Shown piece by piece: positions 1 through 64,000 of a DNA stretch of 64,000 nt. The position numbers and the translations under genes are program-made. The notes under the pieces are model-generated. The model was given only the letters and a program-made list of their open reading frames with translations, searched no databases and was not told where the DNA came from. The DNA is taken from the IMG/VR virus record IMGVR_UViG_3300020046_004224, one strand, 5' to 3'. Numbering within the stretch: the first letter of the stretch is position 1; the number at the start of each line of letters is the position of its first letter. The DNA is from a virus (Duplodnaviria > Caudoviricetes).

Positions 1-218
1 GAAGTTTTATGATACAGATATTAAATTGGAAGAAATATAAAGATACATATCCAAATTGGGCAGGTAACAAGGTCAATTGGTGTTCATATTGTAAAAAGGT
101 AATTACCGATACTTGTAATTATGTGTCGTTGATCCCGCACAGCACTGAGGAAAGTGATATGTGTATGGATTGTGTAAAAGAACTTTGTGATAAACTTCAA
201 CAATTTAACAAAAAAGCA

Positions 219-247
219 TTGACAATAGTTGAATAGAGTATAGAGTA
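219..247 (+). promoter_or_regulatory. sigma70-type promoter
   Basis: TTGACA-17nt-TAGAGT upstream of ORF 298. Confidence 0.6.
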
Positions 248-297
248 AGACCAATTCCAAAACGGAAGATCAAACAAAACAAAAAAATATAAAAAAT

Positions 298-711
298 ATG
301 GCACGCCCAAAAAACCCAAATAACATCTACAACCTCACTTGCAAAGTAACGGGGTTGACACGCAAAACGAACCCTAATCAGTTCCGTGACCTTATGGCAC
401 GCTACGGTTTGACTCAGGACGAGCTTATCGCCTCCTATGTGTCATCTGGTCCTGGTGGTGGTCGTCGTCAGATTGCCTCTGAGAATCTGACTCCTGAACA
501 GGCGATTGAAAAATACGGCATTCATCCGAATGTTGCAACACGCCTAAAAGCTACCGTCAAACAGAAACCTGTTGATACGACTGCTGTTGTGATTGATGAA
601 GTTGCTGCCGAACCTGTTGATACGACTGAACCAATTGTCGAATCCAATGGTACATCGTTTAGTGTCAGTATTCGGGCAGAAGATGAGAAAGAAGTTGCAG
701 TAGAGGCTTAA
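298..711 (+). CDS. hypothetical protein (basic N-terminus, acidic tail)
   Basis: 137-aa ORF with its own promoter and terminator hairpin. Confidence 0.75.
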   Translation: MARPKNPNNIYNLTCKVTGLTRKTNPNQFRDLMARYGLTQDELIASYVSSGPGGGRRQIASENLTPEQAIEKYGIHPNVATRLKATVKQKPVDTTAVVIDEVAAEPVDTTEPIVESNGTSFSVSIRAEDEKEVAVEA

Positions 712-737
712 TGGCCTTATGATGTGTGGAGAGGAAT

Positions 738-780
738 GAAATGCGATTAGGGAACGAAAGGACTCTAATCGCATTTTGTT
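738..780 (+). terminator. intrinsic terminator
   Basis: AAATGCGATTAG...CTAATCGCATTT hairpin followed by T tract. Confidence 0.6.
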
Positions 781-806
781 AAAATTTCTATAAATAATTT
801 CAAATT

Positions 807-1082
807 ATGAGAAAAGACGAAATCAAATCACAAATCGAAATCTTAGTAGAGGATGCCTCTTTAGATATTTCTACACGAAAACTTACGAAAGTCGTGAACC
901 TTGCCGCAGAGTTGCTGGAGGATGTGGATATTACACTTGAAGAGATTGTGGAAGATTTCCAAAAAGTTGCTGGAGATGATGTAGATGATTGGAACGAATT
1001 CATCCAAGAAGTTTCGAATTTTGTCTATGAGACAATCGAAGAAGAACTTGACGATTCCGAATCGGAGACAGAAGATGAATGA
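807..1082 (+). CDS. highly acidic hypothetical protein
   Basis: 91 aa, D/E-rich; preceded by TATAAATA late-promoter motif. Confidence 0.7.
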   Translation: MRKDEIKSQIEILVEDASLDISTRKLTKVVNLAAELLEDVDITLEEIVEDFQKVAGDDVDDWNEFIQEVSNFVYETIEEELDDSESETEDE

Positions 1083-1371
1083 TACATATCGAGAAAGAAT
1101 GATTCCCCTATGGGAACAGTTGAAAAAGGGCATGACACACGCAGAGAGGCTATTTAACCATAGTCTTTTGAAGAACAATCGCATTGGTGATTACCTCATA
1201 AAGTCAACTCGTAAGCTGGACTGTATCAATGGGAATGGATACATAGATTATTCATTTAAACACGATGGCTGGATTAGCACAAGGAATCGGTCAAATGCAC
1301 AGTGGTTTACAAAAGATGAAGCTGTTGCAATTGCCAAAGATTGGAAACATTTTAAAATAGTAAAAAGATAA
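1075..1371 (+). CDS. hypothetical protein
   Basis: ORF; likely start MNDTYR overlaps the previous stop. Confidence 0.55.
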   Translation: MNDTYRERMIPLWEQLKKGMTHAERLFNHSLLKNNRIGDYLIKSTRKLDCINGNGYIDYSFKHDGWISTRNRSNAQWFTKDEAVAIAKDWKHFKIVKR

Positions 1372-1581
1372 ATTATGACAACAGAAGACTTAGTACCAAA
1401 CACTTACGAATTAGTTGGTGGACCTGAATGTGGAGCAAATTTTGAATTACCCTCAAACCATGAAGCGGATGTATTCACAGTCCCATACGAACGAATTATC
1501 AAGGGAATTGTTCATAAGTTTGGTGCAGTATATATGAAACGGACTGACGGTAAAGCACAATACAAAAATGGTTAATACTTT

Positions 1582-2274
1582 CTATAATAGTCCTATATCT
1601 TTTTTAATACTTTCTATAAAGAAAGATATATTGTCTATCAACACTTTATTTCCTTTTGATATGTTATCAAACGCCAACATAGGTTGCATATTTTTGTAAT
1701 AGAAACATATTCTTTGATGATCAGGAATGGTTAAATCGAAAAAAGAACAGGGTATTATATGATCTATGTGCCAATGATTGCCATAATTTTCCCACGTCAT
1801 AGTTGAATCAAACATCTTCTCTAAATATAGTTTGAATTCTTCGAAAGAAATACCTAATAAGCATTCTGTTTTTTGTGGTTTTACTTTACCTAAAGTTGCT
1901 AGGCGCAATCGAACTCTCAATGCACATGCTATCTTATTATGAGGCAGAGAATACCAATTATTTCTTTGTATACGCGCCTTTATTTTAGCATCCTCTCCGC
2001 GCCGTCTAATGTTATTCTTATCCAACATACTGATGCGCCACGCAATATCTTCTTCATATCTCTGTTTCCGGCATTTACGCATCCTTTCCTTCACCTCTGG
2101 TAATAAGTTTTTCATCTTCTCCTTTTCATGGTTCCTTAAATACCATTCATGCCTAACCTTTTTCTGACACATTCTACAATGACTATGATGACCATCTTTT
2201 GTTGCTTGACATTTGTTATATTCTGTGTATAGTTTGCTTTCTTGGCAATGACTACATATTTTAAAATCTTCCAT
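1582..2274 (-). CDS. HNH homing endonuclease
   Basis: N-terminal CxxC zinc motifs; WENYG-WHIDHIIP...N...NISKGNK HNH motif; opposite to the local gene orientation. Confidence 0.85.
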   Translation of the reverse strand: MEDFKICSHCQESKLYTEYNKCQATKDGHHSHCRMCQKKVRHEWYLRNHEKEKMKNLLPEVKERMRKCRKQRYEEDIAWRISMLDKNNIRRRGEDAKIKARIQRNNWYSLPHNKIACALRVRLRLATLGKVKPQKTECLLGISFEEFKLYLEKMFDSTMTWENYGNHWHIDHIIPCSFFDLTIPDHQRICFYYKNMQPMLAFDNISKGNKVLIDNISFFIESIKKDIGLL

Positions 2275-2831
2275 ATATTTATATTTATCTTTGTAGGTGA
2301 TATATCGAAGATTATTAAGTATGCAAAAAGTTTACAATTTCTAATGAAAGATTGATATGAATCCTCGTAATGCAGATTGGGCCGGAAAAATTCAAAAGCG
2401 ATTTCGTTGGTTGCGATTTCGTTTTGAATGGGGTCGTAGATGCTATAAAACAGATTGTTGTGGTGATACTCTCGAATCGTGGTGGGAATGGGAAAATATA
2501 TGAAAACGCTTGAAGATATTTTAACATTTATGCATAAACTTGGTGCATTTGAGAGAAGAAGTGCTAAGGTTAATCTCCTTGTAGGAAGAAAGAAGAAAGA
2601 TATGAAATTAGAATATCTACCAAAAACTTTAACCGACAAACAAGTAGATTCTATTTGTATGTCAATCCGTCACGACTTTGGTCTGGTTGTTTCTGATGAA
2701 TATGCCAGAGAGTGTGAAGGGATACATGGTTTTAGAGACTCTGGTATGACAGAAAAAGAACGCAACGATCTTCGTCATCAAGTACGTGAATTTTATCATG
2801 CAATTTATAAAGAATTTTACTACATCGAATC

Positions 2832-3554
2832 ATGAATGCATATATTGATGACAATCTAAAAGGTTGGATGAATAAGAAAACTGTGGTGGAAGGCCTGGAA
2901 AAAGCTGGATATATCATCATAAGTTTAATTCACCCATCCTTTAGTAGTGAAGTATTACAAGATGGTGTCTTTTACGGAAATGTAGGATTTATTCGAAAAG
3001 TAGTAGATCAATTGAAATATACTCCTAGATGGATTGGTCATGTCCCTGATGATCTTCTATTTCTTGCACGCCGAGAAATTAAAACAGAATCTATTGGAGA
3101 TGTTTTCAAATCTAAAGTTCCTAAATTCATCAAACCTGTTCCCGAAAAGGGAAAGAGTTTTGACGGATTTGTATATAATGCAGATCAACTAGATTCTTTA
3201 TATGTTGCCAACTATTTTATCAATGGAGACGAACAAGTAATCACCAGCGAAGTGGTTAATTTTATTTCCGAATGGCGGTGTTATATCTGTGATGGAGAAA
3301 TCCTAGACGGAAAACATTACAAAGGAGATTTTCGTATTTCCCCTAATTATGCGGTTGCCGATTTCGCCATTGAATGTTGGAAAGATGCTCCTGTTGCATG
3401 GAGTTGTGATCTTGGTATAACTGATCAAGGAACGACTTGTATTGTAGAATGTAATGATGTAATGTCACTCGGCATGTACGGACTTGCATCACATAAAGCT
3501 GCATACATGCTTGAAAAACGTTGGGAACAGATTCATAAAAACAAAGCACTATGA
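2832..3554 (+). CDS. ATP-grasp domain protein (DUF4343/R2K-like)
   Basis: FIKPV, SEVVNFISEWRCY, DLG, VECND motifs. Confidence 0.75.
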   Translation: MNAYIDDNLKGWMNKKTVVEGLEKAGYIIISLIHPSFSSEVLQDGVFYGNVGFIRKVVDQLKYTPRWIGHVPDDLLFLARREIKTESIGDVFKSKVPKFIKPVPEKGKSFDGFVYNADQLDSLYVANYFINGDEQVITSEVVNFISEWRCYICDGEILDGKHYKGDFRISPNYAVADFAIECWKDAPVAWSCDLGITDQGTTCIVECNDVMSLGMYGLASHKAAYMLEKRWEQIHKNKAL

Positions 3555-4063
3555 GAAAAGATACATTTTTAAAATTATTTGACAACTTACCGGATGATGC
3601 AGATATTCGGTATGCATATCATCCATCCGAATCATATGATGTTTATGACCAGGATGATTTTGCTATTCATAAACTATATGAAAAGGGTAAATCAACTCCT
3701 TCCTTTTTTGTCAATTCTATGGGTAGATCAAATTGCCCTGACGGGTATCAAACGGAGAACGAATATATTGTAAGTCAGAGTGCTATGACTTTGATCAATT
3801 CTTTCCCTAAAGACAAATACTGGACTATTTCAAATGGCGGTTATAGATATATAACGGTTAGCTACAGTCGTGCAAATTATAGCCGTAGATTTTCGGTTAT
3901 TATTAGAGATATGAAGTATTCTATCCGAGTCTCTGAGACGGGAGGAGATGTTGATATTACTGATGGATGGGATAATTTCTTCAAAGCTGTGACGCCGATC
4001 ATTCTGAAAGATTTACAGAAGTTTCGAGAAGAGTTGGAAGATGTACTAGAAACAGGAGTATGA
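3551..4063 (+). CDS. hypothetical protein
   Basis: 170-aa ORF translationally coupled to its neighbours. Confidence 0.6.
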   Translation: MRKDTFLKLFDNLPDDADIRYAYHPSESYDVYDQDDFAIHKLYEKGKSTPSFFVNSMGRSNCPDGYQTENEYIVSQSAMTLINSFPKDKYWTISNGGYRYITVSYSRANYSRRFSVIIRDMKYSIRVSETGGDVDITDGWDNFFKAVTPIILKDLQKFREELEDVLETGV

Positions 4064-4926
4064 ATAAATTAAATTTACAATATCAATTTCTTCTCTTCGG
4101 TATTATGGAGAAGGGAGAATGGGAGATGAATAGAACAGGGATTCGTGCGAAAACCTTTCCATCTGGGATGATCGTTCATGATATGTCAGAAGGATTTCCC
4201 CTTTTGACTATTAAACGAGTTCCGTTTAAATCTATGGCAGTAGAGCTTGAAGGATTTATTAAAGGTATTACCTGTAAAAATTGGTTCAAGGTGAGAGGTT
4301 GTAACATATGGAATGAATGGTGTAATCCTGAAAAGGTTCCGTATGGTACCGATGAATCTAGCAAGGCTAAAATGCTGCTAGAAGATGACCTCGGGCCTAT
4401 CTACGGTTCACAGTGGAGAAATTTCCATTCACCGACTGATACAAGTGGATATTTCGAGGATCAACTTGGAAATATCGTTAATAAGCTATTGACCAATCCA
4501 CAAGACCGAAGAATGATTTGTTCTGCATGGAATCCTCTTACAATAAGTCAAATGGCACTTCCTCCTTGCCATGTTATGTGGCAAGTATCGGTAATTAACA
4601 ATAAGTTAAATCTTTCGTGGTTTCAGCGTTCGTGTGACGTGCCTCTGGGGATTCCGTACAACATTGCATCTTATGGATTACTCCTACATTTACTTGCTAA
4701 AATATCTGGATTCCAAGAAGGAACACTTACAGGATTTCTAAATAATGTTCATTTTTATGAAAATCAGCTAGAAGGAGTCGAGGAGATTCTTTCAAGAGAA
4801 CCTAATAAAGCACTACCAATTATTGAGACTGATCCTATTGATAGTTTCTTCGATTGGGATCACACTAAATCTCGTATCAAGTTTTACGATCCGTTACCAA
4901 CAATTAAAATGCCAGTGGCAGTATAG
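4060..4926 (+). CDS. thyA: thymidylate synthase
   Basis: DLGPIYGSQWR, MALPPCH, QRSCD, PYNIASY motifs. Confidence 0.97.
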   Translation: MNKLNLQYQFLLFGIMEKGEWEMNRTGIRAKTFPSGMIVHDMSEGFPLLTIKRVPFKSMAVELEGFIKGITCKNWFKVRGCNIWNEWCNPEKVPYGTDESSKAKMLLEDDLGPIYGSQWRNFHSPTDTSGYFEDQLGNIVNKLLTNPQDRRMICSAWNPLTISQMALPPCHVMWQVSVINNKLNLSWFQRSCDVPLGIPYNIASYGLLLHLLAKISGFQEGTLTGFLNNVHFYENQLEGVEEILSREPNKALPIIETDPIDSFFDWDHTKSRIKFYDPLPTIKMPVAV

Positions 4927-5125
4927 AGATGGGTACATTATGTCGGAAGAACCAGACACAATTTGTATCCATCCTAATACTTTTGAAGTATTTCATAAGC
5001 TGAAAACTTATCGGAATATTCGAAAATATTTACGCTTTTGGGGATTTACAAGATCAGAACAGGATTATATTATAAAATTGTACAAAACTGCCGGACATAC
5101 ACCTTTCCAGTGATATATTAAGAAA

Positions 5126-5611
5126 ATGAATATTTTTTGTACATCAGAATGTCCTGAACGGTCTGCGCGATGGTGTGTTGATAGACACGTTTCGAAAATG
5201 CCCTTAGAGACGGCCCAACTTTTATGTGCAGCATATCATGTTCAAGGTATCCATGCTCCTTATAGATTAACGCATAAAAATCATCCATCAACAGTTTGGA
5301 GTCGCACATCATGTTTAAATTATGAATGGACAATTAAACATGGTAAAATGTTGTGCGACGAATATACCGCACGATATGGCAGAAGACATGCATCTCAGGA
5401 TGTGATCGAATGGTGTGATAATAATTCACATAATCTTAAATTTGATAATTTTGAACAGACAGAATTTGCAGTTGCAATTGGTTCTGATATGTTGTGTCGG
5501 CAAGTAACAGGATTTGATCAGATGCCAGTGGTGGATAAGTACCGTTTCTATTATAGATTAGACAAAGCCCATCTTCATCACTGGAAACGCAATAAACCGA
5601 ATTGGATTTGA
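5126..5611 (+). CDS. pyrimidine dimer DNA glycosylase/DenV-like protein
   Basis: MNIF...DRHVSKMPLETAQLL, THKNHPSTVW, YTARYGRRH family signature. Confidence 0.8.
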   Translation: MNIFCTSECPERSARWCVDRHVSKMPLETAQLLCAAYHVQGIHAPYRLTHKNHPSTVWSRTSCLNYEWTIKHGKMLCDEYTARYGRRHASQDVIEWCDNNSHNLKFDNFEQTEFAVAIGSDMLCRQVTGFDQMPVVDKYRFYYRLDKAHLHHWKRNKPNWI

Positions 5612-5662
5612 TTATATTAAAAAGTGTTAGACAAACCTCTATTTTCGTGTTAAGCTTCTGTC

Positions 5663-5935
5663 ATGAAATACCATCTACTGCTGTTGACTTGTCTTTTATT
5701 CTCTTGCACAAAAGAAGTCCTAGTTTCGCGTGAAGACGTTATCGAACGAGAAAAAAAAGATACTGTTGAATATTATTATAGATATAAGGTGTTACCATCT
5801 GATGTCAAGTATATAGAAACTATGGATAATGGTTGGGTTATTATCGAGATTAAAAATAATAGATTCTTGTATAGAGGGATGTGGTTGGGTAGTAACGGGA
5901 CAACTGAGGTTATGGTACCATATGTCGAAAAATAA
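5663..5935 (+). CDS. putative lipoprotein
   Basis: signal peptide with LFSC lipobox. Confidence 0.55.
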   Translation: MKYHLLLLTCLLFSCTKEVLVSREDVIEREKKDTVEYYYRYKVLPSDVKYIETMDNGWVIIEIKNNRFLYRGMWLGSNGTTEVMVPYVEK

Positions 5936-6098
5936 TATATGTATAACCTTCCAGTTAAATATTCGGTTATGGTTAAGGTGTGGGATTCGATTCAGATGAA
6001 ATCTTATAAGGTATTACATTTATCATTTAAGAAAAAAGAAAATCAACAATCTTTCTTAGAACAAATCGAAGACGCAACAATTTACCAAACATCATAAT

Positions 6099-7142
6099 AT
6101 GGGCGGACTGCTGTTTAAACATCCCAAAATGCCAAAGGACTTGTACGAAGACATCAAGAAAGAGGTTTTTGAAAAGCTATCACCACGCCCATTACTCGTT
6201 CCTGAATCTTTTCTAAATAAAGAAACTTTCGGTGATATTGATATTGTACTGGCATTTCCTCTGTTAACTGACGAATTTCTTAAAGAAACATTCCGAATCG
6301 AGGATAAAGATATTCATCATAATTCATCTGTGATTTCGATTAACTATCGAGATGCACAAATTGATTTTTGTCATTTTGAAGAGGAAAACGTTGAGGCGGC
6401 ATACAAATATATGCGCAACAGTGATTGCTCTAACATGGTGGGTTGCATTTGTCGCGGGGCACTTGGGTATAGGTTGACCCATAAAGGCTTGACGTACCCC
6501 GTCAGAATCAAGCAGGAGGACATGTTGGGCGAAATCCTTGTATCGAAGAACTTCAAGAAAATTCTAGAATTTATTGATTTGGATTATGAGAAATGGTCTA
6601 GTGGTTTTAATGATGAATTGGAACTTTTTGAATGGATCGTTAAATCGAAGTATTTCAGTCCTGCATTCTTTTATTATGAGAACCTGAACCACGAAAACCG
6701 CACAAGGAACAAGAAGAGAGCAACATATGGAAATTTCGTGCAGTGGTTAGAGGATAATGATGATGGACGCTTTGATAGATGTCATACTGTTACCGAAAAC
6801 AAACAAGAACATCTTTTCAGAGGTCTTTTACATTTTTATGAAGAAAGACATTTCCCATATAATGGACTTTGGATAGAACAGGTTCATGCGCTAATTCATA
6901 CAAGATATAATTTTGAAAAATCTCGACAAATATTTAATGGCAGTATTGTTCAAGAATTGACTGGTGCCATTGGTCCTCAGTTAGGAAAGATTATCCGAGA
7001 ATTTAATGAATATCTTAGAAATACATGTCACTTGACACGCGAACAAGGATATGGTAGTATCAATTACTTCATTGCCGAACATACAAAAGAAGAAATGGTA
7101 GAAATGTTTAACAATTGGTATAAAACATATGAATCCGAATAA
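6099..7142 (+). CDS. nucleotidyltransferase (Pol beta-like superfamily)
   Basis: KETFGDIDIV and AQIDF motifs. Confidence 0.7.
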   Translation: MGGLLFKHPKMPKDLYEDIKKEVFEKLSPRPLLVPESFLNKETFGDIDIVLAFPLLTDEFLKETFRIEDKDIHHNSSVISINYRDAQIDFCHFEEENVEAAYKYMRNSDCSNMVGCICRGALGYRLTHKGLTYPVRIKQEDMLGEILVSKNFKKILEFIDLDYEKWSSGFNDELELFEWIVKSKYFSPAFFYYENLNHENRTRNKKRATYGNFVQWLEDNDDGRFDRCHTVTENKQEHLFRGLLHFYEERHFPYNGLWIEQVHALIHTRYNFEKSRQIFNGSIVQELTGAIGPQLGKIIREFNEYLRNTCHLTREQGYGSINYFIAEHTKEEMVEMFNNWYKTYESE

Positions 7143-7824
7143 TAAATTTTACGAAATAATTGCAGATGAATCTGAATTGGATAAGTTTTTGAACTTTATT
7201 CCAGACACAGATGATTCTAACCAACTATATTGGAGTCTGTTCGCAAGGAAAAAATATGCAGTTGATCATCCTGCATTGTCCCATGATAAAACCCTTCTAA
7301 AACGGGGGACATCCACGAAAGAAAGACTGCGTTCTAAGTTGAAACAGCTAGAATGTCGTATTGGTGGATATTTAGGAAATAAAGATATTCCGATTCCACA
7401 AGAAGCTCTTGCCGTGTATATTTCTCCCGCTCCTAGAGATATGAAGAAAGCAACACTCAAATGTATTAAATCATTTGCTGATTTGTTGCAAAGGGATAAT
7501 AGTTATAATCTTCATCAAGAAGTATTAAACGTCATCCAGACAACTCATGGAGAGGATAAGTTTCATATTTTTGATATTGATTCGAAGGATATTTCAAATT
7601 TAGGCGTTGCAATGAGATTGGTTGATGAGCGGTGCGATGTGATCGAGACTAGGGGTGGATTTCATATTCTTGTTTCTAGTACTGACATCGAAGAATATGC
7701 CAAAAATTGGGATAAACAGTGGTATATGAAATTATCTAAAATGAGTGATGTTGTCGGAGATTGTCTAACACCTTTATGTGGTTGCTGGCAAGGCGGTTTC
7801 ATTCCCAAACTTATAACAAAATGA
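7129..7824 (+). CDS. hypothetical protein with AEP primase-like motifs
   Basis: FDID acidic motif and ETRGGFH motif. Confidence 0.5.
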   Translation: MNPNNKFYEIIADESELDKFLNFIPDTDDSNQLYWSLFARKKYAVDHPALSHDKTLLKRGTSTKERLRSKLKQLECRIGGYLGNKDIPIPQEALAVYISPAPRDMKKATLKCIKSFADLLQRDNSYNLHQEVLNVIQTTHGEDKFHIFDIDSKDISNLGVAMRLVDERCDVIETRGGFHILVSSTDIEEYAKNWDKQWYMKLSKMSDVVGDCLTPLCGCWQGGFIPKLITK

Positions 7825-8081
7825 TCCTTACTTTTATAGGATTATTATATTCTATTCTTTTTGCTGCCTGTTATGTTCCGCAAATAATCCAATTGTATAA
7901 AACGCATGAAACACGCGGTATTTCTATATCCCTGTATTGGATGTGCTTTGCCGCCTATATCTTAGCTATTATCTATACGATTTTTAATGTTGGCATTGAC
8001 AAAGTACTTCTCTTGAACTATGGTTCGGGTGGAATCCTTTGTACAATAACGCTATACCTGTACTACAAATTCAAATCTTAA
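7821..8081 (+). CDS. PQ-loop (SemiSWEET-like) membrane protein
   Basis: YVPQIIQLYKTHETRGISI PQ loop, three hydrophobic helices. Confidence 0.75.
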   Translation: MILTFIGLLYSILFAACYVPQIIQLYKTHETRGISISLYWMCFAAYILAIIYTIFNVGIDKVLLLNYGSGGILCTITLYLYYKFKS

Positions 8082-8088
8082 AATTCAC

Positions 8089-9498
8089 ATGAGTAAACAA
8101 GCCTACCAGACAGAACAAACCAAAAAATCACCACTTAAATACTCTCCATCCTTTAGGGAGTTTTTAGAGAGTATTCGAGAAACATGTAAAGTTGCACGAT
8201 GCTTACTCGAAGCTAGCACATTGTATAGATACTGCAATCCCGAGATTCCGATGAATTATATTTCTTTCCGAGATTCGGAAGGTATGATTTCGTTTATGCC
8301 AGCAGGACGGGAACAAAGATTGAATGAAAATGGAACATGGAGTACACAGGGACGGCAAACCACACGCCCTGTTAAATTTGCACGATCAATTCTCCATCCG
8401 CGAGTAGTCGAATCTATCAAAGATCATGAGTTTGCTGCATTTGCTGCAAGATTCAAAGCTAATGAATTATCTAATGAAATTAGCTTTAAAATTGTAAGCG
8501 TCAAAGAAGGTTATCACAAAGATGGATATTCTATCGATATTAGTTCCTGTATGGCTGGAAAACCAGTTCATAGGTTCTATGATATGTATGATTGCAAGGT
8601 ATTAGTGGCAATCAAAAAAGGTCGATACATTGCTAGAGCACTTCTATGGAATGAAGTATTCCTAAATACCAAGGAGACACCGATCAAATTAATGGATCGT
8701 GTATATTATGGTAATTGTAATGGAACTTGCCAACTTTTTATTGATTGGGCTATTGAGAATGGTTATCACCGAAAACAAAATCAAAATGGTTATAGTGATG
8801 AACCAATTGTGTCACCGACAGGCGAGGTTGTTAATAATCCTATTCTCAAAGTTTATAAAAAGACAAATGCCAAAGAGCGGATTTATAAACCATATTTGGA
8901 CACATTAGAATATACTGATCATAATTATAAAATTCTATCTAATATCTTTAGGGTAGCAAACACGGTGTATTATAATCTTAAAAGTGCCGAAAATTATAGG
9001 GAGAATAAAAAAGAGTTTGTTTTAGCGCATACATCCGAAACCCGATCCGAATATATACACAAAGGGGATACACTTAAATTTAAAGGAGAGTTGTATTATA
9101 AATTATGTTCATTATGTTGTGTTGCTGAAAATGGTCAATATTACCATAAACAAGACCCTAGAATATTCTCCTTTTTCCGTGGTTATTACACCACATTCTA
9201 CTTAAAAAAGACTCATGTGGTTGTTGACGGAAAGGTGTATAGAAAGACTGATCCCAAGATTATACAAGCAGGGAATAATAAATGGATTCTTAAAGAAGAA
9301 ATCAAAATTGAACCAATTAAAGATGTAAAAGTTGATACCAACAATGCATCGAAAGGATTTATGGATGTCGGAATTGATACAATTAGTCAGTATTTTACCC
9401 AGTGGTTTTATAATACTCCACCCCTCAACAACATATTGGTAGATTTCACGGTATCGGCTGATGAAAACCAAACAGAAGTCTTGACAACACGGGAATAG
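8089..9498 (+). CDS. hypothetical phage protein
   Basis: 469 aa; SSCM...ARALLW...DRVY motif, related to 21764-22999. Confidence 0.65.
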   Translation: MSKQAYQTEQTKKSPLKYSPSFREFLESIRETCKVARCLLEASTLYRYCNPEIPMNYISFRDSEGMISFMPAGREQRLNENGTWSTQGRQTTRPVKFARSILHPRVVESIKDHEFAAFAARFKANELSNEISFKIVSVKEGYHKDGYSIDISSCMAGKPVHRFYDMYDCKVLVAIKKGRYIARALLWNEVFLNTKETPIKLMDRVYYGNCNGTCQLFIDWAIENGYHRKQNQNGYSDEPIVSPTGEVVNNPILKVYKKTNAKERIYKPYLDTLEYTDHNYKILSNIFRVANTVYYNLKSAENYRENKKEFVLAHTSETRSEYIHKGDTLKFKGELYYKLCSLCCVAENGQYYHKQDPRIFSFFRGYYTTFYLKKTHVVVDGKVYRKTDPKIIQAGNNKWILKEEIKIEPIKDVKVDTNNASKGFMDVGIDTISQYFTQWFYNTPPLNNILVDFTVSADENQTEVLTTRE

Positions 9499-9509
9499 TC
9501 TGGTATTGT
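9481..9509 (+). promoter_or_regulatory. sigma70-type promoter of the Ro-like gene
   Basis: TTGACA-17nt-TATTGT. Confidence 0.65.
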
Positions 9510-9530
9510 ATCAATCACAATAAGAAAAAT

Positions 9531-11222
9531 ATGTTCACTGCAAAACAAACACAATTATTCACAGTTCCAGTTAAAGCAACAGCTAAGGCGAAAACATCCA
9601 CGGGTGTTACCCCTATCTTTGTTCATGCTGCACAAAAGCACACTGTCAAAACTCTATCGGGTAATGGTGCGGTTAAACTAAGTTCAACTCTCGACAATTT
9701 TGTTGATGCATTCGGAAAACTTGGAACCTATAAGGCTCCTCGTCCTTTTGCTGAAATTGAGAAAGATGCAGAACTTCTTTGGGGAACTGATCCATTAACT
9801 TCTGTGAAGTTTATTCACTACCTTCGTACGATTACTCGTAAGACACAACTCTTTGATGGTTCTGTCACCGATGAACCACAAAAAGGTGGTGAACTCAAGT
9901 ATGAACCAATCATGCGTATGATTTGGCTTTCCCAGAAAGCACCAGAAGTGTTCTGGAAAAATATCGGATTGTTCGTATCCCTTGGATCATGGCACGATAT
10001 TTTCACAATGTTGCAATATGATCTTGTCTATAATGGATGGGATAACCGTAAACTTGATTGGAAGAAATTTGGTGATCTAATCCTCACTGCATTGGAAAAC
10101 GAAAAGACTAATAATCTTGTTAAGAAGTATCTTCCACAAATCAAGTCTCGTTCCGACTGTAAAACCGTCGAAGCACAGGCAAATTGTATGATTGGAAAGT
10201 GGATTTGTTCACTCCTTTTTGGACCAAAGGACAATTCTTTCAATTATAAACAATACCGCAAGCTCAAAACTTCTGGTACTGCACATGATTGGCAGCAGTT
10301 GATTTCTCAACGTCAATTCGATAAGATCGATTTTGATAAAATTCATGGTCGTGCATTGAACCTTTTGGTTCGTAGCAAGTTCTTGAAGAATCAGAATCTT
10401 TCTGACAAGTATGCAAAATGGGTGGGTGATCCAAAGACTGCTGTTAAATACACTGGATTTGTTCATGAGTTGTTTGGTAAACTTCCTTCTAGTCTTTCTA
10501 GCTTGGAGAAGCATACCCAGGACACTATCAACAAGCAGTTTGCTACATTGGTGGAGAAGGGGTCGAGTGAGAATAAAGAAGAACAGTGTAATTTTATAGT
10601 TACGAGAGATACCAGCCCGTCGATGTCCTCGCTTGCAACTGGAACAGATATGTCATGTTTCAATATCGCAAAGGCGCTTGCACTCTATTTCTCAGAATTC
10701 CTCACAGGAAGGTTCTCAAATTCTTGGATTGAGTTTAATTCGACCGCAAAAATAAATCAGTGGATCGGAAATTCGCCCCTTGAAAAATGGTATAACGATC
10801 ATTCTCGTTATGTAGGAGGCACCAACTTCCAGAGTGTTATTGATCTATTCGTAACTCTTAAAAATGAAGGAATTGACGAGTCTGAGTTTCCCACTGGAAT
10901 TCTTCTTATTAGTGATTCCGAATTTAATCCGACACAGTTAAACAATACCAATGTAGAAGAGGCTCGCCGAAAACTTCGCACAGTTTTTAGTAACGAGTTC
11001 TCTGAAAAATTCCAAATCGTTCTCTGGAATCTCCAGAACAACTATTATGGAAAAGGTTCAGGCGAGAAGTTTGAAACTACTGCAAATGAAAAAGGTTGCT
11101 ATTACTTCTCAGGGTATAGTGCATCTGTGATCAGTTTCATCACTGGTCACGAAGTTCAGACTGCCCGCCAGTTGTTTGATACAGCGATGGATCAAGAAAT
11201 CATCAATATGGTAACACTGTAA
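9531..11222 (+). CDS. Ro60/TROVE-like helical-repeat plus vWA protein (DUF2828-type)
   Basis: SGNGA N-terminus, LGSWHDI, KKYLP, C-terminal vWA MIDAS DTSPSM, GGTNFQSV, ISDSEF, VLWNL, SGYS. Confidence 0.8.
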   Translation: MFTAKQTQLFTVPVKATAKAKTSTGVTPIFVHAAQKHTVKTLSGNGAVKLSSTLDNFVDAFGKLGTYKAPRPFAEIEKDAELLWGTDPLTSVKFIHYLRTITRKTQLFDGSVTDEPQKGGELKYEPIMRMIWLSQKAPEVFWKNIGLFVSLGSWHDIFTMLQYDLVYNGWDNRKLDWKKFGDLILTALENEKTNNLVKKYLPQIKSRSDCKTVEAQANCMIGKWICSLLFGPKDNSFNYKQYRKLKTSGTAHDWQQLISQRQFDKIDFDKIHGRALNLLVRSKFLKNQNLSDKYAKWVGDPKTAVKYTGFVHELFGKLPSSLSSLEKHTQDTINKQFATLVEKGSSENKEEQCNFIVTRDTSPSMSSLATGTDMSCFNIAKALALYFSEFLTGRFSNSWIEFNSTAKINQWIGNSPLEKWYNDHSRYVGGTNFQSVIDLFVTLKNEGIDESEFPTGILLISDSEFNPTQLNNTNVEEARRKLRTVFSNEFSEKFQIVLWNLQNNYYGKGSGEKFETTANEKGCYYFSGYSASVISFITGHEVQTARQLFDTAMDQEIINMVTL

Positions 11223-11228
11223 AAAATA

Positions 11229-11261
11229 TAAAACCCGTGAAGAACCTCTTCACGGGTTTTA
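11229..11261 (+). terminator. intrinsic terminator
   Basis: AAAACCCGTGAAGA-acc-TCTTCACGGGTTTT. Confidence 0.8.
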
Positions 11262-11511
11262 TTGTTCTCCGAATTATGAAATATACAAAAAGAAACCTAC
11301 ATAAGTTAATCGGTCTTTCCGTTAAGGATGCGAGAGAACAAATAAAAAAATGGTTTAATATGCCTTGTACAGTTAGAGGGTACAATCTGATTTACCCTGC
11401 TATTGCGGTGGAAGGTGTTATTCTATTCGTGGATGATGATAAGGTTCAAAATGAAGATGCACCAGTGGTTTTAGCAGGAGCAGGCGACCCCGCAAGATTA
11501 CAATAACATAT

Positions 11512-11736
11512 ATGAAAGTATCATTCGACGGTCTTAGACGACATATTGCAGAAGATTTCAATGCGCTGATAGGCGAGTTGCATTATCAAAATCCTGAACT
11601 TAAACAGGAAACCAATTGTGACAAACTTATCACAAATTTACGAGGCTCATTAGGAGCACTTATGGCTTGTTACGATTCAAACGAAGAAGATGATTTTAAT
11701 GATTTGAGTGAAGAAATTAAACTTTTAAAGCTTTAG
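11512..11736 (+). CDS. hypothetical protein
   Basis: 74-aa ORF. Confidence 0.55.
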   Translation: MKVSFDGLRRHIAEDFNALIGELHYQNPELKQETNCDKLITNLRGSLGALMACYDSNEEDDFNDLSEEIKLLKL

Positions 11737-11748
11737 CCCAAAATCCTC

Positions 11749-11777
11749 TTGACTCTTCCGATAAATGATGGTAATGT
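11749..11777 (+). promoter_or_regulatory. sigma70 promoter for the first ncRNA sub-array
   Basis: TTGACT-17nt-TAATGT with extended TG; predicted start at about 11784, the first RNA unit. Confidence 0.7.
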
Positions 11778-11785
11778 AAAGGACA

Positions 11786-11850
11786 AGATTTCGCATACAG
11801 CAACTCAATAAACATGATCTCTTAAATCAAACGTTAAAAACCGAAATCTG
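11786..11850 (+). ncRNA. ACAGCAA RNA unit 1 (Y-RNA-like; Lys anticodon-loop cargo)
   Basis: stem AGATTTCG/CGAAATCT, ACAGCAA, internal TGAT-CTCTTAA-ATCA hairpin. Confidence 0.7.
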
Positions 11851-11853
11851 ATA

Positions 11854-11971
11854 GAGTGTCCCAACAGCAAAAACAAAAAACTTTTTTTCTATTCAAAAAA
11901 CCCATCCAAGTTCGAATCTTGGAATCGTTGGCCGGATGATTGGTTGAGGGCAAAACGGCGACTGACACTCG
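11854..11971 (+). ncRNA. ACAGCAA RNA unit 2 (permuted tRNA-like)
   Basis: stem GAGTGTC/GACACTC, ACAGCAA, T arm CCAAG-TTCGAAT-CTTGG followed by a closed acceptor-like stem. Confidence 0.75.
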
Positions 11972-12099
11972 AAACAATTTTAGACGTTAGATATACTCTA
12001 TATTAGCTAATCCTTAAAGAAACATATTGGGAGTTTCAAAATACTGACGAAATAATCAGAAATATTAGAGTAGGGGTGACAAAACGGAAATCCCCAATA

Positions 12100-12228
12100 A
12101 GAATATCAACAGCATAATTAAATTATAACCCAATTCTCGGTCGGAGGTTCGAATCCTTCCAAGTATCTCAGTAGAGACTTGTAGCTCAGTGGTAGAGCAA
12201 GAACTAATAAAACCAAAATGATGTTCTG
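12100..12228 (+). ncRNA. ACAGCA RNA unit 3 (YrlA-like permuted tRNA mimic)
   Basis: stem AGAATATCA/TGATGTTCT; T arm GGAGG-TTCGAAT-CCTTC, loop-closed acceptor, then D arm TA-GCTC-AGTGGTA-GAGC. Confidence 0.85.
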
Positions 12229-12239
12229 AATAATTAAAC

Positions 12240-12404
12240 GCTCTTGTGTCTAATAACGTAGCCGTTACGTAAAATGTACAATGCATGGTATATGCAAAAC
12301 GGACACTCTGAAAGGCCGAAACAGAAATCTAGAAATATGTTACGGATAAAGGGGTTGTATATGAAAAGGATGGTAAGCTAGCTCGAACCTAGCCAAGGGC
12401 ACCA
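12240..12404 (+). ncRNA. oversized tRNA-like RNA (165 nt, CCA end)
   Basis: acceptor GCTCTTG/CAAGGGC-ACCA, T-like arm GCTAG-CTCGAAC-CTAGC, expanded interior. Confidence 0.65.
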
Positions 12405-12416
12405 ATTTTAAAAGTA

Positions 12417-12767
12417 ATGAAACCGAAGATTATAGGATACGAAAAAGATGGTAAATTCTATGGGGTTGCCACACATTTAAGAGGAGTCTATATTAGCAGC
12501 GGCGATATTAATATCTATTATGGTAATGATGTCAGACTTCTAAAAGATTTCGAATCCGCTAAACTTTTAGTTCAAGGTAAGGTTTATAGAGAAGGAACAT
12601 ATTTAAAACTGACTGAAAAAGAATTAGGATCATTTGGACGAGGCCGATTGTTTATATCAACTATTAAAAATGCTAAAGAATTCGAGATTACAAATAAATA
12701 TCCTAGTGATTCTACCGGAACAGTTGCACTGAGAGCATCATTTAAATTGACAAAGGATAGTAAGTAG
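12417..12767 (+). CDS. hypothetical protein inside the ncRNA array
   Basis: 116-aa ORF. Confidence 0.6.
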   Translation: MKPKIIGYEKDGKFYGVATHLRGVYISSGDINIYYGNDVRLLKDFESAKLLVQGKVYREGTYLKLTEKELGSFGRGRLFISTIKNAKEFEITNKYPSDSTGTVALRASFKLTKDSK

Positions 12768-12775
12768 TGTAAAGT
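12747..12775 (+). promoter_or_regulatory. sigma70 promoter for the second ncRNA sub-array
   Basis: TTGACA-17nt-TAAAGT directly before unit 4. Confidence 0.7.
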
Positions 12776-12782
12776 AAAGATA

Positions 12783-12840
12783 GAAGGACAGACAGCAAAT
12801 TAACACTTTTTATATGGTTTAAAAAACAAAGTGTCCTTCG
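12783..12840 (+). ncRNA. ACAGCAA RNA unit 4
   Basis: stem GAAGGACA/TGTCCTTC, ACAGCAA, small AU hairpin cargo. Confidence 0.7.
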
Positions 12841-12844
12841 GATA

Positions 12845-12966
12845 AGGTTCAAATCAGCAATACAATACAAAAACTCTTATTACGAACAAGCCGATCCAGT
12901 GCAATCCTGGTAATTGTGTAAGTCATCTACAAGTCCTAGTGGACAGGAAAAAGATACATGAACCTG
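12845..12966 (+). ncRNA. TCAGCAA RNA unit 5 (degenerate permuted tRNA-like)
   Basis: stem AGGTTCA/TGAACCT; CCAG-TGCAATC-CTGG T-like arm then TCCT-AGTGGAC-AGGA D-like arm. Confidence 0.7.
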
Positions 12967-12969
12967 AAA

Positions 12970-13029
12970 AAAACATTAACAGCAAAACCCAAAGGTTATC
13001 GAAGTTCAATTCTTCAAAATAATGTTTTG
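12970..13029 (+). ncRNA. ACAGCAA RNA unit 6 (mini tRNA-elbow cargo)
   Basis: stem AAAACATTA/TAATGTTTT; AACC/GGTT hairpin plus GAAG-TTCAATT-CTTC T arm. Confidence 0.65.
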
Positions 13030-13033
13030 TACA

Positions 13034-13169
13034 AAGTCATCAACCGCAATTATAACTTCTAAAGCAAAATCGCCGCCGAAAGGCTTTCGGGTTCAAGTCC
13101 CGACATAACCTTAACTGGCTGTGGTGAAATTGGTAAACACGGCGAAAAAGAAAACAAAATGGTGACTTG
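13034..13169 (+). ncRNA. ACCGCAA RNA unit 7 (permuted tRNA-Leu-like)
   Basis: stem AAGTCATCA/TGGTGACTT; TCGCC/GGCGA, V arm GCC-GAAA-GGC, T arm TCGGG-TTCAAGT-CCCGA, D arm GTG-AAATTGGTAAA-CAC. Confidence 0.85.
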
Positions 13170-13173
13170 AATA

Positions 13174-13353
13174 AAAATTCTAACAGCATATTAAATAATA
13201 AATAACGGCTCTAAGGTACTATAAGTCGGGAAACTGATCCAGGATGGTCTAATAAATGCTCGCTAAATCGAAAGACATGTGAGAAAGACGGGACAAAGGA
13301 TGGTAATCGAAAGACCCATAATCTGTAAGCCACATAAAAAAGATAGAATTTTG
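13174..13353 (+). ncRNA. ACAGCA RNA unit 8 (large multi-hairpin cargo)
   Basis: stem AAAATTCTA/TAGAATTTT, ACAGCAT, GGCT...AGCC domain with GAAA tetraloops. Confidence 0.65.
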
Positions 13354-13419
13354 AAAATATAAAATTACGTTTCACGGGATTGTCTGCCTTTGTTTTGTGT
13401 TTATATTTCATATTTGTTG

Positions 13420-13458
13420 AAAAAACCCCATAGGAGCGATTCTATGGGGTTTTTATTT
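13420..13458 (+). terminator. intrinsic terminator closing the ncRNA array
   Basis: AAAAACCCCATAGGA-gcga-TTCTATGGGGTTTTT. Confidence 0.8.
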
Positions 13459-13494
13459 GTATTGACTGTATAACAAACATTACTAAATAGCAGT

Positions 13495-13665
13495 ATGGTT
13501 ACTTCTCTTATTACTCTTTTAATTCTTGCCCTTGTTTTATGGCTTATTTATTTCGTTGTTGGGAAGTTTATCTCTGATACACCTCTTCAAATTATTGGAA
13601 TTATTTTAGGTCTTGTATTCCTTGTTAAGGCATTGGCGGCATTTGGAATATCCACAGGCTTATAA
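13495..13665 (+). CDS. small two-TM membrane protein (56 aa)
   Basis: manual translation MVTSLITLLILALVLWLIYFVVGKFISDTPLQIIGIILGLVFLVKALAAFGISTGL; below the ORF-track cutoff. Confidence 0.7.
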   Translation: MVTSLITLLILALVLWLIYFVVGKFISDTPLQIIGIILGLVFLVKALAAFGISTGL

Positions 13666-13675
13666 ATATATAATA

Positions 13676-14104
13676 ATGAAATTTGATCAATTCGTATCTT
13701 CCATAATAGAGAACCACAGAACTGTAAAGTATAGTGCATTAGTTCTCGATGATCAATCTCGTAATAAACTTCTAAATAATAAAGAGGTTATGAATAATGT
13801 GACGGATGAGCATGAAGTTATATGTCACCATATGACCATTAAAATGGGTGGACTGGTTGGAACGCCTCATGAATCACGGATCGGTGATAAAGAGGATATT
13901 ATTGCCACTCATGTCGGAAAGACTGACGATGACAATGTTATTGCTGTAAAAGTGAACGGAAGGAGTGACAACAGAACTCCACATGTGACAATTGCAGTAA
14001 ATCGTCAAAAAGGAGGAAAACCCGTTCATAGTAATACTATATCTGATTGGATATTGTTGAATAAATCAATACAACTTTCGGGCACAGTTGAAGAAATTTT
14101 TTAA
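13676..14104 (+). CDS. 2H phosphoesterase (cyclic phosphodiesterase/RNA-repair-like)
   Basis: two HxT motifs (HHMT, PHVT); TATAAATA at 13661 upstream of ATG 13676. Confidence 0.75.
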   Translation: MKFDQFVSSIIENHRTVKYSALVLDDQSRNKLLNNKEVMNNVTDEHEVICHHMTIKMGGLVGTPHESRIGDKEDIIATHVGKTDDDNVIAVKVNGRSDNRTPHVTIAVNRQKGGKPVHSNTISDWILLNKSIQLSGTVEEIF

Positions 14105-14114
14105 ATTTAAACAC

Positions 14115-14145
14115 AAAAAACTCGCCGTAAAAAGCGAGTTTTTTG
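14115..14145 (+). terminator. intrinsic terminator
   Basis: AAAAAACTCGC...GCGAGTTTTTT. Confidence 0.7.
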
Positions 14146-14219
14146 TTATTTAGATGTAGAATCGAAGGTTTCAAAAGGTTATAGTAAAAGCCTTTAGAAA
14201 CAGTAAATACCTTAACGCA

Positions 14220-15239
14220 ATGAGCAATTCTCCCGAAGATTTAAATATAAAAATTATCCCGAAGCAATCAATATTCGAAGAGCAAATATCACGAAAACCA
14301 GACCACTATCCTTGGACGCAGGATTTTATAAAAGCACTCCAAGATGGTTTCTGGACAAATAGAGAATTCAACTTTCAAAGTGATATTCAAGATTTTCGAG
14401 TTAAGCTAACTAAAGAAGAACAAGAGATAATAATCCGTGCATTAGCAACTATAGGACAGCTTGAGATATCAGTTAAGAAATTTTGGGCCAAGCTAGGAGA
14501 TAATCTACCCAAACCTTCGCTATATGATTTGGGATTTGTAATGGCTAATACCGAGGTTATTCATGGCGATGCATACGAGCGTTTATTAGAGGTCTTGGGT
14601 ATTGATGACACGTTCAATGAAATATTGAAGTTGGATATTATTAAAGGACGGGTTAATTATCTTAAAAAGCATACACATAAATTTCATAGTGACAACAAGA
14701 AACAATTTATATATTCACTTATTCTCTTCACATTATTCATTGAAAATATTGCACTGTTCTCGCAGTTCTATACCATAAACTGGTTCGGGAGATATAAGAA
14801 TGTATTAAAGGATACTAATAAACAAGTTGAATATACTTCCAGAGAAGAGGATTTACATGCAAAGATCGGAATACGAATTATCAAAGATATCCGCGAACAA
14901 CATCCCGAATTATTTGATGATGAATTGAAAGAGAAGATTCTATATGAATCCGAACAAGCTGTTAAGTATGAATGTGAAATCGTCGAATGGAGTATCAACG
15001 GATATAATGAGGAAAACTTGAGTAGTGCAGTTGTTCAAGAATTGATTAAACATCGTATGAATGATTCGTTGGTAGAGATTGGATATGATAGAATATTCGT
15101 AGTGGACGAATCATTACTAGCCAAAACAAGTTGGTTTAATGAACAACTCTATGGAAATAATATGACGGATTTTTTCCACTCACGCCCCGTAGAATATTCT
15201 AAGAATGCACAATCATTTGATGAGGAGGATTTATTTTAA
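14220..15239 (+). CDS. nrdB: ribonucleotide reductase class Ia beta subunit
   Basis: EVIHGDAY and SREEDLH di-iron motifs; DFFHSRPVEY tail. Confidence 0.95.
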   Translation: MSNSPEDLNIKIIPKQSIFEEQISRKPDHYPWTQDFIKALQDGFWTNREFNFQSDIQDFRVKLTKEEQEIIIRALATIGQLEISVKKFWAKLGDNLPKPSLYDLGFVMANTEVIHGDAYERLLEVLGIDDTFNEILKLDIIKGRVNYLKKHTHKFHSDNKKQFIYSLILFTLFIENIALFSQFYTINWFGRYKNVLKDTNKQVEYTSREEDLHAKIGIRIIKDIREQHPELFDDELKEKILYESEQAVKYECEIVEWSINGYNEENLSSAVVQELIKHRMNDSLVEIGYDRIFVVDESLLAKTSWFNEQLYGNNMTDFFHSRPVEYSKNAQSFDEEDLF

Positions 15240-15242
15240 TTT

Positions 15243-16895
15243 ATGGAAAAATATTATTGGTTGAATAGTCATAGTCGCCTCTTTCTCGAAAGAGGATACC
15301 TTACAGAGGGCGTAACCCCAGAACAACGTTATAGGCATATTGCCGAACATGCACAGAGTATATTAGGAATAGAAGGGTTTGCAGATAAGTTCGAAGACTA
15401 TCTATCTCGCGGATTCTATTCATTAGCCACTCCAATTATTACTAACTTTGGTAATAAAAGAGGATTGCCTGTCAGTTGTTTCAATAGTCATGTTTCTGAT
15501 GATACTGCGAAGATTTTTGAGAAGGTCGGAGAGGTTGGTATTATGTCAAAGATGGGCGGAGGAACGTCAGGATTCTTTGGAGATTTACGTCCTAGAGGAT
15601 CGCAGATTCAAGGTGGTGCGGGCGGAGAAACGGATGGTCCTGTGCGGTTTATGGAACTCTTCGATAAGACTGCTGATGTCATCTCACAAGGCTCTAGTCG
15701 TCGTGGATCATTCGCCGCATACCTTCCTGTAGAACATCCTGATATAGAAGAGTTTTTACAGATACGAGATGAAGGACATCCAATTCAAAATATGAGCATA
15801 GGTGTAACTATCACTGATGCATGGATGACCGAAATGACAGAAGGCGATAAGGTGAAGCGTAAATTATGGGGTAAGATAATTAAGAAGAGGTTTGAGAGTG
15901 GATACCCTTACATTTCTTTTATAGATACCATTAACAATAATGCACCACAAGTTTATAAAGATAAGGGATTGAAGATAAAGTCCCAAAACCTATGTAATGA
16001 AATTGCACTATTCTCGGATGAAAATAATTCATTCGTTTGTGTATTATCCTCATTAAATCTGCTTCATTGGGAAGAAATCATAGAGACGGATGCTATCGAA
16101 ACCTTAATATATTTTCTTGATGCTGTTAATGAAGAGTTTGTTCGTAAAACCGAAGGTATGCGATTTATGGAGGCACCTCATAATTTTGCCAAAACACATA
16201 GAGCATTAGGTATGGGTGTATTAGGATGGCATTCTTTCTTACAATCAAAGATGATTCCGTTTGAAAGTCTTATGGCTAGTTCATGGAACAATTCTATTTG
16301 GACAGTTATCAGAGAACGTGCAGACAAGGCTACCGAACATTTGGCGGAACTTCTAGGAGAGGCAGAGATTTTAAAAGGTTATGGAAGACGGAATGTGACA
16401 ACACTGGCAATTGCACCTACTACATCCTCATCATTTATTTTAGGACAAGTGTCTCCAAGTATAGAGCCAGAAAACTCAAACTATTTTGTTAAAAAACTAG
16501 CAAAGGGTTCTTTCACATATAAAAATCCGTATCTCAAAAAGGTATTGAAGGAATATGATAAAAATACGGAATCTGTTTGGGAGAGTATTCTCCTTCGTGG
16601 TGGAAGTGTTCAACACTTAGATTTCTTATCAGACAACGAACGTGATGTGTTTAAAACGTTCGACGAAACATCACAAATCGAAATAGTCAATCAGGCAGCA
16701 CAAAGACAACAAAAGATTGACCAAAGCCAATCCTTAAACCTTTCGATTCCAGCACTTACAAAACCAAAAGAATTAAGTACACTCCTTATTGATGGATGGA
16801 GAAAAGGAGTTAAGGGTTATTACTATCAACGTTCCACAAACCCATCTCAAGAACTGGCACGGAAAATAATGACTTGTGCATCATGTGAATCATAA
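15243..16895 (+). CDS. nrdA: ribonucleotide reductase class Ia alpha subunit (short, no ATP cone)
   Basis: PVSCF, NLCNEI, APTTSSS, GYYY, C-terminal CASCES. Confidence 0.95.
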   Translation: MEKYYWLNSHSRLFLERGYLTEGVTPEQRYRHIAEHAQSILGIEGFADKFEDYLSRGFYSLATPIITNFGNKRGLPVSCFNSHVSDDTAKIFEKVGEVGIMSKMGGGTSGFFGDLRPRGSQIQGGAGGETDGPVRFMELFDKTADVISQGSSRRGSFAAYLPVEHPDIEEFLQIRDEGHPIQNMSIGVTITDAWMTEMTEGDKVKRKLWGKIIKKRFESGYPYISFIDTINNNAPQVYKDKGLKIKSQNLCNEIALFSDENNSFVCVLSSLNLLHWEEIIETDAIETLIYFLDAVNEEFVRKTEGMRFMEAPHNFAKTHRALGMGVLGWHSFLQSKMIPFESLMASSWNNSIWTVIRERADKATEHLAELLGEAEILKGYGRRNVTTLAIAPTTSSSFILGQVSPSIEPENSNYFVKKLAKGSFTYKNPYLKKVLKEYDKNTESVWESILLRGGSVQHLDFLSDNERDVFKTFDETSQIEIVNQAAQRQQKIDQSQSLNLSIPALTKPKELSTLLIDGWRKGVKGYYYQRSTNPSQELARKIMTCASCES

Positions 16896-17031
16896 TATAT
16901 GAAACAAAAAGAAACTTGGGCAGAAAGGGTCTGTAGAGAGAATCGATCTATTTGTAATAAACTGACCGATAAAGAACGGGCCGAATTACTTAAAATAGCA
17001 AAATCTATTATAACTACCAAACATTAAAAAT

Positions 17032-17062
17032 AAAAGGAGTACTTGACTGTACTCCTTTTTTT
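17032..17062 (+). terminator. intrinsic terminator
   Basis: AAAAGGAGTAC...GTACTCCTTTTTT. Confidence 0.7.
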
Positions 17063-17268
17063 GTTACAATACCCTATGAGTAAAACAATCACAATTCCAG
17101 TTGTAACACGAACACAAGATAATGGCGATGGAGGTTATACGACCTATGTCTATAATAACAACGATGAACTTATTAAGGATCATCCGAAGTCGAAAAGTTA
17201 TGCTATTATCGATGGAGTACATATGAACCGTGACACATTCACAGTCAATAAAATAGAAAACAAATAAC

Positions 17269-17586
17269 ATGAAAAACAACATTCAAAAACTAATCGATTT
17301 TTTCAGTAATCCGAGTAATCGGTGCAAGGGCAGTTATGCTCGCGGAAATAAACTATGCCTTCTCGGTGCAATGGGACATTTCTTCAATACAAATCAAGAA
17401 CGTGCGCTTAGAGTATTTCTCCTTGATCGTCTCGAACTGTTTGTGGCAAATCATAATCGGAAATTCGCCAATAGTAAGGAGACAGGATATATCAATATTC
17501 AAAATCTAAATCTTGCCACATTCAATGATGAGGTAGATAACACAACTCTTTTAAATTTCCTCGGTTCTTGCCAAGCAGAAGCATAA
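17269..17586 (+). CDS. hypothetical protein
   Basis: 105 aa; CLLGA...FND motif resembling 42210-42551. Confidence 0.55.
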   Translation: MKNNIQKLIDFFSNPSNRCKGSYARGNKLCLLGAMGHFFNTNQERALRVFLLDRLELFVANHNRKFANSKETGYINIQNLNLATFNDEVDNTTLLNFLGSCQAEA

Positions 17587-17741
17587 AGGTCGAAACTTTC
17601 CGCGATAAAGATGGTAAATTCTTTGTCGGACTTGAAGGCGAACACGAATCCTATATGAATACAGTCTTTGAAAATGGAGTAATCACCAAAGAATACACTT
17701 TCCAAGAGGTTCGTGATAATGCAGCATCTTTCCTAAAATAA
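17586..17741 (+). pseudogene. C-terminal remnant of nicotinamide phosphoribosyltransferase (NadV-like)
   Basis: frame lacking a plausible 5' part reads ...YMNTVFENGVITKEYTFQEVRDNA, the typical NAMPT C-terminus. Confidence 0.55.
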
Positions 17742-17744
17742 TCT

Positions 17745-18392
17745 ATGATTAAATACCTAAAAAACCAATGGATGTGGTTCAAGATTGATAATGCACCGAT
17801 ACTCGGTGATGATAAAGGCAATGCGTTTTTCATTAAACGTGTTCAAAAGGCTAATCCCGAATGGAGCACCGTCAAAATCAATCTTTTGATTGAAGAGTAT
17901 AAACAATTCATGTACCTTGCTGGGACATCTGATGAAGATTGTACTCCTTCCCAAGATGTTGACAAAGTTTGGCATGAACATATTCTATTCACAAAAGATT
18001 ATTACGATTATTGTAATAACATCATCGGAAAGATCATTCACCATAAACCAGAACGTGAAAACGACGATTCGAAAAAATATGAGAAAGCTTTTGAAAAGAC
18101 AAATGCTAAAAAGAAGGCAGCGTTCAAACCCGCTCCTTCACCTAAGCCAAGTGTGGTTTCTCCGTCTATTGTTCAACCAGCGGACACGTCATTGACTGAT
18201 ATGTTGCTAATGCAAACTATTCTCAATAATAATGATACTCCTCCTGTATCACATGAGCCATGTCACGATTCATCACCATCTCATGCATCTTGTAGTAGTC
18301 ATTCAGAATCATCACATTCGTCTTGTAGCAGTTCATCATGTTCGTCTTCATCTTGTAGCAGTTCATCCTGTGGAGGAGGCGGCGGAGATTAA
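17745..18392 (+). CDS. glycine-rich-domain protein (DUF1399-like) with Cys/Ser/Gly tail
   Basis: EYKQFMYL, PSQDVDKVWHEHIL, IHHKP; tail (SCSSS)n-CGGGGG. Confidence 0.7.
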   Translation: MIKYLKNQWMWFKIDNAPILGDDKGNAFFIKRVQKANPEWSTVKINLLIEEYKQFMYLAGTSDEDCTPSQDVDKVWHEHILFTKDYYDYCNNIIGKIIHHKPERENDDSKKYEKAFEKTNAKKKAAFKPAPSPKPSVVSPSIVQPADTSLTDMLLMQTILNNNDTPPVSHEPCHDSSPSHASCSSHSESSHSSCSSSSCSSSSCSSSSCGGGGGD

Positions 18393-18394
18393 TT

Positions 18395-18865
18395 ATGATT
18401 AAGATAAAATGCCCCGATCATTATAAGAATTATTATACAGAGGATGATTTTTTGTCTCGGAATACTCTATTCCTCGCAGGTTCTATCTCAAATGCCGCCG
18501 ATTGGCAGACTTATACAGAAGAACGTCTTTCTAAATGTTTACACACAGTCAATCCAAGGAGAGATAATTTTGATAAATCCGATCCGTCGATGGAGCGAGA
18601 ACAGATTACATGGGAATATGAACATTTAGAATATTCTGGTATATTGCCGTTTTATTTCAGTCATGAGACGGTGGCACCTATTACATTATTTGAATATGGG
18701 TGCTATCTCGAAACAGATAAAGAAATCTATGTTGCAATTCATCCAGATTACCCACGAAAAAATGATGTAATTATTCAAACAGAATTACGTCACCCCTTCT
18801 TAGCAAAGAAAATACGGTTTGATTTAGATGATTCAATCAACGATATTCTAAAAGATTATGAGTGA
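18395..18865 (+). CDS. nucleoside 2-deoxyribosyltransferase-like protein
   Basis: FLAGSI, WQ, NPRR, QITWE, PITLFEYG. Confidence 0.8.
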   Translation: MIKIKCPDHYKNYYTEDDFLSRNTLFLAGSISNAADWQTYTEERLSKCLHTVNPRRDNFDKSDPSMEREQITWEYEHLEYSGILPFYFSHETVAPITLFEYGCYLETDKEIYVAIHPDYPRKNDVIIQTELRHPFLAKKIRFDLDDSINDILKDYE

Positions 18866-19691
18866 TAGAAAAACAATTGTAATAGGTGATGGTTATGTAG
18901 GCTCTGCATTTAAAAATGTGTATGAAATTTGGAATGAAAAGATTCTCGAAAATCAAGAATGGAGATACCTTCTTTTAGATGTTTCTACCATCATCTATAC
19001 GGTTGATAATCGTTCGAACCATATTCGCGACAATTGGGAAGATAACTATAAAAAAATATATGATCTTCTTGAACACGGTAAAAAATTCAATATCAAAATT
19101 GTATATATCTCGACTGCTGATTTGTATGGAAATTGTTGGGATTGGGAATCAAATAGGGAGACTTCTAGGGCACTCGACATGAACACTGACTATAGGTTGA
19201 CCAAACATGTTGCAGAACGCGCCCTAGACGGCTCTAACAGCCTAATACTGCGCATCAAGAATCCTTTCGATGATCGAGTCCATGAAGATAATTGGTTGGT
19301 GAGTAATTTAACCAGAGATAAGCTGTTCTGTTGGCAAGATTCATACACATATCTCCCTGATTTAGTAAAAGCCTGTCAGACATTGATAGAAAAAGACGAA
19401 AGTGGAATATTCAATGTGGTTCAAAGTACTGCGGCATCAGTTGTGTACTTTTATAAGAATATTCTTCAATTGCCGAAGTTTATGGTATTGGATGGTGATA
19501 TACTAGACAATCCCCAACTTAATAATAGTTTGGATAATATCGTTGTACATGCGGATGTGAATTCGGAAAAAATTGAAAAGCATATTGAACTAATGCCCTT
19601 GGGTGCAGCAGTCATTCTATCTTGGGATGCAATACAAAAAGGTATTGACAGTATCTTATATGATGGTAGCATACCTTATGGACAACACTAA
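18858..19691 (+). CDS. NAD-dependent epimerase/RmlD-like sugar nucleotide enzyme
   Basis: GDGYVG Rossmann motif, YIST, YxxxK (YRLTK). Confidence 0.75.
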   Translation: MSDRKTIVIGDGYVGSAFKNVYEIWNEKILENQEWRYLLLDVSTIIYTVDNRSNHIRDNWEDNYKKIYDLLEHGKKFNIKIVYISTADLYGNCWDWESNRETSRALDMNTDYRLTKHVAERALDGSNSLILRIKNPFDDRVHEDNWLVSNLTRDKLFCWQDSYTYLPDLVKACQTLIEKDESGIFNVVQSTAASVVYFYKNILQLPKFMVLDGDILDNPQLNNSLDNIVVHADVNSEKIEKHIELMPLGAAVILSWDAIQKGIDSILYDGSIPYGQH

Positions 19692-20118
19692 CGAAATGGA
19701 ACCAGTCGAACTAACACAACCACTAGAACAAATGATCAATCCACCATCCGACGATTTTATCAACAATCCTATGAGGCGTTCCTTGATGGATATTTGTATT
19801 TGGTGTCCAATCTACACTATTAGTTTCTGGGTCAGTTATTATCTATCATCTTCGTATGTAGATAAACTGAAAAGAAAATTTAACGATAAAACCAAGCAAA
19901 AGAATACTGCCCGAACACTGAAAGAAAAAATCAAGAGAACTGTGCGAACATATCGTTATAATTTCCAAAAATTTAATGATGAAACTTGTCCAACATGTTT
20001 CGAGACAAATGCGGATGGTACTGATTATATTCGAGGAAGTGTTAATTGTATCACAAATAGAAATCCGTATCGGCTACAAGACATGTCCAATGCGTTTAGT
20101 TCTAGACAAGGATGGTAA
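19678..20118 (+). CDS. hypothetical protein
   Basis: ORF; probable start MDNTN. Confidence 0.5.
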   Translation: MDNTNEMEPVELTQPLEQMINPPSDDFINNPMRRSLMDICIWCPIYTISFWVSYYLSSSYVDKLKRKFNDKTKQKNTARTLKEKIKRTVRTYRYNFQKFNDETCPTCFETNADGTDYIRGSVNCITNRNPYRLQDMSNAFSSRQGW

Positions 20119-20127
20119 TTAAATAAT

Positions 20128-20454
20128 ATGACACGAACATATATTGCAGGTGGAATGACCGGTATTAAAGATTTTAATTATCCTGCATTCGCGGATATGG
20201 AACGATATTTACTTAATGTAATGGATTGTGCTCATGAAGTTTTAAATCCAATTACTATTGCTGACGGTGATACAACCCAGCCTTATGAATTTTATATTCG
20301 AGAATCCATTAAAATGCTTCTTCGTGCAAATGCAGTTGTATTTCTCGAAGGATGGGAAAAAAGTAATGGTGCGAGACTAGAACATAGTATTGCAAAGGCA
20401 TTGAAGTTGAAGATGTATAATCATAATCTGGAGATTTTGAAAGAAAATGAGTGA
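20128..20454 (+). CDS. DUF4406 family protein
   Basis: YIAGGMTG, FNYPAF, GWEKSNGARLE. Confidence 0.85.
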   Translation: MTRTYIAGGMTGIKDFNYPAFADMERYLLNVMDCAHEVLNPITIADGDTTQPYEFYIRESIKMLLRANAVVFLEGWEKSNGARLEHSIAKALKLKMYNHNLEILKENE

Positions 20455-20857
20455 TGTCAAACAGGTTATTGTAGTTAGAAAGTTCCCCAAACTTAAAATT
20501 GGAAAATACTGTAGTCAGGTTGCCCATGCATCTATGAGCGTATTCTTCAAATCTTTTGTTCCAGTTACTCGATTTGAAGGTAATACACCTATAGTAAATC
20601 ATTGGGAATTGCCAGGATTAGAGTATTTTGACGAATATATCAATGGTCGATTTAAAAAGATTGTTGTTTATGTCGATACAGAAGAAGAACTTCTTGATAT
20701 TCATAAACGAGCATCTGTTAAAGGAATTCACTGTTCCCTTATTAAGGATGCCGGTCTGACTGAATTTGGCGGAGTTCCGACATATACAGCCGTTGGTATC
20801 GGTCCTTGGGATTCAAAAGAAATCGACGAAATCACTGGACATCTTAAACTATTGTAG
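20447..20857 (+). CDS. peptidyl-tRNA hydrolase (Pth2 family)
   Basis: KQVIVVR, GK..SQVAHAS, KKIVV, DAGLTEF, GIGP, IDEITGHLKLL. Confidence 0.92.
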   Translation: MSDVKQVIVVRKFPKLKIGKYCSQVAHASMSVFFKSFVPVTRFEGNTPIVNHWELPGLEYFDEYINGRFKKIVVYVDTEEELLDIHKRASVKGIHCSLIKDAGLTEFGGVPTYTAVGIGPWDSKEIDEITGHLKLL

Positions 20858-20868
20858 TAAGGTCTGAC

Positions 20869-21762
20869 ATGCTCTACAACACACGCATTGCCCCATCGCC
20901 AACAGGATTCATTCATCTTGGTAACATCCGCACGGCATACCATAACTGGCTTGCTGCACGATCAACCGGGGGGAGGTTTGTTCTACGTATTGATGATACT
21001 GATAAAGCTCGTAGTGAAGAACAGTATGTTGATAAAATCTATGAAACTTTCCAATGGCTAGGACTTGATTATGATTCCACATTTCGCCAAAGCTCACGTT
21101 TAGATTTCTATAAAAATCTTGCACATAGGTTGATCAAAGCAGGACTTGCCGAAGAAATCGAAGGTGGTGCAATCCGATTGATTGTTAACTATAAAATTCC
21201 AGAATCTTGGACAGATATTATTGCGGGCAATGTCACCACATCTGCAAAAGATTTAGATGTTTTGAACAATATCATCATCATTCGCAGTGATCAAAATCCT
21301 ACATACAACTTTGCAAGCATTGTCGATGATATGACAACAGAGGTGAATTTGATCATTCGTGGAACTGATCATATCTCAAATACCATCAAACAGCTTGCAA
21401 TCATCGAAGCATTTAAACAATTAGAACATCCTGCGATTGGTATCTTATTTGATCGAGAAGTAAAATTTGCGCATGTCGGATTGGTATTTGAAAAGGGTAA
21501 GAAACTGTCAAAGCGTGACGGCTCAAGCAACTTCGATACACATAGAGATAACGGCACTGATCCTGATGCTATTCTTAACTGGATTCTTCGACTTGGTTGG
21601 AGTCCGTCTGATGCGAATTTCGATGCAAAAGAACCGATTATTACCAAAGACCGTGCCAAGGAAATTTTCTGGACTGATGGCTCTATGAGGAATTCATCCG
21701 CTAGTCTGGATATGAATAAACTGAATTTTTACAACAAAAAATACAAAAACCTAAAGAAATAA
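20869..21762 (+). CDS. glutamyl-tRNA synthetase catalytic domain only (GluRS/GluQRS-like)
   Basis: TRIAPSPTG, HLGN, LRIDDTD, RGTDH, KLSKR; no anticodon-binding domain. Confidence 0.88.
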   Translation: MLYNTRIAPSPTGFIHLGNIRTAYHNWLAARSTGGRFVLRIDDTDKARSEEQYVDKIYETFQWLGLDYDSTFRQSSRLDFYKNLAHRLIKAGLAEEIEGGAIRLIVNYKIPESWTDIIAGNVTTSAKDLDVLNNIIIIRSDQNPTYNFASIVDDMTTEVNLIIRGTDHISNTIKQLAIIEAFKQLEHPAIGILFDREVKFAHVGLVFEKGKKLSKRDGSSNFDTHRDNGTDPDAILNWILRLGWSPSDANFDAKEPIITKDRAKEIFWTDGSMRNSSASLDMNKLNFYNKKYKNLKK

Positions 21763-21763
21763 T

Positions 21764-22999
21764 ATGAAAACAGAAGACCTAAAAGACTATATCGAATTTC
21801 TCTCCGAAGGAAATGACGGATTTCGATCCATCAAAAATCATCCTATTGTTCAAGAAATCGTCAAAGATGAAAATCTGCGATTCTGGATTCCTAATGACAA
21901 TGTTGTTGAAATCGAATTTGAATCAACTGAAGATATTTGGGAAAAGGCATCTGCTAAAAATATTGCAGCATTTCTTCGATTGAACGGATTTACTATCAAT
22001 TTCAAGAATCGAACAGTCAGTAAAGATGGTGGAAAAAACAATCAACGAATTGGACGAGTTCTACAATCTGCTGATCCCGCCCTTATAAAGGCATGGAAAA
22101 AGTTGACCAACACTAATTCCAATCCAGATAAAAAATCCAATCGCCAATGGGTCATTTCCGCCAATCCTATTGATATTTGCAATGCTACATATGGCCGCAA
22201 ATGGACATCTTGTTTAAATGATGGTAAACATCTGTACGAAATGGAGGATGGAAGATTCTCACTTATTGCATACCTGTGCGATGTAGGCGACACGATGATT
22301 ACCAATCCCCATGCACGATATTTGCTTCATGTGGGTGATGTGAGTTCAGATGATTCCACGGTTCGAAAAGTATTCAAATTCGGGAAATCTAACACACCCC
22401 GCAGTGAATTCACTCTATATAAGGGGAAGATTTCCCAGAATACTACAGGTATTCTGTTGACTGATACCTTATATGGTAATTGCACAATATCTGAAAAAAA
22501 TATTCTTCATTCATATGTCAAAAAGGCTAATAACGAAGCTTTGAAAGATGTTAAATCCAATGTTGTTCCGATTTCTGTCAATGGTTTATATGTGAATAAA
22601 TGCTTTCCAAGTACATATAAAAAATCCGATACACCAAAAGTTACTAAAAAGACAGGAGATAAGCCTGATACAAGAATGAAGAGAAAATTTGCTGAATATA
22701 GATATTATTCGGTTAATCCTAACTACGAACTATTGGAGTATGTTATTAACACAAATCAATTTACTAATAAGGTACTAACAGATCGAATTTTTAAAGATGA
22801 TAATCATCTCAAAATTCTCCGCAAGACAACAGTGATTCCGACAATGGTTAAAAATCTCGAAGGAGAAATCAGTGTCTTGAAAAAGAAACTGGCGGATAAT
22901 ATCGGCAATCCCCGCGTAATTCGTGCTATATCCAACGAATTTGTTGAAGCTGATGATAGATTGAAAGAACTTCAAAAGATTTCTGAGAAATTGGTCTGA
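21764..22999 (+). CDS. hypothetical phage protein
   Basis: 411 aa; WTSCL...ARYLL motif. Confidence 0.6.
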   Translation: MKTEDLKDYIEFLSEGNDGFRSIKNHPIVQEIVKDENLRFWIPNDNVVEIEFESTEDIWEKASAKNIAAFLRLNGFTINFKNRTVSKDGGKNNQRIGRVLQSADPALIKAWKKLTNTNSNPDKKSNRQWVISANPIDICNATYGRKWTSCLNDGKHLYEMEDGRFSLIAYLCDVGDTMITNPHARYLLHVGDVSSDDSTVRKVFKFGKSNTPRSEFTLYKGKISQNTTGILLTDTLYGNCTISEKNILHSYVKKANNEALKDVKSNVVPISVNGLYVNKCFPSTYKKSDTPKVTKKTGDKPDTRMKRKFAEYRYYSVNPNYELLEYVINTNQFTNKVLTDRIFKDDNHLKILRKTTVIPTMVKNLEGEISVLKKKLADNIGNPRVIRAISNEFVEADDRLKELQKISEKLV

Positions 23000-23015
23000 G
23001 TATATCGTTTAACTC

Positions 23016-24011
23016 ATGAAAATACTAAATATTTTCATGTCGAACGAATGCCTAATACCCTCTTATACGATTCATGATATCGGTGATATTGAAACTCTCT
23101 CCGAGATATATCCATCCACTGTCACTCAATTGAATATTCCGAAAATTTGGGGTAAGACAAAGGGTAAGGGTATTACAGTTGCAATTCTTGATTCAGGAAC
23201 ACCATATAAACATCCTGATTTAAAGGATAATATCGATTTATCCAAATGTAGAACATTTATTACAAATGAAGACATCTTTGATATATATGTCGGACATTCG
23301 ACACACGTAAACGGAACGATTGGTGCATGTGCCAATAGCATAGGAATCGTCGGAATTGCACCAGAAGTGACACTGGTTAGCATCAAAGTTCTTAATAAAA
23401 ATGGACGAAGTGAGAACGACAGCATTCAAAAAGGATTAGAATATTGTCTTACTCTCAATCCAGATGTTATTAATATGTCATTAGGTGGTACTGATCCTAT
23501 GCCAGGGGTTCATGAAGTTATTAAAAAATTAGTTAAACGTGGTATCCCTGTAGTATGTAGTGCAGGAAATAGCGGAGAAAATAAGGTATTATATCCAGCC
23601 CAATATGATGAATCTATCGCAGTCGGGGCATATTCAGATAGCACGTTTAAAGACCGTGCTCGCTTCTCTGCATGGGGAAGCACTCTTGATATAATGGCAC
23701 CAGGGGAAAAGATATTCAGCACCTATCTAAATGGTCAATACTCCGTCATGTCGGGGACTTCTATGGCAGCACCAGCAGTAAGCGGAGTCATTGCTTTGAT
23801 GCTCTCATACCTCAAAAAGAACAACAAATCTCTGACAGTTGAAGAGATTAAGAATCTTTTATATGGAACATGTTTAGATATAGGAAAAAATGGTCGAGAT
23901 GATGATCATGGATGGGGTATCATAAATCCTGAATCTATTTTCTCAAAAATGAGTGGAGAACCTATAAAGAAGAAAAATATCTGGCAAAAATTCATAGGTC
24001 TATTTAAATAG
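23016..24011 (+). CDS. subtilisin-like S8 serine peptidase
   Basis: AILDSG, HSTHV, SAGN, SGTSMAAP catalytic motifs. Confidence 0.93.
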   Translation: MKILNIFMSNECLIPSYTIHDIGDIETLSEIYPSTVTQLNIPKIWGKTKGKGITVAILDSGTPYKHPDLKDNIDLSKCRTFITNEDIFDIYVGHSTHVNGTIGACANSIGIVGIAPEVTLVSIKVLNKNGRSENDSIQKGLEYCLTLNPDVINMSLGGTDPMPGVHEVIKKLVKRGIPVVCSAGNSGENKVLYPAQYDESIAVGAYSDSTFKDRARFSAWGSTLDIMAPGEKIFSTYLNGQYSVMSGTSMAAPAVSGVIALMLSYLKKNNKSLTVEEIKNLLYGTCLDIGKNGRDDDHGWGIINPESIFSKMSGEPIKKKNIWQKFIGLFK

Positions 24012-24016
24012 ATCAT

Positions 24017-24319
24017 ATGGAAATTTTATTGTTGTTGCTTGCATGTTTTGGTATGACATGCATTTTTGTGCATGGTGAGATAATGGATATTGTTGGTATT
24101 CGCCCGTTTCTGAATAAATGGGAATTTACGCGAAAGTTACAAAAATGTGCATTGTGTTCAGGCGTATATATTAGTGCATTTGTTGGAATATTATTTTTAC
24201 CATGGTTATGGGTTATTCCTTTTGCATTTGCTGGTGCAGGAGTTTCTTTTATACTAGAACGTTTATGTATATTGATGGATGAATTAATAATAAAATTAGA
24301 AAAAGAAAAGGTTGACTAA
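24017..24319 (+). CDS. membrane protein (DUF1360-like)
   Basis: hydrophobic helices flanking CxxC (CALCSG). Confidence 0.55.
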   Translation: MEILLLLLACFGMTCIFVHGEIMDIVGIRPFLNKWEFTRKLQKCALCSGVYISAFVGILFLPWLWVIPFAFAGAGVSFILERLCILMDELIIKLEKEKVD

Positions 24320-24341
24320 CGAATGCTCCTCTGTATGATGA

Positions 24342-24812
24342 GTGTATATGAAAGCACTTTATCTTTTGAGTCTTGTTTTATACTCCTGTTCAACATACAA
24401 AGGAATTGACCATACGCCTGAAAAAGTCAATATTCGAACAACCGCATACTGTTCATCCGAGTCAGATCATATCAAATATGGAAATAAGTCCGCACTTGGA
24501 ACGACCTTAAAAAAAGGAACTATTGCGGCTGATATCAGTGTATTTCCGATTGGAACAAAATTGAAAATTGATAATTATGTTTATGAAGTGTCGGATTATG
24601 GTTCTGCTCTTGTGAAAGATGAGAAGAGCATTCCGACTGTTGACATCTACACGGTAAGTCGCTCGTCTATGAATCGATGGGGAGTACGATACTTCAACAA
24701 TGTTGATGTTATCGAATGGGGAAGTTACGAAAAGAGTAAAGAACTTCTAAGTGATCGGCTTAAATATAAACATTGTCGTATTATGTACGAAAGGATTCAA
24801 AAGAAAATTTAA
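24342..24812 (+). CDS. 3D-domain lipoprotein (cell-wall lytic-type)
   Basis: TTAY, IAAD..FPIGT, DYGSA, VDIY; lipobox LYSC. Confidence 0.8.
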   Translation: MYMKALYLLSLVLYSCSTYKGIDHTPEKVNIRTTAYCSSESDHIKYGNKSALGTTLKKGTIAADISVFPIGTKLKIDNYVYEVSDYGSALVKDEKSIPTVDIYTVSRSSMNRWGVRYFNNVDVIEWGSYEKSKELLSDRLKYKHCRIMYERIQKKI

Positions 24813-25054
24813 TGAAATACAAAGAAAAACATCAAATAGTATTAGATAACTGTGACGGATATTCCTATGTAACCGACGAGGAAACACAGGCAGATTATCA
24901 GAAATTTTATCATTGGGTAAAGAAAGACGACAAGATTCTATTTCCCTTTATCTATAATATCAATTTCCGAATTGGTGGATTCGTCGAAAAATGCATAATC
25001 TTTATTCCTAAGAAAAGAACTATCCGTACCGTTGATGGACGTAAAATGGTCTAA

Positions 25055-25495
25055 TTATGGAAACACTCCTACAGTATCTATACGTAAATTAAGTACTGTT
25101 GATGGGGGATTGGCAAATATCAATTTGATCGAGGCTCCTATAGAAGGCAAATCCATACTAGCATCTTCCAACACGACTGAATCGGCTGGAATGCTTGTGC
25201 TCTGTTCAATATAACACTGTGCGCCCATAAAACTCGGAGCAGTACTATGTACATAAATAATCTCATTCGAGACAATATTAAATGTAATTTGTTTTGTGGA
25301 AGATTCGTCTATGTCAAACGAAACCGAACCAATAAGCGTTCCACTTGATCGGTAAAAGTTTACTACATGAGCACTAAACAAATCATTACACAGTAATCGA
25401 TTTTTAACATTTACTACTAGAGAGTTGCCGCTATTAGAAAAAATCCCAAAGGACTTGCCTATAACTATTCGCTTCCGGCGTAATAAATTTATCAT
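25055..25495 (-). CDS. hypothetical protein
   Basis: 146-aa ORF downstream of 25514-25888. Confidence 0.5.
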   Translation of the reverse strand: MINLLRRKRIVIGKSFGIFSNSGNSLVVNVKNRLLCNDLFSAHVVNFYRSSGTLIGSVSFDIDESSTKQITFNIVSNEIIYVHSTAPSFMGAQCYIEQSTSIPADSVVLEDASMDLPSIGASIKLIFANPPSTVLNLRIDTVGVFP

Positions 25496-25513
25496 TTAAT
25501 TACAATTCGTTTA

Positions 25514-25888
25514 TTAGAAATTGATCAAATCTTCTGGTAAGAATTTCTTATATTGGAATGCAATGCCTGTTCCGGCACTAACTGTGATACTCGTTAATGG
25601 TGCCATCCATGTATATCCGGCGGGGAATGAAAAGTTGTTATATGCAGATGGTGTTACGGTATAAATCGTTCCAGTATGGCTGCTATCAGTATGGGTTGTT
25701 CTAAATCCGGCACTGGTGATAACTGATGCCGTTAAAAATTCAATTGCATAAAAAACGTGATCTGTGGCTGGAGTATATGTTCCCGATCCTGTTAGAGGCA
25801 TTTGTCCGTGACCCCCAAAAGAGAGTTCCCATGCAAACAACTCTCTGCGATCATTATACATAAAACTAGTACTTGGTTGTAAATTCAT
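25514..25888 (-). CDS. hypothetical (possibly virion) protein
   Basis: 124-aa T/S/G-rich ORF with a TAAGTA promoter motif. Confidence 0.6.
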   Translation of the reverse strand: MNLQPSTSFMYNDRRELFAWELSFGGHGQMPLTGSGTYTPATDHVFYAIEFLTASVITSAGFRTTHTDSSHTGTIYTVTPSAYNNFSFPAGYTWMAPLTSITVSAGTGIAFQYKKFLPEDLINF

Positions 25889-25891
25889 AAC

Positions 25892-25915
25892 AATACTTAT
25901 TGATCAATAAGTATT
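25892..25915. promoter_or_regulatory. palindromic bidirectional late-type promoter
   Basis: AATACTTATTGATCAATAAGTATT perfect palindrome between divergent genes. Confidence 0.55.
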
Positions 25916-25925
25916 TTGTAATTAA

Positions 25926-26432
25926 ATGAAATTTATCGAATTGTATAATCTGTTGACCGATTCATATTCAGATGAAACACCAAAAGTTTCTATATCGGAC
26001 CTAATTATACGAGGTCAGAAACTTGACGGAAAATCGATAAAGATAGAGTTTTCGAACGGGGCATACACTAATGGAGTTATACGGAAGTGGTTCAATCCCA
26101 AAACATTCGAAGAAAAAGATTACAGTATAGGAATTGTTTCATGGGGCGCAACCCCTATGTCATCTATTATGGATAGAGGTCTTATTGCTCAAAAGGACTA
26201 TAAGGGGCGTGGATTTGCTTCCAAATGTTTTAACGAATTACTCAAGATAGCCAAACAAAATAATATAGATATCTTTACTATTTTTGCTCCCTCGGACGAT
26301 AGCCAAGCTGTTATGAAGAATTATACAGATAAAAATGTATTAATCCCCATAGAAAGCAGTAAAGCTGCATATGGAGATTTTTACACCGAATTTCGTATAA
26401 ACTGGTCGGAGGCTAATAAAAGATTAAACTAA
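25926..26432 (+). CDS. GNAT-family acetyltransferase
   Basis: DYKGRGFASK acetyl-CoA binding motif. Confidence 0.65.
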   Translation: MKFIELYNLLTDSYSDETPKVSISDLIIRGQKLDGKSIKIEFSNGAYTNGVIRKWFNPKTFEEKDYSIGIVSWGATPMSSIMDRGLIAQKDYKGRGFASKCFNELLKIAKQNNIDIFTIFAPSDDSQAVMKNYTDKNVLIPIESSKAAYGDFYTEFRINWSEANKRLN

Positions 26433-27689
26433 CTTTGTAATTGGAAGTTCTTTATTTCCAACTGACATAGGTCTTCCTGGGGCGGAGCTTTCTAAAGGTG
26501 TCATCCACGGTTTAGCCGGATCAATCCCAAGGAAATGGCCCACTGTGGCATTAAACATACCAGGAGTTACATGATCCTCTTCGACCCGTTCTCCGTTAGG
26601 AGTAGTCTTACCAATGGCATATCCACCGAGATTTAAACCACCAAGAAGCATAGAAAATGCTTGCGCATGGTGATCTTTTCCCATATTAATATTTATTTTA
26701 GGAGTTCTTCCGAAATCTGTTGCAACAACAATCAATGTATCTTTTAAGAGTCCTTCGTTCTTCAAATCACCGAATAGTGAAGACAATGCTTTATCTAAAT
26801 CACCACCACGTTGTGTCATGTTGGTTTCGATGTCAGTATGCATGTCAAATCCGCCATAGGTTACTTCACAATAACGAACACCACTCTTTATCAATCTTTT
26901 TGCAAGCAACAGACCACTACCGATTTGGGTTCTTCCATAAGTGTCTCTTGCCTCTGGAGTTTCTTTATTCAAATCAAACACATTCAAATCGTCGCTTTTC
27001 AATAGTTTCAATGCTTCATCATATATTGAAGAATATGCACTCACATCAGATGTGTTAAAATTCTTTATGAAGTTATTATTCAGTGTATTTAGCACATTGT
27101 TTCGGCTATTAAATTCTGTTTCTGATCCTAATATTTTACTATATCTTAGACCCTCATTTGGATTAAGAATTGAAAGTGGATAGTACTTCTTATTAAAATA
27201 TCCACCACCAGGATTATCTGTATCAGGGGATATAGAAACATAATCAGGAATAGAGGGATGGAGTTTGCCCAACATACTGTATGATATTGATCCCATAGTT
27301 GGATGAATTATCAAACTACTCTTATTGTAAGAGGTTTTGATTGTATATTTCGACATTGCATGGGCACCAGATTTGGATACCATGCTTCTTACTGGAATAA
27401 ATTTGTCTCCGTGCTTTGCAAGGTTTGGATAATAACTTGAAATCAAGAAATCTCCAGTTGTTTTTATTGCCGTTGCATTTCCTCTTATTTCTACATCTTC
27501 TTTCGGGTCTAAAAAGTCAGTATGAGATATTCCTCCATCGAGATAGATGTATATGACATGCTTTGCTTTTCCAAAAGTTCCATTCCCGTTAGTTGATGCA
27601 AATAGATTATTAGGAAGCATACTAACTCCTAATGTTCCGAGTGCCAACTTTTCAATAAATGATCTACGTGATTCTGTATTGTTTTCCAT
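26424..27689 (-). CDS. DUF1501 family protein with Tat signal
   Basis: MENNTESRRSFI Tat leader; IYIYLDGGISH.D.LDPK, YGGFDMH, TDFGRTP, GKDHH. Confidence 0.88.
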   Translation of the reverse strand: MENNTESRRSFIEKLALGTLGVSMLPNNLFASTNGNGTFGKAKHVIYIYLDGGISHTDFLDPKEDVEIRGNATAIKTTGDFLISSYYPNLAKHGDKFIPVRSMVSKSGAHAMSKYTIKTSYNKSSLIIHPTMGSISYSMLGKLHPSIPDYVSISPDTDNPGGGYFNKKYYPLSILNPNEGLRYSKILGSETEFNSRNNVLNTLNNNFIKNFNTSDVSAYSSIYDEALKLLKSDDLNVFDLNKETPEARDTYGRTQIGSGLLLAKRLIKSGVRYCEVTYGGFDMHTDIETNMTQRGGDLDKALSSLFGDLKNEGLLKDTLIVVATDFGRTPKININMGKDHHAQAFSMLLGGLNLGGYAIGKTTPNGERVEEDHVTPGMFNATVGHFLGIDPAKPWMTPLESSAPGRPMSVGNKELPITKLV

Positions 27690-27690
27690 A

Positions 27691-27867
27691 TTAATATTTT
27701 TGCTTTTCGATATCTCGGAGTTCGGTTCTCCATATTTCCTTCTTACTTTCAAAATTCTTGTCACCTGTATCAGGCATCTCGACAAGTTTTTTCATATTAA
27801 AAATTCTTTCTGCCATCTTGTGTAGGCATTGCTCTTGATCACACTGTAAAATTAGTAAGTTGTCCAT
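27691..27867 (-). CDS. small hypothetical protein (58 aa)
   Basis: ORF MDNLLILQC... fills the gap between the DUF1549 and DUF1501 genes. Confidence 0.5.
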   Translation of the reverse strand: MDNLLILQCDQEQCLHKMAERIFNMKKLVEMPDTGDKNFESKKEIWRTELRDIEKQKY

Positions 27868-27868
27868 A

Positions 27869-29575
27869 TTATTTTTTAAATAGAAATTCGCGAGAATTGA
27901 CCAATGCCCATATAAGGTCTTTCTCTTCTGTTTTTGTTATTAAATCTTTTTCCTCAAGGGTCGGTAGCCGTGAATATACTGTTAAAAATATATCTTTCTT
28001 ATCAAGATTAGTTATCAAAGATTCCTTACTGTTAACTAGCTCCATAACTGGGGAATTCATCATAACCAATAACTGGGTTATGCTACCACCATTATCACTT
28101 GAGTCTATTAATATTCTGTCTGAGCTTCCATATTCTTTGAGGAATTGCCCAACGAAACTATTCTTGTTCATCACATATGCTGATCGAACTAATTCTATGT
28201 TTTTATATTTTAAAAAGTTGACGCTCATCTCCCTATCATATTTTCGAATATCTTCCATTTTATCAAGAAGAAGCTTACCATTGACATTCACCCAATCTAT
28301 TTCAATAAGATCAGCATATTTTTGAAAAACGACACGGGAATAATTTGTATCTGGCAGTATAAATGTTAATATACTATCCCATAATTGATATGCAGATAAT
28401 CTCTGAACCAAAACAGACTGGTGATTGTAGTTGACCATATTATCGTTGTATGCCACTCTATTATAAAAATCCGAAGAGATTATATGGCGAATTAACTCAC
28501 GCACACTGTAATTATGGGACTCTAAATAATCACCTAGATATTTTACTACTTGACCCTCTTTATGATCGTTTATAATAAAATTTATTTCAGGATTTATAAG
28601 TGGAGCACCTACTATATGTTTCCACATTCTATTAGCTATTGCATATGAGAAATTATCGTGTGTAGTTATCCATTCAGATATAGTGTCTCTTTTATCCTTA
28701 GTAGTGTTTTTAATCTTCCCGTCTAACGATACCGGAACAACTTCTTCAAAAGGCTTCCCATCTTTGTATTTGTAATCATGTGGAAGTTTTATCATCTTCC
28801 CGTCATTATTCTTCAAATTAAATAAATTTGATGCTAGTAGTTGTCTAACACCATTATCTATTCGGTCCTTCTTTGTGATTTCTTTGATTTCTTGATCAAC
28901 TCTTTTCAGAATATCACCGTACTCTTTTCGAGATTCTCTATTGTCAACAGTTGTAAAAAATGCTGCCATTTCAAAGAATTGTCTTTGTGTATAATCTTGG
29001 AAAGGATCGTCATGACACTGTGCGCAGGAAAGGTCTGTAGCAGTGAAAATTTGAAGAGTTGTAGCCAAATTATCGAGGGGTGTACCGTTATCACGTAGAA
29101 TATAACCAGTCGCCCCATTGTCAGAGTATCTACCAGTTGCAGTTAATAGATCATATACAAATTTATTATATGGTTTATCTGTTCGTATAGAATTTCTCAC
29201 ATAGTCCATATATGGATATGATTTTAAAAGACCGACATCATCAGATAATCTCTCTGGACGTATTCTTAGAATATCTGCCCAAAAATTATAAAGGTTATTA
29301 ACATAATCCTCAGAATTGAGAACTTTATCGATAACCTTTTCTTTCTTTGTAGGTGATTTATCTTGAGTGAATTCGTTTATTTCCTTTAGTGTTGGAATTC
29401 TTCCTGCAACATTTAAATATGTTCTACGTATCCATGTATTATCATCTATTTTAGTTGCAACTCCTTTGATGGAATTCTTAGAATAAAATGACTGTAATTC
29501 TTTGTCAAGATCGTTAAATCCGCTTCCTAATATAGGAATTACACATAACAGTAAGGATAACAAAATAGTTTTCAT
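27869..29575 (-). CDS. DUF1549/DUF1553 (PSD1-type) secreted protein
   Basis: signal peptide; IRRTYLNVAGRIPT, DKPYNKFV.DLLTA, CAQCHD, ANRMW, RLSAYQLWDS, WALVNSREF. Confidence 0.88.
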   Translation of the reverse strand: MKTILLSLLLCVIPILGSGFNDLDKELQSFYSKNSIKGVATKIDDNTWIRRTYLNVAGRIPTLKEINEFTQDKSPTKKEKVIDKVLNSEDYVNNLYNFWADILRIRPERLSDDVGLLKSYPYMDYVRNSIRTDKPYNKFVYDLLTATGRYSDNGATGYILRDNGTPLDNLATTLQIFTATDLSCAQCHDDPFQDYTQRQFFEMAAFFTTVDNRESRKEYGDILKRVDQEIKEITKKDRIDNGVRQLLASNLFNLKNNDGKMIKLPHDYKYKDGKPFEEVVPVSLDGKIKNTTKDKRDTISEWITTHDNFSYAIANRMWKHIVGAPLINPEINFIINDHKEGQVVKYLGDYLESHNYSVRELIRHIISSDFYNRVAYNDNMVNYNHQSVLVQRLSAYQLWDSILTFILPDTNYSRVVFQKYADLIEIDWVNVNGKLLLDKMEDIRKYDREMSVNFLKYKNIELVRSAYVMNKNSFVGQFLKEYGSSDRILIDSSDNGGSITQLLVMMNSPVMELVNSKESLITNLDKKDIFLTVYSRLPTLEEKDLITKTEEKDLIWALVNSREFLFKK

Positions 29576-29590
29576 AGTACTGAGATATAC

Positions 29591-30745
29591 TTACCAAAAC
29601 CACGCTTCTTTCAAAATAATTTTATTTTTTCGATCTTTTCCAAAAGAAAACCCAAATAGAGGAATTCCTAATTCTCTAGATATGTTAAATGCCGTGTTTA
29701 GATAATGATCATGTTCTTTGAATGGATCATTATCTAAACAAGAAACAAACAGATAATCCACATTGGTATATTTCAATGCGTGTCGAAGAAGATCATAATC
29801 CAATTTCCCGACTCTAAAATTCTTCTGCCACTCATTGAATTGGTTGTCTTCTCCAACCAACTGAATGCCTTCTACTTCACTCGGAAGTGGTCCATTTCCG
29901 TGTCGAGTCATGTATGAGCGGGTAAGACCCAAACGAACAATGTTCCCATCGTAATTGATTCTTTTCAGGAATTCTTCTGCAAGGGTGGTAGTAGTATCTG
30001 TTGCAGAGACGTGGGGCAGAAATCCACGATCTTTATCAAGTAATGCACCTTGAGCACCCTCAAAAATAACGGTTTCTGAATTGTTGATCAATTCTTTACA
30101 TTGTTCATCATCAACAATTGTGATAAATGCTTCAATATTTTTATATGTTTTAATTAACATCCGGTCTTCGGAACAATCAGTTACAAATAAACCATTCCAA
30201 TTCTCATCGCGAATATAATTATCAAATCCAATATCCTTTCGGATATTAACGATAATATCATAAAGGTATTCATCTAACTCGAACTCAGATGCAATCAAAT
30301 CACCTATTCTGAGCGGTCTATATTTCTGTGAATATTCTACAGTTTTCCACTGTCCTAGACCTACAGAACCATGCTGTTTAACCCTTTCTTCAATTCTATT
30401 TGCATAGATATGGTAAGGGGTTGTTACCAATGCATCCCTATGAACATACACCTTTGGAAAATATCCAAATTTATCTAAAAACTCTCCCATTTCTAGTATA
30501 AGCAGAATCGGATTTACGATTACAGAATCGAGTAACAAGGTATCCGCGCCAGCAAATGAACCAGCCGATAGTTGTCTAAAACAAAAATGTTTATCATCAA
30601 CATGAACATTATGCCCGCATTGCGATCCTCCGTTGTATCGAACAACTAATTTTGAATTGTAAAGATTAGTGAGATGGTCTGTTACACTTCCTTTTCCAGA
30701 ATCCCCGGCAGAGAGGTCCGTCACGATAATTGCTTGTTTAGCCAT
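29591..30745 (-). CDS. purA: adenylosuccinate synthetase-like protein
   Basis: GDSGKG, RYNGGSQCGH, FEGAQGALLD, TRHGNGP; Asp retained in the GD motif. Confidence 0.82.
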   Translation of the reverse strand: MAKQAIIVTDLSAGDSGKGSVTDHLTNLYNSKLVVRYNGGSQCGHNVHVDDKHFCFRQLSAGSFAGADTLLLDSVIVNPILLILEMGEFLDKFGYFPKVYVHRDALVTTPYHIYANRIEERVKQHGSVGLGQWKTVEYSQKYRPLRIGDLIASEFELDEYLYDIIVNIRKDIGFDNYIRDENWNGLFVTDCSEDRMLIKTYKNIEAFITIVDDEQCKELINNSETVIFEGAQGALLDKDRGFLPHVSATDTTTTLAEEFLKRINYDGNIVRLGLTRSYMTRHGNGPLPSEVEGIQLVGEDNQFNEWQKNFRVGKLDYDLLRHALKYTNVDYLFVSCLDNDPFKEHDHYLNTAFNISRELGIPLFGFSFGKDRKNKIILKEAWFW

Positions 30746-30842
30746 GCTAGTACAGTAAAACACCTTGAACAAAAGTCAACGACAATCATTCAAGGTGTTT
30801 ACGTAAAACCGAATATATTATAATTGTTTAATAAAATTCGTT

Positions 30843-31718
30843 TTACAGGATAATATCTGTTGGATTTACAGGCTCAACCTTTCCGATACTCGGAATAGGC
30901 GAAACTGTTCCGACATTGCCACTTGTATGATCAATCACATACTTTGCAACAATATCTGGAATTGTGGTATAATCATCCGTCACAATGAGATGTTCACCTA
31001 GAATATCTCGCAGTGTTGGAATGACTTCCCTAGATTTGTAACCATGATCAATATGAATATGAACAAAGTTCCATTTCTGTGTCAGTTTCTCCAAAATCTG
31101 ATTAGTTGTCAAGGATGCTTCCTCATTAGTATCAGAATATGTTGAATTCAAGAATGAATTCGGAATAACATCATGGATATTTTCATCACCAAAGGTGAAG
31201 ATGAATCCTTTTTTCTGACGTTTTTCCCATGCATCCGTAACTACGAAACGATTCGCAAAGTCCCATACAAGACTATAACTTTCGCCACCATTGCCGCCAC
31301 CGTTACCTTCGATATATGTCCGAGTAAGCCACATATCCAATTCTGCATCACCTGATTCAAATTGTCCTACTTGAATAGGGAATCTGTCGGATTTATGATC
31401 TCCAACCGCAAGGAAAAGCAGTGCTGCATCAGGAACACCTCCAGTAATAATTGAACTCATCAATTTGGGAAGTCCGGTCTGAACAAGGTTATGAGGGATT
31501 TTTCCCATGGAACCTGTTACATCCATACCCAAAATAATTGGCACGGTATTAGGATGCGTTGGCGAATCTCGACATTCGCGCAACTTGACCGTTTTAGGAT
31601 TCATAGATTCATGAATCATCCTCTGTCTCTGTTGCTCAAAAGTATCTTCAAAAGACTTTGAGCAAAATGCTGCTGTGCTTGCTGCTCGCGCAGTGAAATC
31701 GTATGATGTGTTTCCCAT
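30843..31718 (-). CDS. vWA domain protein
   Basis: DVTGSM MIDAS, GQFES, GGGNGGESY, FTFGDE. Confidence 0.8.
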   Translation of the reverse strand: MGNTSYDFTARAASTAAFCSKSFEDTFEQQRQRMIHESMNPKTVKLRECRDSPTHPNTVPIILGMDVTGSMGKIPHNLVQTGLPKLMSSIITGGVPDAALLFLAVGDHKSDRFPIQVGQFESGDAELDMWLTRTYIEGNGGGNGGESYSLVWDFANRFVVTDAWEKRQKKGFIFTFGDENIHDVIPNSFLNSTYSDTNEEASLTTNQILEKLTQKWNFVHIHIDHGYKSREVIPTLRDILGEHLIVTDDYTTIPDIVAKYVIDHTSGNVGTVSPIPSIGKVEPVNPTDIIL

Positions 31719-31724
31719 AATATT

Positions 31725-32084
31725 TTATTCGAAAAGATTTTTGTAACTTGCTTGTGCGACTTCGAGTTGAATCTCAAGATTACGAAGTTTTAGACCAAGC
31801 TCGATATCTTTCGCAACGAATTGATCAGGACTAAAATCGCTTGCAACAATCAAGCTGTTGGCGTCTGTCCTAGAAAGGTCGAGTGTGTTGTTTCGATCAC
31901 GCCGAACTCGTTTAATGTCCTTCTCAAGGTCTTCTACCTTGCGTTTGTACGCCATTTCCGCATCTTCTGCAATGGAAACTGCACGATCATATTTGATCTG
32001 TTTATTGCTGCGTTTAAGGGTATCGAAAAATTTTCCCTTAACATCTGGTTCATTAACATCTGGTTCTGTATTTGTATCACTCAT
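31725..32084 (-). CDS. coiled-coil hypothetical protein
   Basis: 119-aa ORF upstream of the vWA gene. Confidence 0.6.
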   Translation of the reverse strand: MSDTNTEPDVNEPDVKGKFFDTLKRSNKQIKYDRAVSIAEDAEMAYKRKVEDLEKDIKRVRRDRNNTLDLSRTDANSLIVASDFSPDQFVAKDIELGLKLRNLEIQLEVAQASYKNLFE

Positions 32085-32101
32085 AGGCTTCTATTATATC
32101 A

Positions 32102-32446
32102 CTATTGTTTGTCTTTGTCTATCTGTTTTTTATATTTTCTGAACATTTCTGCTACCTCCGCCTTCCCCCATAAACCGAAACATGCTTCTATTTTATGTTT
32201 CCCACGCCACGTTGTAACGCCATAATGGTTTCTCGAAGAATTTTTATATTCATCAGAATCTTCTGATGTATTCCACACTTCATAAGGAATTGTATATTTT
32301 TTCTCATTTATATCATACAAAATAAGGCCAATGACTTTGCTCCAATTAAATTGATAAGGCTCGCCATCGATTACAATAAATCGAAATCCTTTTCGTTTTT
32401 TAAAAAGTGAAGTATCCACTTCATGTCCCATCATTTTAAGAATCAT
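32102..32446 (-). CDS. hypothetical protein
   Basis: ORF in the minus-strand operon. Confidence 0.55.
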   Translation of the reverse strand: MILKMMGHEVDTSLFKKRKGFRFIVIDGEPYQFNWSKVIGLILYDINEKKYTIPYEVWNTSEDSDEYKNSSRNHYGVTTWRGKHKIEACFGLWGKAEVAEMFRKYKKQIDKDKQ

Positions 32447-32660
32447 ATATTATATCTTTAATTATTATTGACGAGCGTGTAATCCTCATCAATATCATAC
32501 ACATCTATCATATATCGTTCAACCTCTTCAATTTGTCCAATGGATAAATGTACTTCAACTTCATCATAACAACACCCCTTAGAACACATTTGCATCTTTT
32601 TAATCATCATAGGCTTTAATGCCTTGATGGTTAAATCATCATATATAGATTCATCGCCAA

Positions 32661-33566
32661 TCATAGTTTCTGACTCAGGTTAAACAATAATGCACTGAAA
32701 TTGATTTCAGTATCAGCAACAAATGCATGTTTGTACATATAATCGGCAATCAGTAGCACTGCAACAGTATTACACTCCTTTACATATAAGTCAAATAGAG
32801 ATTTCATCAATTGATGATAATCGTTGCCGAATTTATCGGAGTTAGAAATAACAAACTTTCTAATTTCAAATGCATCTTCCTTTGCTTTTAGTTTCGTTTT
32901 GACGGATTCTGCAACGCCTGTATCAGTCTTGATCTTATAGATAAATGCACCAGTAGAACAATTTCTCTGCAATTCATTAATAGTTTTTCGAATATCAGGA
33001 AAATAGGTTTTAACCAAAAGACGAATATTTAAAACTTGTTCTTTCTCTACTTTAATACCTTCTGATTTTAAAATAGTAACTACCCTCTCAAGGATTTCTT
33101 TTTCGGTAACGGTGAATGTAAATTCTTGGCATCTCGACCTAATAGCTTCGATGATCTTGGAACGATAATTGCCAGTTAGAATAAATTTAACTTGATCTAG
33201 ATATTCTTCCAAAGTCACTCGCAATGCTTGTTGAAAAACTGTGCTTGCTCCATCTACTTCGTTGAGGATGACCACTTTAGGATTATCATCGATGCTTGCA
33301 ATTTCGATATATCCTTGAATTTTCTCTCTTAATACATCAATGGTACCCTGTTCGGATGCATTGATGATCATATAAGAATGCGGGGAAAACTTATCAGCAA
33401 GAATTTTTGCCATTGAGCTTTTTCCCGTGCCTGGACTTCCTGTAAAAAGGAGATTATTAGGTATTTCTTTTAAATTTAGGAAAAAGTTTTTATCTTCCTC
33501 ATTTAAAAGAACATCTTCTATTGTTTTCGGACTATATTTCATAGTCCATACTTGATTAATTGTCAT
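32661..33566 (-). CDS. sliding clamp loader subunit (T4 gp44/RFC-like)
   Basis: WTMKYSP, GSPGTGKS, INAS, NEVD, SRC, FPDIRKTINELQ. Confidence 0.92.
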   Translation of the reverse strand: MTINQVWTMKYSPKTIEDVLLNEEDKNFFLNLKEIPNNLLFTGSPGTGKSSMAKILADKFSPHSYMIINASEQGTIDVLREKIQGYIEIASIDDNPKVVILNEVDGASTVFQQALRVTLEEYLDQVKFILTGNYRSKIIEAIRSRCQEFTFTVTEKEILERVVTILKSEGIKVEKEQVLNIRLLVKTYFPDIRKTINELQRNCSTGAFIYKIKTDTGVAESVKTKLKAKEDAFEIRKFVISNSDKFGNDYHQLMKSLFDLYVKECNTVAVLLIADYMYKHAFVADTEINFSALLFNLSQKL

Positions 33567-34498
33567 TATTTTTTTATTTTAAGTGTGAATGGAACGCCTC
33601 CAACGATTTCGACTTTACCTTTTATCTGTTGGAAAAATTCTTTAAACACTCTTTTATGTTCATCGCTCATCGGTGGTGATGGCGGAGCAATTAAAGGAAT
33701 GCTATCAATTTGTAGATATGGTATTCCTTCTTTTGTAAGATTCCAGTACATATCAATAACATTTAGCATTCAGGGTTCCCCATATGAATAGATGGACTCC
33801 GCCAACTATCAGTACGCCTTGCGCACCAAAGGATATGTATATCCCTAGATATACCATGCATTTTGCTATTTCTTTATAATGTTTCTTTATTGTATCTAAC
33901 ATAAGTGTAATCTCCGATTCTAAATGGTTTACCGTCTTGGGTATGAACTGCAAACATTGCAATATCCGTTTCCAATGTCTCTAATGCCGTCCACAATGCA
34001 TTTAATGATTTTAATTCTTGCGGACTGCATTTTTTCGCAATTTCAATACAATCTTTCGCAAGAGTTTTTACATCCTCGAAAGATGTAAGATTAGCCGTTA
34101 ATGAGGGATTGACCATTATATTGTAAAATAGGTGAAGGATTTTGTTCGTTGACCTGAATACCTTGTAGAGTTGACAGAAGATTTATCACTTGACCCACTT
34201 TATCGGCAGGAATTGCGAATGTTTGATACCCGACTGTGATGTTAATACGATTAGAGCTTATAAGATTTGCCATGTAGTATTATAGTGGAGTGCCTAATCT
34301 AATTCAAGGATGTTCTGTAACAAAAAGAAAAATCACGCTTTAGTGTATAATTTCTTAAACTCTTCGACTGACATATAATATTCCTTCTTTTTATCTTCGT
34401 GATATGCAGTAACAGTCGGAGTGTTCTCATATGTGAATACTGTATATTTTCCACTTCGAGATGAATCGCTGGCACAAATCAAATTGCGTTCAAATGCT

Positions 34499-34843
34499 TT
34501 AAAGTCCGTCATCAAAGAGGTCATATTTTTCAATTAGTTCAGGATTTTCAAATATATTTCCGATAATTCTAAGAGGTCTAATCTGGTCATAGAAACTATA
34601 CCCGCTTTCTCTTAAAACAAAAGCCCCATTATTACTAAAGTCGATAATATCTATAATCTGGTTCTTATGGCACAGCGTTTGTGTCTCAATTATATCTCCT
34701 TTATAAATATCTTTTTTATTTTGGTCAACCATTCCCGTCCACTGGTGTATGATGTACTCAGGATCGTCAAAATTTATAAAACAGTTCCAGGGAATAAATT
34801 TTAAAAGCTTCGTGTCCCATACACGGAATTTGAAATTGTTCAT
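34499..34843 (-). CDS. YopX family protein
   Basis: KFRVWD, QWTG..D.NKKDIYKGDI, IGNIFENPEL. Confidence 0.85.
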   Translation of the reverse strand: MNNFKFRVWDTKLLKFIPWNCFINFDDPEYIIHQWTGMVDQNKKDIYKGDIIETQTLCHKNQIIDIIDFSNNGAFVLRESGYSFYDQIRPLRIIGNIFENPELIEKYDLFDDGL

Positions 34844-35158
34844 AATGTATGATAAGCTAAAATCTTAACATGTCAATTAAAACATCAAAAATTGAAAAAT
34901 ATGGATTCTATGCATATATAAAGGGATTGGAAAAAGGTCTTGGGCTTGTTGTTCTAGGAATAGATACTGATGTATCGGGTGTAAAACTTCATATAGGTAA
35001 GATAGAGCGATTTTCAATGAAGAAGACCGAATTTGAGCGCCTGCTTAATTACGACATAATAGAATTTGTAGATATTGTTCCTAAGTTCGTATGGAAAGAG
35101 TACAAAAAGACATATGATAAATGATTTGACTATGGCTCCTTGACGCTTATACTATCTC

Positions 35159-36079
35159 ATGCAATATGACAAACTTATTATAGATGGTAACAACTTTCTA
35201 TTTCGGGCTTTCTTTACAAAAAGACCCAACAAATATATTAACGGAATAAATGCAACGCCTATTCATCAGTTTATGAATATGATAAAATCGGTTGTTGGCA
35301 AGTTCCGTCCTAAAGAAATATATCTAACATGGGATAAAAAACTAAACTCGACCAAACCGAATTTTAGAAAAACTCTTGTTCCATATAAAGAACAGAGAAT
35401 TGAAAGTGATGCAATGCATGAACTGTTTGAGACTATTCCATATATTCAAGAATTTATGGATGCACTCGGAGTTAAAACGATCTATCCTGTCAACATGGAA
35501 GCGGATGATGTTATTCGATTTTTATCCATAGGTTATCTAAAAAGCACCATTATTGTGTCATCTGATAATGATCTTCTCCAGCTTATCACCGACGATGTTC
35601 ATCTATATCTTCCTACGAAAGATGTTATTGTAACATTGGAAAATTTCGAAGAGGTTGTAACTGTCAAGCCTGAATTGTTTATTCTATACAAAGCTATTTT
35701 AGGAGACAAATCAGATAATATCGAAGGTATATCTGGTTATGGTCCAGTTAAATCTAAAATTCTTGCACAAGAAATATACGATGACCACGAAATGGGCGAC
35801 GAAGACCCTTTGGATAAATATCCACAAGAAATTTTTGCTAAAATTGATCTCAATAAACGTGTCATGGATTTGAGTCGCACAGAATCGGAACAACCAGAGG
35901 AGTATGAATTTTATAAAGATCAGGCACGCAACTTTAATACTGAGTTCAATTCTGATAAGCTTCATGAACTATTTGAAAATCTTGAAATGATTCAGTTTTT
36001 AAAGAATTTTGGTGAATGGAATAGATTGTTTAATCCTGATTATGATAATAGTGATTTACTTTTACAAATTTGTATGTAA
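35159..36079 (+). CDS. 5'-3' exonuclease / T4 RNase H-like flap nuclease
   Basis: IIDGNN, EADDVI, SSDNDLLQL, GDKSDNI.G..GYGP. Confidence 0.92.
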   Translation: MQYDKLIIDGNNFLFRAFFTKRPNKYINGINATPIHQFMNMIKSVVGKFRPKEIYLTWDKKLNSTKPNFRKTLVPYKEQRIESDAMHELFETIPYIQEFMDALGVKTIYPVNMEADDVIRFLSIGYLKSTIIVSSDNDLLQLITDDVHLYLPTKDVIVTLENFEEVVTVKPELFILYKAILGDKSDNIEGISGYGPVKSKILAQEIYDDHEMGDEDPLDKYPQEIFAKIDLNKRVMDLSRTESEQPEEYEFYKDQARNFNTEFNSDKLHELFENLEMIQFLKNFGEWNRLFNPDYDNSDLLLQICM

Positions 36080-36092
36080 ATAAAACATATAT

Positions 36093-36281
36093 ATGCAATT
36101 GCTACAAAATACCCCTATTACATGTCGATCATGTCAAAATCCTACAATGGGCCGTGAGACTCCAGTGAGAAAATCAGATGGTTCATTAGTTATGGAATGT
36201 GATTGGCGCTGCCAGAGATGTGGAACATACCTCAAACATGGCATAACCAGAATCATCGAATCGGCTCCCCAAAAGAAATAA
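36093..36281 (+). CDS. zinc-ribbon small protein
   Basis: two CxxC pairs. Confidence 0.6.
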   Translation: MQLLQNTPITCRSCQNPTMGRETPVRKSDGSLVMECDWRCQRCGTYLKHGITRIIESAPQKK

Positions 36282-36679
36282 TGAAAACAAGTAAAAAGAT
36301 TCTATATATATGTTTATCTTTATTGATAACCGCTACAATAAGTGGGGGTCTATCATTAGGGGTCGAACTATTTCTTGCACTCTCGTTCTGGAAAAGTTTC
36401 TTTTTCTTCTCAACAGCACAATTAGTAATTCCCTTTCTATGGTCGAAATATTATGAAACAGCTAATTTACTTGCATATGCAAAAGAATATGCAAGTAAAC
36501 CATTTAAGGAATATCGAATCGGACTTAACTGTGCCCATTGTGGACACAACAACAAAGTCGAAGTTAATCTAGTTGATACAGAATTTAAATGCACCAACTG
36601 TGGAAAGGACAACGGTATTCATGTAGAATTTATGACTGCCGCTATTACCGAACCTATTGGTGATACAAATTTTCTATGA
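36281..36679 (+). CDS. membrane protein with C-terminal zinc ribbon
   Basis: two TM helices, CAHC and CTNC. Confidence 0.6.
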   Translation: MKTSKKILYICLSLLITATISGGLSLGVELFLALSFWKSFFFFSTAQLVIPFLWSKYYETANLLAYAKEYASKPFKEYRIGLNCAHCGHNNKVEVNLVDTEFKCTNCGKDNGIHVEFMTAAITEPIGDTNFL

Positions 36680-37122
36680 GTTTAATTAAGCCTGATATGG
36701 ATTATGATCCGACTAAGCGTATGGATATGTATATCCCTGGAAAATCCCAGACAATAATGCCGGAAAAACTAGAAAAAATTCCAACCACATCAAAAGAGGA
36801 ATTTCACCAGAGTCTTCAATTATTCATGAATAATTTCGAAGATATGGATTTTATCCGATTCTATAATCTATCCAAGATAACCTTTAAAACAAGTATAAAT
36901 GTCCAAGATAGTGTCTCGTTTTTCGAGAAATTCTCAACATTATATGTCGGAGCACTGAAAAAGAACTTTCCGACTAAAGACTTAGAACAAGTAGAAAAAT
37001 CTTTATATATTATAAAAACACATCTTGCAGAAATACTTAAACATGATAATGTTGAGAACAAATTTTTGTTGCCTATGTTGATAGGCATGACAGAAGGAAT
37101 ATTAAATGATGAAAACTATTAA
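36676..37122 (+). CDS. hypothetical protein
   Basis: coupled ORF. Confidence 0.55.
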   Translation: MSLIKPDMDYDPTKRMDMYIPGKSQTIMPEKLEKIPTTSKEEFHQSLQLFMNNFEDMDFIRFYNLSKITFKTSINVQDSVSFFEKFSTLYVGALKKNFPTKDLEQVEKSLYIIKTHLAEILKHDNVENKFLLPMLIGMTEGILNDENY

Positions 37123-37660
37123 GAAATTAGCAAAAGAATATTATAAACCCGACAATGATACTGTGGATTGGTCTAAGCTCGTAGGAAAAACATGCGTAGT
37201 TGAGGTATACAACCGGCCAAATAACACACGGCTTATCAAAGAATTATATATTATAGATTTCGAAGAGACTAATAATATTATAAAATTTAAATACGATAGC
37301 GATAAAGATTCACAATGGTTAGGGCTTGATAGTTATACGGATGTCAACTTTAGACTTATTTTTGTGTTTGAACCTATAAAACCCGAGGAACCGAAAAACT
37401 ATAAAGATTTATCACTGATTCTCGAAGAGGCCAAAAAGAATAATGAATATATTCCACCGAAAAATCCTCTAAGACCGGTATATCCATACAACCCAGGATG
37501 GGATTATCCTGTTAATCCTCCGTCATGGCTGAAACCGAATAATCCACTTCAACCATATTGTTTAGAGAACGATATGTTTAGAGTGCATGATCCGATATAC
37601 TCCCATCAAAAGGAATACGATGATCATGAACCTTGGACTTGCCACGATCTACAAAATTAA
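37106..37660 (+). CDS. hypothetical protein with Pro-rich tail
   Basis: coupled ORF. Confidence 0.55.
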   Translation: MMKTIKKLAKEYYKPDNDTVDWSKLVGKTCVVEVYNRPNNTRLIKELYIIDFEETNNIIKFKYDSDKDSQWLGLDSYTDVNFRLIFVFEPIKPEEPKNYKDLSLILEEAKKNNEYIPPKNPLRPVYPYNPGWDYPVNPPSWLKPNNPLQPYCLENDMFRVHDPIYSHQKEYDDHEPWTCHDLQN

Positions 37661-37665
37661 TTTAA

Positions 37666-38205
37666 ATGGAAAATATAAACACATTCATCTTGCCGGAAAT
37701 TAAAAAACCGGAAAAACCAAAAAAAGAACCTAAGAAAATTCTTGATACTAAAGAACGTTTGACACGAACCAATCGAGAGGTTACGTGTGCATACTGCAAC
37801 GACTTGAAAATTCTTAATCCAGATCAATATCAACTTTTATATGATATTCATGGGTCAGATGAAAAGATTGCAGATGAATATATGTGCAAACCTTGTGAAA
37901 TGAAATCTAAGAATAATCCAGTAGAATTCTGGATAACACATGGAGAACTTTTACAAAATCTTTCTAAAGACCTGAAAGATATGTTTGATGCATTCAACGG
38001 GTCGTTTAAGACTCAGCAAGACCTGACAGTATTACAAAGTATTGTGACAGGAAAATTAAAGGAGTCTAAAATAGTATCTTTTAATATACTTCTTTCCCGT
38101 GACAACCTCGCCAAAGGTGTCCAAATAAAAGATTTCCCGTTTGTGGGAACAATAAATCTAAAAATATATGAACAAAGAAAAAATCGGATCGAAGTTATCA
38201 GATAA
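37666..38205 (+). CDS. zinc-finger hypothetical protein
   Basis: CAYC...CKPC. Confidence 0.55.
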   Translation: MENINTFILPEIKKPEKPKKEPKKILDTKERLTRTNREVTCAYCNDLKILNPDQYQLLYDIHGSDEKIADEYMCKPCEMKSKNNPVEFWITHGELLQNLSKDLKDMFDAFNGSFKTQQDLTVLQSIVTGKLKESKIVSFNILLSRDNLAKGVQIKDFPFVGTINLKIYEQRKNRIEVIR

Positions 38206-38666
38206 ATATAAAATTAAACCCGCATCAGAAATGTCCTTAGAGGAGGAGGCAAAATGGGTAGCATTATGTAATGCATTGAAATTTATCAATACAACTAGTC
38301 AATTAACAGGAATGGTGGTAGAAGAAAAGGATATTTCACACGGAGATTTACTAACTTATATTAATAATGTAAGCGGTGATATAAAAACCTGCGTTGAGCA
38401 GATGGGCGGAATACCTTTTAAATATTCTCTACGAGGTGGAACAGAAGAATCAAAAAATACAGAAGAACTAACATACGAATTTTTAGCATGAAGAAATATT
38501 TTCTATTAATAGCTGGGGATGACTACTATCCTGCAAATGGTACGTATGACTGGCAAGGATGTTATGAAACATATGATGCTGCTTATGATGCTTATTTAAA
38601 ATTGGATAGATGCTATGATTGGCATAATATAGTCGATCTACGAGAGTGGATGAACAAAAAAATCTT

Positions 38667-38700
38667 AAAAATCCCAGGTGAAAACCTGGGATTTTTTGTT
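38667..38700 (+). terminator. intrinsic terminator
   Basis: AAAATCCCAGGT-gaaa-ACCTGGGATTTTTT. Confidence 0.7.
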
Positions 38701-38734
38701 TCTGTAAAAAATGTTTTTGATGATAAATAATTAC

Positions 38735-39415
38735 ATGGCACTAGGCAGTATCAAAAACGCAAGAGAAGTATTTCAGCAACACGATTTTTCGAGATCATGG
38801 CAGATTAGAATTTTGAACATGAATAATGTTCCTGATTATGTGTATAGAGAAATTATCGAAAAACCTGCTGGAATGGGTGGACACGTTTATGCTAAGACAT
38901 TAACTATTCCTGGTCGAGAAATTACAAATATCGAAGTTCCATATCAAGGGTTTCCTATCAATGTTCCTGGTATGGCAAAATATACGCCAAACCCAATTTC
39001 TATAGTTTTCAGAACGCCATCCGATTACTTGGTTCGAAATGCATTGGAAAGATGGAGCTTTGAAACCATCAGTGATGAAACTTCCTGTGGAAAGGGATCA
39101 GCATGTGATAATACCACTATAGACTTGGCTGTGTTAGCCCCTAATTGTGATATTATGCGAGTATATAGATTACATGGAGTGTATCCTCAGAGTGTCGGCG
39201 AGATTGCGTACGATATTACAGGCAACGATTTAACCGAATTCACGGCAGCATTTCAATATCAATACTGGAGAATCGCTCATGCATACGAAACTGGAGTACT
39301 AGACTCTAATGCCGGGGCACAGGCCGAAATTGACAATGTATTCGCGTCTTATGAGGCGAAGATTTTGGCTGGATCAGGTTCGACATGTCCTCCACTAAAT
39401 CTTCCCCAAAGATAA
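38735..39415 (+). CDS. tail tube-like protein (T4 gp19/gp54 family)
   Basis: IPGREITNIEVPYQG..I..PG, YRLHGVYP.SVGEI, F.YQYW; TAAATA upstream. Confidence 0.75.
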   Translation: MALGSIKNAREVFQQHDFSRSWQIRILNMNNVPDYVYREIIEKPAGMGGHVYAKTLTIPGREITNIEVPYQGFPINVPGMAKYTPNPISIVFRTPSDYLVRNALERWSFETISDETSCGKGSACDNTTIDLAVLAPNCDIMRVYRLHGVYPQSVGEIAYDITGNDLTEFTAAFQYQYWRIAHAYETGVLDSNAGAQAEIDNVFASYEAKILAGSGSTCPPLNLPQR

Positions 39416-39452
39416 ATTATATTGATTTTACTTCTTCTTAGTTTTATAGTAT

Positions 39453-40694
39453 GTGATGAGAAAATCATGGCCTAAAACATTGGAAGATGTTAAAGTATTG
39501 CTACCCGATTATATAGATATTAAGGATGAAACCTATCAAGGATTTCATAAATCTGCAACATTTATTGATAAGGATTATAATACAGAATTTATAAGAACTG
39601 TTAGATATGTAGTGGTGTATAAATCTGGCTGCAACGAAAGACAAAAGAACCATCGCCAAGATCAAAAATTATATTATTCAACCGAATATATACAGGACAC
39701 ATGTAACAGTGTTCGTTCTAGAAAAGAATTACAAGATAAATTTCCGACAATATTCAATTATATTAAAAATAATGATATACCATTCAACTTGTATTGCTCC
39801 CATTTTATTAAAAGCAATTCATCCAGGGGCGAAGAAATAACCAAATTAATAGCACAAAAATTACTACATCCACATCCATTTATCGAAAATTGTCGAGATG
39901 CTATTCCTTGTTATAGGGCAGAACTGGATATATATTTTCCAACATTGAAAATAGCGTTTGAATATAATGGGTGGTATTTTCATAAAAAGGAACATACCAT
40001 GAATAAAGATACCGTAAAGAAAATCAAGTGTGCCGAAAATGGTATTCTGCTACTGGTTATAAATGAATCCCGAGAGGGTATTGAACATACTAAGGATATA
40101 ATAGTTTATATAAAACAGTGGTTCATTCAAAACATTGATAAAATAAACAATTATTGTAATATATTATATCACCCATTAGACATTAATTCTTTAGATATTT
40201 CTATCGAAGATGTTTATAAACATTTAACCTCTCTGGACGATATTAAATCTTCTATAAAAGAGTGTTCAAGTCTTACCGAATTTAAGGTGAAACACAAAAA
40301 TAGCTGGAACATTTTACGCTATAATGATTTATTATACTTGTTAAATGATCTTCCTATTATCAGAGATTATAATAAATATACGGATGAGGAATTTATCCAA
40401 AAAGCAACTACAGAATTTACGTCGTATGCCGATTTTATCAGATCAAAACTTTTTAAAAAGCTTATCAATAATCAAAACAGAAGAAAAATATTGGATACTA
40501 TAAGAGATATATTCCCTAAATTTACCCATAACAAATACCATTGGTCCGCATTTTCCGATTTTGAATTAATAAATTTTATTGCAAAGAAATTCTCTTCTTA
40601 TAAAGAATTTTCCAAAAACAAGCCTCTTTATAAGAAATGTCATAAGAGAGGTTTAGTTAAAACTATTAAAATTAATTTTAGTAGTTTTCTCTAA
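39453..40694 (+). CDS. putative homing endonuclease (PD-(D/E)xK/Vsr-like)
   Basis: ELDIYFPTLKIAFEYNGWYFH...D..K...C; repeated helical DNA-binding units. Confidence 0.75.
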   Translation: MMRKSWPKTLEDVKVLLPDYIDIKDETYQGFHKSATFIDKDYNTEFIRTVRYVVVYKSGCNERQKNHRQDQKLYYSTEYIQDTCNSVRSRKELQDKFPTIFNYIKNNDIPFNLYCSHFIKSNSSRGEEITKLIAQKLLHPHPFIENCRDAIPCYRAELDIYFPTLKIAFEYNGWYFHKKEHTMNKDTVKKIKCAENGILLLVINESREGIEHTKDIIVYIKQWFIQNIDKINNYCNILYHPLDINSLDISIEDVYKHLTSLDDIKSSIKECSSLTEFKVKHKNSWNILRYNDLLYLLNDLPIIRDYNKYTDEEFIQKATTEFTSYADFIRSKLFKKLINNQNRRKILDTIRDIFPKFTHNKYHWSAFSDFELINFIAKKFSSYKEFSKNKPLYKKCHKRGLVKTIKINFSSFL

Positions 40695-41334
40695 TATGTT
40701 TCTCATATCTTTTACGAACAATTGTTTTTAAATTATATCCTTTATCTTCGATTTGTGGAATTAGATTATTTCGTAACCAGTTTCGACGATATGTTTCATC
40801 AGTATTGGTTTCATCTTCTACAACATATTTCTCCAAATCATGTTCTTTGACAAAAGCCCGAAACTCTTCCTTTTCATTTAGAATAAATGGGCGAATAATA
40901 GTAAGACCGAAATCTTTATATTCGGTAACAAGGGGGACTGGGAGGTATTCCGGTACTCCGTTTAAACAATTATACATGTAATTTTCACATGCATCGTCGA
41001 TGTGATGACCTGTGATAACGTGTCCCATTCCAGCCATTGCTTTATAACGCAATGTTCGTAATTCCGCCTCTGTGGTATGAAAATGTTCAGAAGTATCTAA
41101 TCTCCTTTCCCGCCAAACAAGACCAATATTAAAATCAATACAGAAATCAACAACTGCTTTTTCCATGAGATCGTTCTGTGGACGCAGTTTATGATTGAAA
41201 TGAAAACAATTAACATTGATCTTAGGGCATTTCATTTTAAGAAATGCCGCAATAGCAAGGCTATCAACCCCGCCACTACATGCAACGGTTACTTTGTTGT
41301 TTGCTAATTTCAGAATTTGAGGAATGAATCTCAT
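40678..41334 (-). CDS. tilS: tRNA(Ile) lysidine synthetase, minimal catalytic domain
   Basis: SGGVDS PP-loop, HFNHKLR, R.LRY, GHHIDD, RP, DETN....RRN.LR. Confidence 0.88.
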   Translation of the reverse strand: MRFIPQILKLANNKVTVACSGGVDSLAIAAFLKMKCPKINVNCFHFNHKLRPQNDLMEKAVVDFCIDFNIGLVWRERRLDTSEHFHTTEAELRTLRYKAMAGMGHVITGHHIDDACENYMYNCLNGVPEYLPVPLVTEYKDFGLTIIRPFILNEKEEFRAFVKEHDLEKYVVEDETNTDETYRRNWLRNNLIPQIEDKGYNLKTIVRKRYEKHIRENY

Positions 41335-41347
41335 TCCATATCATACA

Positions 41348-42106
41348 CTATTCACCAGCTAAGTCAACCATATCTGTCATATATGTATAAGTTGTTTTTA
41401 ATATCCATTTCTTTGTTGCATCAGATACTTGGCCCATCCAATGTTCTTGTGGTAATTTATTAAGAACCGCTTTAACGGCACGGTTGATAGCTGTTTGTTT
41501 TTGCGTCTCATCTTCTGCATTATGTGCTTGCATCAAATGATATTGGACCATTTGGTTATTTTGTATTTCCCCCGGCAACCAGCCCATGAAATGTGCATTA
41601 ACCTCATCGTCCGAATTTATATATTCGTCTTGCGACGTTGGACGGTTATTTTTAAATCGACCAACATCCTGTACAATATCCTCATATGCATGAGCAATTT
41701 CATGACGAAGCATGTCTTTAATATATTTAGGAAGACTTTTGTTGATGAAATCTTCGAATTTTCTTTCTTTATAGTAGTCCTGGTCTTTCTTAGATGCATT
41801 TACATAGATTTCAATACGTCCATTAGATTCTGCGGTTTCGGGGAAATACATTGCAGAGGCACCGGATTCATTATCAGTCGGATTTTGTTGCATCTCTGCT
41901 CTTGCTGCATGAGAACGTCCTTTATATAATTTAATATCTAAATCATACATATCACCAATGGATACTGTAATAGTATCACCAGAACGTATTGATTTCTTCT
42001 TTGCAAGTTTTTCTTGTAATTGATTAATTACGTCTTCTGATAATGTGGCAAGATCGACGAAATATGCACGTTCTCTAAGTAAAAGATATTGTTTAAGGTC
42101 TAACAT
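41348..42106 (-). CDS. putative zincin metallopeptidase-like protein
   Basis: HEIAH motif plus downstream Y...DEVNA. Confidence 0.55.
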   Translation of the reverse strand: MLDLKQYLLLRERAYFVDLATLSEDVINQLQEKLAKKKSIRSGDTITVSIGDMYDLDIKLYKGRSHAARAEMQQNPTDNESGASAMYFPETAESNGRIEIYVNASKKDQDYYKERKFEDFINKSLPKYIKDMLRHEIAHAYEDIVQDVGRFKNNRPTSQDEYINSDDEVNAHFMGWLPGEIQNNQMVQYHLMQAHNAEDETQKQTAINRAVKAVLNKLPQEHWMGQVSDATKKWILKTTYTYMTDMVDLAGE

Positions 42107-42209
42107 AAAAATACTTATCGGCTATTCAGTAAAAACCAAATAGCCGATAAATACGATGGAGAAACTCATCACAGTTTCTCAGATTTAGGGTAGATTGCCC
42201 TAAAAATTA

Positions 42210-42551
42210 TTACATACAATTTTCGAGATGGCTGGCAATCCAGCGGAAAGACATTCCCTTATCATTCAATTTCATGAGATTCTCGGTTACTGCGGAATCT
42301 TCAAAGGTCAAGACCTTTGGAAGGAAGTTGTATTGCTTTCCTGATGGTGCTCCTGCCATCTTTGTGATAGAACCCTTATTCACGCCTGCAATACGGTATG
42401 CAACGCCTAAAACGTCATATGCATCATCCTGTGGATCACGCATTCTGCCGTTGGTTTGTGTATATCTTCCACTACGCAGTGCTCTCACAAGTTTGTTGCG
42501 AAAACGACGTGGGAGTTTTTGATTTTTAATTTCTGTATTTTCTGTTTCCAT
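42210..42551 (-). CDS. hypothetical phage protein
   Basis: ALRSGRY.Q...DVLGVA...LND...F..IA motif. Confidence 0.65.
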   Translation of the reverse strand: METENTEIKNQKLPRRFRNKLVRALRSGRYTQTNGRMRDPQDDAYDVLGVAYRIAGVNKGSITKMAGAPSGKQYNFLPKVLTFEDSAVTENLMKLNDKGMSFRWIASHLENCM

Positions 42552-42589
42552 AAGGCTTTAAACTTAACATATCGGCCAAACCGCTTCAA

Positions 42590-42805
42590 CTAAAATCTAC
42601 GAACAATTCTGCCTTTTGTATAATCTGTCGGAGACATTTCTAGTAATACCTTATCGCCAACTTCTGGCTTGATTCTATTCTTTGTCATCTTCCCTGATAG
42701 ATATGCCAAAACTTCGGCATCGACCTTTTCCAATGTAACTTTAAAAAATCCATTTGGAAGAATTTTTGTTACTAATGCCTTAACTTCGACACATGCTGTT
42801 TTCAT
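42590..42805 (-). CDS. infA: translation initiation factor IF-1
   Basis: LPNGFFKV, AYLSGKM, GDKV..EMSP.D.TKGRI. Confidence 0.93.
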   Translation of the reverse strand: MKTACVEVKALVTKILPNGFFKVTLEKVDAEVLAYLSGKMTKNRIKPEVGDKVLLEMSPTDYTKGRIVRRF

Positions 42806-43046
42806 AAATGAAACTTATACAATTTATTTGTCAAATCAACATTTTTATATAATTGCATATCAATTACATTCTCACGTTCCCGTCCATCTCTGTATGAGAT
42901 ACCAAATTCTTCTTGAGAATCAACAGTAATATCCAATTTAATTGGTGTTTTGGTATTTATACTCTTTTGGATGAATGCCATCATTACCAATATTGGTGAC
43001 AAAAGATCATCGCTTCCTTCTAATTCTAATTTCATTTAACTATGTA

Positions 43047-43126
43047 TGAGGCGGCTCAGGGGATCGCACCCTGCTTTTTAATAAGAATTTTGCAGATTCT
43101 CCGTTTCACTAGCCACGTCAGCCGCC
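43047..43126 (-). tRNA. tRNA-Cys(GCA)
   Basis: cloverleaf; AGAAT-CTGCAAA-ATTCT. Confidence 0.85.
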
Positions 43127-43205
43127 ATTTATTTTACTTATAGTAGAGTACGATACAACACATCAACAAACATGCAAGTCATTTTCACTTTAAAGTTAAA
43201 ATGGT

Positions 43206-44177
43206 ATGATATTGCGGGATGCAACTATAAGTATGTATATGTGGTTTGATAAATATATTTTCTATGATAAATTAGTATCTCCTATAAACGGATATGAATG
43301 TAAGCGGTTATCGTGCCAAAATATTAAAAATTTTGGGTTTTCTTCGATGGAGGAATTTCATAAAGAATATCCAGGATTTCCTACAAAATGTGAGAAACAA
43401 AAAACAATATATAAAGATTGCTTACAAGCAATGAGTGTTATAGGCAATGAAGTGGCTCGACAAAATAAAATTAAACGAATAGAAGAATATAAAAAATCCC
43501 CTAAGTTATGTATCAAATGTGGTAAAAGCTTGTCATACGAGCAACTTTTAGAAAACGGGGTATATTGTGGAAGAGTATGTGCCAACGAAAATAATAATGG
43601 CAAAACCTTATCCGAAGAAACAAAACAAAAAATAAAACAAAGTTTAAGAGAGCATTATGATGCCGATGGTATTGTGCTCAAGAAAAATACAACAATTCAG
43701 AAACAATGTATTATGTGTAACAAAAATTTCTATTGTAATTACAATTCCAATGCAAAAACATGTAGTTCAATATGTCGGACTGCTATTTGTACAAAAAAGT
43801 CGCGTGAAAATCCTAACTGCGGAGGGCAAAAACGGACACATAGAACATACTTCAATAATATTATAGGAGATTCTGCTTATTTAGAAAGTTCATTTGAAGT
43901 TCGTCTGGCGACCATCTTAAATAATATGAATATATTATGGACACGCCCTTCTTATCTGTGGTATCTAGATAAAACCACAAATAAAAGACGATATTATCCA
44001 GATTTTTACCTACCCATTTATAATGTGTATCTTGATCCTAAAAATGATTTCTTAATCAAGACTGATAGTAAAAAGATTGAAAGTTGTGCCGAATATAATA
44101 ATGTCAAGATATTCATTCTTTCGGATAATATGATAAACGAGTCATATATAACAGAGTTTATTCAGAAAATCTCATAA
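43206..44177 (+). CDS. putative homing endonuclease
   Basis: zinc fingers, NUMOD-like SEETKQKI, ESSFE...YYPDFYLP...DPK. Confidence 0.75.
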   Translation: MILRDATISMYMWFDKYIFYDKLVSPINGYECKRLSCQNIKNFGFSSMEEFHKEYPGFPTKCEKQKTIYKDCLQAMSVIGNEVARQNKIKRIEEYKKSPKLCIKCGKSLSYEQLLENGVYCGRVCANENNNGKTLSEETKQKIKQSLREHYDADGIVLKKNTTIQKQCIMCNKNFYCNYNSNAKTCSSICRTAICTKKSRENPNCGGQKRTHRTYFNNIIGDSAYLESSFEVRLATILNNMNILWTRPSYLWYLDKTTNKRRYYPDFYLPIYNVYLDPKNDFLIKTDSKKIESCAEYNNVKIFILSDNMINESYITEFIQKIS

Positions 44178-44182
44178 AGCAG

Positions 44183-44257
44183 TGGTACCCAATACAGGAC
44201 TCAAACCTGTAACTTTCGCAATGTAAATGCGACACTCTATCATTGAGTTAATCGGGC
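44183..44257 (-). tRNA. tRNA-Val(TAC)
   Basis: TCGCA-TTTACAT-TGCGA; CCA. Confidence 0.9.
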
Positions 44258-44271
44258 ATGTTTCATAAATT

Positions 44272-44348
44272 TGGTACCTATACAGAGATTCGAACTCTGA
44301 ACAAAATGTTTTTGAGACATTCCCCTCTGCCAATTGGGGTATATAGGC
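44272..44348 (-). tRNA. tRNA-Leu(CAA), short variable loop
   Basis: AATGT-CTCAAAA-ACATT; CCA. Confidence 0.88.
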
Positions 44349-44359
44349 ATTTAAAAATT

Positions 44360-44440
44360 TGGTGCCCTCGACGAGATTCGAACTCGTAATTATGTCACAG
44401 TTTTTAAGACTGCCGGATATACCAATTCTCCTACGAGGGC
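44360..44440 (-). tRNA. tRNA-Leu(TAA)
   Basis: GCAGT-CTTAAAA-ACTGT; CCA. Confidence 0.88.
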
Positions 44441-44459
44441 TTATATATTACTTTTACTT

Positions 44460-44535
44460 TGGTACCCCTAGTAAGATTTGAACTTACAAACCAGGCTTCT
44501 AAGACCTGTACGGTTGCCAATTACGTCATAGGGGC
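44460..44535 (-). tRNA. tRNA-Leu(TAG), short variable loop
   Basis: CAGGT-CTTAGAA-GCCTG; CCA. Confidence 0.88.
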
Positions 44536-44545
44536 ATTTAAAATT

Positions 44546-44621
44546 TGGCGAAGTGTACTGGTAATGCTCCAGCTATTTCTAACTTGACAGGTTAGCGACT
44601 CTACTTTTTGTCCTACACTCC
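44546..44621 (-). tRNA. tRNA-Asp(GTC)
   Basis: CTAAC-CTGTCAA-GTTAG; G73-CCA; atypical T loop. Confidence 0.8.
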
Positions 44622-44694
44622 AAAGACCCCGAAAATTATGCATTATTAAGAGGCATCCAAGGTTTAATAATTCTACTTATACCATACACCAACA

Positions 44695-45309
44695 TTATTC
44701 TTTTGTAAAGCTTAATTTTGTGTATTTTCTCATATATTCTTGATACAACATATAAGTCCCTGACGAAAAATCAAATACCTGTTTATCAATCAAAAACCAA
44801 GGATCATGACTCATGACAATTGATGTTCCTTTAATTGTTGGTAATACATGATCGAAAAAAATGTGCTTGGCACGAACATCTAAATTTCCATCAATCTCAT
44901 CAAATATAAAAAGAGTCTTTTCTTCGTTTTTCTTTTTTGCCATTGCTACTATCTCCGCCTGACAATTAATCCCTTCTGACGAATGCAATGAGCCAATTCC
45001 TGCCGCTGACTCCATAGTTAGGTCTAAGTCTACCCACATACTTTGCCGAGTTTTAGCAGTGTAATGCCAAACATCAGTTATATCATCAAAACCTTCAAAT
45101 GAAAATCCCTTCATCATATAGTCTGGTGGAGGAGTCATCCAGTTTCCCTTTTTCTTTAACTTTTTATTTAGAAAATTAACTAATGTGGAAAATGTGACGG
45201 TTTTACCAGAACCATTTAAACCTACTACATATGTTATTGCATTTGGAATTATAGGAAGTTCAAAACCTTCTGGAATATTTTTTAAACCCTTTTCAAATTT
45301 TATTTTCAT
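44695..45309 (-). CDS. ABC-type ATPase
   Basis: GLNGSGKT Walker A, SEG signature-like, FDEID, SHD. Confidence 0.75.
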   Translation of the reverse strand: MKIKFEKGLKNIPEGFELPIIPNAITYVVGLNGSGKTVTFSTLVNFLNKKLKKKGNWMTPPPDYMMKGFSFEGFDDITDVWHYTAKTRQSMWVDLDLTMESAAGIGSLHSSEGINCQAEIVAMAKKKNEEKTLFIFDEIDGNLDVRAKHIFFDHVLPTIKGTSIVMSHDPWFLIDKQVFDFSSGTYMLYQEYMRKYTKLSFTKE

Positions 45310-46181
45310 ATTTTAATCTTTTACTGGATATTCAAACATACTGAGGTGGCAATATCCATCTTCTCCTAATTCGTCCAGCCATACTGCACACCAAGAGGAA
45401 TATACTTCACATTTCTTAACAATATAAATTCCTCCTGTATGAAGTTTCTCTTTTGCATTTGCAATAATATTAGTAAAATGAGGATAAAACATTCCTTCGG
45501 CAGTTAAGAACTTTACTTTATCACCAACTTTCGGCCAATGATCGTCTTTAGGTTTTCTAAAAAAATCAGTCATTTCTTCGGGAGTAGCTATTGTATAGTC
45601 TATAGATTTATTCGATTTGGGTCGTGTTGGTCTGGATAGATATTTATATATTTCGTTATTCATGATGTTTTCCGAGCCATCGTTCATAATCCACAACTTA
45701 CACAGGTTTCATAGGTAATCAAGGGAACAATTTTATTTTCTCCTGTTTTTTCTTTTATAAGAAGTGAGATATCGTGATAGAATTCCCACCACTCGGAGAA
45801 TGCAAACTCCAAACCATTTAATCTCATTACAGTTTTTACATCTGTATGATTTTCTATATTTGGATAATAATATAAACTATTCAACTGTTTAATTTTACCT
45901 TCTTTGAGAAGTTCTTGGGCTTCTTTTTCCGTTATCATCATATACTTGTTAATTTTGTTATATCTATGATCAATTGTTCCAGCTTTTCGATTTTTCTTAT
46001 ATACTCGCCGCATCCATGATAATCTGTTTGTTCACAATCCCAACATTTATATTTCGGTTCTACTAGATTATTCGTTACAGGACAATCGTCATAACCGTAT
46101 TTACAGCCACAAACCTTGCAGCAATGCGTCTCACAGCATCTATGAGCTTGGAAGTTATCTATCATCTGATATATTTTTAAT

Positions 46182-46261
46182 TGGTATCTCCTGTGGGAAT
46201 TGAACCCTTATACAATTCAAAGTTCGAAGCTTTGCGTGATGTTCCATTTCACTAAAGAGAC
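46182..46261 (-). tRNA. tRNA-Arg(TCG)
   Basis: CAAAG-CTTCGAA-CTTTG; CCA. Confidence 0.75.
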
Positions 46262-46285
46262 ATTTAATTTAATCATCTTCCATAT

Positions 46286-46360
46286 TGGTGCCTCATCTAG
46301 GATTCGAACCTAGAATTCAAAATTCGTAGTGTTGTGTGATATCCATTTCACCAAAGAGAC
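46286..46360 (-). tRNA. tRNA-Arg(ACG)
   Basis: loop CTACGAA; canonical T arm; CCA. Confidence 0.85.
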
Positions 46361-46367
46361 ATTTAAA

Positions 46368-46454
46368 TGGCAGAAACGGAGGGATTCAAACTCTAGACAC
46401 CTTGCGGTGTACTTGTTTTCCAAACAAGCTACTCAGTCAACTAGTTTACCTTCC
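46368..46454 (-). tRNA. tRNA-Ser(GGA), degenerate
   Basis: CTTGT-TTGGAAA-ACAAG, long V arm, G73-CCA. Confidence 0.7.
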
Positions 46455-46464
46455 TTTTAAAATT

Positions 46465-46552
46465 TGGTGGGACAACCTAGAGTTGAACTAGTTGCCGCCG
46501 CCGCACTTATTAATGGCAATAGATTTACAGTCTACCGTGCGGGGATTATCCC
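46465..46552 (-). tRNA. tRNA-Tyr(GTA), D-armless
   Basis: GTAGA-CTGTAAA-TCTAT; acceptor GGGATAA/TTGTCCC-ACCA; no D hairpin. Confidence 0.75.
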
Positions 46553-46584
46553 TTTTGATACAATATCATATACTTATAGTTCTG

Positions 46585-47142
46585 TCAACCATAATAGTAA
46601 TCTTTCCATCTATCTCCTAAAATATCATATAAATTTTTCAGATCAGATTTTAAAATCTTATTAGTGTGTACTAGTCTATGACAGTTTGGACATAATAAAG
46701 TTAAATTTGTGTGGTTGTGCGGGTCGGGTATTTTTCGACCGTTGATGTGGTGAATGTCGCACGTTGATTCATTCCATGAACAAATCGAACATCCTATGTT
46801 TAATCTTTTTAAGATTTTAGAGACTGTTCTCTTGGAGAATTCTAGTAAAGATGTCGCTGTATCGGCTTTAAATTTATTTTTCGTTCCTCCACCAACCCTT
46901 TTCGATCTTTCGTCTGTTGATAACAGATTGTTATATTTCTTGCGAACAACGTTTTTATAATCCCCTCTTTCGTGCTTTAGGCTAATAGCATCTGCTATCT
47001 TTTTATTGTGTTCCTCCGAATGAACAGGTCTTTTTCTATTACTCGCCTTCGCTGCGCACGATAAATTACAAAATCTTTTATATGATTTATCCCAATTTGT
47101 TTTTGGAATAAATTCTAGACCACATTCTTCACATATTTTCAT
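46585..47142 (-). CDS. HNH homing endonuclease
   Basis: CSIC...DIHH...N...LCPNCHRLVH. Confidence 0.85.
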   Translation of the reverse strand: MKICEECGLEFIPKTNWDKSYKRFCNLSCAAKASNRKRPVHSEEHNKKIADAISLKHERGDYKNVVRKKYNNLLSTDERSKRVGGGTKNKFKADTATSLLEFSKRTVSKILKRLNIGCSICSWNESTCDIHHINGRKIPDPHNHTNLTLLCPNCHRLVHTNKILKSDLKNLYDILGDRWKDYYYG

Positions 47143-47214
47143 TTTACGAATACAGACTCCCGCTACACCACCAATCGTAGCCGTTAACGCATATTTACTT
47201 TACTTATCTTAAAA

Positions 47215-47412
47215 CTATCGAATATTCGCAGATACTACTTTACCATCTTTAATAACAAAATTTACTCGGTCGGAACGGGCATCCATAGTTACGAAAAATT
47301 TTTCATCGTCTCGCTCTAGCACCCGTGCTCGAAAGCCTTTTGACTTTGCCAAATCTCTTGCATCTTCTTCGGTTAGATTAAAATATTCTTTCATATTAAC
47401 ATACTCTTTCAT
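47215..47412 (-). CDS. potato-I/I78-like protease inhibitor fold protein
   Basis: VTMDARSDRVNFVIKDGKV motif. Confidence 0.55.
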   Translation of the reverse strand: MKEYVNMKEYFNLTEEDARDLAKSKGFRARVLERDDEKFFVTMDARSDRVNFVIKDGKVVSANIR

Positions 47413-47739
47413 AATCCACTACTATATCATCAGTATCATCAAGTGTCAAGACGCTTCTGTTTATTATAGTACCAATTTGTTATCATCTTTATAAATGTCT
47501 TGTCTTTAAAATAAAGACAAAAAGTATATATAATGGCTAATAAAATCCCTACTATGAACACTGCTATTACAAATATATTTGTCCAGGGTATAATGCAAAA
47601 TATTATTGGCGGATCAGATATGGCAAATGTATGAAAATTAAAAAATTTAAACACTTTGTTCCAATATTTTCCGATAAAAAGAGCCAGAACAACACTGAGA
47701 ATATAATAAAATAAATAAATCATAATTTTTAAAATTAAA

Positions 47740-47817
47740 CAGTGATTAAAGAGGCTCGAACTCCTTATTTCGGACTGACTATATATTGCCGCGTAATGTC
47801 CCTTATACTAAATCACC
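47740..47817 (-). pseudogene. tRNA-like gene with aberrant anticodon arm
   Basis: acceptor GGTGATT/AATCACT, D and T arms present, 15-nt anticodon loop, no CCA. Confidence 0.55.
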
Positions 47818-47828
47818 TAAATTAAATT

Positions 47829-47902
47829 TGGTACTCTAGGTTGGTATCGAACCAACGTCTGCGACTTATCGGGTCGCTGCTAGGCCACTCAGCTACAGGA
47901 GC
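47829..47902 (-). tRNA. tRNA-Ile(GAT)
   Basis: GCGAC-CCGATAA-GTCGC; CCA. Confidence 0.85.
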
Positions 47903-47906
47903 ATTT

Positions 47907-47999
47907 TGGCGGATAGCAGAATATTCGAAATCCAACCTTGGATTGACCAAGATCACACTCCTTAGCAGGGAGGTCTACTGCCTTTGTAGTTTACTATCC
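47907..47999 (-). tRNA. tRNA-Ser(GCT)
   Basis: CTCC-CTGCTAA-GGAG, long V arm, G73-CCA. Confidence 0.8.
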
Positions 48000-48695
48000 A
48001 TTAAAATTCTTCACCAAGGTATCATACACTTCTGAAAATGTCAACCCGTCTTTTAACTTTAAAATATCACCTTTTCGTAATACATAAAGTTTATGAGGAA
48101 AACTTTTCCATTTACATCTATCTTTTTCTGTTTCATACCCTTTAACTTCTACATAACATCCTAAAGTCTCTATGTAAAAATCAGGCGTATAATGACTGTC
48201 GATTCCGACCTCATTTGTATAAGGAAACCTTCTAGTATTTCGATCCCATATTAAATCAGAATTGTTCAATGCTTTTACAACTTCAACTTCCCAAGTTCCA
48301 TCTACTGATATATCGCACTGCTTTGATGTATTATACAATGTAATCTTTTTACATCTTCCGGCAGTAGATACCCAACCGTTCTCGTAACGTCTAAGCATAT
48401 CAAATTTTCTATCGCTCTTAAATTTAATCTTTTCTAATTCAGTCATCCTACCCCACATCGAACCTCTTTCGACTAAAGATTCTCGCATCTTATTCCTCAT
48501 ATTTTCTGCTAACTCAACTCCGTAGATTTCATCATACGTCTTACCTTTCCTACATGACGGAATAATATGCTTATATCCTTTCGGAAGTCCAGTTTTATGT
48601 TTGATTTTATCAGGATTTTGATCACACGACATTTCATGTGCTTTCATAGACCCTGCGTTATTAATAGTTCTTTGACAAAATTTACATTCCATCAA
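47994..48695 (-). CDS. putative homing endonuclease (PD-(D/E)xK)
   Basis: DGTWE...YTPDFY....YVEVKG. Confidence 0.75.
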   Translation of the reverse strand: MMECKFCQRTINNAGSMKAHEMSCDQNPDKIKHKTGLPKGYKHIIPSCRKGKTYDEIYGVELAENMRNKMRESLVERGSMWGRMTELEKIKFKSDRKFDMLRRYENGWVSTAGRCKKITLYNTSKQCDISVDGTWEVEVVKALNNSDLIWDRNTRRFPYTNEVGIDSHYTPDFYIETLGCYVEVKGYETEKDRCKWKSFPHKLYVLRKGDILKLKDGLTFSEVYDTLVKNFNG

Positions 48696-49510
48696 ATTAC
48701 TTATTCAAATTCCTGCGAAAAACCAACATTCGCGTCTAATCCAATTTTATGAATACATTAATGCACCAAGAATAAGTCCTACGATAGACATAACCCCAAC
48801 AAACAAGAGTCCTCCACAAAAGGCTAAACCATGCCAATTAGAATAATCCACATTGTAATCTTTTTCCAAATCGTTGAATGTATAATGCAGTAGTTTTTTC
48901 ATGGGTTAATATTAACGCAGTTATTGTTTGTTGTCAACGAGATATTTCAGGGATAATGAGTTTCTTTACAAGCCTTCTCGATAAGTTTAATCCTGTCTAC
49001 TACATCCCCATGTTTCCGTAACTTCTGCAAACATACTCTCATATCAATTATATGATTTTCAAGAAGTTCTGCCCACCATTTACCCTTGGGGGTATTTCTA
49101 CCTTGTTTAGCATCATGTTCAAATAACAGTTCAGTTGTATTATCGATGCCTATTTGGATATTTCGAATAATCTCACCGATTTCAGTACTTTCTATACTCA
49201 CTGTCAAAGGTTCATAATCCTTTGGTGGAAGTAGAATATCAGGCATCTTTTTAGGGAAACATTCCGAACCATCGAAAAAATCTCTTTTGACGGAATCTTT
49301 CATCCAGTGTGTATTTGAATAATCACTCATATTTTATTAATGATTTAAATTCCAAATCTATCTCTTTTATTCGACTATTAATTAATTTAGTACGCCGTTG
49401 TCCGTAATCGGAAACCATATCTATTAATATTTGATATAGTTCCTTCCTCTCATTTGCAAGAGTATACACTAATGCTGATGTTGGATTATCTGTTTTCATA
49501 AAATAATTAT

Positions 49511-49668
49511 AGGATAATAACAGGACTCGAACCTGTAAGGGACTTTCGTCTTCCATATATTTCTATACAGCCATAGTTAATTCTTTGACCTGGGGTACCG
49601 AACCTTTCGGTTTATTTATTCAGCATCTCTACACGATCCCCGCGTTTGCCATTTCGCCACACTATCCT
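49511..49668 (-). ncRNA. oversized tRNA-Leu-like RNA with the anticodon arm replaced
   Basis: D arm GCG-AAATGGCAAA-CGC, T arm ACAGG-TTCGAGT-CCTGT, acceptor GGATAGT/ATTATCC, ~80-nt insert. Confidence 0.65.
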
Positions 49669-49670
49669 AT

Positions 49671-49744
49671 TGATGTCCGTACGGTGCTCGCAACCGTTTC
49701 TCGTCCTTACCAAAGACGTGCATCACTACATATGCTTACAGACC
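49671..49744 (-). tRNA. tRNA-Thr(GGT)
   Basis: CGTCT-TTGGTAA-GGACG. Confidence 0.75.
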
Positions 49745-49992
49745 ATGTAATCTTCATCTTTCTAAAAAACTGTCTTTTGTGGAATGTTATGTGGTTTGCC
49801 TGTAACATCCTCTATTTTATCAAGTCTAAATCCGGCCCCTCGTCTTTTATTTCCAAAAATTTCTTTAGCAGATTTTAAATCTTCCGCAATTATTCTTCGA
49901 ATAGGCCAAGATGAACGGCCAGACCATTTACCTTTATGATAACTGTAGTGAAAAAGAAATACTCTCATTTTGTCTTTTATTTTATAGTTTTT

Positions 49993-50080
49993 TGGCGGCG
50001 AGATAGAGATTCCAACTCTAGACACCTTTAACAGTGCAGGCATTTTCAAGATGCTTTCTTCGTGCTTCCAGACCCTCGCC
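49993..50080 (-). tRNA. tRNA-Ser(TGA)
   Basis: GCAT-CTTGAAA-ATGC, long V arm, G73-CCA. Confidence 0.75.
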
Positions 50081-50103
50081 ATTTTATTCTACTTATTATT
50101 TTT

Positions 50104-50215
50104 TGGTGGACTATTTGAGATTTGAGATTTGAACTCATTCAGGCTGCGCGAACCTTTTCCAATTGTGTCATAGAGACTGCCTCTACTAATACCGTTGCAG
50201 GTAATTAACTAGCCC
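50104..50215 (-). ncRNA. aberrant tRNA-like RNA
   Basis: acceptor GGGCTA/TAGTCC-ACCA, T loop TTCAAAT with a 7-nt tandem duplication, no clear anticodon arm. Confidence 0.45.
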
Positions 50216-50389
50216 AATACTCTAAACAATAACCCTTGATTGTGCTATTGTCAAGAACTGAATATCTCAGGTAATGCAATAAAGAAACAATGTATTAAAA
50301 GAAATATCACATTTCCGACTAATGGTTATTGGCAGAGGATTCGTGCAGGTTATTCTCATGAAGAGGCACTTAATATTCGTCGAAATTAA

Positions 50390-50464
50390 TGGGGTTCTTG
50401 CCGAGGATCGAACTCGATTATATCGCTCCACAAGCGAGTGCATCACCAAAATGCTTCAAAAACC
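50390..50464 (-). tRNA. tRNA-His(GTG)
   Basis: loop TTGTGGA; G-1:C73; CCA. Confidence 0.85.
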
Positions 50465-50639
50465 ATCTTTAAATTAAACAATATGTTGTATACCTCGAAG
50501 AACTACAACTATACACGTCTCAACTTTCGAAGCAGGATGAACGCCTCTTCTATTATCTTACGTGGTAAATCCTGAGATTGTTCATAATCTAGATATATTG
50601 TTATCGTAATATAACACTGGTGCTTCTTCTGGTCAAGCA

Positions 50640-51578
50640 TTATCTGTAGAGATAATCTGGTAGATTGAAATGTTCTTTAACTTTATTCGCAGCGTCTATC
50701 TCAGAAGAAAATCTCAAATAGACGATCCCCTTCTTATCTTTCTTCAACGAAAATATCCATTCATCTCTCTTCGAATCATACGAAACATATTTGTATTTTG
50801 ATTTTGGGATATAAACTGTTTTGATTTTTTTATTGATTGCTTTATTCTGTCTAGAAAATGGTGAAATATTTTTACTGTCAATATTATAATCTTTACACCA
50901 TTTTTTAATAGTATTTCCAGTCTTTAACCCAAAATTCTTTGCCACACATTCCATTGATTTAGTAGTCAATAATAAAATCAATTCCTCTTTGGATGGACGG
51001 ACAGCTTTACGTCTACGCTCTCCATCACATGCGATACACTTACCTCTTTTATTATTTTTACAAATAACATTATCACACTTTTCACATCGAGGCAGAGTTT
51101 TCTTATGCCTTTTTCCTGCATAAGTCTCTGTCTGTGAATGACAGTTGGGGCACAAGAATGATAAATTGGATATTGTGTTATCGTCTGATATTCCGTTTTT
51201 ATGTTCCAGTTGTAGAGTGAGTGATTTATTATTCCATTCTGGAAGAATCCCACATTCATCACATATATATGGTACTAAATTAAATCTTAAAACGTATATC
51301 TTTACTTGATTTCTTGATATATATAACTTATTATCTATAATATCTCTAAACTTAGCTTCCGTCATCGTTCGAGTCAAAATAGATGATTTCTCTCTATTAA
51401 GAAAGTGGGAATGATCTACATTCAGAGCTTTCATTCGTTGTTTACATGTAATAAAATTATTACCTTTATTTTGTAATCCGAATGTTCGCAACAATTCCGA
51501 CATCGTTTTTGAATTTTTGACTCTTGTGATGAACTCATCATCAGGTATTGACCATATTATACTAGTTCTTTTTCTCAT
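50640..51578 (-). CDS. HNH homing endonuclease (C-terminal AP2-like domain)
   Basis: LQLEHKNG...N...LCPNCHSQT; SKYKYVSY...W...F.SE.DAA. Confidence 0.85.
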   Translation of the reverse strand: MRKRTSIIWSIPDDEFITRVKNSKTMSELLRTFGLQNKGNNFITCKQRMKALNVDHSHFLNREKSSILTRTMTEAKFRDIIDNKLYISRNQVKIYVLRFNLVPYICDECGILPEWNNKSLTLQLEHKNGISDDNTISNLSFLCPNCHSQTETYAGKRHKKTLPRCEKCDNVICKNNKRGKCIACDGERRRKAVRPSKEELILLLTTKSMECVAKNFGLKTGNTIKKWCKDYNIDSKNISPFSRQNKAINKKIKTVYIPKSKYKYVSYDSKRDEWIFSLKKDKKGIVYLRFSSEIDAANKVKEHFNLPDYLYR

Positions 51579-51639
51579 TACACTTACTTACATAAGTAGT
51601 AATAGATTGTATACATGTATTATTGGTTCGTTACTTTTT

Positions 51640-51714
51640 TGGTAGCCTCTCCCAGATTCAAACTGGGAATGTCGCAGTCAAAGTGCGAAGTGTTGTCAAT
51701 TACACCAAGAGGCT
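51640..51714 (-). tRNA. tRNA-Gln(TTG)
   Basis: TCGCA-CTTTGAC-TGCGA; CCA. Confidence 0.85.
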
Positions 51715-51729
51715 ATCTTTTTACTAAAT

Positions 51730-51803
51730 TGGCAGCGAATGAAGGTATTGCGCCCTCTTTCCAGGGGTTGGAAGCCTGTACATTACTTTTATGTTAACTC
51801 GCT
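51730..51803 (-). tRNA. tRNA-Trp(CCA)
   Basis: CAGGC-TTCCAAC-CCCTG, A1-U72, G73. Confidence 0.7.
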
Positions 51804-51989
51804 ATTTCTTTTCTTTACTTTACACTATATACTTATCTTTGTCAACCTCTTTTGATATGTTATCTAAAATGCTCTTGGTTATCTTATTTTGATTTTCGAT
51901 AAATAATTTAAACAATTCATGGGCCTGTCCCTCGGTTACAGAACGGTCTATATCTGATGGACAATCGGGGATAGGTGTTGTAAATTCAA

Positions 51990-52250
51990 TCATATTTTTA
52001 TAAAATCTTCGTTATCATATTTACCGTGTACGATATTCATTGCGAAAGCAAGACCGACAGGACCGCTCATAGGCTGAACACTGACGATTTCGTGTATCAA
52101 AAATTCAGGACTCATGCGCCGAATCATAGGAATCATGATTTTAGAAAAATCTGGAACTGCGGGTTCTACTACTTTTGGTAGTAACGGTGCAACAACAGTC
52201 GCAACCACGGTTCCGAATAATTTCTTGAAAAATGTACGTCTTGAATTCAT
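51990..52250 (-). CDS. Tat-like leader fused to a major capsid protein (gp23) Gol-region fragment
   Basis: MNSRRTFFKK leader; IMIPMIRRMSPEFLIHEIVSVQPMSGPVGLAFAM. Confidence 0.7.
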   Translation of the reverse strand: MNSRRTFFKKLFGTVVATVVAPLLPKVVEPAVPDFSKIMIPMIRRMSPEFLIHEIVSVQPMSGPVGLAFAMNIVHGKYDNEDFIKI

Positions 52251-52255
52251 TTTTA

Positions 52256-52338
52256 TGGAGCTAACGGTCAGATTCGCACTGACGGTGTGGTATTCATTCT
52301 TACAAGGAATGCGCTTTCGACTTCTCAGCCACGTTAGC
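52256..52338 (-). tRNA. tRNA-Thr(TGT)
   Basis: CATTC-CTTGTAA-GAATG; CCA. Confidence 0.82.
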
Positions 52339-52354
52339 AATTTTATTAACTTTT

Positions 52355-52431
52355 TGGTACTCCTGACAAGATTCGAACTTGCATCAAAATCGCCCTTAAC
52401 GATTCGCCTCTACCAATTGGGCTACAGGAGC
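52355..52431 (-). tRNA. tRNA-Leu(AAG), short variable loop
   Basis: AATCG-TTAAGGG-CGATT; CCA. Confidence 0.85.
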
Positions 52432-52436
52432 ATTTA

Positions 52437-52838
52437 CTACTCAAACTTTAACTCTTTTTCTTCTTTTGTCAATGAGATATTCTTCTCAAAAGGATACTCG
52501 TTGTAAAATATAACATTATACCACCATCCGATATATTCCTGTTCAGGACATCCACCATCATCGTCATAAGGCAATGCATCATACAACTCATGAACCTTTT
52601 CTACATTCTTTTCGAGGAATGCATCCAATATATCCAATTGTCTTTGAAGTTGATCACCAGTAAAATTTTTCGCCAACCGCTGTCTTTCCTGTTCGGGAAA
52701 GAACTCATATTCCTTTGTGATTGTTTTTACAATTTTCATTTTTTTCATATATTGGTTTATAAGGTCTATTACAAATAGATCAGACTCCTTCCAACTTTCT
52801 CTCGCATCATTCGCAAAACATATATCGGATATACTCAT
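52437..52838 (-). CDS. hypothetical protein
   Basis: ORF between tRNA genes. Confidence 0.55.
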   Translation of the reverse strand: MSISDICFANDARESWKESDLFVIDLINQYMKKMKIVKTITKEYEFFPEQERQRLAKNFTGDQLQRQLDILDAFLEKNVEKVHELYDALPYDDDGGCPEQEYIGWWYNVIFYNEYPFEKNISLTKEEKELKFE

Positions 52839-52841
52839 ATT

Positions 52842-52916
52842 TGGTGCGGTATGTCGGAATCGAACCGACATATGAAACTTGGAAGGCTCCCATAATAACC
52901 ATTATATTAATACCGC
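52842..52916 (-). tRNA. tRNA-Gly(TCC)
   Basis: GGAGC-CTTCCAA-GTTTC; CCA. Confidence 0.88.
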
Positions 52917-53002
52917 ATAAAATTGTGCGCTCTACTTTATCCCCTATCACTGTCGAATATCACAGTATAGATTCGGGGGTTGAAACACAAATTCGATTTC
53001 AT

Positions 53003-53075
53003 TATCAAAGGTGAGATTTGAAACTCACACATCCCCTGCAAGCAAGAGGGCATTCTCCATTAAATTACTTCGATA
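53003..53075 (-). pseudogene. pseudo-tRNA with a 9-nt anticodon loop
   Basis: ATCGAAG/CTTTGAT acceptor, CCCT-CTTGCTTGC-AGGG, 8-nt T loop, no CCA. Confidence 0.5.
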
Positions 53076-53589
53076 AAATTATTTATACTTCAATTGTCAC
53101 ATACTCAACAACCTTTACATAAGACTTTTTTTGTTTTACCATGATAACTTTAACCTCCTCAAGGGCAGTTTTAACCGCTTCCATACTATAAAACAAAGTT
53201 GGAGATGGACTTGACCAACCATCTCTTAATGGTACAAATTCTGATGCAACAACCCAAAACAATCCTAGCCATAATTGTTTCACAAAGTAAACCGTGTTTC
53301 CTCTGTCATTTAACTGTTCGTATATTCTAAATTTCTTCTTCATATTTTTGTTAGTTTAACGTAGCACAACCGTTGATGATGTCAAGAGACTTTGTAAACC
53401 AATGATTCGCCATCTTTAACAACTTCTATCAAGTCTTTCATATCAAATCGTATAGACATCTCAGGAATACCAAACGGACTAACATCCACAGACCCGTCTG
53501 ATTTTCTCCAATGCTCGACGTATGTACTGAACCATCTTCCCCTCGGAACGCACCAAAGAGTACCTTTAAATTCATCGCCCTTCATAACA

Positions 53590-54198
53590 TTATTCATGTG
53601 TGCCTCCGTCTAAGAACATTTTCCATTCATCACGCATAAAATTGAAGATCATTCCATTTTTTGGCTTAACAGGCTTTCTCACAAGCTTTAAACCACATTC
53701 TTTCGGAGTTCTGTCACCTTTCCAAATATTGAGCGCCTTATCACACGTCGCCAAATTTTCCCAACTGTTCTGACCGCCTCTTGAGCTAGGCAAAATATGA
53801 TCGATACTGACAGATTCTCTATCAAGTTTCTTACCAGTGTATTGACAGGTGTAGTCATCTCTTTGCCATATATTAGACTTGGTAGGAAATACAACTTTCT
53901 TAAAAATGATTTTGTTGAAACTTGCACATACAATGATTGCAGGAAGACGAAATTCTTCTTTTGAAGTTTTCACAGATTCGTCATATGATCGAACTGGTAA
54001 TTTTCTCCAATCTTCGAAATCACGAACAACTTCCATATATTCGATTTTATTCTTGTTTATATTTCCGTCTTCGTCGATTTCATAAGAAATATCAATAGGG
54101 AATGCCGCACCCGATATTATATCAATCATGGCGGTTTTCCAGTTACTAACTCCACATGGAAAAAATCCCTTTGTTAATTTTAATATTTCTTGTTTCAT
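53590..54198 (-). CDS. HNH endonuclease
   Basis: RDDYTCQYTG, SIDHILP.SRGG.NSWENL...N..K.DRTP. Confidence 0.88.
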   Translation of the reverse strand: MKQEILKLTKGFFPCGVSNWKTAMIDIISGAAFPIDISYEIDEDGNINKNKIEYMEVVRDFEDWRKLPVRSYDESVKTSKEEFRLPAIIVCASFNKIIFKKVVFPTKSNIWQRDDYTCQYTGKKLDRESVSIDHILPSSRGGQNSWENLATCDKALNIWKGDRTPKECGLKLVRKPVKPKNGMIFNFMRDEWKMFLDGGTHE

Positions 54199-54723
54199 TG
54201 ATTACTCTACATTAAATCCTTTCATCTGTCAACAGCATTCGCCGATTATTCCGCGCACGGCTTGATATATACTAAAGAATAAATTCTTCCTACCGACTCC
54301 TAGTTTATGTATATCCCAATAATGTGTTGAAATTTATTCGTCCAAAGGTTTTAATTCTAAACTAGAATAAACCTCTTCTCTAACTTTTGAATCCATCATC
54401 ACTGCGAATGCAATATTTAATAATTGTATTCTAATACATGTGAGTTCGTAACTAGAAAATCCATGGCAGTCTCTGAGGTCTTCTAAAATTTTATCGATTG
54501 TTGGTGTTTTCATTTCCAAACTTTCTTATAGATTCTCATTTTTGTTTCTATGCTTGGCGAATCGCCTTCATAGTAGCAACCACCATAATCAGTTTCAGAA
54601 CTAATATCTATTCGAACATCAGCATTTTCAAAAACAGTATAACGGTATGAATCGATAATAGTCTCTGAAACTAGTTCTAGATGTTCGGTGAAGGGTTTTT
54701 TTGTAGTTTTCTTTTTTGCCATA

Positions 54724-55176
54724 TTATTGTAACTTACTTCCTACCAATGTTGAAATTGTTCTGTTATCAGTTGCACCATTTACAAGCTCTGAAACACGTT
54801 TGATAACCTTACCCATATCCTTCTTAGATGTGGCTCCAAGCTGTGCAATAACACCGTCAACGAGGATTTCGAGTTGCATATCAGTCAGTGCAGGAGGAAG
54901 ATATTCGCGGAGTAATTGCATCTCCAAAAGTTCCGTTGCTGCTAATTCGATTCTGTTTTCCTTTGTAAAAATATTAAAGGAATCTTCTCGTTGTGCAACT
55001 TGTTTACGAATAATACTAAGTGCCTCAGTATCCTCTAAGGGCGTATTAACATTTCCTTTGATAATTGCGGCATTTGTGAATGCATTTTTAAGTTGCCGCA
55101 ACATTGCAAGCTTGGTTTTATCAGACTTGCGCATTGCATCCTTGATATCTTCGTTAATTTGTTCTTGTAGTTTCAT
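54724..55176 (-). CDS. GatB/YqeY domain protein
   Basis: KDAMR, QREDS...F....R.ELA..E, YLP, KDMGKV. Confidence 0.9.
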   Translation of the reverse strand: MKLQEQINEDIKDAMRKSDKTKLAMLRQLKNAFTNAAIIKGNVNTPLEDTEALSIIRKQVAQREDSFNIFTKENRIELAATELLEMQLLREYLPPALTDMQLEILVDGVIAQLGATSKKDMGKVIKRVSELVNGATDNRTISTLVGSKLQ

Positions 55177-55462
55177 CTTTTAATATTTTTTCAGTTTTCT
55201 TTTTTCACATCGTCTGCCGCAAACTTTACATTTTCCATATTGTCCAATATGAGTCAAATCGCATCTACACCAGAAATATTCTTTCTTTGCCGTGAGACTC
55301 TTTTCTCTATTGGTTTTGGAATATTCCATAAATTTACCATTCTCGAAAAACGGCATCCCAATCGACAGATTCTACCTCTTCTTCGGTAAAGAATAAACTC
55401 AGAGTTATTGCTGGTTCATCTCTAGATTCTATTTGGGTTGATTCATTCATACTTTAAAAAAT

Positions 55463-55619
55463 TGGTCGAAAAGGATAGGGGATGTCCTATCGTTTCGATG
55501 ACTTTCATCATCACATCATACACTCCTTGCCATCCGGTAAGGGTTAGCGCCAGTAACGGGTAGGATTTCTATCATAGCTAATAGAAATATACTGCTTGCC
55601 ACACTCAGCTACTTCTCGA
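55463..55619 (-). ncRNA. oversized tRNA-like RNA (157 nt, CCA end)
   Basis: acceptor CGAGAAG/CTTTTCG-ACCA, D arm GCT..GG..AGC, GATAGG/CCTATC arm, multi-hairpin interior. Confidence 0.6.
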
Positions 55620-55629
55620 TTTTAAAAAT

Positions 55630-55705
55630 TGGTGGGCTAGACACGACTTGAACGTGCAACTTAGAAATTAAAAGTTTCTTATTCTACCAATTGAATTACT
55701 AACCC
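55630..55705 (-). tRNA. tRNA-Lys(TTT)
   Basis: AGAAA-CTTTTAA-TTTCT; CCA. Confidence 0.9.
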
Positions 55706-55722
55706 GATTCTATACTATACAC

Positions 55723-55768
55723 TGCATTGAACTTAAATCAACAAAAACATTGATTTAAGTTCAATGCA
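55723..55768. repeat. perfect 19-bp inverted repeat carrying back-to-back promoters
   Basis: TGCATTGAACTTAAATCAA-8nt-TTGATTTAAGTTCAATGCA. Confidence 0.8.
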
Positions 55769-55784
55769 TCGCTAAATACTTAAT

Positions 55785-56822
55785 ATGAAAAAATGTTTAA
55801 TATGCGATTTATCTCTTAGTGGCAAACAACGATTATTCTGTTCCAGATTATGTAAAGACAAACACTATGCAACCATGGATGATTCTTTAGACGCACCTCT
55901 TATAGAAGAAATAAAAATGTTGTATAATAGTGGTTTAAGTTTTCGACATATAGCAATACTAAAAGGTATTCCCAAACTCGTTCTTTGGAAATTAGGGCGA
56001 ACGGGGGTGGTCCCTTCCCGAACACGGGGTCAACAAGCAACTTTAACCAATACAGGACGCACACAAAGTCCAGAATCTAGGGAGAAAATATCCAAGGCAA
56101 GAAAAAAATTCTTATCCGAGAATCCAAATATGGTGCCGTATAAACTAAATCATAAGCACACCAAAATATCTTACCCAGAACAATACTTCATAGAATGTTT
56201 TCAAAACAAATTCGTCTATCAGCACAGAGTTTCAACATATACCTTAGATTTTGCTGATATCGAAAATAAACTGGATATAGAAATTGATGGATGTCAACAT
56301 CGTTTAGACCCTAAAATTGTTAATCATGATTGGAAAAGAAACATATACTTAACTGAACATGGATGGAATGTTTTACGAATAAACTGGTCAATCTTTAAAA
56401 GTCTTCCACCAGAAAACCAACGAAATATAGTGAAAGATATACTACAGGATATTGTTCCTAGTTCTTCGTCGATATCGTTCTATCCAGCAAACATTGCTAT
56501 ATCTAATGAAGAATTTATGATAAATATTCAGAGATTAAAGAATCGTAATATATGTCCTATATGTGGTTCGCATAAATGTGCAGAATCTATAAACTGCTCC
56601 AAATGTGCAGGCAGCACCCGAGTTAAAATACCCTGGCCCTCTGTTGAAGAAATGTCAAAGATGATCTGGGAAATTCCTGCAACTCGGATTGCACAAAATA
56701 TGGGAATATCAGACAATGCTGTTATCAAATTCTGTCGAAAACATAATATCTCAAAACCAGAGCGTGGATATTGGCAAAAACTATATGGTGGAGACACGGA
56801 GAGTCGCGCTCCGAATTCCTAA
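55785..56822 (+). CDS. putative homing endonuclease (DUF559/Vsr-like)
   Basis: SYPE, YTLDFA, IEIDG.QH, D.KRN.YL...GW.VLRI; zinc finger and HTH. Confidence 0.8.
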   Translation: MKKCLICDLSLSGKQRLFCSRLCKDKHYATMDDSLDAPLIEEIKMLYNSGLSFRHIAILKGIPKLVLWKLGRTGVVPSRTRGQQATLTNTGRTQSPESREKISKARKKFLSENPNMVPYKLNHKHTKISYPEQYFIECFQNKFVYQHRVSTYTLDFADIENKLDIEIDGCQHRLDPKIVNHDWKRNIYLTEHGWNVLRINWSIFKSLPPENQRNIVKDILQDIVPSSSSISFYPANIAISNEEFMINIQRLKNRNICPICGSHKCAESINCSKCAGSTRVKIPWPSVEEMSKMIWEIPATRIAQNMGISDNAVIKFCRKHNISKPERGYWQKLYGGDTESRAPNS

Positions 56823-56860
56823 TTGCAAGTTAGGTGTGTTACTGTTAGCACTATGCCCCC
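56786..56860 (-). tRNA. tRNA-Ala(TGC)
   Basis: CCTAA-CTTGCAA-TTAGG; G3:U70; CCA. Confidence 0.85.
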
Positions 56861-56871
56861 TTATATCTTTA

Positions 56872-56946
56872 CGGTCTAGATAGTGAGTACCGCCCTCACA
56901 TCCACTGAATCCCAAATTCAGGGCATTACTTGTCTGCCATATCTAG
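56872..56946 (-). tRNA. tRNA-Pro(TGG)
   Basis: CTGAA-TTTGGGA-TTCAG; C1-G72, A73. Confidence 0.8.
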
Positions 56947-57009
56947 ATTAAATCTTTCGGAAAATTATAAACTTAATATTCCCTGCCCTTGTCAATTCAA
57001 GTCGTTATG

Positions 57010-57084
57010 TGCCGATTGCGGAAGTCGAATCCGCATTTTCCAGTTTGAAAAACTAGTGCTCTAGTCCAGTTAAGCTAAATCGGC
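57010..57084 (-). tRNA. tRNA with TTC (Glu) anticodon on an atypical body
   Basis: CTAGT-TTTTCAA-ACTGG; body GCCGATTTAGCT... Confidence 0.7.
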
Positions 57085-57095
57085 TTTTGTGAAAT

Positions 57096-57191
57096 TGGTG
57101 GGCGGGAATTCTCGCTATTATGAAATACGTTTCACGATACTTTCAGCCATACGAGCTTAGGAAATCATGAGGTACTTGTCAAGCGCCGCCC
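57096..57191 (-). ncRNA. CCA-terminated RNA with acceptor stem but non-tRNA interior
   Basis: GGGCGG/CCGCCC-ACCA; no canonical T or D loop. Confidence 0.5.
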
Positions 57192-57226
57192 ATTTAAAAC
57201 TATCTTTTTAATTGATTATATTTTAC

Positions 57227-57448
57227 AAAAGGTGTGCTTCTACGCCAAAGAAGAATCAAGCCTTACCAGTTACGGGGTACTCTTTTACTTTCCACGGTTA
57301 GACGGTATCCAACTTGAGTATCAATATCTAACTTTGATATACTCAAGTCACCACAATCATTAGTTACTTAAAACTAACTCGTTGGCATCGGAGGCCCGCG
57401 TTTCGCTTCACTCATTAAAGATGGCTGCTTCTAAGCCAACTACCTTTT
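57227..57448 (-). ncRNA. 23S rRNA H43-H44 (uL11-binding GTPase-associated centre) mimic RNA
   Basis: GTTGGCTTAGAAGCAGCCATC and GCGTAGAAGCACAC enclosed by AAAAGG/CCTTTT, ~165-nt insert. Confidence 0.8.
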
Positions 57449-57461
57449 TATAAAAAAAACT

Positions 57462-57577
57462 TTCTGATTATAGGACTCGAACCTATACCTACTTAATGTC
57501 GTATCTAATACTCTAGTCGGAATTGCACCGATTTCCGCCCCTCGACGGGGTTGTGCTGCCATTAACACCAAATCAAA
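57462..57577 (-). ncRNA. tRNA-like RNA with two T arms
   Basis: acceptor TTTGATT/AATCAGA, D arm, CCCC/GGGG arm, TCGG-TGCAATT-CCGA and ATAGG-TTCGAGT-CCTAT. Confidence 0.55.
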
Positions 57578-57580
57578 AAT

Positions 57581-57655
57581 TGGCGTCCCCTGTTGGAATT
57601 GAACCAACGTTTATAGTTCGAGAAACTATTATCCTAACCGCTAGACGAAGGGGAC
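57581..57655 (-). tRNA. tRNA-Glu(CTC)
   Basis: GTCCCCTTCGTCTAG Glu body; ATAGT-TTCTCGA-ACTAT; CCA. Confidence 0.88.
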
Positions 57656-58019
57656 ATTTGCTACTACTCACTAAGATACATCAGGTTTCAGAAGAGTCAA
57701 GAAGTTTTTGAAATTCTCGGAGCTTCCAGATCATACTCAATGCATACTTCATTTTGAGTTCTTCTCTTGAAAACATTTTTGGGTCTTCTGCTATCTTGTA
57801 TTCGCCACCAGAATGATTGCAATATTCTTTCCAAGAAACTCTCTTCATTTCAGGAGATTCATCATAATCAAATTTAGGAAATGCACCATAACTATAGAAT
57901 CCAACATGCTTGCCCACCTGAACATCACATTCTTGATGCTCTAGCAAATCTTTCTCTAGTGCATTTGCTGCAAAATATGCTAATAATATGTTTTCATTCA
58001 TTCTATCATTTCTTAATTT

Positions 58020-58097
58020 TGGCTCCTACCCGTGGTTACGATCCACGCTTATCGAGATTAACAGTCTCGCGCTTAACACCAAGCCAGCCCGATAGGA
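58020..58097 (-). tRNA. tRNA-Asn(GTT)
   Basis: CGAGA-CTGTTAA-TCTCG; G73-CCA. Confidence 0.85.
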
Positions 58098-58523
58098 ATT
58101 TTATATTCTCGTTTCTTTATCCAATTCGACGAACTCTTTCCATAAACTCAAAATTTCTTCTTTTTTCGACGAATTGTTCATTTTGAACACCGTCTTTTCT
58201 TTCTCCCATAACTTAACATTCATTTCGAAATCGTCAAACGCTTTGTCTAATCTTTTTCCTTGGTCAATAACTTTTTGAACTCTTTCTATAAATTCTTTAT
58301 CGATTAAATCAATATCATATTGAAAAGAATTATCCATATATTAATCTGCCGCTCTGTTTATTTCAAATGCTTCTAACCCACACACCTTTGCAACAGTACC
58401 ATCTTCACAGTAAAGTGCAACTTCTAATCTCTGCGTCTGCTCAACTTTGACAACTTTTTTACCTTTATAGTGTGGATAAAATGATAAAACGTATTGTGCA
58501 GTTTCTATCTTATTCATAAATTT

Positions 58524-58599
58524 TGGTTGCTTGAGTCGGTTACGATCCGACCTATATAGTTCTTCAAACTATCGCTTTCACCAGATTAGCTTTCAAGCA
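58524..58599 (-). tRNA. tRNA-Phe(GAA)
   Basis: ATAGT-TTGAAGA-ACTAT; CCA. Confidence 0.82.
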
Positions 58600-58619
58600 A
58601 TTAATATATTTCTTTAATC

Positions 58620-58850
58620 ATTTTTGCCGTTTCCGGCCCTACACCACCCGTTCTTAGGTTGTGTCACTCTATTATTATTTGCCGTATTTGAGTTAATAAT
58701 TGAAACCTCTCGTCGGATGCTCCGAACGGGTTTCCCTCTATCGGAGTTATGAAAACTGTATATTTCGTTCCCCAATGGGTGTAAACGAAACCACAGTCCC
58801 GGTCTTTGCCGGACTGCCTTTAAAACTTTGATGTTTTGAATATGTTCTCA
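58620..58850 (-). ncRNA. putative structured ncRNA
   Basis: ORF-free, GC-rich, several hairpins, downstream of a TTGCAT-17-TAAAGT promoter. Confidence 0.45.
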
Positions 58851-58918
58851 TATTATTATCTTTACTTACTCTACTTTACACTATTTTGTTTTGTTATGCA
58901 AATCTAATTTCTTTCATA

Positions 58919-59401
58919 TTATTTCAATAATTCAGGATTTTCAAATATATTACCGATAACACACATTCTTGCTCTGCCACAAATAGGAGAAGATGGAGGT
59001 AGTTCATATCGATATATAGTACCTGTCGAATCGTCTCCTACTATATAACGCATCCAACTAAAATCTCCAATACCTCCGTCTGGGGCAGTGCCCAATTTAA
59101 TCGGTTTCAACTTAAATGCACCGTCATCAAAGATAACTTTGAATAAACAAGATGTATCAACTTCGATCACATCATAATACTTTAAATAAACTATATCGCC
59201 CTCATATATTTCTTGTTTGTTAACATCTTTTTTTCCTGTAAATGATTGAACAACGAACCAATCGTCTGTTCTTTTGAGAAATTCTGAAACAGGTGCATTC
59301 CCTTTTAAAAGATATGATGGTTCAAAGTCTAATCCATTGGAAGTAGATAAAAAACGATTTTGTCCACGACTTTCCCAAATTCGGAATTTAACATCTTTCA
59401 T
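58919..59401 (-). CDS. YopX family protein
   Basis: KFRIW, FTGKKDVNKQEIYEGDI, IGNIFENPEL. Confidence 0.85.
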   Translation of the reverse strand: MKDVKFRIWESRGQNRFLSTSNGLDFEPSYLLKGNAPVSEFLKRTDDWFVVQSFTGKKDVNKQEIYEGDIVYLKYYDVIEVDTSCLFKVIFDDGAFKLKPIKLGTAPDGGIGDFSWMRYIVGDDSTGTIYRYELPPSSPICGRARMCVIGNIFENPELLK

Positions 59402-59429
59402 ATTGTTTTATCTTTAATTGATTAGTTGT

Positions 59430-59506
59430 TGGTACTTCATCAGACACTCGAAATCTGTTTTATTCGCATATGAAACGAACTCGATAGCCACTACCGACCA
59501 TGAAGC
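59430..59506 (-). tRNA. tRNA with CAT anticodon (elongator Met or Ile2)
   Basis: TTCGT-TTCATAT-GCGAA; CCA. Confidence 0.78.
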
Positions 59507-59518
59507 ATTTTTAAAAAT

Positions 59519-59603
59519 TGATGCGGAGGTGGGAGTCGAACCACACTAGGTCAAAGGACAACGGGATATGAACCCGTCCAGCTACCGTTGCTGACACTCT
59601 GCG
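59519..59603 (-). tRNA. initiator tRNA-fMet(CAT)
   Basis: C1:A72 mismatch, three G-C pairs ACGGG-TTCATAT-CCCGT. Confidence 0.8.
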
Positions 59604-59898
59604 ATTTAAATATTACCACTACTTATCCTTTTTGTCAACGTTTTTCTCTAAAAGTTTCAAAAACACTCCAAATTAAAGAAAATATCAATATTGCAAATGT
59701 AATTCCCCCGCATACAAATGCCATTATAATAAATTTACAGATTGAACCATTGAACGGGACAACTCCAACTGACATACACTTTTTAGAATAATCCCTAAGA
59801 AACAAGAATCCTATAATAGAATAAAACAAATACATAAGGAAATACACCATTAACTAATATACTGGAACGGTTTAGCAAATGCAATAAATAAATTCATA

Positions 59899-62800
59899 AT
59901 GATTTTAAATAGTGTCACATCAGCCGCAGCGTTCCCAACCGAAGAACTTGTAATAAATATTAATGATGTGTCCCCTGCATTGAATAATATTCGAACAGGT
60001 GTTCGCTATACATATTATCAATATAATAACTCAGATAAATTTTTAACAAACACATCTTACTCACTGTCATCTATTGCAACGGAAGTAGACTTTAATAATG
60101 ATCTGTATCAGCCGACAACTTCTGCCAATCTTCCCGGCGATTTTCCGGTTAAATGGACAATAAATCACACATCAGTTCCTACCAATACTAATCACTTCCT
60201 TTATTTGACATTCCTTGGTGGTGCATCTGCAATATCAGTCCATCCAACCCAGCCTTATCCAATAGTAACAAAACTATCAAATAGCCAGATGACGGTATCG
60301 TGTGGTATGTTACCATTTCAGTCATATGAAGGAGAAGTCACAAAAGACGATTTTCGCCATGATCTTTCTACATCTTTGGTGAAAAATGCATCAACCTTTG
60401 GTATGACTTTTACCGTTTCGTTACCGTATATATCCAAAGGAAGACGAGATTTTGTTTTTGCTAATACGAAAAATTACTCCAATACACTGAAAGCAACCCT
60501 CGATAAAAACATAATCGGAAATAGTTTTAGTGTTACAGTTCCATTGGTATCTGCCAAAACCCAAACCGACTATACATGGAACACTGTTTTATATGATAGA
60601 ACATCATTAGTGACATCCCAAAATACAGAATCAATAACATTGACATCATTATCCTCGGAAGAATTACAACAAGAAGTCGGTGTAAATGCCCCTTATTTCG
60701 GAACATCGACCCTCAATCTTGCAACAGGTGCATTGAACTTGATTACAAAAGCACCTCTATTAGTGGCAGGAAATGATACAATCATATGCACATACGAAAC
60801 ATCTTCTGTATTATCTCCTTCTGAATATACGGTAACTACACCAGGAGCAAATTATTTCAACATATCGACAAACACAAATCCTATCTATTTTTACAACTAT
60901 GGTTTTAGATATTCAGGAACAGGTGTAACCGCAAAAGATGCATTCACTGTTAGTTTTTATCCTTCTGCTGGTATTACTGCAACCGGGACATCCGACTCTC
61001 TGGGAGTATCGTCTGTATATGTGTCAACTGTTTTCAACGATAGTTTCTTCCAAACATCGTATCCTATAGAAATAAATTCATCAAACATGAAAAAGCGTTT
61101 CATAGAACGATCCGATGATTATTCTCTTAGTGCATTTGATGTTGCCACAAACATTCTTTATAAAAATAATCAATGGATGCCTGCAAGTGCCGTGATGCGA
61201 TTTGTGAATGATGGGTTAGGAAACAATTATACTGCGGGAATACAATTAAGTTCTAAAATAGGAGCAATTTACAATTGTACAGAAGATGTTAATTTCCTTC
61301 TTAATAATAAGAATATTGTATTTTCATTATATCTAACAGAATATGATGATGTTTCTGCCCGTGTAAATGCCGTGGTATTCCCTTCACCCGATCCTGAACT
61401 GTTAATAAAGTGGGGTGCATTTCCTCCAGAAAATATAACACTGAGGGATGTCAACACTGGTCAAGAATTGGAACTTGGTGAATATTATCCTGCGGGAGAC
61501 ATCGAGGTAGATGTTTACAATCTCGGTGTAGATAAAACTCAAATAACCTTGTATTCACAAGAATTTGAAACCTCTGCAAGCACTTATTGGTTTCCATCTT
61601 CTTCTGTTATAGGTGATGTGTATTTAGAAATTCGTGATAACCTTACCGATTATAATCCAACAAACACAGGAGAGATAAGTGCATTCTTCAATAGACGTGG
61701 ATATTTATACCGTGTTCCGACCAATGCGAATATCATATGGTCCGAACGTATAAATTCCGATCTCGGTACCATAAGGTTCAATACTAGAGATAATGCTCGA
61801 CTCATAGAGGAATCGACCGTTTATCCATCAACTATAAATTATTCAGTGATGCAGGCATCGGTATCTACTCTTCCTGTTATTAAGAATCCATCAAGAGTCG
61901 CATTCAGTATATCTTGTAATGTGTTTGATGAGGATTATTCTATAGAAGGTAACAGATTAATTTATTTCCGTGCATACCCCGAAGACATACTATTATACAT
62001 GATAGCATCGTCGGGAGTGGGGTATGAGGATAGTAGTGAACGCACCAATATAATATCAACAACTTCTGGAATTTGGTCATTATCGGCCCAATATCCTAAT
62101 CTTGTTATCGATTCGTTATCTAGTATAATATGGACTAGTCATAATTCCAACGGAGTCACATTAACTGGAAGTGGTGATACATTCTCATTAACTTTAAGTA
62201 CTCTATCTGCATATGTGAACATCTCGGCTGCAAATGTCACACCGTTCTTAGGTAACTTCAAAAGTTATAATTTTTATGATACATTGAATTTCTATCTACT
62301 TTCATCACTTCCTGTTATGGATTATATAGGGTTTCCTGAATTTAAATATGATACTACCGGAAAAACACAGTTAACATATAATACACGCACCGCCTCCCAA
62401 GGTATGACATCATATAATCCATGTCATACAGAGAATTTCTTATTCTCTGCAACACCTGGATTTACTACATATAAATGGTCTTTGGGTAATTTGAATATAA
62501 CTACAGATTCCAATCTTGTCACCATTCCTGTAGAATATTCAGATATCTCTGCATCGGGACTTATTCAGCTATCCGCCTTTAATGATGTATTTCTGGAGTC
62601 GGATCAAAAAACAGTTTATAATTTTGTATCATCAGATAATTCAACCAAATATAAACAAGATATAGATTTTATAAACTATAAAGATAGTTCAATAACACTG
62701 TCTGTTGATAATGATCTTTATGATACTTCTAAATATACATCTAGACCGTTGATGTCAGTTGTTATAGACACCAAAGACCTAATGTTAAATTCATTTGACA

Positions 62801-64000
62801 TAAATGTGGTTCTTAGTGGAATCAGCGGTGTTCAGTTGAAGAACTTAGTGGGCACTATCAATGCATTTGATAAACAATTCAAGGCAGACATACAGAATTC
62901 AGATTTCATCATTGCAGAAAATTCATTCAATAACTTCAATCTATATCTTTCAGGTAATGTAAATGTAACCTATGGTTCTGGGTTCTGTTCCAGAAATCAA
63001 CCAGTGTCATCCTCAGTAATTCCGTTGTCAGTGTTTAATGGTCCAAATCTAGATTTATATACTGAAAAAAATATTATTTCTTCTGGAGAGATAGCATACT
63101 TCTACAACAGAAGCAATGATAATTTCTCATCAAATTCATATAGAAGTTTTACTGCATTTACGTTCGATGCAGGAGATGGAACATTAACATCGTCTACATC
63201 TGCTATTCTATCAGCGGCGTATGTCAGCGAGGGGGTTTATACTCCCATGTTGACTGGGTTCTTAACCACCGGTGAAGTGCTAACCTCTCAATGGTCTAAG
63301 ATGGTATGTGTCCACGATTCATTCGACTCTTATGATGAGAATATTCTCACACAATTCAATAGTGAATATAGCTTGCCATATTCTTTAAATGATGTCAAAA
63401 TAAGCGCAAACTCATGGCAATATGCCTCGGTTATAAACAATTCGTTTGATAAATTAAAGACCAATTTGGAATTCTTATCATCCCGATGTGCCTCGTATAA
63501 TACAAATTATCCGATTGCATTTGGCGGATATTTAGGAACTAAGTTTAACAACTTCAAATGGATTACCAATTATGACACAACTGATGTAGATAACAACGTA
63601 TTCGAAAATATCAATTGTGGAACCATATATGATGGTAAATTAATTTGTATGAATGGTGGTAACTTGGAAATATTTGATATATCTTCAACACCATCTAAAT
63701 TATACTCTTCGTCAAAAATAAACAAAAACGAAGTATTCATCAATGTTGTTAAATTAAAATATGATGGTAATCGTCTGTATATCCTTGATAGAGGGCGTAA
63801 GTCATTTTTCGTTTTATTATTTGATATAGACTCTCCTGAAACATCAGAGCTTACTCATTATTGGGGCGGGATCGGTGATCGTCTAGGTCGAACAAAATTC
63901 AACGATCCGGTAGATTTTGTGTTGGACTCTGATAATAATATATACATATTGGATAAGGCGTCCTATATAATCAAGGTTTATAATAAAAATTTAAACTGGA
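59899..64000 (+). CDS. very large Ser/Thr-rich virion protein (PKD-like and NHL-repeat-like parts), 3' partial
   Basis: frame from ATG 59899 (MILNSVTSAAAFPTEE...) open in the stretches I translated, up to the window end; FDAGDG PKD-like motif; FNDPVDFVLDSDNNIYILD NHL-like repeat; TAAATA upstream. Confidence 0.85.
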   Translation, partial: MILNSVTSAAAFPTEELVININDVSPALNNIRTGVRYTYYQYNNSDKFLTNTSYSLSSIATEVDFNNDLYQPTTSANLPGDFPVKWTINHTSVPTNTNHFLYLTFLGGASAISVHPTQPYPIVTKLSNSQMTVSCGMLPFQSYEGEVTKDDFRHDLSTSLVKNASTFGMTFTVSLPYISKGRRDFVFANTKNYSNTLKATLDKNIIGNSFSVTVPLVSAKTQTDYTWNTVLYDRTSLVTSQNTESITLTSLSSEELQQEVGVNAPYFGTSTLNLATGALNLITKAPLLVAGNDTIICTYETSSVLSPSEYTVTTPGANYFNISTNTNPIYFYNYGFRYSGTGVTAKDAFTVSFYPSAGITATGTSDSLGVSSVYVSTVFNDSFFQTSYPIEINSSNMKKRFIERSDDYSLSAFDVATNILYKNNQWMPASAVMRFVNDGLGNNYTAGIQLSSKIGAIYNCTEDVNFLLNNKNIVFSLYLTEYDDVSARVNAVVFPSPDPELLIKWGAFPPENITLRDVNTGQELELGEYYPAGDIEVDVYNLGVDKTQITLYSQEFETSASTYWFPSSSVIGDVYLEIRDNLTDYNPTNTGEISAFFNRRGYLYRVPTNANIIWSERINSDLGTIRFNTRDNARLIEESTVYPSTINYSVMQASVSTLPVIKNPSRVAFSISCNVFDEDYSIEGNRLIYFRAYPEDILLYMIASSGVGYEDSSERTNIISTTSGIWSLSAQYPNLVIDSLSSIIWTSHNSNGVTLTGSGDTFSLTLSTLSAYVNISAANVTPFLGNFKSYNFYDTLNFYLLSSLPVMDYIGFPEFKYDTTGKTQLTYNTRTASQGMTSYNPCHTENFLFSATPGFTTYKWSLGNLNITTDSNLVTIPVEYSDISASGLIQLSAFNDVFLESDQKTVYNFVSSDNSTKYKQDIDFINYKDSSITLSVDNDLYDTSKYTSRPLMSVVIDTKDLMLNSFDINVVLSGISGVQLKNLVGTINAFDKQFKADIQNSDFIIAENSFNNFNLYLSGNVNVTYGSGFCSRNQPVSSSVIPLSVFNGPNLDLYTEKNIISSGEIAYFYNRSNDNFSSNSYRSFTAFTFDAGDGTLTSSTSAILSAAYVSEGVYTPMLTGFLTTGEVLTSQWSKMVCVHDSFDSYDENILTQFNSEYSLPYSLNDVKISANSWQYASVINNSFDKLKTNLEFLSSRCASYNTNYPIAFGGYLGTKFNNFKWITNYDTTDVDNNVFENINCGTIYDGKLICMNGGNLEIFDISSTPSKLYSSSKINKNEVFINVVKLKYDGNRLYILDRGRKSFFVLLFDIDSPETSELTHYWGGIGDRLGRTKFNDPVDFVLDSDNNIYILDKASYIIKVYNKNLNW

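Follow-up and report, generated by a model that had tools for sequence, protein, structure and literature searches.

tRNA-like RNAs with sealed, plugged or missing anticodon arms in the tRNA cluster of a phage

The window analysed here, a stretch of 64,000 nucleotides from a phage contig of ~190 kb, carries on its minus strand a tRNA cluster of ~36 genes, amongst which an earlier note on this DNA had described seven oversized or anticodon-less tRNA-like elements (E1 to E7). Once real tRNAs that standard tools overlook are included, the cluster covers 20 of 20 amino acids, Pro(tgg), Ser(tga), Thr(ggt) and Tyr(gta) being such genuine but overlooked neighbours; as the working tRNAs cover every amino acid, the look-alike elements are extra. 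A YqeY tRNA-binding-domain protein is encoded within the cluster, the same phage encodes a TilS N-domain protein, and its GluRS is a catalytic core without the anticodon-binding domain, which together represent a heavy investment of the phage in tRNA biology. Genes for HNH and other endonucleases are abundant in the cluster, the gene content of which varies among relatives, and a consensus scan of its minus strand finds ~10 exact TTGACA-17 sites. The phage also has a Ro60-like gene with tRNA mimics at 11.8-13.2 kb, and T-arm-like hairpins are present on the plus strand around that locus.

All seven elements lie where they had been placed, on the minus strand and packed tightly between tRNAs, with gaps to the neighbouring tRNA of 3-11 nt for E1, E3, E4, E5 and E6:

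49511..49668, minus strand: E1, a 158-nt tRNA body with an insert (Rfam tRNA 26.7 bits against a cut-off of 29)
50104..50215, minus strand: E2, a 112-nt class-II-like tRNA mimic (homologue, compensatory pairs, folds)
50226..50254, minus strand: promoter-like site TTGACA-17-TATTGT just upstream of E2 (consensus match only; one of the ~10 exact TTGACA-17 sites)
55463..55618, minus strand: E3, a 156-nt cloverleaf-like RNA (folds, z -2.67)
57096..57191, minus strand: E4, a 96-nt irregular hairpin RNA (fold z -3.08)
57462..57577, minus strand: E5, a 116-nt tRNA-like RNA (homologues, covariation, covariance model)
47740..47817, minus strand: E6, a 78-nt tRNA-like RNA (ARAGORN as tRNA-?(tata), at the 80% threshold only)
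53003..53075, minus strand: E7, a 73-nt tRNA-like RNA (Rfam tRNA 37.3 bits; ARAGORN at a lowered threshold only)

Five of these, E1, E2, E5, E6 and E7, are tRNA-derived, with acceptor stem, D arm and T arm all present in each; the claim that the acceptor and most D and T arms are kept holds for them but not for E4, which has neither D arm nor T arm, nor for E3, which has no T loop. Canonical T-arm hairpins (5-bp stem, loop T[TG]C[AG]ANN) are found in E1, E2, E6 and, twice, in E5, where the two reported T arms occupy 57516-57532 and 57470-57486, and the three encoded CCA ends are likewise present, as ACCA after the closing stem of E2, E3 and E4. A 5-bp anticodon stem with a 7-nt loop can be formed by none of the seven, and the anticodon arm is indeed unusable in every element, through an insert (E1), short-loop caps (E2, E3, E5) or enlarged loops (E6, E7). 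A 7-bp stem followed by NCCA occurs at chance level by itself (~60 per strand per 64 kb in shuffles), and E3 and E4 therefore rest on their position, their fold stability (z -2.7 and -3.1) and their non-coding nature; the fold z-scores of E1, E2, E5, E6 and E7 are unremarkable, at -1.4 to +0.2.

E5 begins 3 nt past a tRNA and lacks an encoded CCA; besides a closing stem of 9 bp it keeps the D arm and a canonical T arm, a capped hairpin (4-bp stem, 5-nt loop) occupies the anticodon position, and there is in addition an extra T-arm-like hairpin, UCGG-UGCAAUU-CCGA, and an invariant 14-mer, UAGAGUAUUAGAUA, that contains a small hairpin. In E2 the acceptor GGGCUA/UAGUCC carries G3:U70, A73 and an encoded CCA, the arms comprise a D-like hairpin, a variable-arm hairpin and a T arm, and the stem at the anticodon position is capped (6 bp, 5-nt loop); the window copy has a 7-nt tandem duplication, TCAAATC, beside the T arm that distorts this arm or its junction with the acceptor. 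E7 sits between ORFs and tRNAs and consists of a 7-8-bp acceptor, a D arm, an anticodon arm with a 4-bp stem and 9-nt loop, and a T arm with an 8-nt loop, again with no encoded CCA.

The body of E1 has an 8-bp acceptor, a D arm with GG and a canonical T arm, ACAGG-UUCGAGU-CCUGU, with no CCA encoded, and at the position of the anticodon loop lies an insert of ~83-92 nt (by the ARAGORN cut or stem chosen) that forms four small hairpins; the forced cloverleaf has -35.0 kcal/mol versus an MFE of -39.8 kcal/mol, and the fold z is -1.4. E3 is partly tRNA-like: its cloverleaf layout includes a 7-bp acceptor with A-CCA, a D-like arm and a 73-nt branched variable region, but a 10-bp stem with a GCUA tetraloop stands at the anticodon position, and at the T position a 6-bp hairpin abuts the acceptor 3' strand with a loop, ACAUCC, that is not a T loop. 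It starts 11 nt past tRNA-Lys(ttt) and has no Rfam match at E up to 10. E6, with a 7-bp acceptor (G1.U72), a D arm, a canonical T arm, an anticodon arm of 3 bp with a 12-nt AU-rich loop, a fold z of +0.17 and no Rfam match, is probably a decaying tRNA. E4 is not tRNA-like and is a separate RNA, a structured hairpin ending in ACCA, in which the closing stem GGGCGG/CCGCCC has only 6 bp and a C.C mismatch and the CCA lies 11 nt ahead of tRNA-Glu(ttc).

Three of the seven elements, E5, E2 and E7, are conserved in related phages, each family being compared over 2-3 distinct sequences. Homologues of E5 are found at L001:8120-8238 and L106:1491-1608 in two relatives, and RNAalifold gives 28 pairs, 6 of them with compensatory changes; 98.8% of cells are paired compared with 35-55% in slid controls, and the covariance model yields 115-141 bits. 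A diverged relative at L101:8401-8538 (22.5 bits) is E5-like and has a loop of 8 nt. Across three lineages E5 shows no change either in its extra T-like loop or in a single-stranded block of 14 nt, a pattern that fits a functional insert on a tRNA frame. The E2 homologue at L001:15379-15485 shares 70% identity, the acceptor, G3:U70 and ACCA being unchanged, and there are 3 compensatory pairs; tRNA-Ser(tga) follows 21 nt downstream in the window and ~175 nt downstream in L001, with a small ORF intervening. L099 (the 91% lineage) and L101 have no E2, which is therefore dispensable. E7 is 98.6% identical to L099:3562-3634, and in L102:2798-2865 the bases of the acceptor, D and T body are identical at 50/52 positions, with one base different in the D arm, whilst the anticodon arm has been swapped for a shorter unrelated hairpin, CCUU-GUGAA-AAGG; the DNA around E7 is only ~74-82% identical. 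The L001 phage has a further 59-nt tRNA-like element without an anticodon arm (L001:11337-11395; Rfam tRNA 42 bits, G3:U70, A73), directly between a promoter-like site and an ORF.

For the remaining elements, E1, E3, E4 and E6, the relatives compared all lack a homologue at the corresponding site: E3 is missing from its site in L001, L101 and L106, L106 carries tRNA-Pro(tgg) at the position of E4, and nothing comparable to E6 follows tRNA-Ile in L001 or L101. These four may be recent debris, nor do their inserts show any sign of function. The covariation that the earlier note had proposed as a check is seen in E5 (6 compensatory pairs) and E2 (3). Its view that the decoding arm has been lost selectively fits the conserved E7, E5 and E2 but not E6, which resembles a degenerate tRNA, and its view of a tRNA scaffold bearing a functional insert is partly supported, for E5 and E2 only, where compensatory changes keep both the frame and the non-tRNA hairpins, and does not apply to E4.

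As at least three look-alikes are conserved in relatives, they have probably been retained for a job other than decoding. Given the observed anatomy, the tight packing among tRNAs and the conservation with covariation (E5, E2, E7), we lean, with no great confidence, towards a mixed set whose core, made up of E5, E2, E7 and probably also E3 and E1, would be tRNA mimics that do not decode but act in trans. The elements would be transcribed with the phage tRNA operons, E2 possibly from its own sigma-70-like promoter, and excised by the ordinary tRNA maturation enzymes, for which the features kept would be the acceptor helix stacked on the hairpin in the T position, the elbow formed by the D and T arms, and a CCA that is either encoded or can be added. 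The mature RNAs would then display the upper half of a tRNA with the anticodon stem capped (4-5-nt loop), plugged by hairpins or deleted, and, since such an RNA could not read a codon, the proteins on which it acts in trans would be ones that read the acceptor end or elbow and not the anticodon. E2, with its full alanine identity set (G3:U70, A73, CCA), could be charged by AlaRS, and in E5 the second T-loop and the invariant 14-nt single strand are a likely binding surface. As to the role, our first guess would be a decoy or adaptor that engages tRNA-binding factors of host or phage, such as toxins or enzymes working on the acceptor end, and our second an aminoacyl carrier outside the ribosome. 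Several RNA genes of this large phage keep the upper half of a tRNA with the anticodon sealed, plugged or missing, probably for a non-decoding job.

It could instead be argued that tRNA pseudogenes in decay and junk spacers make up the set, with no function of their own and produced by rapid turnover of the cluster through homing endonucleases, insertions and duplications. The lineage-specificity of E1, E3, E4 and E6, the richness in endonuclease genes of a cluster whose content differs among relatives, the AU-rich expanded loop and weak fold of E6, the tandem duplication in the window copy of E2 and the chance-level occurrence of a stem with CCA would all be in keeping with this. We nevertheless regard it as unlikely: E5, E2 and E7 persist across lineages in which the neighbouring YqeY is 72-91% identical, they show compensatory changes, and their bodies are at least as conserved as the adjacent DNA. 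Furthermore random decay would be expected to spread evenly over the anticodon arm and the acceptor, D and T arms, whereas E7 has changed in the anticodon arm only.

It would seem still less probable that the elements serve only in cis, as minimal RNase P/RNase Z substrates that punctuate the long operon transcripts, splitting them into tRNAs and mRNAs much as degenerate tRNAs do in mitochondria, and release an idle RNA. What is retained is essentially an acceptor-T minihelix, E7 and the 59-nt L001 element are placed between ORFs and tRNAs, and the T position of E3 is a plain hairpin, all as such punctuation would predict; yet a bare cleavage signal would have no need of a D arm that differs by only one base between copies of E7, nor of an invariant T-like loop and 14-mer in E5, and the tRNA 3 nt before E5 already supplies a processing site.

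It is very doubtful that introns explain the oversized elements (E1 in particular), which would then be tRNA genes spliced to normal tRNAs. [quoted passage not shown] Against this the proposed cut falls within the anticodon and leaves a C.A mismatch in the reassembled stem, group I introns are far larger than 83 nt, and the phage already has tRNA-His(gtg), to which, as to the local tRNA-His genes generally, the E1 sequence is unrelated. The inserts gave no intron or ribozyme match in Rfam at E up to 10, no bulge-helix-bulge motif appeared on folding E1, and the ordinary-intron explanation is accordingly not borne out; a scan of 46 window ORFs (36 of them against Pfam) found no RNA ligase or splicing endonuclease, and simple excision leaves E2, E3 and E5 without a 7-nt loop usable as an anticodon loop. 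Least credible of all is that E2 is a miniature tmRNA-like rescue RNA, alanine-charged and with a short tag frame (AVSMTQLEKVRAA and stop), for whilst G3:U70, A73, CCA and the T arm are conserved, the same frame in L001 reads differently and does not end Ala-Ala, substitutions are found at every codon position and follow the pairing of the hairpins, a random frame of 14 codons is open about half of the time, pseudoknots are absent, as is any tmRNA match by ARAGORN or Rfam, and the shortest known tmRNAs are more than twice as long as its 112 nt.

Amongst known systems E2 resembles the tRNA-like domain of tmRNA in its alanine-identity acceptor, its T arm and the absence of an anticodon, and differs from tmRNA in its length and in having neither a conserved tag frame nor pseudoknots. 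The parallel with Ro arrays drawn in the earlier note survives as an analogy only, as the mimics of those arrays are circularly permuted and closed at the acceptor. In YrlA, which is permuted too, a closed acceptor is combined with RNA ends placed in a Ro-binding stem on the anticodon side; the elements described here begin and end at the acceptor stem with free 5' and 3' termini, have CCA in three cases, lie in tRNA operons 35-45 kb from the mimics of the Ro60-like locus, and have no Rfam match to Y RNA. The likeness is that Y RNAs of the YrlA type, which are tRNA-like and are bound in bacteria and phages by Ro60/Rsr (Chen et al. 2014, PMC4201824), are also non-decoding tRNA mimics, with D arm, T arm and elbow retained.

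The elements share with the 8/4 and 9/3 tRNAs and allo-tRNAs of phages, for which regulatory, non-translational roles have been raised (Mukai et al. 2017, PMC5389517), a longer acceptor (8 bp in E1 and E7, 9 bp in E5), a place in phage tRNA clusters and a tendency to be overlooked by standard tools. Those tRNAs have a 12-bp acceptor and T branch and a normal anticodon arm, whereas E5 has 9+5 bp and no anticodon arm. Elsewhere, mascRNA and the tRNA-miRNA units of MHV68 are tRNA-like modules processed by RNase P and RNase Z. Together with tRNA-Other of Bacillus cereus, which is tRNA-shaped and non-translational (PMC3399842), they work outside translation, as regulators or as processing handles for attached RNAs, in other organisms and with other architectures, and none has capped anticodon stems within an array of phage tRNAs.

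The closest precedent is rnaC (species 1 RNA, 139 nt) and rnaD (species 2 RNA, 119 nt) of T4, the roles of which are still unknown (PMC3014915). These too are small RNAs within a phage tRNA operon, stable and adjacent to tRNA and homing endonuclease genes, although in a phage of a different host lineage. When folded here rnaC has a canonical T arm, CCGGG-UUCGAAU-CCCGG, abutting the closing stem and long hairpins at the positions of the D and anticodon arms, which is the plan of E1, E3 and E5, whilst rnaD has no T arm and its gene region ends in CACCA, as E4 ends in ACCA. The capped stems at the anticodon position, the double T arm of E5 and the alanine identity set of E2 are features of the families of the window that were not seen in either T4 RNA.

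Seven odd RNA elements lie within the tRNA cluster of this phage, and three of them, E5, E2 and E7, hold up as genuine tRNA-like RNAs that are conserved and do not decode, with a function that we infer; a T-arm hairpin scan identified the canonical T arms of E1, E2, E5 and E6 in this set:

47740-47817, minus strand: E6, 11 nt from tRNA-Ile, with a 7-bp acceptor stem, a canonical T arm and an anticodon arm of 3 bp with a 12-nt loop
49511-49668, minus strand: E1, 4 nt from tRNA-Thr(ggt), with an 8-bp acceptor stem, a canonical T arm and an anticodon arm interrupted by ~83-92 extra nt, depending on the stem drawn
50104-50215, minus strand: E2, 21 nt from tRNA-Ser(tga), with an acceptor stem of 6 bp plus G.A, a canonical T arm, a 6-bp stem in the anticodon position capped by 5 nt (4 nt in the homologue of a related phage locus, L001) and an encoded ACCA end
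53003-53075, minus strand: E7, with a 7-8-bp acceptor stem, a T arm whose 8-nt loop is one base longer than canonical and an anticodon arm of 4 bp with a 9-nt loop
55463-55618, minus strand: E3, 11 nt from tRNA-Lys, with a 7-8-bp closing stem, a hairpin in the T position with loop ACAUCC, a 10-bp stem with a GCUA tetraloop in the anticodon position and an encoded ACCA end
57096-57191, minus strand: E4, 11 nt from tRNA-Glu(ttc), with a closing stem of only 6 bp and an encoded ACCA end
57462-57577, minus strand: E5, 3 nt from tRNA-Glu(ctc), with a 9-bp closing stem, two canonical T arms and a 4-bp CCCC/GGGG stem in the anticodon position capped by 5-6 nt

The earlier note had placed such elements here, beside the tRNAs, three of them with an encoded CCA and all with the anticodon arm replaced or enlarged, and this is borne out, as all seven lie on the tRNA strand, six within 3-21 nt of a tRNA, and a decoding-competent arm of canonical form (5-bp stem, 7-nt loop, U33 and a readable triplet) is found in 0/7. 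Its description of elements that keep an acceptor stem, most of them with D/T arms, holds for E1, E2, E5, E6 and E7 and needs correction for E3, which has no T loop, and E4, which has neither a D nor a T arm. A T arm of the standard kind, with a 5-bp stem and a 7-nt UUCRANY-type loop beside the acceptor 3' strand, is present in E1, E2, E5 and E6. Against the Rfam tRNA model (RF00005, gathering cut-off 29 bits) E7 scores 37.3 bits, above the cut-off, and E1 26.7 bits, below it, and E2, E3, E4, E5 and E6 give no match at E up to 10. The combination of a 7-bp stem and NCCA is frequent by chance, with ~60 occurrences per strand in shuffled windows, and was rejected as a statistical signal, therefore E3 and E4 rest on their position, their non-coding character and the stability of their folds (z of -2.7 and -3.1 respectively).

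The phage itself is large, the window encoding ribonucleotide reductase, thymidylate synthase, a clamp loader, a Ro60-like DUF2828/DUF7788 protein and other phage genes, and a 190,581-bp JGI metagenome contig (L097) contains an identical sequence; a megablast search of 49000-58000 against GenBank phages returned no near-identical or close relative. The tRNA cluster runs along the minus strand at ~43.0-59.7 kb, with small ORFs and homing-endonuclease genes in between. ARAGORN at its default settings reports 17 tRNAs and Rfam a few more. Others were recognised with relaxed thresholds, from synteny with the relatives and by visual inspection, namely tRNAs for Cys, Asp, Ser(gga), Ser(gct), Trp, Ala and Met (two), and four that both default ARAGORN and Rfam miss:

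46469-46561, minus strand: tRNA-Tyr(gta), behind a TTGACA-17-TATTGT site
49673-49745, minus strand: tRNA-Thr(ggt), with T loop TGCGAGC
49993-50082, minus strand: tRNA-Ser(tga)
~56878-56955, minus strand: tRNA-Pro(tgg), with the non-standard T loop GGCGGTA

With the added tRNAs counted the cluster therefore covers all 20 amino acids, and the seven elements are extra to that set. Default tRNA finders miss real tRNAs of this sort, and mimics of the E1-E7 kind stay hidden from them. Other genes of the window that touch on tRNAs are:

20869-21762, plus strand: a 297-aa protein that has the catalytic core of GluRS but no anticodon-binding domain (gltX_bact 261 bits, which is under the family cut-off, with GluQRS models lower still)
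40678-41334, minus strand: a protein with a TilS N-terminal (lysidine synthetase) domain
54724-55176, minus strand: a stand-alone YqeY tRNA-binding-domain protein, kept inside the tRNA cluster of all relatives
46585-47142, 47994-48695, 50640-51578 and 53590-54198, minus strand, and 43206-44177 and 55785-56822, plus strand: six HNH, DUF559 or other endonuclease-like genes among the tRNAs

Relatives were fetched with the YqeY-domain protein and a neighbouring ORF, and four lineages have syntenic clusters:

L001 (equal to L002 and L003), from IMG/VR, 72% protein identity
L101, from Logan read set ERR12084917, 72% protein identity
L102, L103, L106 and L107, from JGI, 87% protein identity
L099, L100, L104 and L105, from Logan, 91% protein identity, with SRR6986807 and SRR6986812 as the read sets of L099 and L104

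Close relatives differ in the content of the tRNA cluster, and these differences fit endonuclease-driven turnover. For the neighbourhood of E1 the sole relative contig (L110, an 80% relative) ends 150 nt before the E1 position; the same contig carries an IS605-type TnpB gene at a site where the window has none. Pattern searches of IMG/VR DNA with the cores of E5 and E2 returned the L001 lineage only, and the 80 loci from a metagenome scan with the YqeY protein include none above 55% identity and none with the elements.

E5 is found in L001 and in L106/L107, in each case between tRNA-Glu and tRNA-Pro, and its consensus fold has six helices, with the closing stem and a D arm followed by the capped stem, the T-like and small hairpins and the T arm. 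Covariation had been proposed as a check on the elements and for E5 it gives compensatory changes in 6/28 pairs, with 98.8% of cells paired as compared with 35-55% when the partners are slid; amongst 500 column shuffles the observed values are reached by 0/500 on four of five measures, the fifth, further pair types, being reached by 115/500. In the extra T-like hairpin the loop UGCAAUU is invariant, and so is a 14-nt single-stranded block, UAGAGUAUUAGAUA; the two look like a binding site. Antisense targets of the 14-mer above chance level were not found within the window. A covariance model of E5 recovers a diverged version at the matching place in L101 (22.5 bits), and nothing further in 0.9 Mb of fetched phage loci. 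In L106 the spacer between tRNA-Glu(ctc) and E5 is 124 nt (L106:1372-1495, plus strand) and is closed by a stem of at least 10 bp, GAACACAAAA/UUUUGUGUU; this spacer is absent from the window.

E2 has one homologue (L001:15379-15485, 70% identity), and tRNA-Ser(tga) lies downstream in both phages, after 21 nt in the window and after ~175 nt with a small ORF between in L001. Three pairs covary between the two copies, whilst the acceptor GGGCUA/UAGUCC with G3:U70, A73 and CCA is unchanged; next to its T arm, E2 of the window carries 7 nt duplicated in tandem. As E2 has the alanine identity set, charging by AlaRS is plausible. E2 is not indispensable, since it is absent from L099 and L101. An alanine-identity tRNA-like domain (G3:U70, A73, CCA and T arm) is also a trait of tmRNA, and is present in E2 and its L001 homologue, however E2 is only 112 nt, has no pseudoknots and lacks a conserved tag frame that ends in a degradation signal. 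The reading of E2 as a mini-tmRNA whose tag ends in Ala-Ala was rejected, as the L001 frame reads differently, substitutions hit every codon position and neither ARAGORN nor Rfam gives a tmRNA match.

E7 is 98.6% identical in L099 and in L102 keeps 50/52 identical positions in its body while the 21-nt anticodon arm has become a 16-nt hairpin whose loop is 5 nt; identity of the DNA around it is no more than 74-82%. This is the clearest sign in the set of a body under selection with a decoding arm that is not. L001 has in addition a 59-nt tRNA-like RNA (L001:11337-11395) without any anticodon arm, scoring 42 bits with the Rfam tRNA model and having G3:U70 and A73, with a promoter-like site before it and an ORF after it.

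E1, E3, E4 and E6 have no homologue at the syntenic sites of the relatives fetched. In L001 tRNA-Lys runs straight into the downstream ORF at the E3 site, in L106 the E4 site is occupied by a tRNA-Pro, and in L001 and L101 nothing follows tRNA-Ile where E6 would be. E6 has the weak fold and AU-rich loop expected of a decaying tRNA and is probably a pseudogene; E1 and E3 are plausible members of the non-decoding set, and E4 is a separate structured RNA. ARAGORN reads E1 as an intron-bearing tRNA-His, cut within the anticodon and with a C.A mismatch in the rebuilt stem. The intron and ribozyme check proposed for the inserts came out negative (no Rfam intron or ribozyme match and, in the constrained fold of E1, no bulge-helix-bulge motif), and an intron-containing tRNA was rejected for E1 given that an insert of 83 nt falls short of a group I intron, the splice motif is absent, the stem is mismatched and the cut lies within the anticodon. 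Nor is E1 a paralogue of the local tRNA-His genes, to which it has no sequence relationship.

Several further elements lie around these RNAs, here or in relatives:

57221-57455, minus strand: the spacer between E5 and E4, whose 26-nt core (57420-57445) matches positions 1055-1080 of E. coli 23S rRNA at 96% identity, among them 21 identical bases from the helix 43 loop in the GTPase-associated centre; absent from L106
L001:7804-7955 and L101:8171-8325, plus strand: a highly similar ~150-nt non-coding element between two tRNA-Glu genes, different from the 23S-like element of the window and without an Rfam match
56959-57006, minus strand, and L101:8565-8612: a 48-nt non-coding block, 96% identical where proteins are ~72%, with TTGACA and TATAAT-like hexamers at an over-long spacing, which may be a phage-specific promoter or operator
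L001:8044-8119, plus strand: a cloverleaf with an 8-bp acceptor and CCA, a CUUUUAA loop (anticodon UUU, Lys) and non-standard D/T hairpins, probably a rewired tRNA-Lys missed by the tools
11906-13103, plus strand: five T-arm-like hairpins within the RNA array after the Ro60-like gene

The true 23S match is limited to the core in the spacer; E1-E7 share 9-nt matches with E. coli rRNA no more often than expected by chance, and rRNA mimicry by the elements was rejected. Within the window the inserts share no modules, and a single tRNA-scaffold superfamily was rejected as well, the T-arm likenesses (16/17 between the L001 E2 and the 59-nt element, 15/17 between E1 and E5) being too short to serve as proof.

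Our best guess is a decoy or adaptor role, in which the elements would be matured like tRNAs out of the operon transcripts, would build up as tRNA-shaped RNAs unable to decode, and would have as their targets proteins that recognise the elbow or the acceptor end. The main rivals are that the elements are purely processing signals or simple decay, and which of the three holds may differ by element. The earlier note had argued against decay from a selective loss of the decoding arm, and E7, with its kept body and replaced arm, agrees with that, and E6 is probably a decaying tRNA; its reading of the elements as tRNA scaffolds for functional inserts is partly supported, for E5 and E2 only. It would seem rather unlikely that the phage has a whole kit of purpose-built non-decoding tRNA mimics, with E2 carrying an amino acid and serving away from the ribosome or against a host factor, and the E5 loop and 14-mer capturing a host tRNA-binding protein; if it were so, the kit together with the 23S GTPase-centre look-alike and the Ro/Y-like array would amount to an RNA-decoy programme against the translation apparatus or tRNA-directed defence. 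Were the RNAs decoys for tRNA enzymes or for such defence, phages would have a counter-measure of a new class, and there are concrete, testable candidates in E2, for charging by AlaRS, and E5, for a pull-down of partner proteins.

The literature searched has no description of tRNA look-alikes with sealed anticodons in phages. The allo-tRNAs and the 8/4 and 9/3 tRNAs have a 12-bp acceptor and T branch and a working anticodon arm, whereas E5 has 9+5 bp and E1 8+5 bp and neither has such an arm, and this identity was rejected on both counts. YrlA and other Y RNAs are permuted tRNA mimics that end in a Ro-binding stem, have a closed acceptor-like helix and are encoded beside Ro60; in contrast the acceptor ends of E1-E7 are free, with CCA in three elements, and they lie 35-45 kb from the Ro60-like gene (9531-11222), which together with the lack of an Rfam match led us to reject a YrlA-type Y RNA. 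That phage tRNA operons encode small stable RNAs has been known from T4 since the 1970s. Two of these, rnaC and rnaD, are located within the T4 tRNA operon; rnaC, as folded here, has a canonical T arm next to its closing stem and large internal hairpins, and rnaD has no T arm, its gene region ending in ..CACCA. The roles of rnaC and rnaD remain unknown (PMC3014915). They share with E1-E7 the position in a tRNA operon and an acceptor-like closing stem, a likeness of plan and not homology, and they are different families, the capped anticodon stems, the double T arm and the alanine identity set being new in the window. The shared design is one in which the upper half of the tRNA is kept and the anticodon is sealed or removed. 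The T4 plan recurs here in an unrelated large environmental phage, and for three families there is evolutionary evidence that they are retained.

Follow-up and report, generated by a model that had tools for sequence, protein, structure and literature searches.

What is a copy of the uL11-binding site of 23S rRNA doing among the tRNA genes of a bacteriophage? The question is raised by a locus in the IMG/VR record IMGVR_UViG_3300020046_004224, a 64,000-nt stretch of DNA (the whole of which is called here "the window") from a large, uncultured phage of the Caudoviricetes. A preliminary description, made from the sequence alone, had proposed that this locus encodes a non-coding RNA mimicking the uL11-binding, or GTPase-associated, centre (GAC) of 23S rRNA, with the two halves of the centre kept on either side of an insert. 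Several roles had been offered for it: sequestration of uL11 or of the stalk proteins, a decoy for rRNA-directed toxins or GTPases, and de-repression of ribosomal protein operons. Every detail of that sequence description which could be verified proved to be correct. The data presented below strongly support the view that a phage non-coding RNA rebuilds this centre around an insert and that its fold is under selection, while the proposed roles differ in how probable they appear.

Structure of the Element

The features of the element are collected in Table 1. The covariance model R1 (34 other members of the family) matches positions 57220-57454 on the minus strand with 85.4 bits (E 3e-23), and this is its only match in the window.

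Table 1. Features of the GAC-mimic RNA gene in the 64,000-nt window; 23S rRNA positions follow the E. coli numbering.
Feature	Position	Strand	Remarks
Whole GAC-mimic RNA gene	57227-57448	minus	closing stem to closing stem, 222 nt, non-coding
Closing stem P1, 5' strand AAAAGG	57443-57448	minus	replaces the top of helix 42; pairs with 57227-57232
Closing stem P1, 3' strand CCUUUU	57227-57232	minus	partner of 57443-57448
Helix 43 copy GUUGGCUUAGAAGCAGCCAUC	57420-57440	minus	23S 1059-1079, including the A1067 loop; 21/21 identity
Junction UUAAUGAGU	57410-57418	minus	1082-1090: 1082-1086 loop, G1087, A1088, G1089, U1090
Insert domain	57250-57409	minus	160 nt; branches off between U1090 (57410) and G1091
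P-ins (insert-base helix), GAAG with CUUC	57409-57406 with 57253-57250	minus	
Helix P2	57400-57396 with 57297-57293	minus	
Distal hairpin	57380-57359	minus	
Distal hairpin	57349-57311	minus	
Class-I hairpin Hb	57254-57286	minus	AA..AG-UA-CC-CC-G[UAAC]U-GG-UAA-GG-CU..UU
UUUG linker	57246-57249	minus	between the insert and G1091; family-specific, without rRNA counterpart
Helix 44 copy GCGUAGAAGCACAC	57232-57245	minus	23S 1091-1104, including the A1095 loop; A replaces U1101

The assignment of the 5' half to helix 43, including A1067, is borne out by its complete identity with natural 23S sequences, the reference being positions 1059-1079 from 68 Pseudomonadota and 11 Bacillota genomes. The same 21-mer, except for the engineered U1061A, is present in a published 60-nt GAC construct (PMC1802607). 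Within the window it occurs once with up to three mismatches allowed, and no occurrence is expected (100 shuffles). The pair flanking it is A57441-U57419, which corresponds to 1058-1080; E. coli has U1058-A1080, so the swap of U-A to A-U noted earlier is correct. Two nucleotides separate the 21-mer from AAAAGG, whose pairing with CCUUUU closes the element as had been described.

The 3' half also corresponds to helix 44, as previously assigned: GCGUAGAAGCACAC and the natural GCGUAAUAGCUCAC are identical at 11 of 14 positions, with changes at 1096, 1097 and 1101 and with A1095 kept. The gap from the end of the 21-mer to GCG is 174 nt, and the insert itself, formerly put at about 165 nt, is close to that figure. 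An uninterrupted GAC junction has a continuous 1087-1093 strand; here this strand is broken by the inserted domain and UUUG, which results in a four-way junction. The features of the GAC fold present in the window are the helix-43 stem with the 1065-1073 loop and, in helix 44, G1091-A1095 and A1098-C1100, while positions 1082 and 1086 are both U.

No other ribosomal RNA lies nearby, in agreement with the preliminary description. The alignment to LSU rRNA covariance models that it had suggested as a check gave no Rfam match in the whole window at the gathering score, nor in 56700-58000 at E up to 10. A 23S gene or gene fragment (LSU_rRNA_bacteria) was considered and rejected on the grounds of the missing LSU match, the 174-nt separation of the halves, and the flanking tRNA genes. 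A permissive Rfam scan of 56700-58000 detected no family inside the element, and its tRNA matches are all outside. The same region contains far-sub-threshold chance matches to Plastid-ycf2 (antisense of tRNA-Glu, 57583-57655) and TCL6_1 (57705-57818), both outside the element.

Thermodynamic folding of single sequences is of little guidance for this RNA: when folded without constraints, the element has a minimum-energy structure that misses the GAC fold and whose stability is not exceptional (z -1.64), the value for the insert by itself being z -1.40, and the RNAalifold consensus of six close relatives is partly wrong. The structure considered below was analysed with the help of comparative data.

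Distribution of the Family

The preliminary description had also proposed a search for the split helix 43/helix 44 motif in phages, and this search revealed a large family. Scanning of viral contigs for the exact 21-mer gave 94 loci, of which only two (L069 and L080, with contiguous helices 43 and 44) are real 23S rRNA. The other loci have a common order: GG, 2-3 nt, the 21-mer, two complementary nucleotides, (U/C/A)UAA(A/G/U)GAGU, and a variable stretch. In nearly all loci other than real 23S, GGCGUANNAGCACAC is located 77-370 nt downstream of the 21-mer, and nearly all then continue with UUUGGCGUANNAGCACAC and the complement of the 5' flank. When viral contigs were scanned with the 3' half only, at least 120 loci were found, nearly all with a helix-43 copy upstream (0-5 substitutions).

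Since reciprocal scans with either half recover loci that keep both, each half predicts the other, and the locus is therefore a family element and not a stray fragment. Loss of one half among homologues had been named in the preliminary description as a finding that would speak against it; the homologues retain both. In total, more than 200 loci from the half-only scans retain the other half, and 134 unique elements of 91-415 nt were collected. A search for further close relatives with the pattern GAGTGAAGCGAA...TCC gave 19 new loci, none of which belongs to the family.

Outside viral contigs the family is rare. In bacterial and archaeal contigs (one genome per species) the 3' pattern has 114 matches, only 38 of them real and most of these in MAG contigs assigned to many phyla; the remaining matches are at the chance level (16 fixed bases in 596 Gb). 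The GAC-mimic family therefore belongs essentially to large phages. Those complete carrier genomes that were examined measure 100-430 kb and usually have one copy each. No matching family is present in Rfam 15, and full-text literature searches (core sequence; GAC, uL11 and phage mimicry) found no description of the family. It thus seems that this site of the ribosome is imitated by phages outside the ribosome itself.

Covariation and the Origin of the Element

The claim that the fold is under selection was examined in two alignments. The first comprises 34 hand-checked sequences aligned with MAFFT, on which the GAC secondary structure, the closing stem and the insert-base helix were written. 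Here, 86.8% of the cells are paired (64.4% in shuffled alignments), with a covariation score of 0.574 as opposed to 0.156 in the shuffled ones; none of 500 shuffles reached the observed score. When the partners are slid by 1-3 columns in this alignment, pairing falls to 32-51%. The second alignment, of 100 distinct sequences, was fitted to model R1 and leans towards the modelled structure; with this bias it gives 88.8% of cells paired (64.2% shuffled) and a covariation score of 0.598 (0.151 shuffled), which was again reached by 0/500 shuffles.

Among the 100 members, all ten modelled pairs of the closing stem covary. So does the pair 1058-1080 (UA 41, GC 29, AU 16), and 1057-1081 is AU in 81 and CG in 9. 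The tertiary cross-loop pair 1082-1086, which is specific for the GAC, also covaries (UA 49, CG 29, AU 11), and G1087-C1102 is GC in 98 of the 100. The first two pairs of P-ins are never unpaired and covary (GC 60, AU 24, UA 11 for the first; GC 48, AU 29, CG 8, UA 7 for the second). Selection on the fold, as claimed from the retention of both halves, is thus indicated by three lines of data: the prediction of each half by the other, the compensatory changes in every variable helix, and the covariation of 1082-1086.

One can ask whether the element is a dead fragment of host 23S rRNA or a chance resemblance. One locus (L132) keeps the lower helix-42 sequence, with 32 nt identical to 23S, which may be read in favour of a captured fragment. 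The possibility that L132 is a real 23S gene with an insertion was rejected, given its lack of an LSU match and its location in a tRNA cluster, and we suggest that its identity into lower helix 42 points to an rRNA origin of the family. Chance, however, is not expected to produce the 21-mer, and more than 200 loci share an insert that rRNA lacks, the UUUG linker and A1101, while their helices change by compensation. In addition, phages of Enterobacteria and Pseudomonas have GAGU at 1087-1090 although their hosts have GAAA, which indicates that the element is inherited among phages and is not recaptured from hosts. The covariation data exclude the dead-fragment explanation, and together with chance resemblance we regard it as scarcely credible.

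The covariation of the closing stem is also relevant to the suggestion that the RNA sequesters stalk proteins. Since this stem is a plain, freely varying helix which lacks the helix-42 features in all members except L132, binding of uL10 seems unlikely.

Genomic Context and Cultured Carriers

The location inside a tRNA operon, reported previously, is correct. The element is placed between tRNA-Glu(CUC) (57581-57655) and tRNA-Glu(UUC) (57009-57084), on the strand of both, as part of an array with 17 or more tRNA genes. Downstream of it there is a tRNA-like element (57096-57191) and then tRNA-Glu, with no ORF. The window surroundings also contain homing-endonuclease-type genes (HNH, DUF559), a YopX gene and a YqeY-like gene. 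The association with tRNA genes extends to the family: in all 137 loci that hold a tRNA gene, the nearest one is co-oriented with the element, and 37% of the elements are within 50 nt of a tRNA. We suppose that the locus is a gene for a stable non-coding RNA, which is probably co-transcribed with the neighbouring tRNA genes of the phage array and then excised from the common transcript.

This setting bears on the idea that the element is a cis-acting leader, which would tie the expression of a downstream gene to the level of free uL11 in the manner of the autoregulatory leaders of ribosomal proteins. In some cultured phages an ORF does start shortly downstream (30 nt in GAP32). However, the genes downstream of the window element are a tRNA-like element and a tRNA, no protein family recurs downstream, and the element is closed by its own stem, so that such a role appears highly improbable. 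More generally, no recurring protein neighbour was found, the largest cluster being represented in 7 of 170 loci. De-repression of ribosomal protein operons, suggested in the preliminary description, is also less likely, because in E. coli the operon encoding uL11 is repressed by L1 and not by uL11 itself.

An L11 domain was detected in none of 40 carrier records, of which 20 have a completeness of 90% or more, while it was found in 14 of 14 control genomes. Any uL11 partner of the RNA would thus be that of the host.

The element behaves as an accessory module. In a contig of a related phage, obtained from a DNA run, position 57088 is joined to 57454 with two other letters between them; this phage lacks the 365-nt cassette composed of the RNA and the tRNA-like element. 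The cassette is therefore accessory and modular, and in some settings, at least, a phage can do without the element. In three wastewater runs from one study, labelled as RNA-Seq cDNA but rated as probably DNA, short contigs are identical to 56983-57288 and 57329-57478; they were not taken as a sign that the RNA is expressed. Real 23S rRNA of other organisms accounts for the very high depth at 57409-57445.

Searches of a cultured-phage collection with the window element (blastn) and with the neighbouring 1367-aa ORF (tblastn) gave no match and, as judged from these searches, the window phage is without a cultured relative. The family itself has many cultured carriers, which were found with a consensus-like 46-nt query and the GAP32 element. 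They include Pseudomonas phages pf16, Astolliot and Milchi, Aeromonas phage 4_4572, Xanthomonas phages XacN1, XbC2 and XaC1, Cronobacter phage GAP32, Pectobacterium phage CBB, Serratia phage BF, Acinetobacter phage ME3, Erwinia phages (six pEa_SNUABM phages and also Kaldavass), and Yersinia phages fHe-Yen9-03 and fHe-Yen9-04. Model R1 confirms pf16 (102.7 bits), GAP32 (91.6), 4_4572 (90.3) and XacN1 (90.1). In all four of these records the element occupies an unannotated gap, which in pf16 lies between tRNA-Asn and tRNA-Pro.

Conservation Compared with Ribosomal RNA

Conservation was analysed in sets chosen independently of the half under study: 115 elements selected by the 3' half only were used for helix 43, and 59 members selected by the helix-43 21-mer only were used for helix 44 and the linker. 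Natural 23S rRNA reads ...AAAGAGUGCGUAAUAGCUCAC in Bacillota and ...AAAGAAAGCG... in Pseudomonadota, and the family consensus (U/C/A)UAA(A/G/U)GAGU is the natural Bacillota sequence up to U1090.

In helix 43, G1059, U1060, G1063, C1072 and C1075 are kept in all 115 elements, and most positions are kept in more than 90%. Position 1061 is U in 73%, A in 18%, G in 6% and C in 3%; 1067 is A in 91% and another base in 9%; 1068 is A in 17%, 1070 is G in 16%, and 1078 is U or C. In the 79 natural genomes, 1061 (U) and 1067-1070 are invariant though the search pattern left them free, while 1078 is likewise U or C. The helix-43 loop is thus more variable than in rRNA, and the mimic therefore does not obey every constraint that acts on the ribosomal site. 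Within the alignment of 34 sequences, A1088 never changes.

In the 3' half, G1091-U1094 and A1098-C1100 are invariant in the 59 members and A1095 is kept in 58, while 1096 and 1097 are free to vary. The three U of the UUUG linker are kept in 58, 58 and 55 members and its G in 55. Position 1101 is A in 59/59, in contrast to U in every natural sequence sampled; A1101 probably pairs with U1090, keeping helix 44 stacked under the branch.

The substitution U1061A is used in vitro for stabilising the GAC tertiary fold (PMC1802607). The occurrence of A1061 in 18% of the elements, as opposed to U in all 79 natural genomes, fits an RNA that is obliged to fold alone.

According to published lists, the footprint of the uL11 C-terminal domain covers 1058-1060, 1062-1065, 1075-1083 and 1088, and thiostrepton and the uL11 N-terminal domain are placed around 1067-1070 and 1095-1098 (PMC1802607). 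In the phage family, positions that belong to the fold or to the C-terminal-domain footprint either do not vary or change only as compensating pairs. The main insertion point, 1090/1091, is outside both lists. About 9 of the 134 members have a second hairpin inserted at 1078/1079, which is inside the footprint of the C-terminal domain and could clash with uL11. We read this pattern as selection that would be strongest on the autonomous fold and on the surface for the uL11 C-terminal domain, the loop of helix 43 that faces the factors being under somewhat weaker selection.

The C-terminal domain of uL11 recognises exactly the GAC fold. We propose that the ends of the RNA meet and form a compact GAC tertiary fold made of the top of helix 42, helix 43 and helix 44, with a separately structured domain branching from helix 44 between U1090 and G1091. 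Being self-closed and devoid of any other rRNA context, such an RNA should work off the ribosome. It would present the same surface as the ribosomal site, so that binding of host uL11 is the most likely mechanism, and the RNA may act as a free imitation, or decoy, of the uL11 site during infection. Taken as a whole (expression with the tRNAs, GAC-like folding, and binding of host uL11 off the ribosome), this scenario is given by us about an even chance; effects on translation, on the stringent response or on defence may follow from it.

The RNA may also be explained in another way, namely as a decoy substrate: an enzyme of the host or of a competitor (e.g., an ADP-ribosyltransferase, methyltransferase or nuclease) that modifies or cuts helices 43/44 would be absorbed by the free copy, and the ribosomes translating phage mRNAs would be spared, in parallel to the idea that phage tRNAs replace or shield host tRNAs. 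A GAC-directed toxin, Tre23, does exist; it ADP-ribosylates helix 44 around 1095-1098 and blocks the GTPase of EF-G (PMC8661411). The loop framework of G1093, U1094, A1095 and A1098 is almost invariant in the family, and tRNA arrays are a typical site of counter-defence RNA genes. On the other hand, we know of no anti-phage defence system aimed at the GAC, the freely varying 1096 and 1097 are inside the segment mapped for Tre23, and the carriage of the family by phages of many phyla would need an equally widespread attacker. We therefore consider a decoy substrate rather unlikely.

A related suggestion is that the RNA, with or without uL11, binds EF-G, EF-Tu, IF2, RF3 or RelA through its 1067 and 1095 loops and thereby alters factor availability or (p)ppGpp synthesis. 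The loops that meet these factors are largely kept, and RelA activation requires uL11. However, factors contact the ribosome at several sites at once, the sarcin-ricin loop and the stalk among them, and no copy of the sarcin-ricin loop is present in the window; the helix-43 loop is, moreover, less conserved than in rRNA. Such a sponge for GTPases or RelA appears to us quite improbable.

Insert Domain

The insert is a constant feature of the family. It is located always at U1090/G1091 and measures about 45 to 350 nt, no member having less than about 45 nt; a bare copy without an insert was not found apart from true 23S. In the window, the junction strand CGAAA lies within the insert. The 57349-57311 hairpin shows compensatory stem changes under an unchanged apical loop in the closest relatives (L190 and L016).

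About a quarter of the unique elements (32/134) share a class-I architecture of the insert, including the window, its relatives L190, L016, L019 and L025, and Pseudomonas phage pf16. It is built of a 4-bp helix with CGAA on the 5' side and, on the 3' side, AGUR followed by an irregular hairpin of the layout NN-CA-CC-CCx[4-nt loop]x'GG-UAA-GG-N'N', then GAWUY and the return strand. The window version of the hairpin (Hb) has an irregular stem with 2-nt and 3-nt bulges and a 4-nt loop. The loop-closing pair x-x' forms in 97% of class-I members with four pair types, the basal pairs form in 100% (four types) and 91% (three types), and the loops are GNRA or UAAC. A resemblance of the pf16 insert to the sarcin-ricin loop was considered and rejected, as the stretch in question varies among members.

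The ever-present insert and the conserved class-I domain show that the RNA is more than a bare decoy. One may go further and suppose that the GAC part is a scaffold, the stable fold (possibly capped by uL11) clamping the ends and protecting the RNA, while the insert carries the function by binding another factor or RNA. The minimal insert length, the covarying class-I domain, the apical loop conserved over a compensating stem in the closest relatives, and the enrichment of the fold-stabilising A1061 are all in line with this. Yet the inserts differ in size and sequence between subfamilies, which leaves the GAC core as the sole common part, and the exposed A1067 (91%) and A1095 (98%) are kept though the fold does not need them. 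A pure scaffold thus has, in our opinion, a low probability.

Comparison with Known Systems

The closest counterpart of the element is the bacterial 23S GAC itself (E. coli 1051-1108, the 58-60 nt uL11/thiostrepton domain). Helix 43 is identical to that of the window, the Bacillota-type junction is identical through U1090, and the helix-44 loop framework is the same; U1060 and A1088 are invariant in the family, G1087-C1102 is kept, and 1082-1086 covaries. Even the variable spots are shared between natural 23S and the family (1078 as U or C, 1062/1076 in pairs, and 1097). The differences are that the phage copy is a stand-alone gene with an arbitrary closing stem and not a part of the 2.9-kb rRNA, and that the phage family always has the 1090/1091 branch with UUUG and A in place of U1101, frequently has A1061, and is less constrained in the 1067-1070 loop.

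Imitation of a protein-binding site of rRNA by a non-ribosomal RNA is also known for ribosomal protein leaders, e.g., the L10(L12)4 leader (Rfam L10_leader), a mimic of the adjacent H42-H44 region. These are cis-acting 5' leaders of bacterial ribosomal protein operons with loose and partial mimicry, in contrast to the phage element, which is a gene of a tRNA array, is near-identical in sequence, and has no ribosomal protein gene downstream. No Rfam match to L10_leader or another ribosomal protein leader was obtained at the element.

GOLLD and ROOL resemble the element as structured non-coding RNAs of phages and prophages that are often located beside tRNA genes. To our knowledge, rRNA mimicry has not been described for them, and the permissive scan of 56700-58000 gave no match to GOLLD, ROOL or other phage-associated RNAs within the element. 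They form RNA-only cages of 580-800 nt (PMC12286853).

The titration logic that we propose is the same as in known RNA decoys, such as 6S RNA imitating open promoter DNA, CsrB sponging CsrA, and phage pseudo-ToxI: a host protein would be titrated by a plentiful RNA that resembles its natural ligand. Pseudo-ToxI, an antitoxin mimic, documents that phage RNA mimicry is used against host systems (PMC3475682). The phage element differs from these decoys in imitating an rRNA domain, and its target is putative.

Biological Significance

The presented analysis allows us to put forward, as a tentative and still doubtful proposal, that these elements form a previously unrecognised class of RNA genes in large phages of many phyla. 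Each would consist of a portable self-folding copy of the GAC and an effector domain, and would capture host uL11 or a GAC-directed enzyme off the ribosome. In this way the RNA may blunt uL11-dependent responses, e.g., RelA activation, or shield translating ribosomes, serving as an RNA-based device for takeover or counter-defence. The idea is testable now since cultured carriers exist (pf16, GAP32, CBB, XacN1, 4_4572).

Irrespective of its role, the family represents a natural mutational data set for the GAC fold, with two permissive insertion sites, frequent A1061, and A1101. Should the RNA act as supposed, it would be the first known case of a viral RNA imitating a functional centre of rRNA, and a common gene class would be added to the tRNA arrays of large phages. 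It would also provide a handle on the manipulation of uL11, of the stalk base or of the stringent response by phages, on whether hosts or competitors attack at the GAC, and on the autonomous folding and function of rRNA domains.

Surroundings of the GAC mimic

The 23S rRNA-like RNA at 57227-57448 (minus strand), which copies the uL11-binding/GTPase-associated centre (GAC mimic), is flanked on both sides by tRNA-like elements, at neither of which was a tRNA called by ARAGORN. The upstream one gives only a partial tRNA match (16.3 bits, 57462-57521, minus strand). Protein genes are interspersed in the surrounding tRNA array, and Rfam adds two tRNAs to the ARAGORN list.

Features of the window in and near the tRNA array
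Feature	Position	Strand	Remarks
tRNA	51733-51803	minus	Rfam, 36.7 bits; not in ARAGORN list
HNH endonuclease gene	53590-54198	minus	interspersed in tRNA array
YqeY-like gene	54724-55176	minus	GatB/YqeY domain; interspersed in tRNA array
DUF559/restriction-endonuclease-like gene	55785-56822	plus (opposite)	interspersed in tRNA array
tRNA	56789-56860	minus	Rfam, 45.7 bits; not in ARAGORN list
Downstream tRNA-like element	57096-57191	minus	GGGCGG/CCGCCC acceptor-like stem, then ACCA
Upstream tRNA-like element	57462-57577	minus	good T arm
YopX gene	58919-59401	minus	interspersed in tRNA array
Open-ended ORF	59899-63999	plus	>1367 aa

The open-ended ORF matched no Pfam family, and a tblastn comparison with cultured phages gave no match. 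Neighbouring genes were also noted in two cultured phages carrying a family member: in Pseudomonas phage pf16 a gene annotated as “tRNA amidotransferase” lies close to the GAC-mimic copy, and in Xanthomonas phage XacN1 (AP018399, element at about 150350-150600) the gene directly upstream of the element carries the annotation 2'-5' RNA ligase.

In a related phage, represented by a contig from a public DNA run, the 365-nt cassette 57089-57453, comprising a tRNA-like element and the GAC mimic, is wholly missing, and tRNA-Glu(UUC) is joined almost directly to the position corresponding to 57454. The same contig carries 148 other nucleotides at position 57580.

Variation of the inserts within the family

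Besides the main insert between U1090 and G1091 (E. coli numbering), eight members (L100, L124, L150, L151, L153, L172, L179, and L180) have helix 43 interrupted as well, by an additional insertion near position 1078 on its 3' strand. Another recurrent insert motif, ...UGCGAAAUG..., was found in the inserts of L003, L011, L036, L117, and L160; it occurs in several subfamilies, either without the conserved class-I hairpin or alongside it.

In member L132 (1049-1181, minus strand), 32 nt are identical to 23S rRNA, and this stretch takes in lower helix 42 (AGACAGCCAGGAU...); at 1078/1079 the element contains an inserted hairpin of 20 nt. This element may represent an evolutionary intermediate, and it alone among the family members might also offer a uL10 site.
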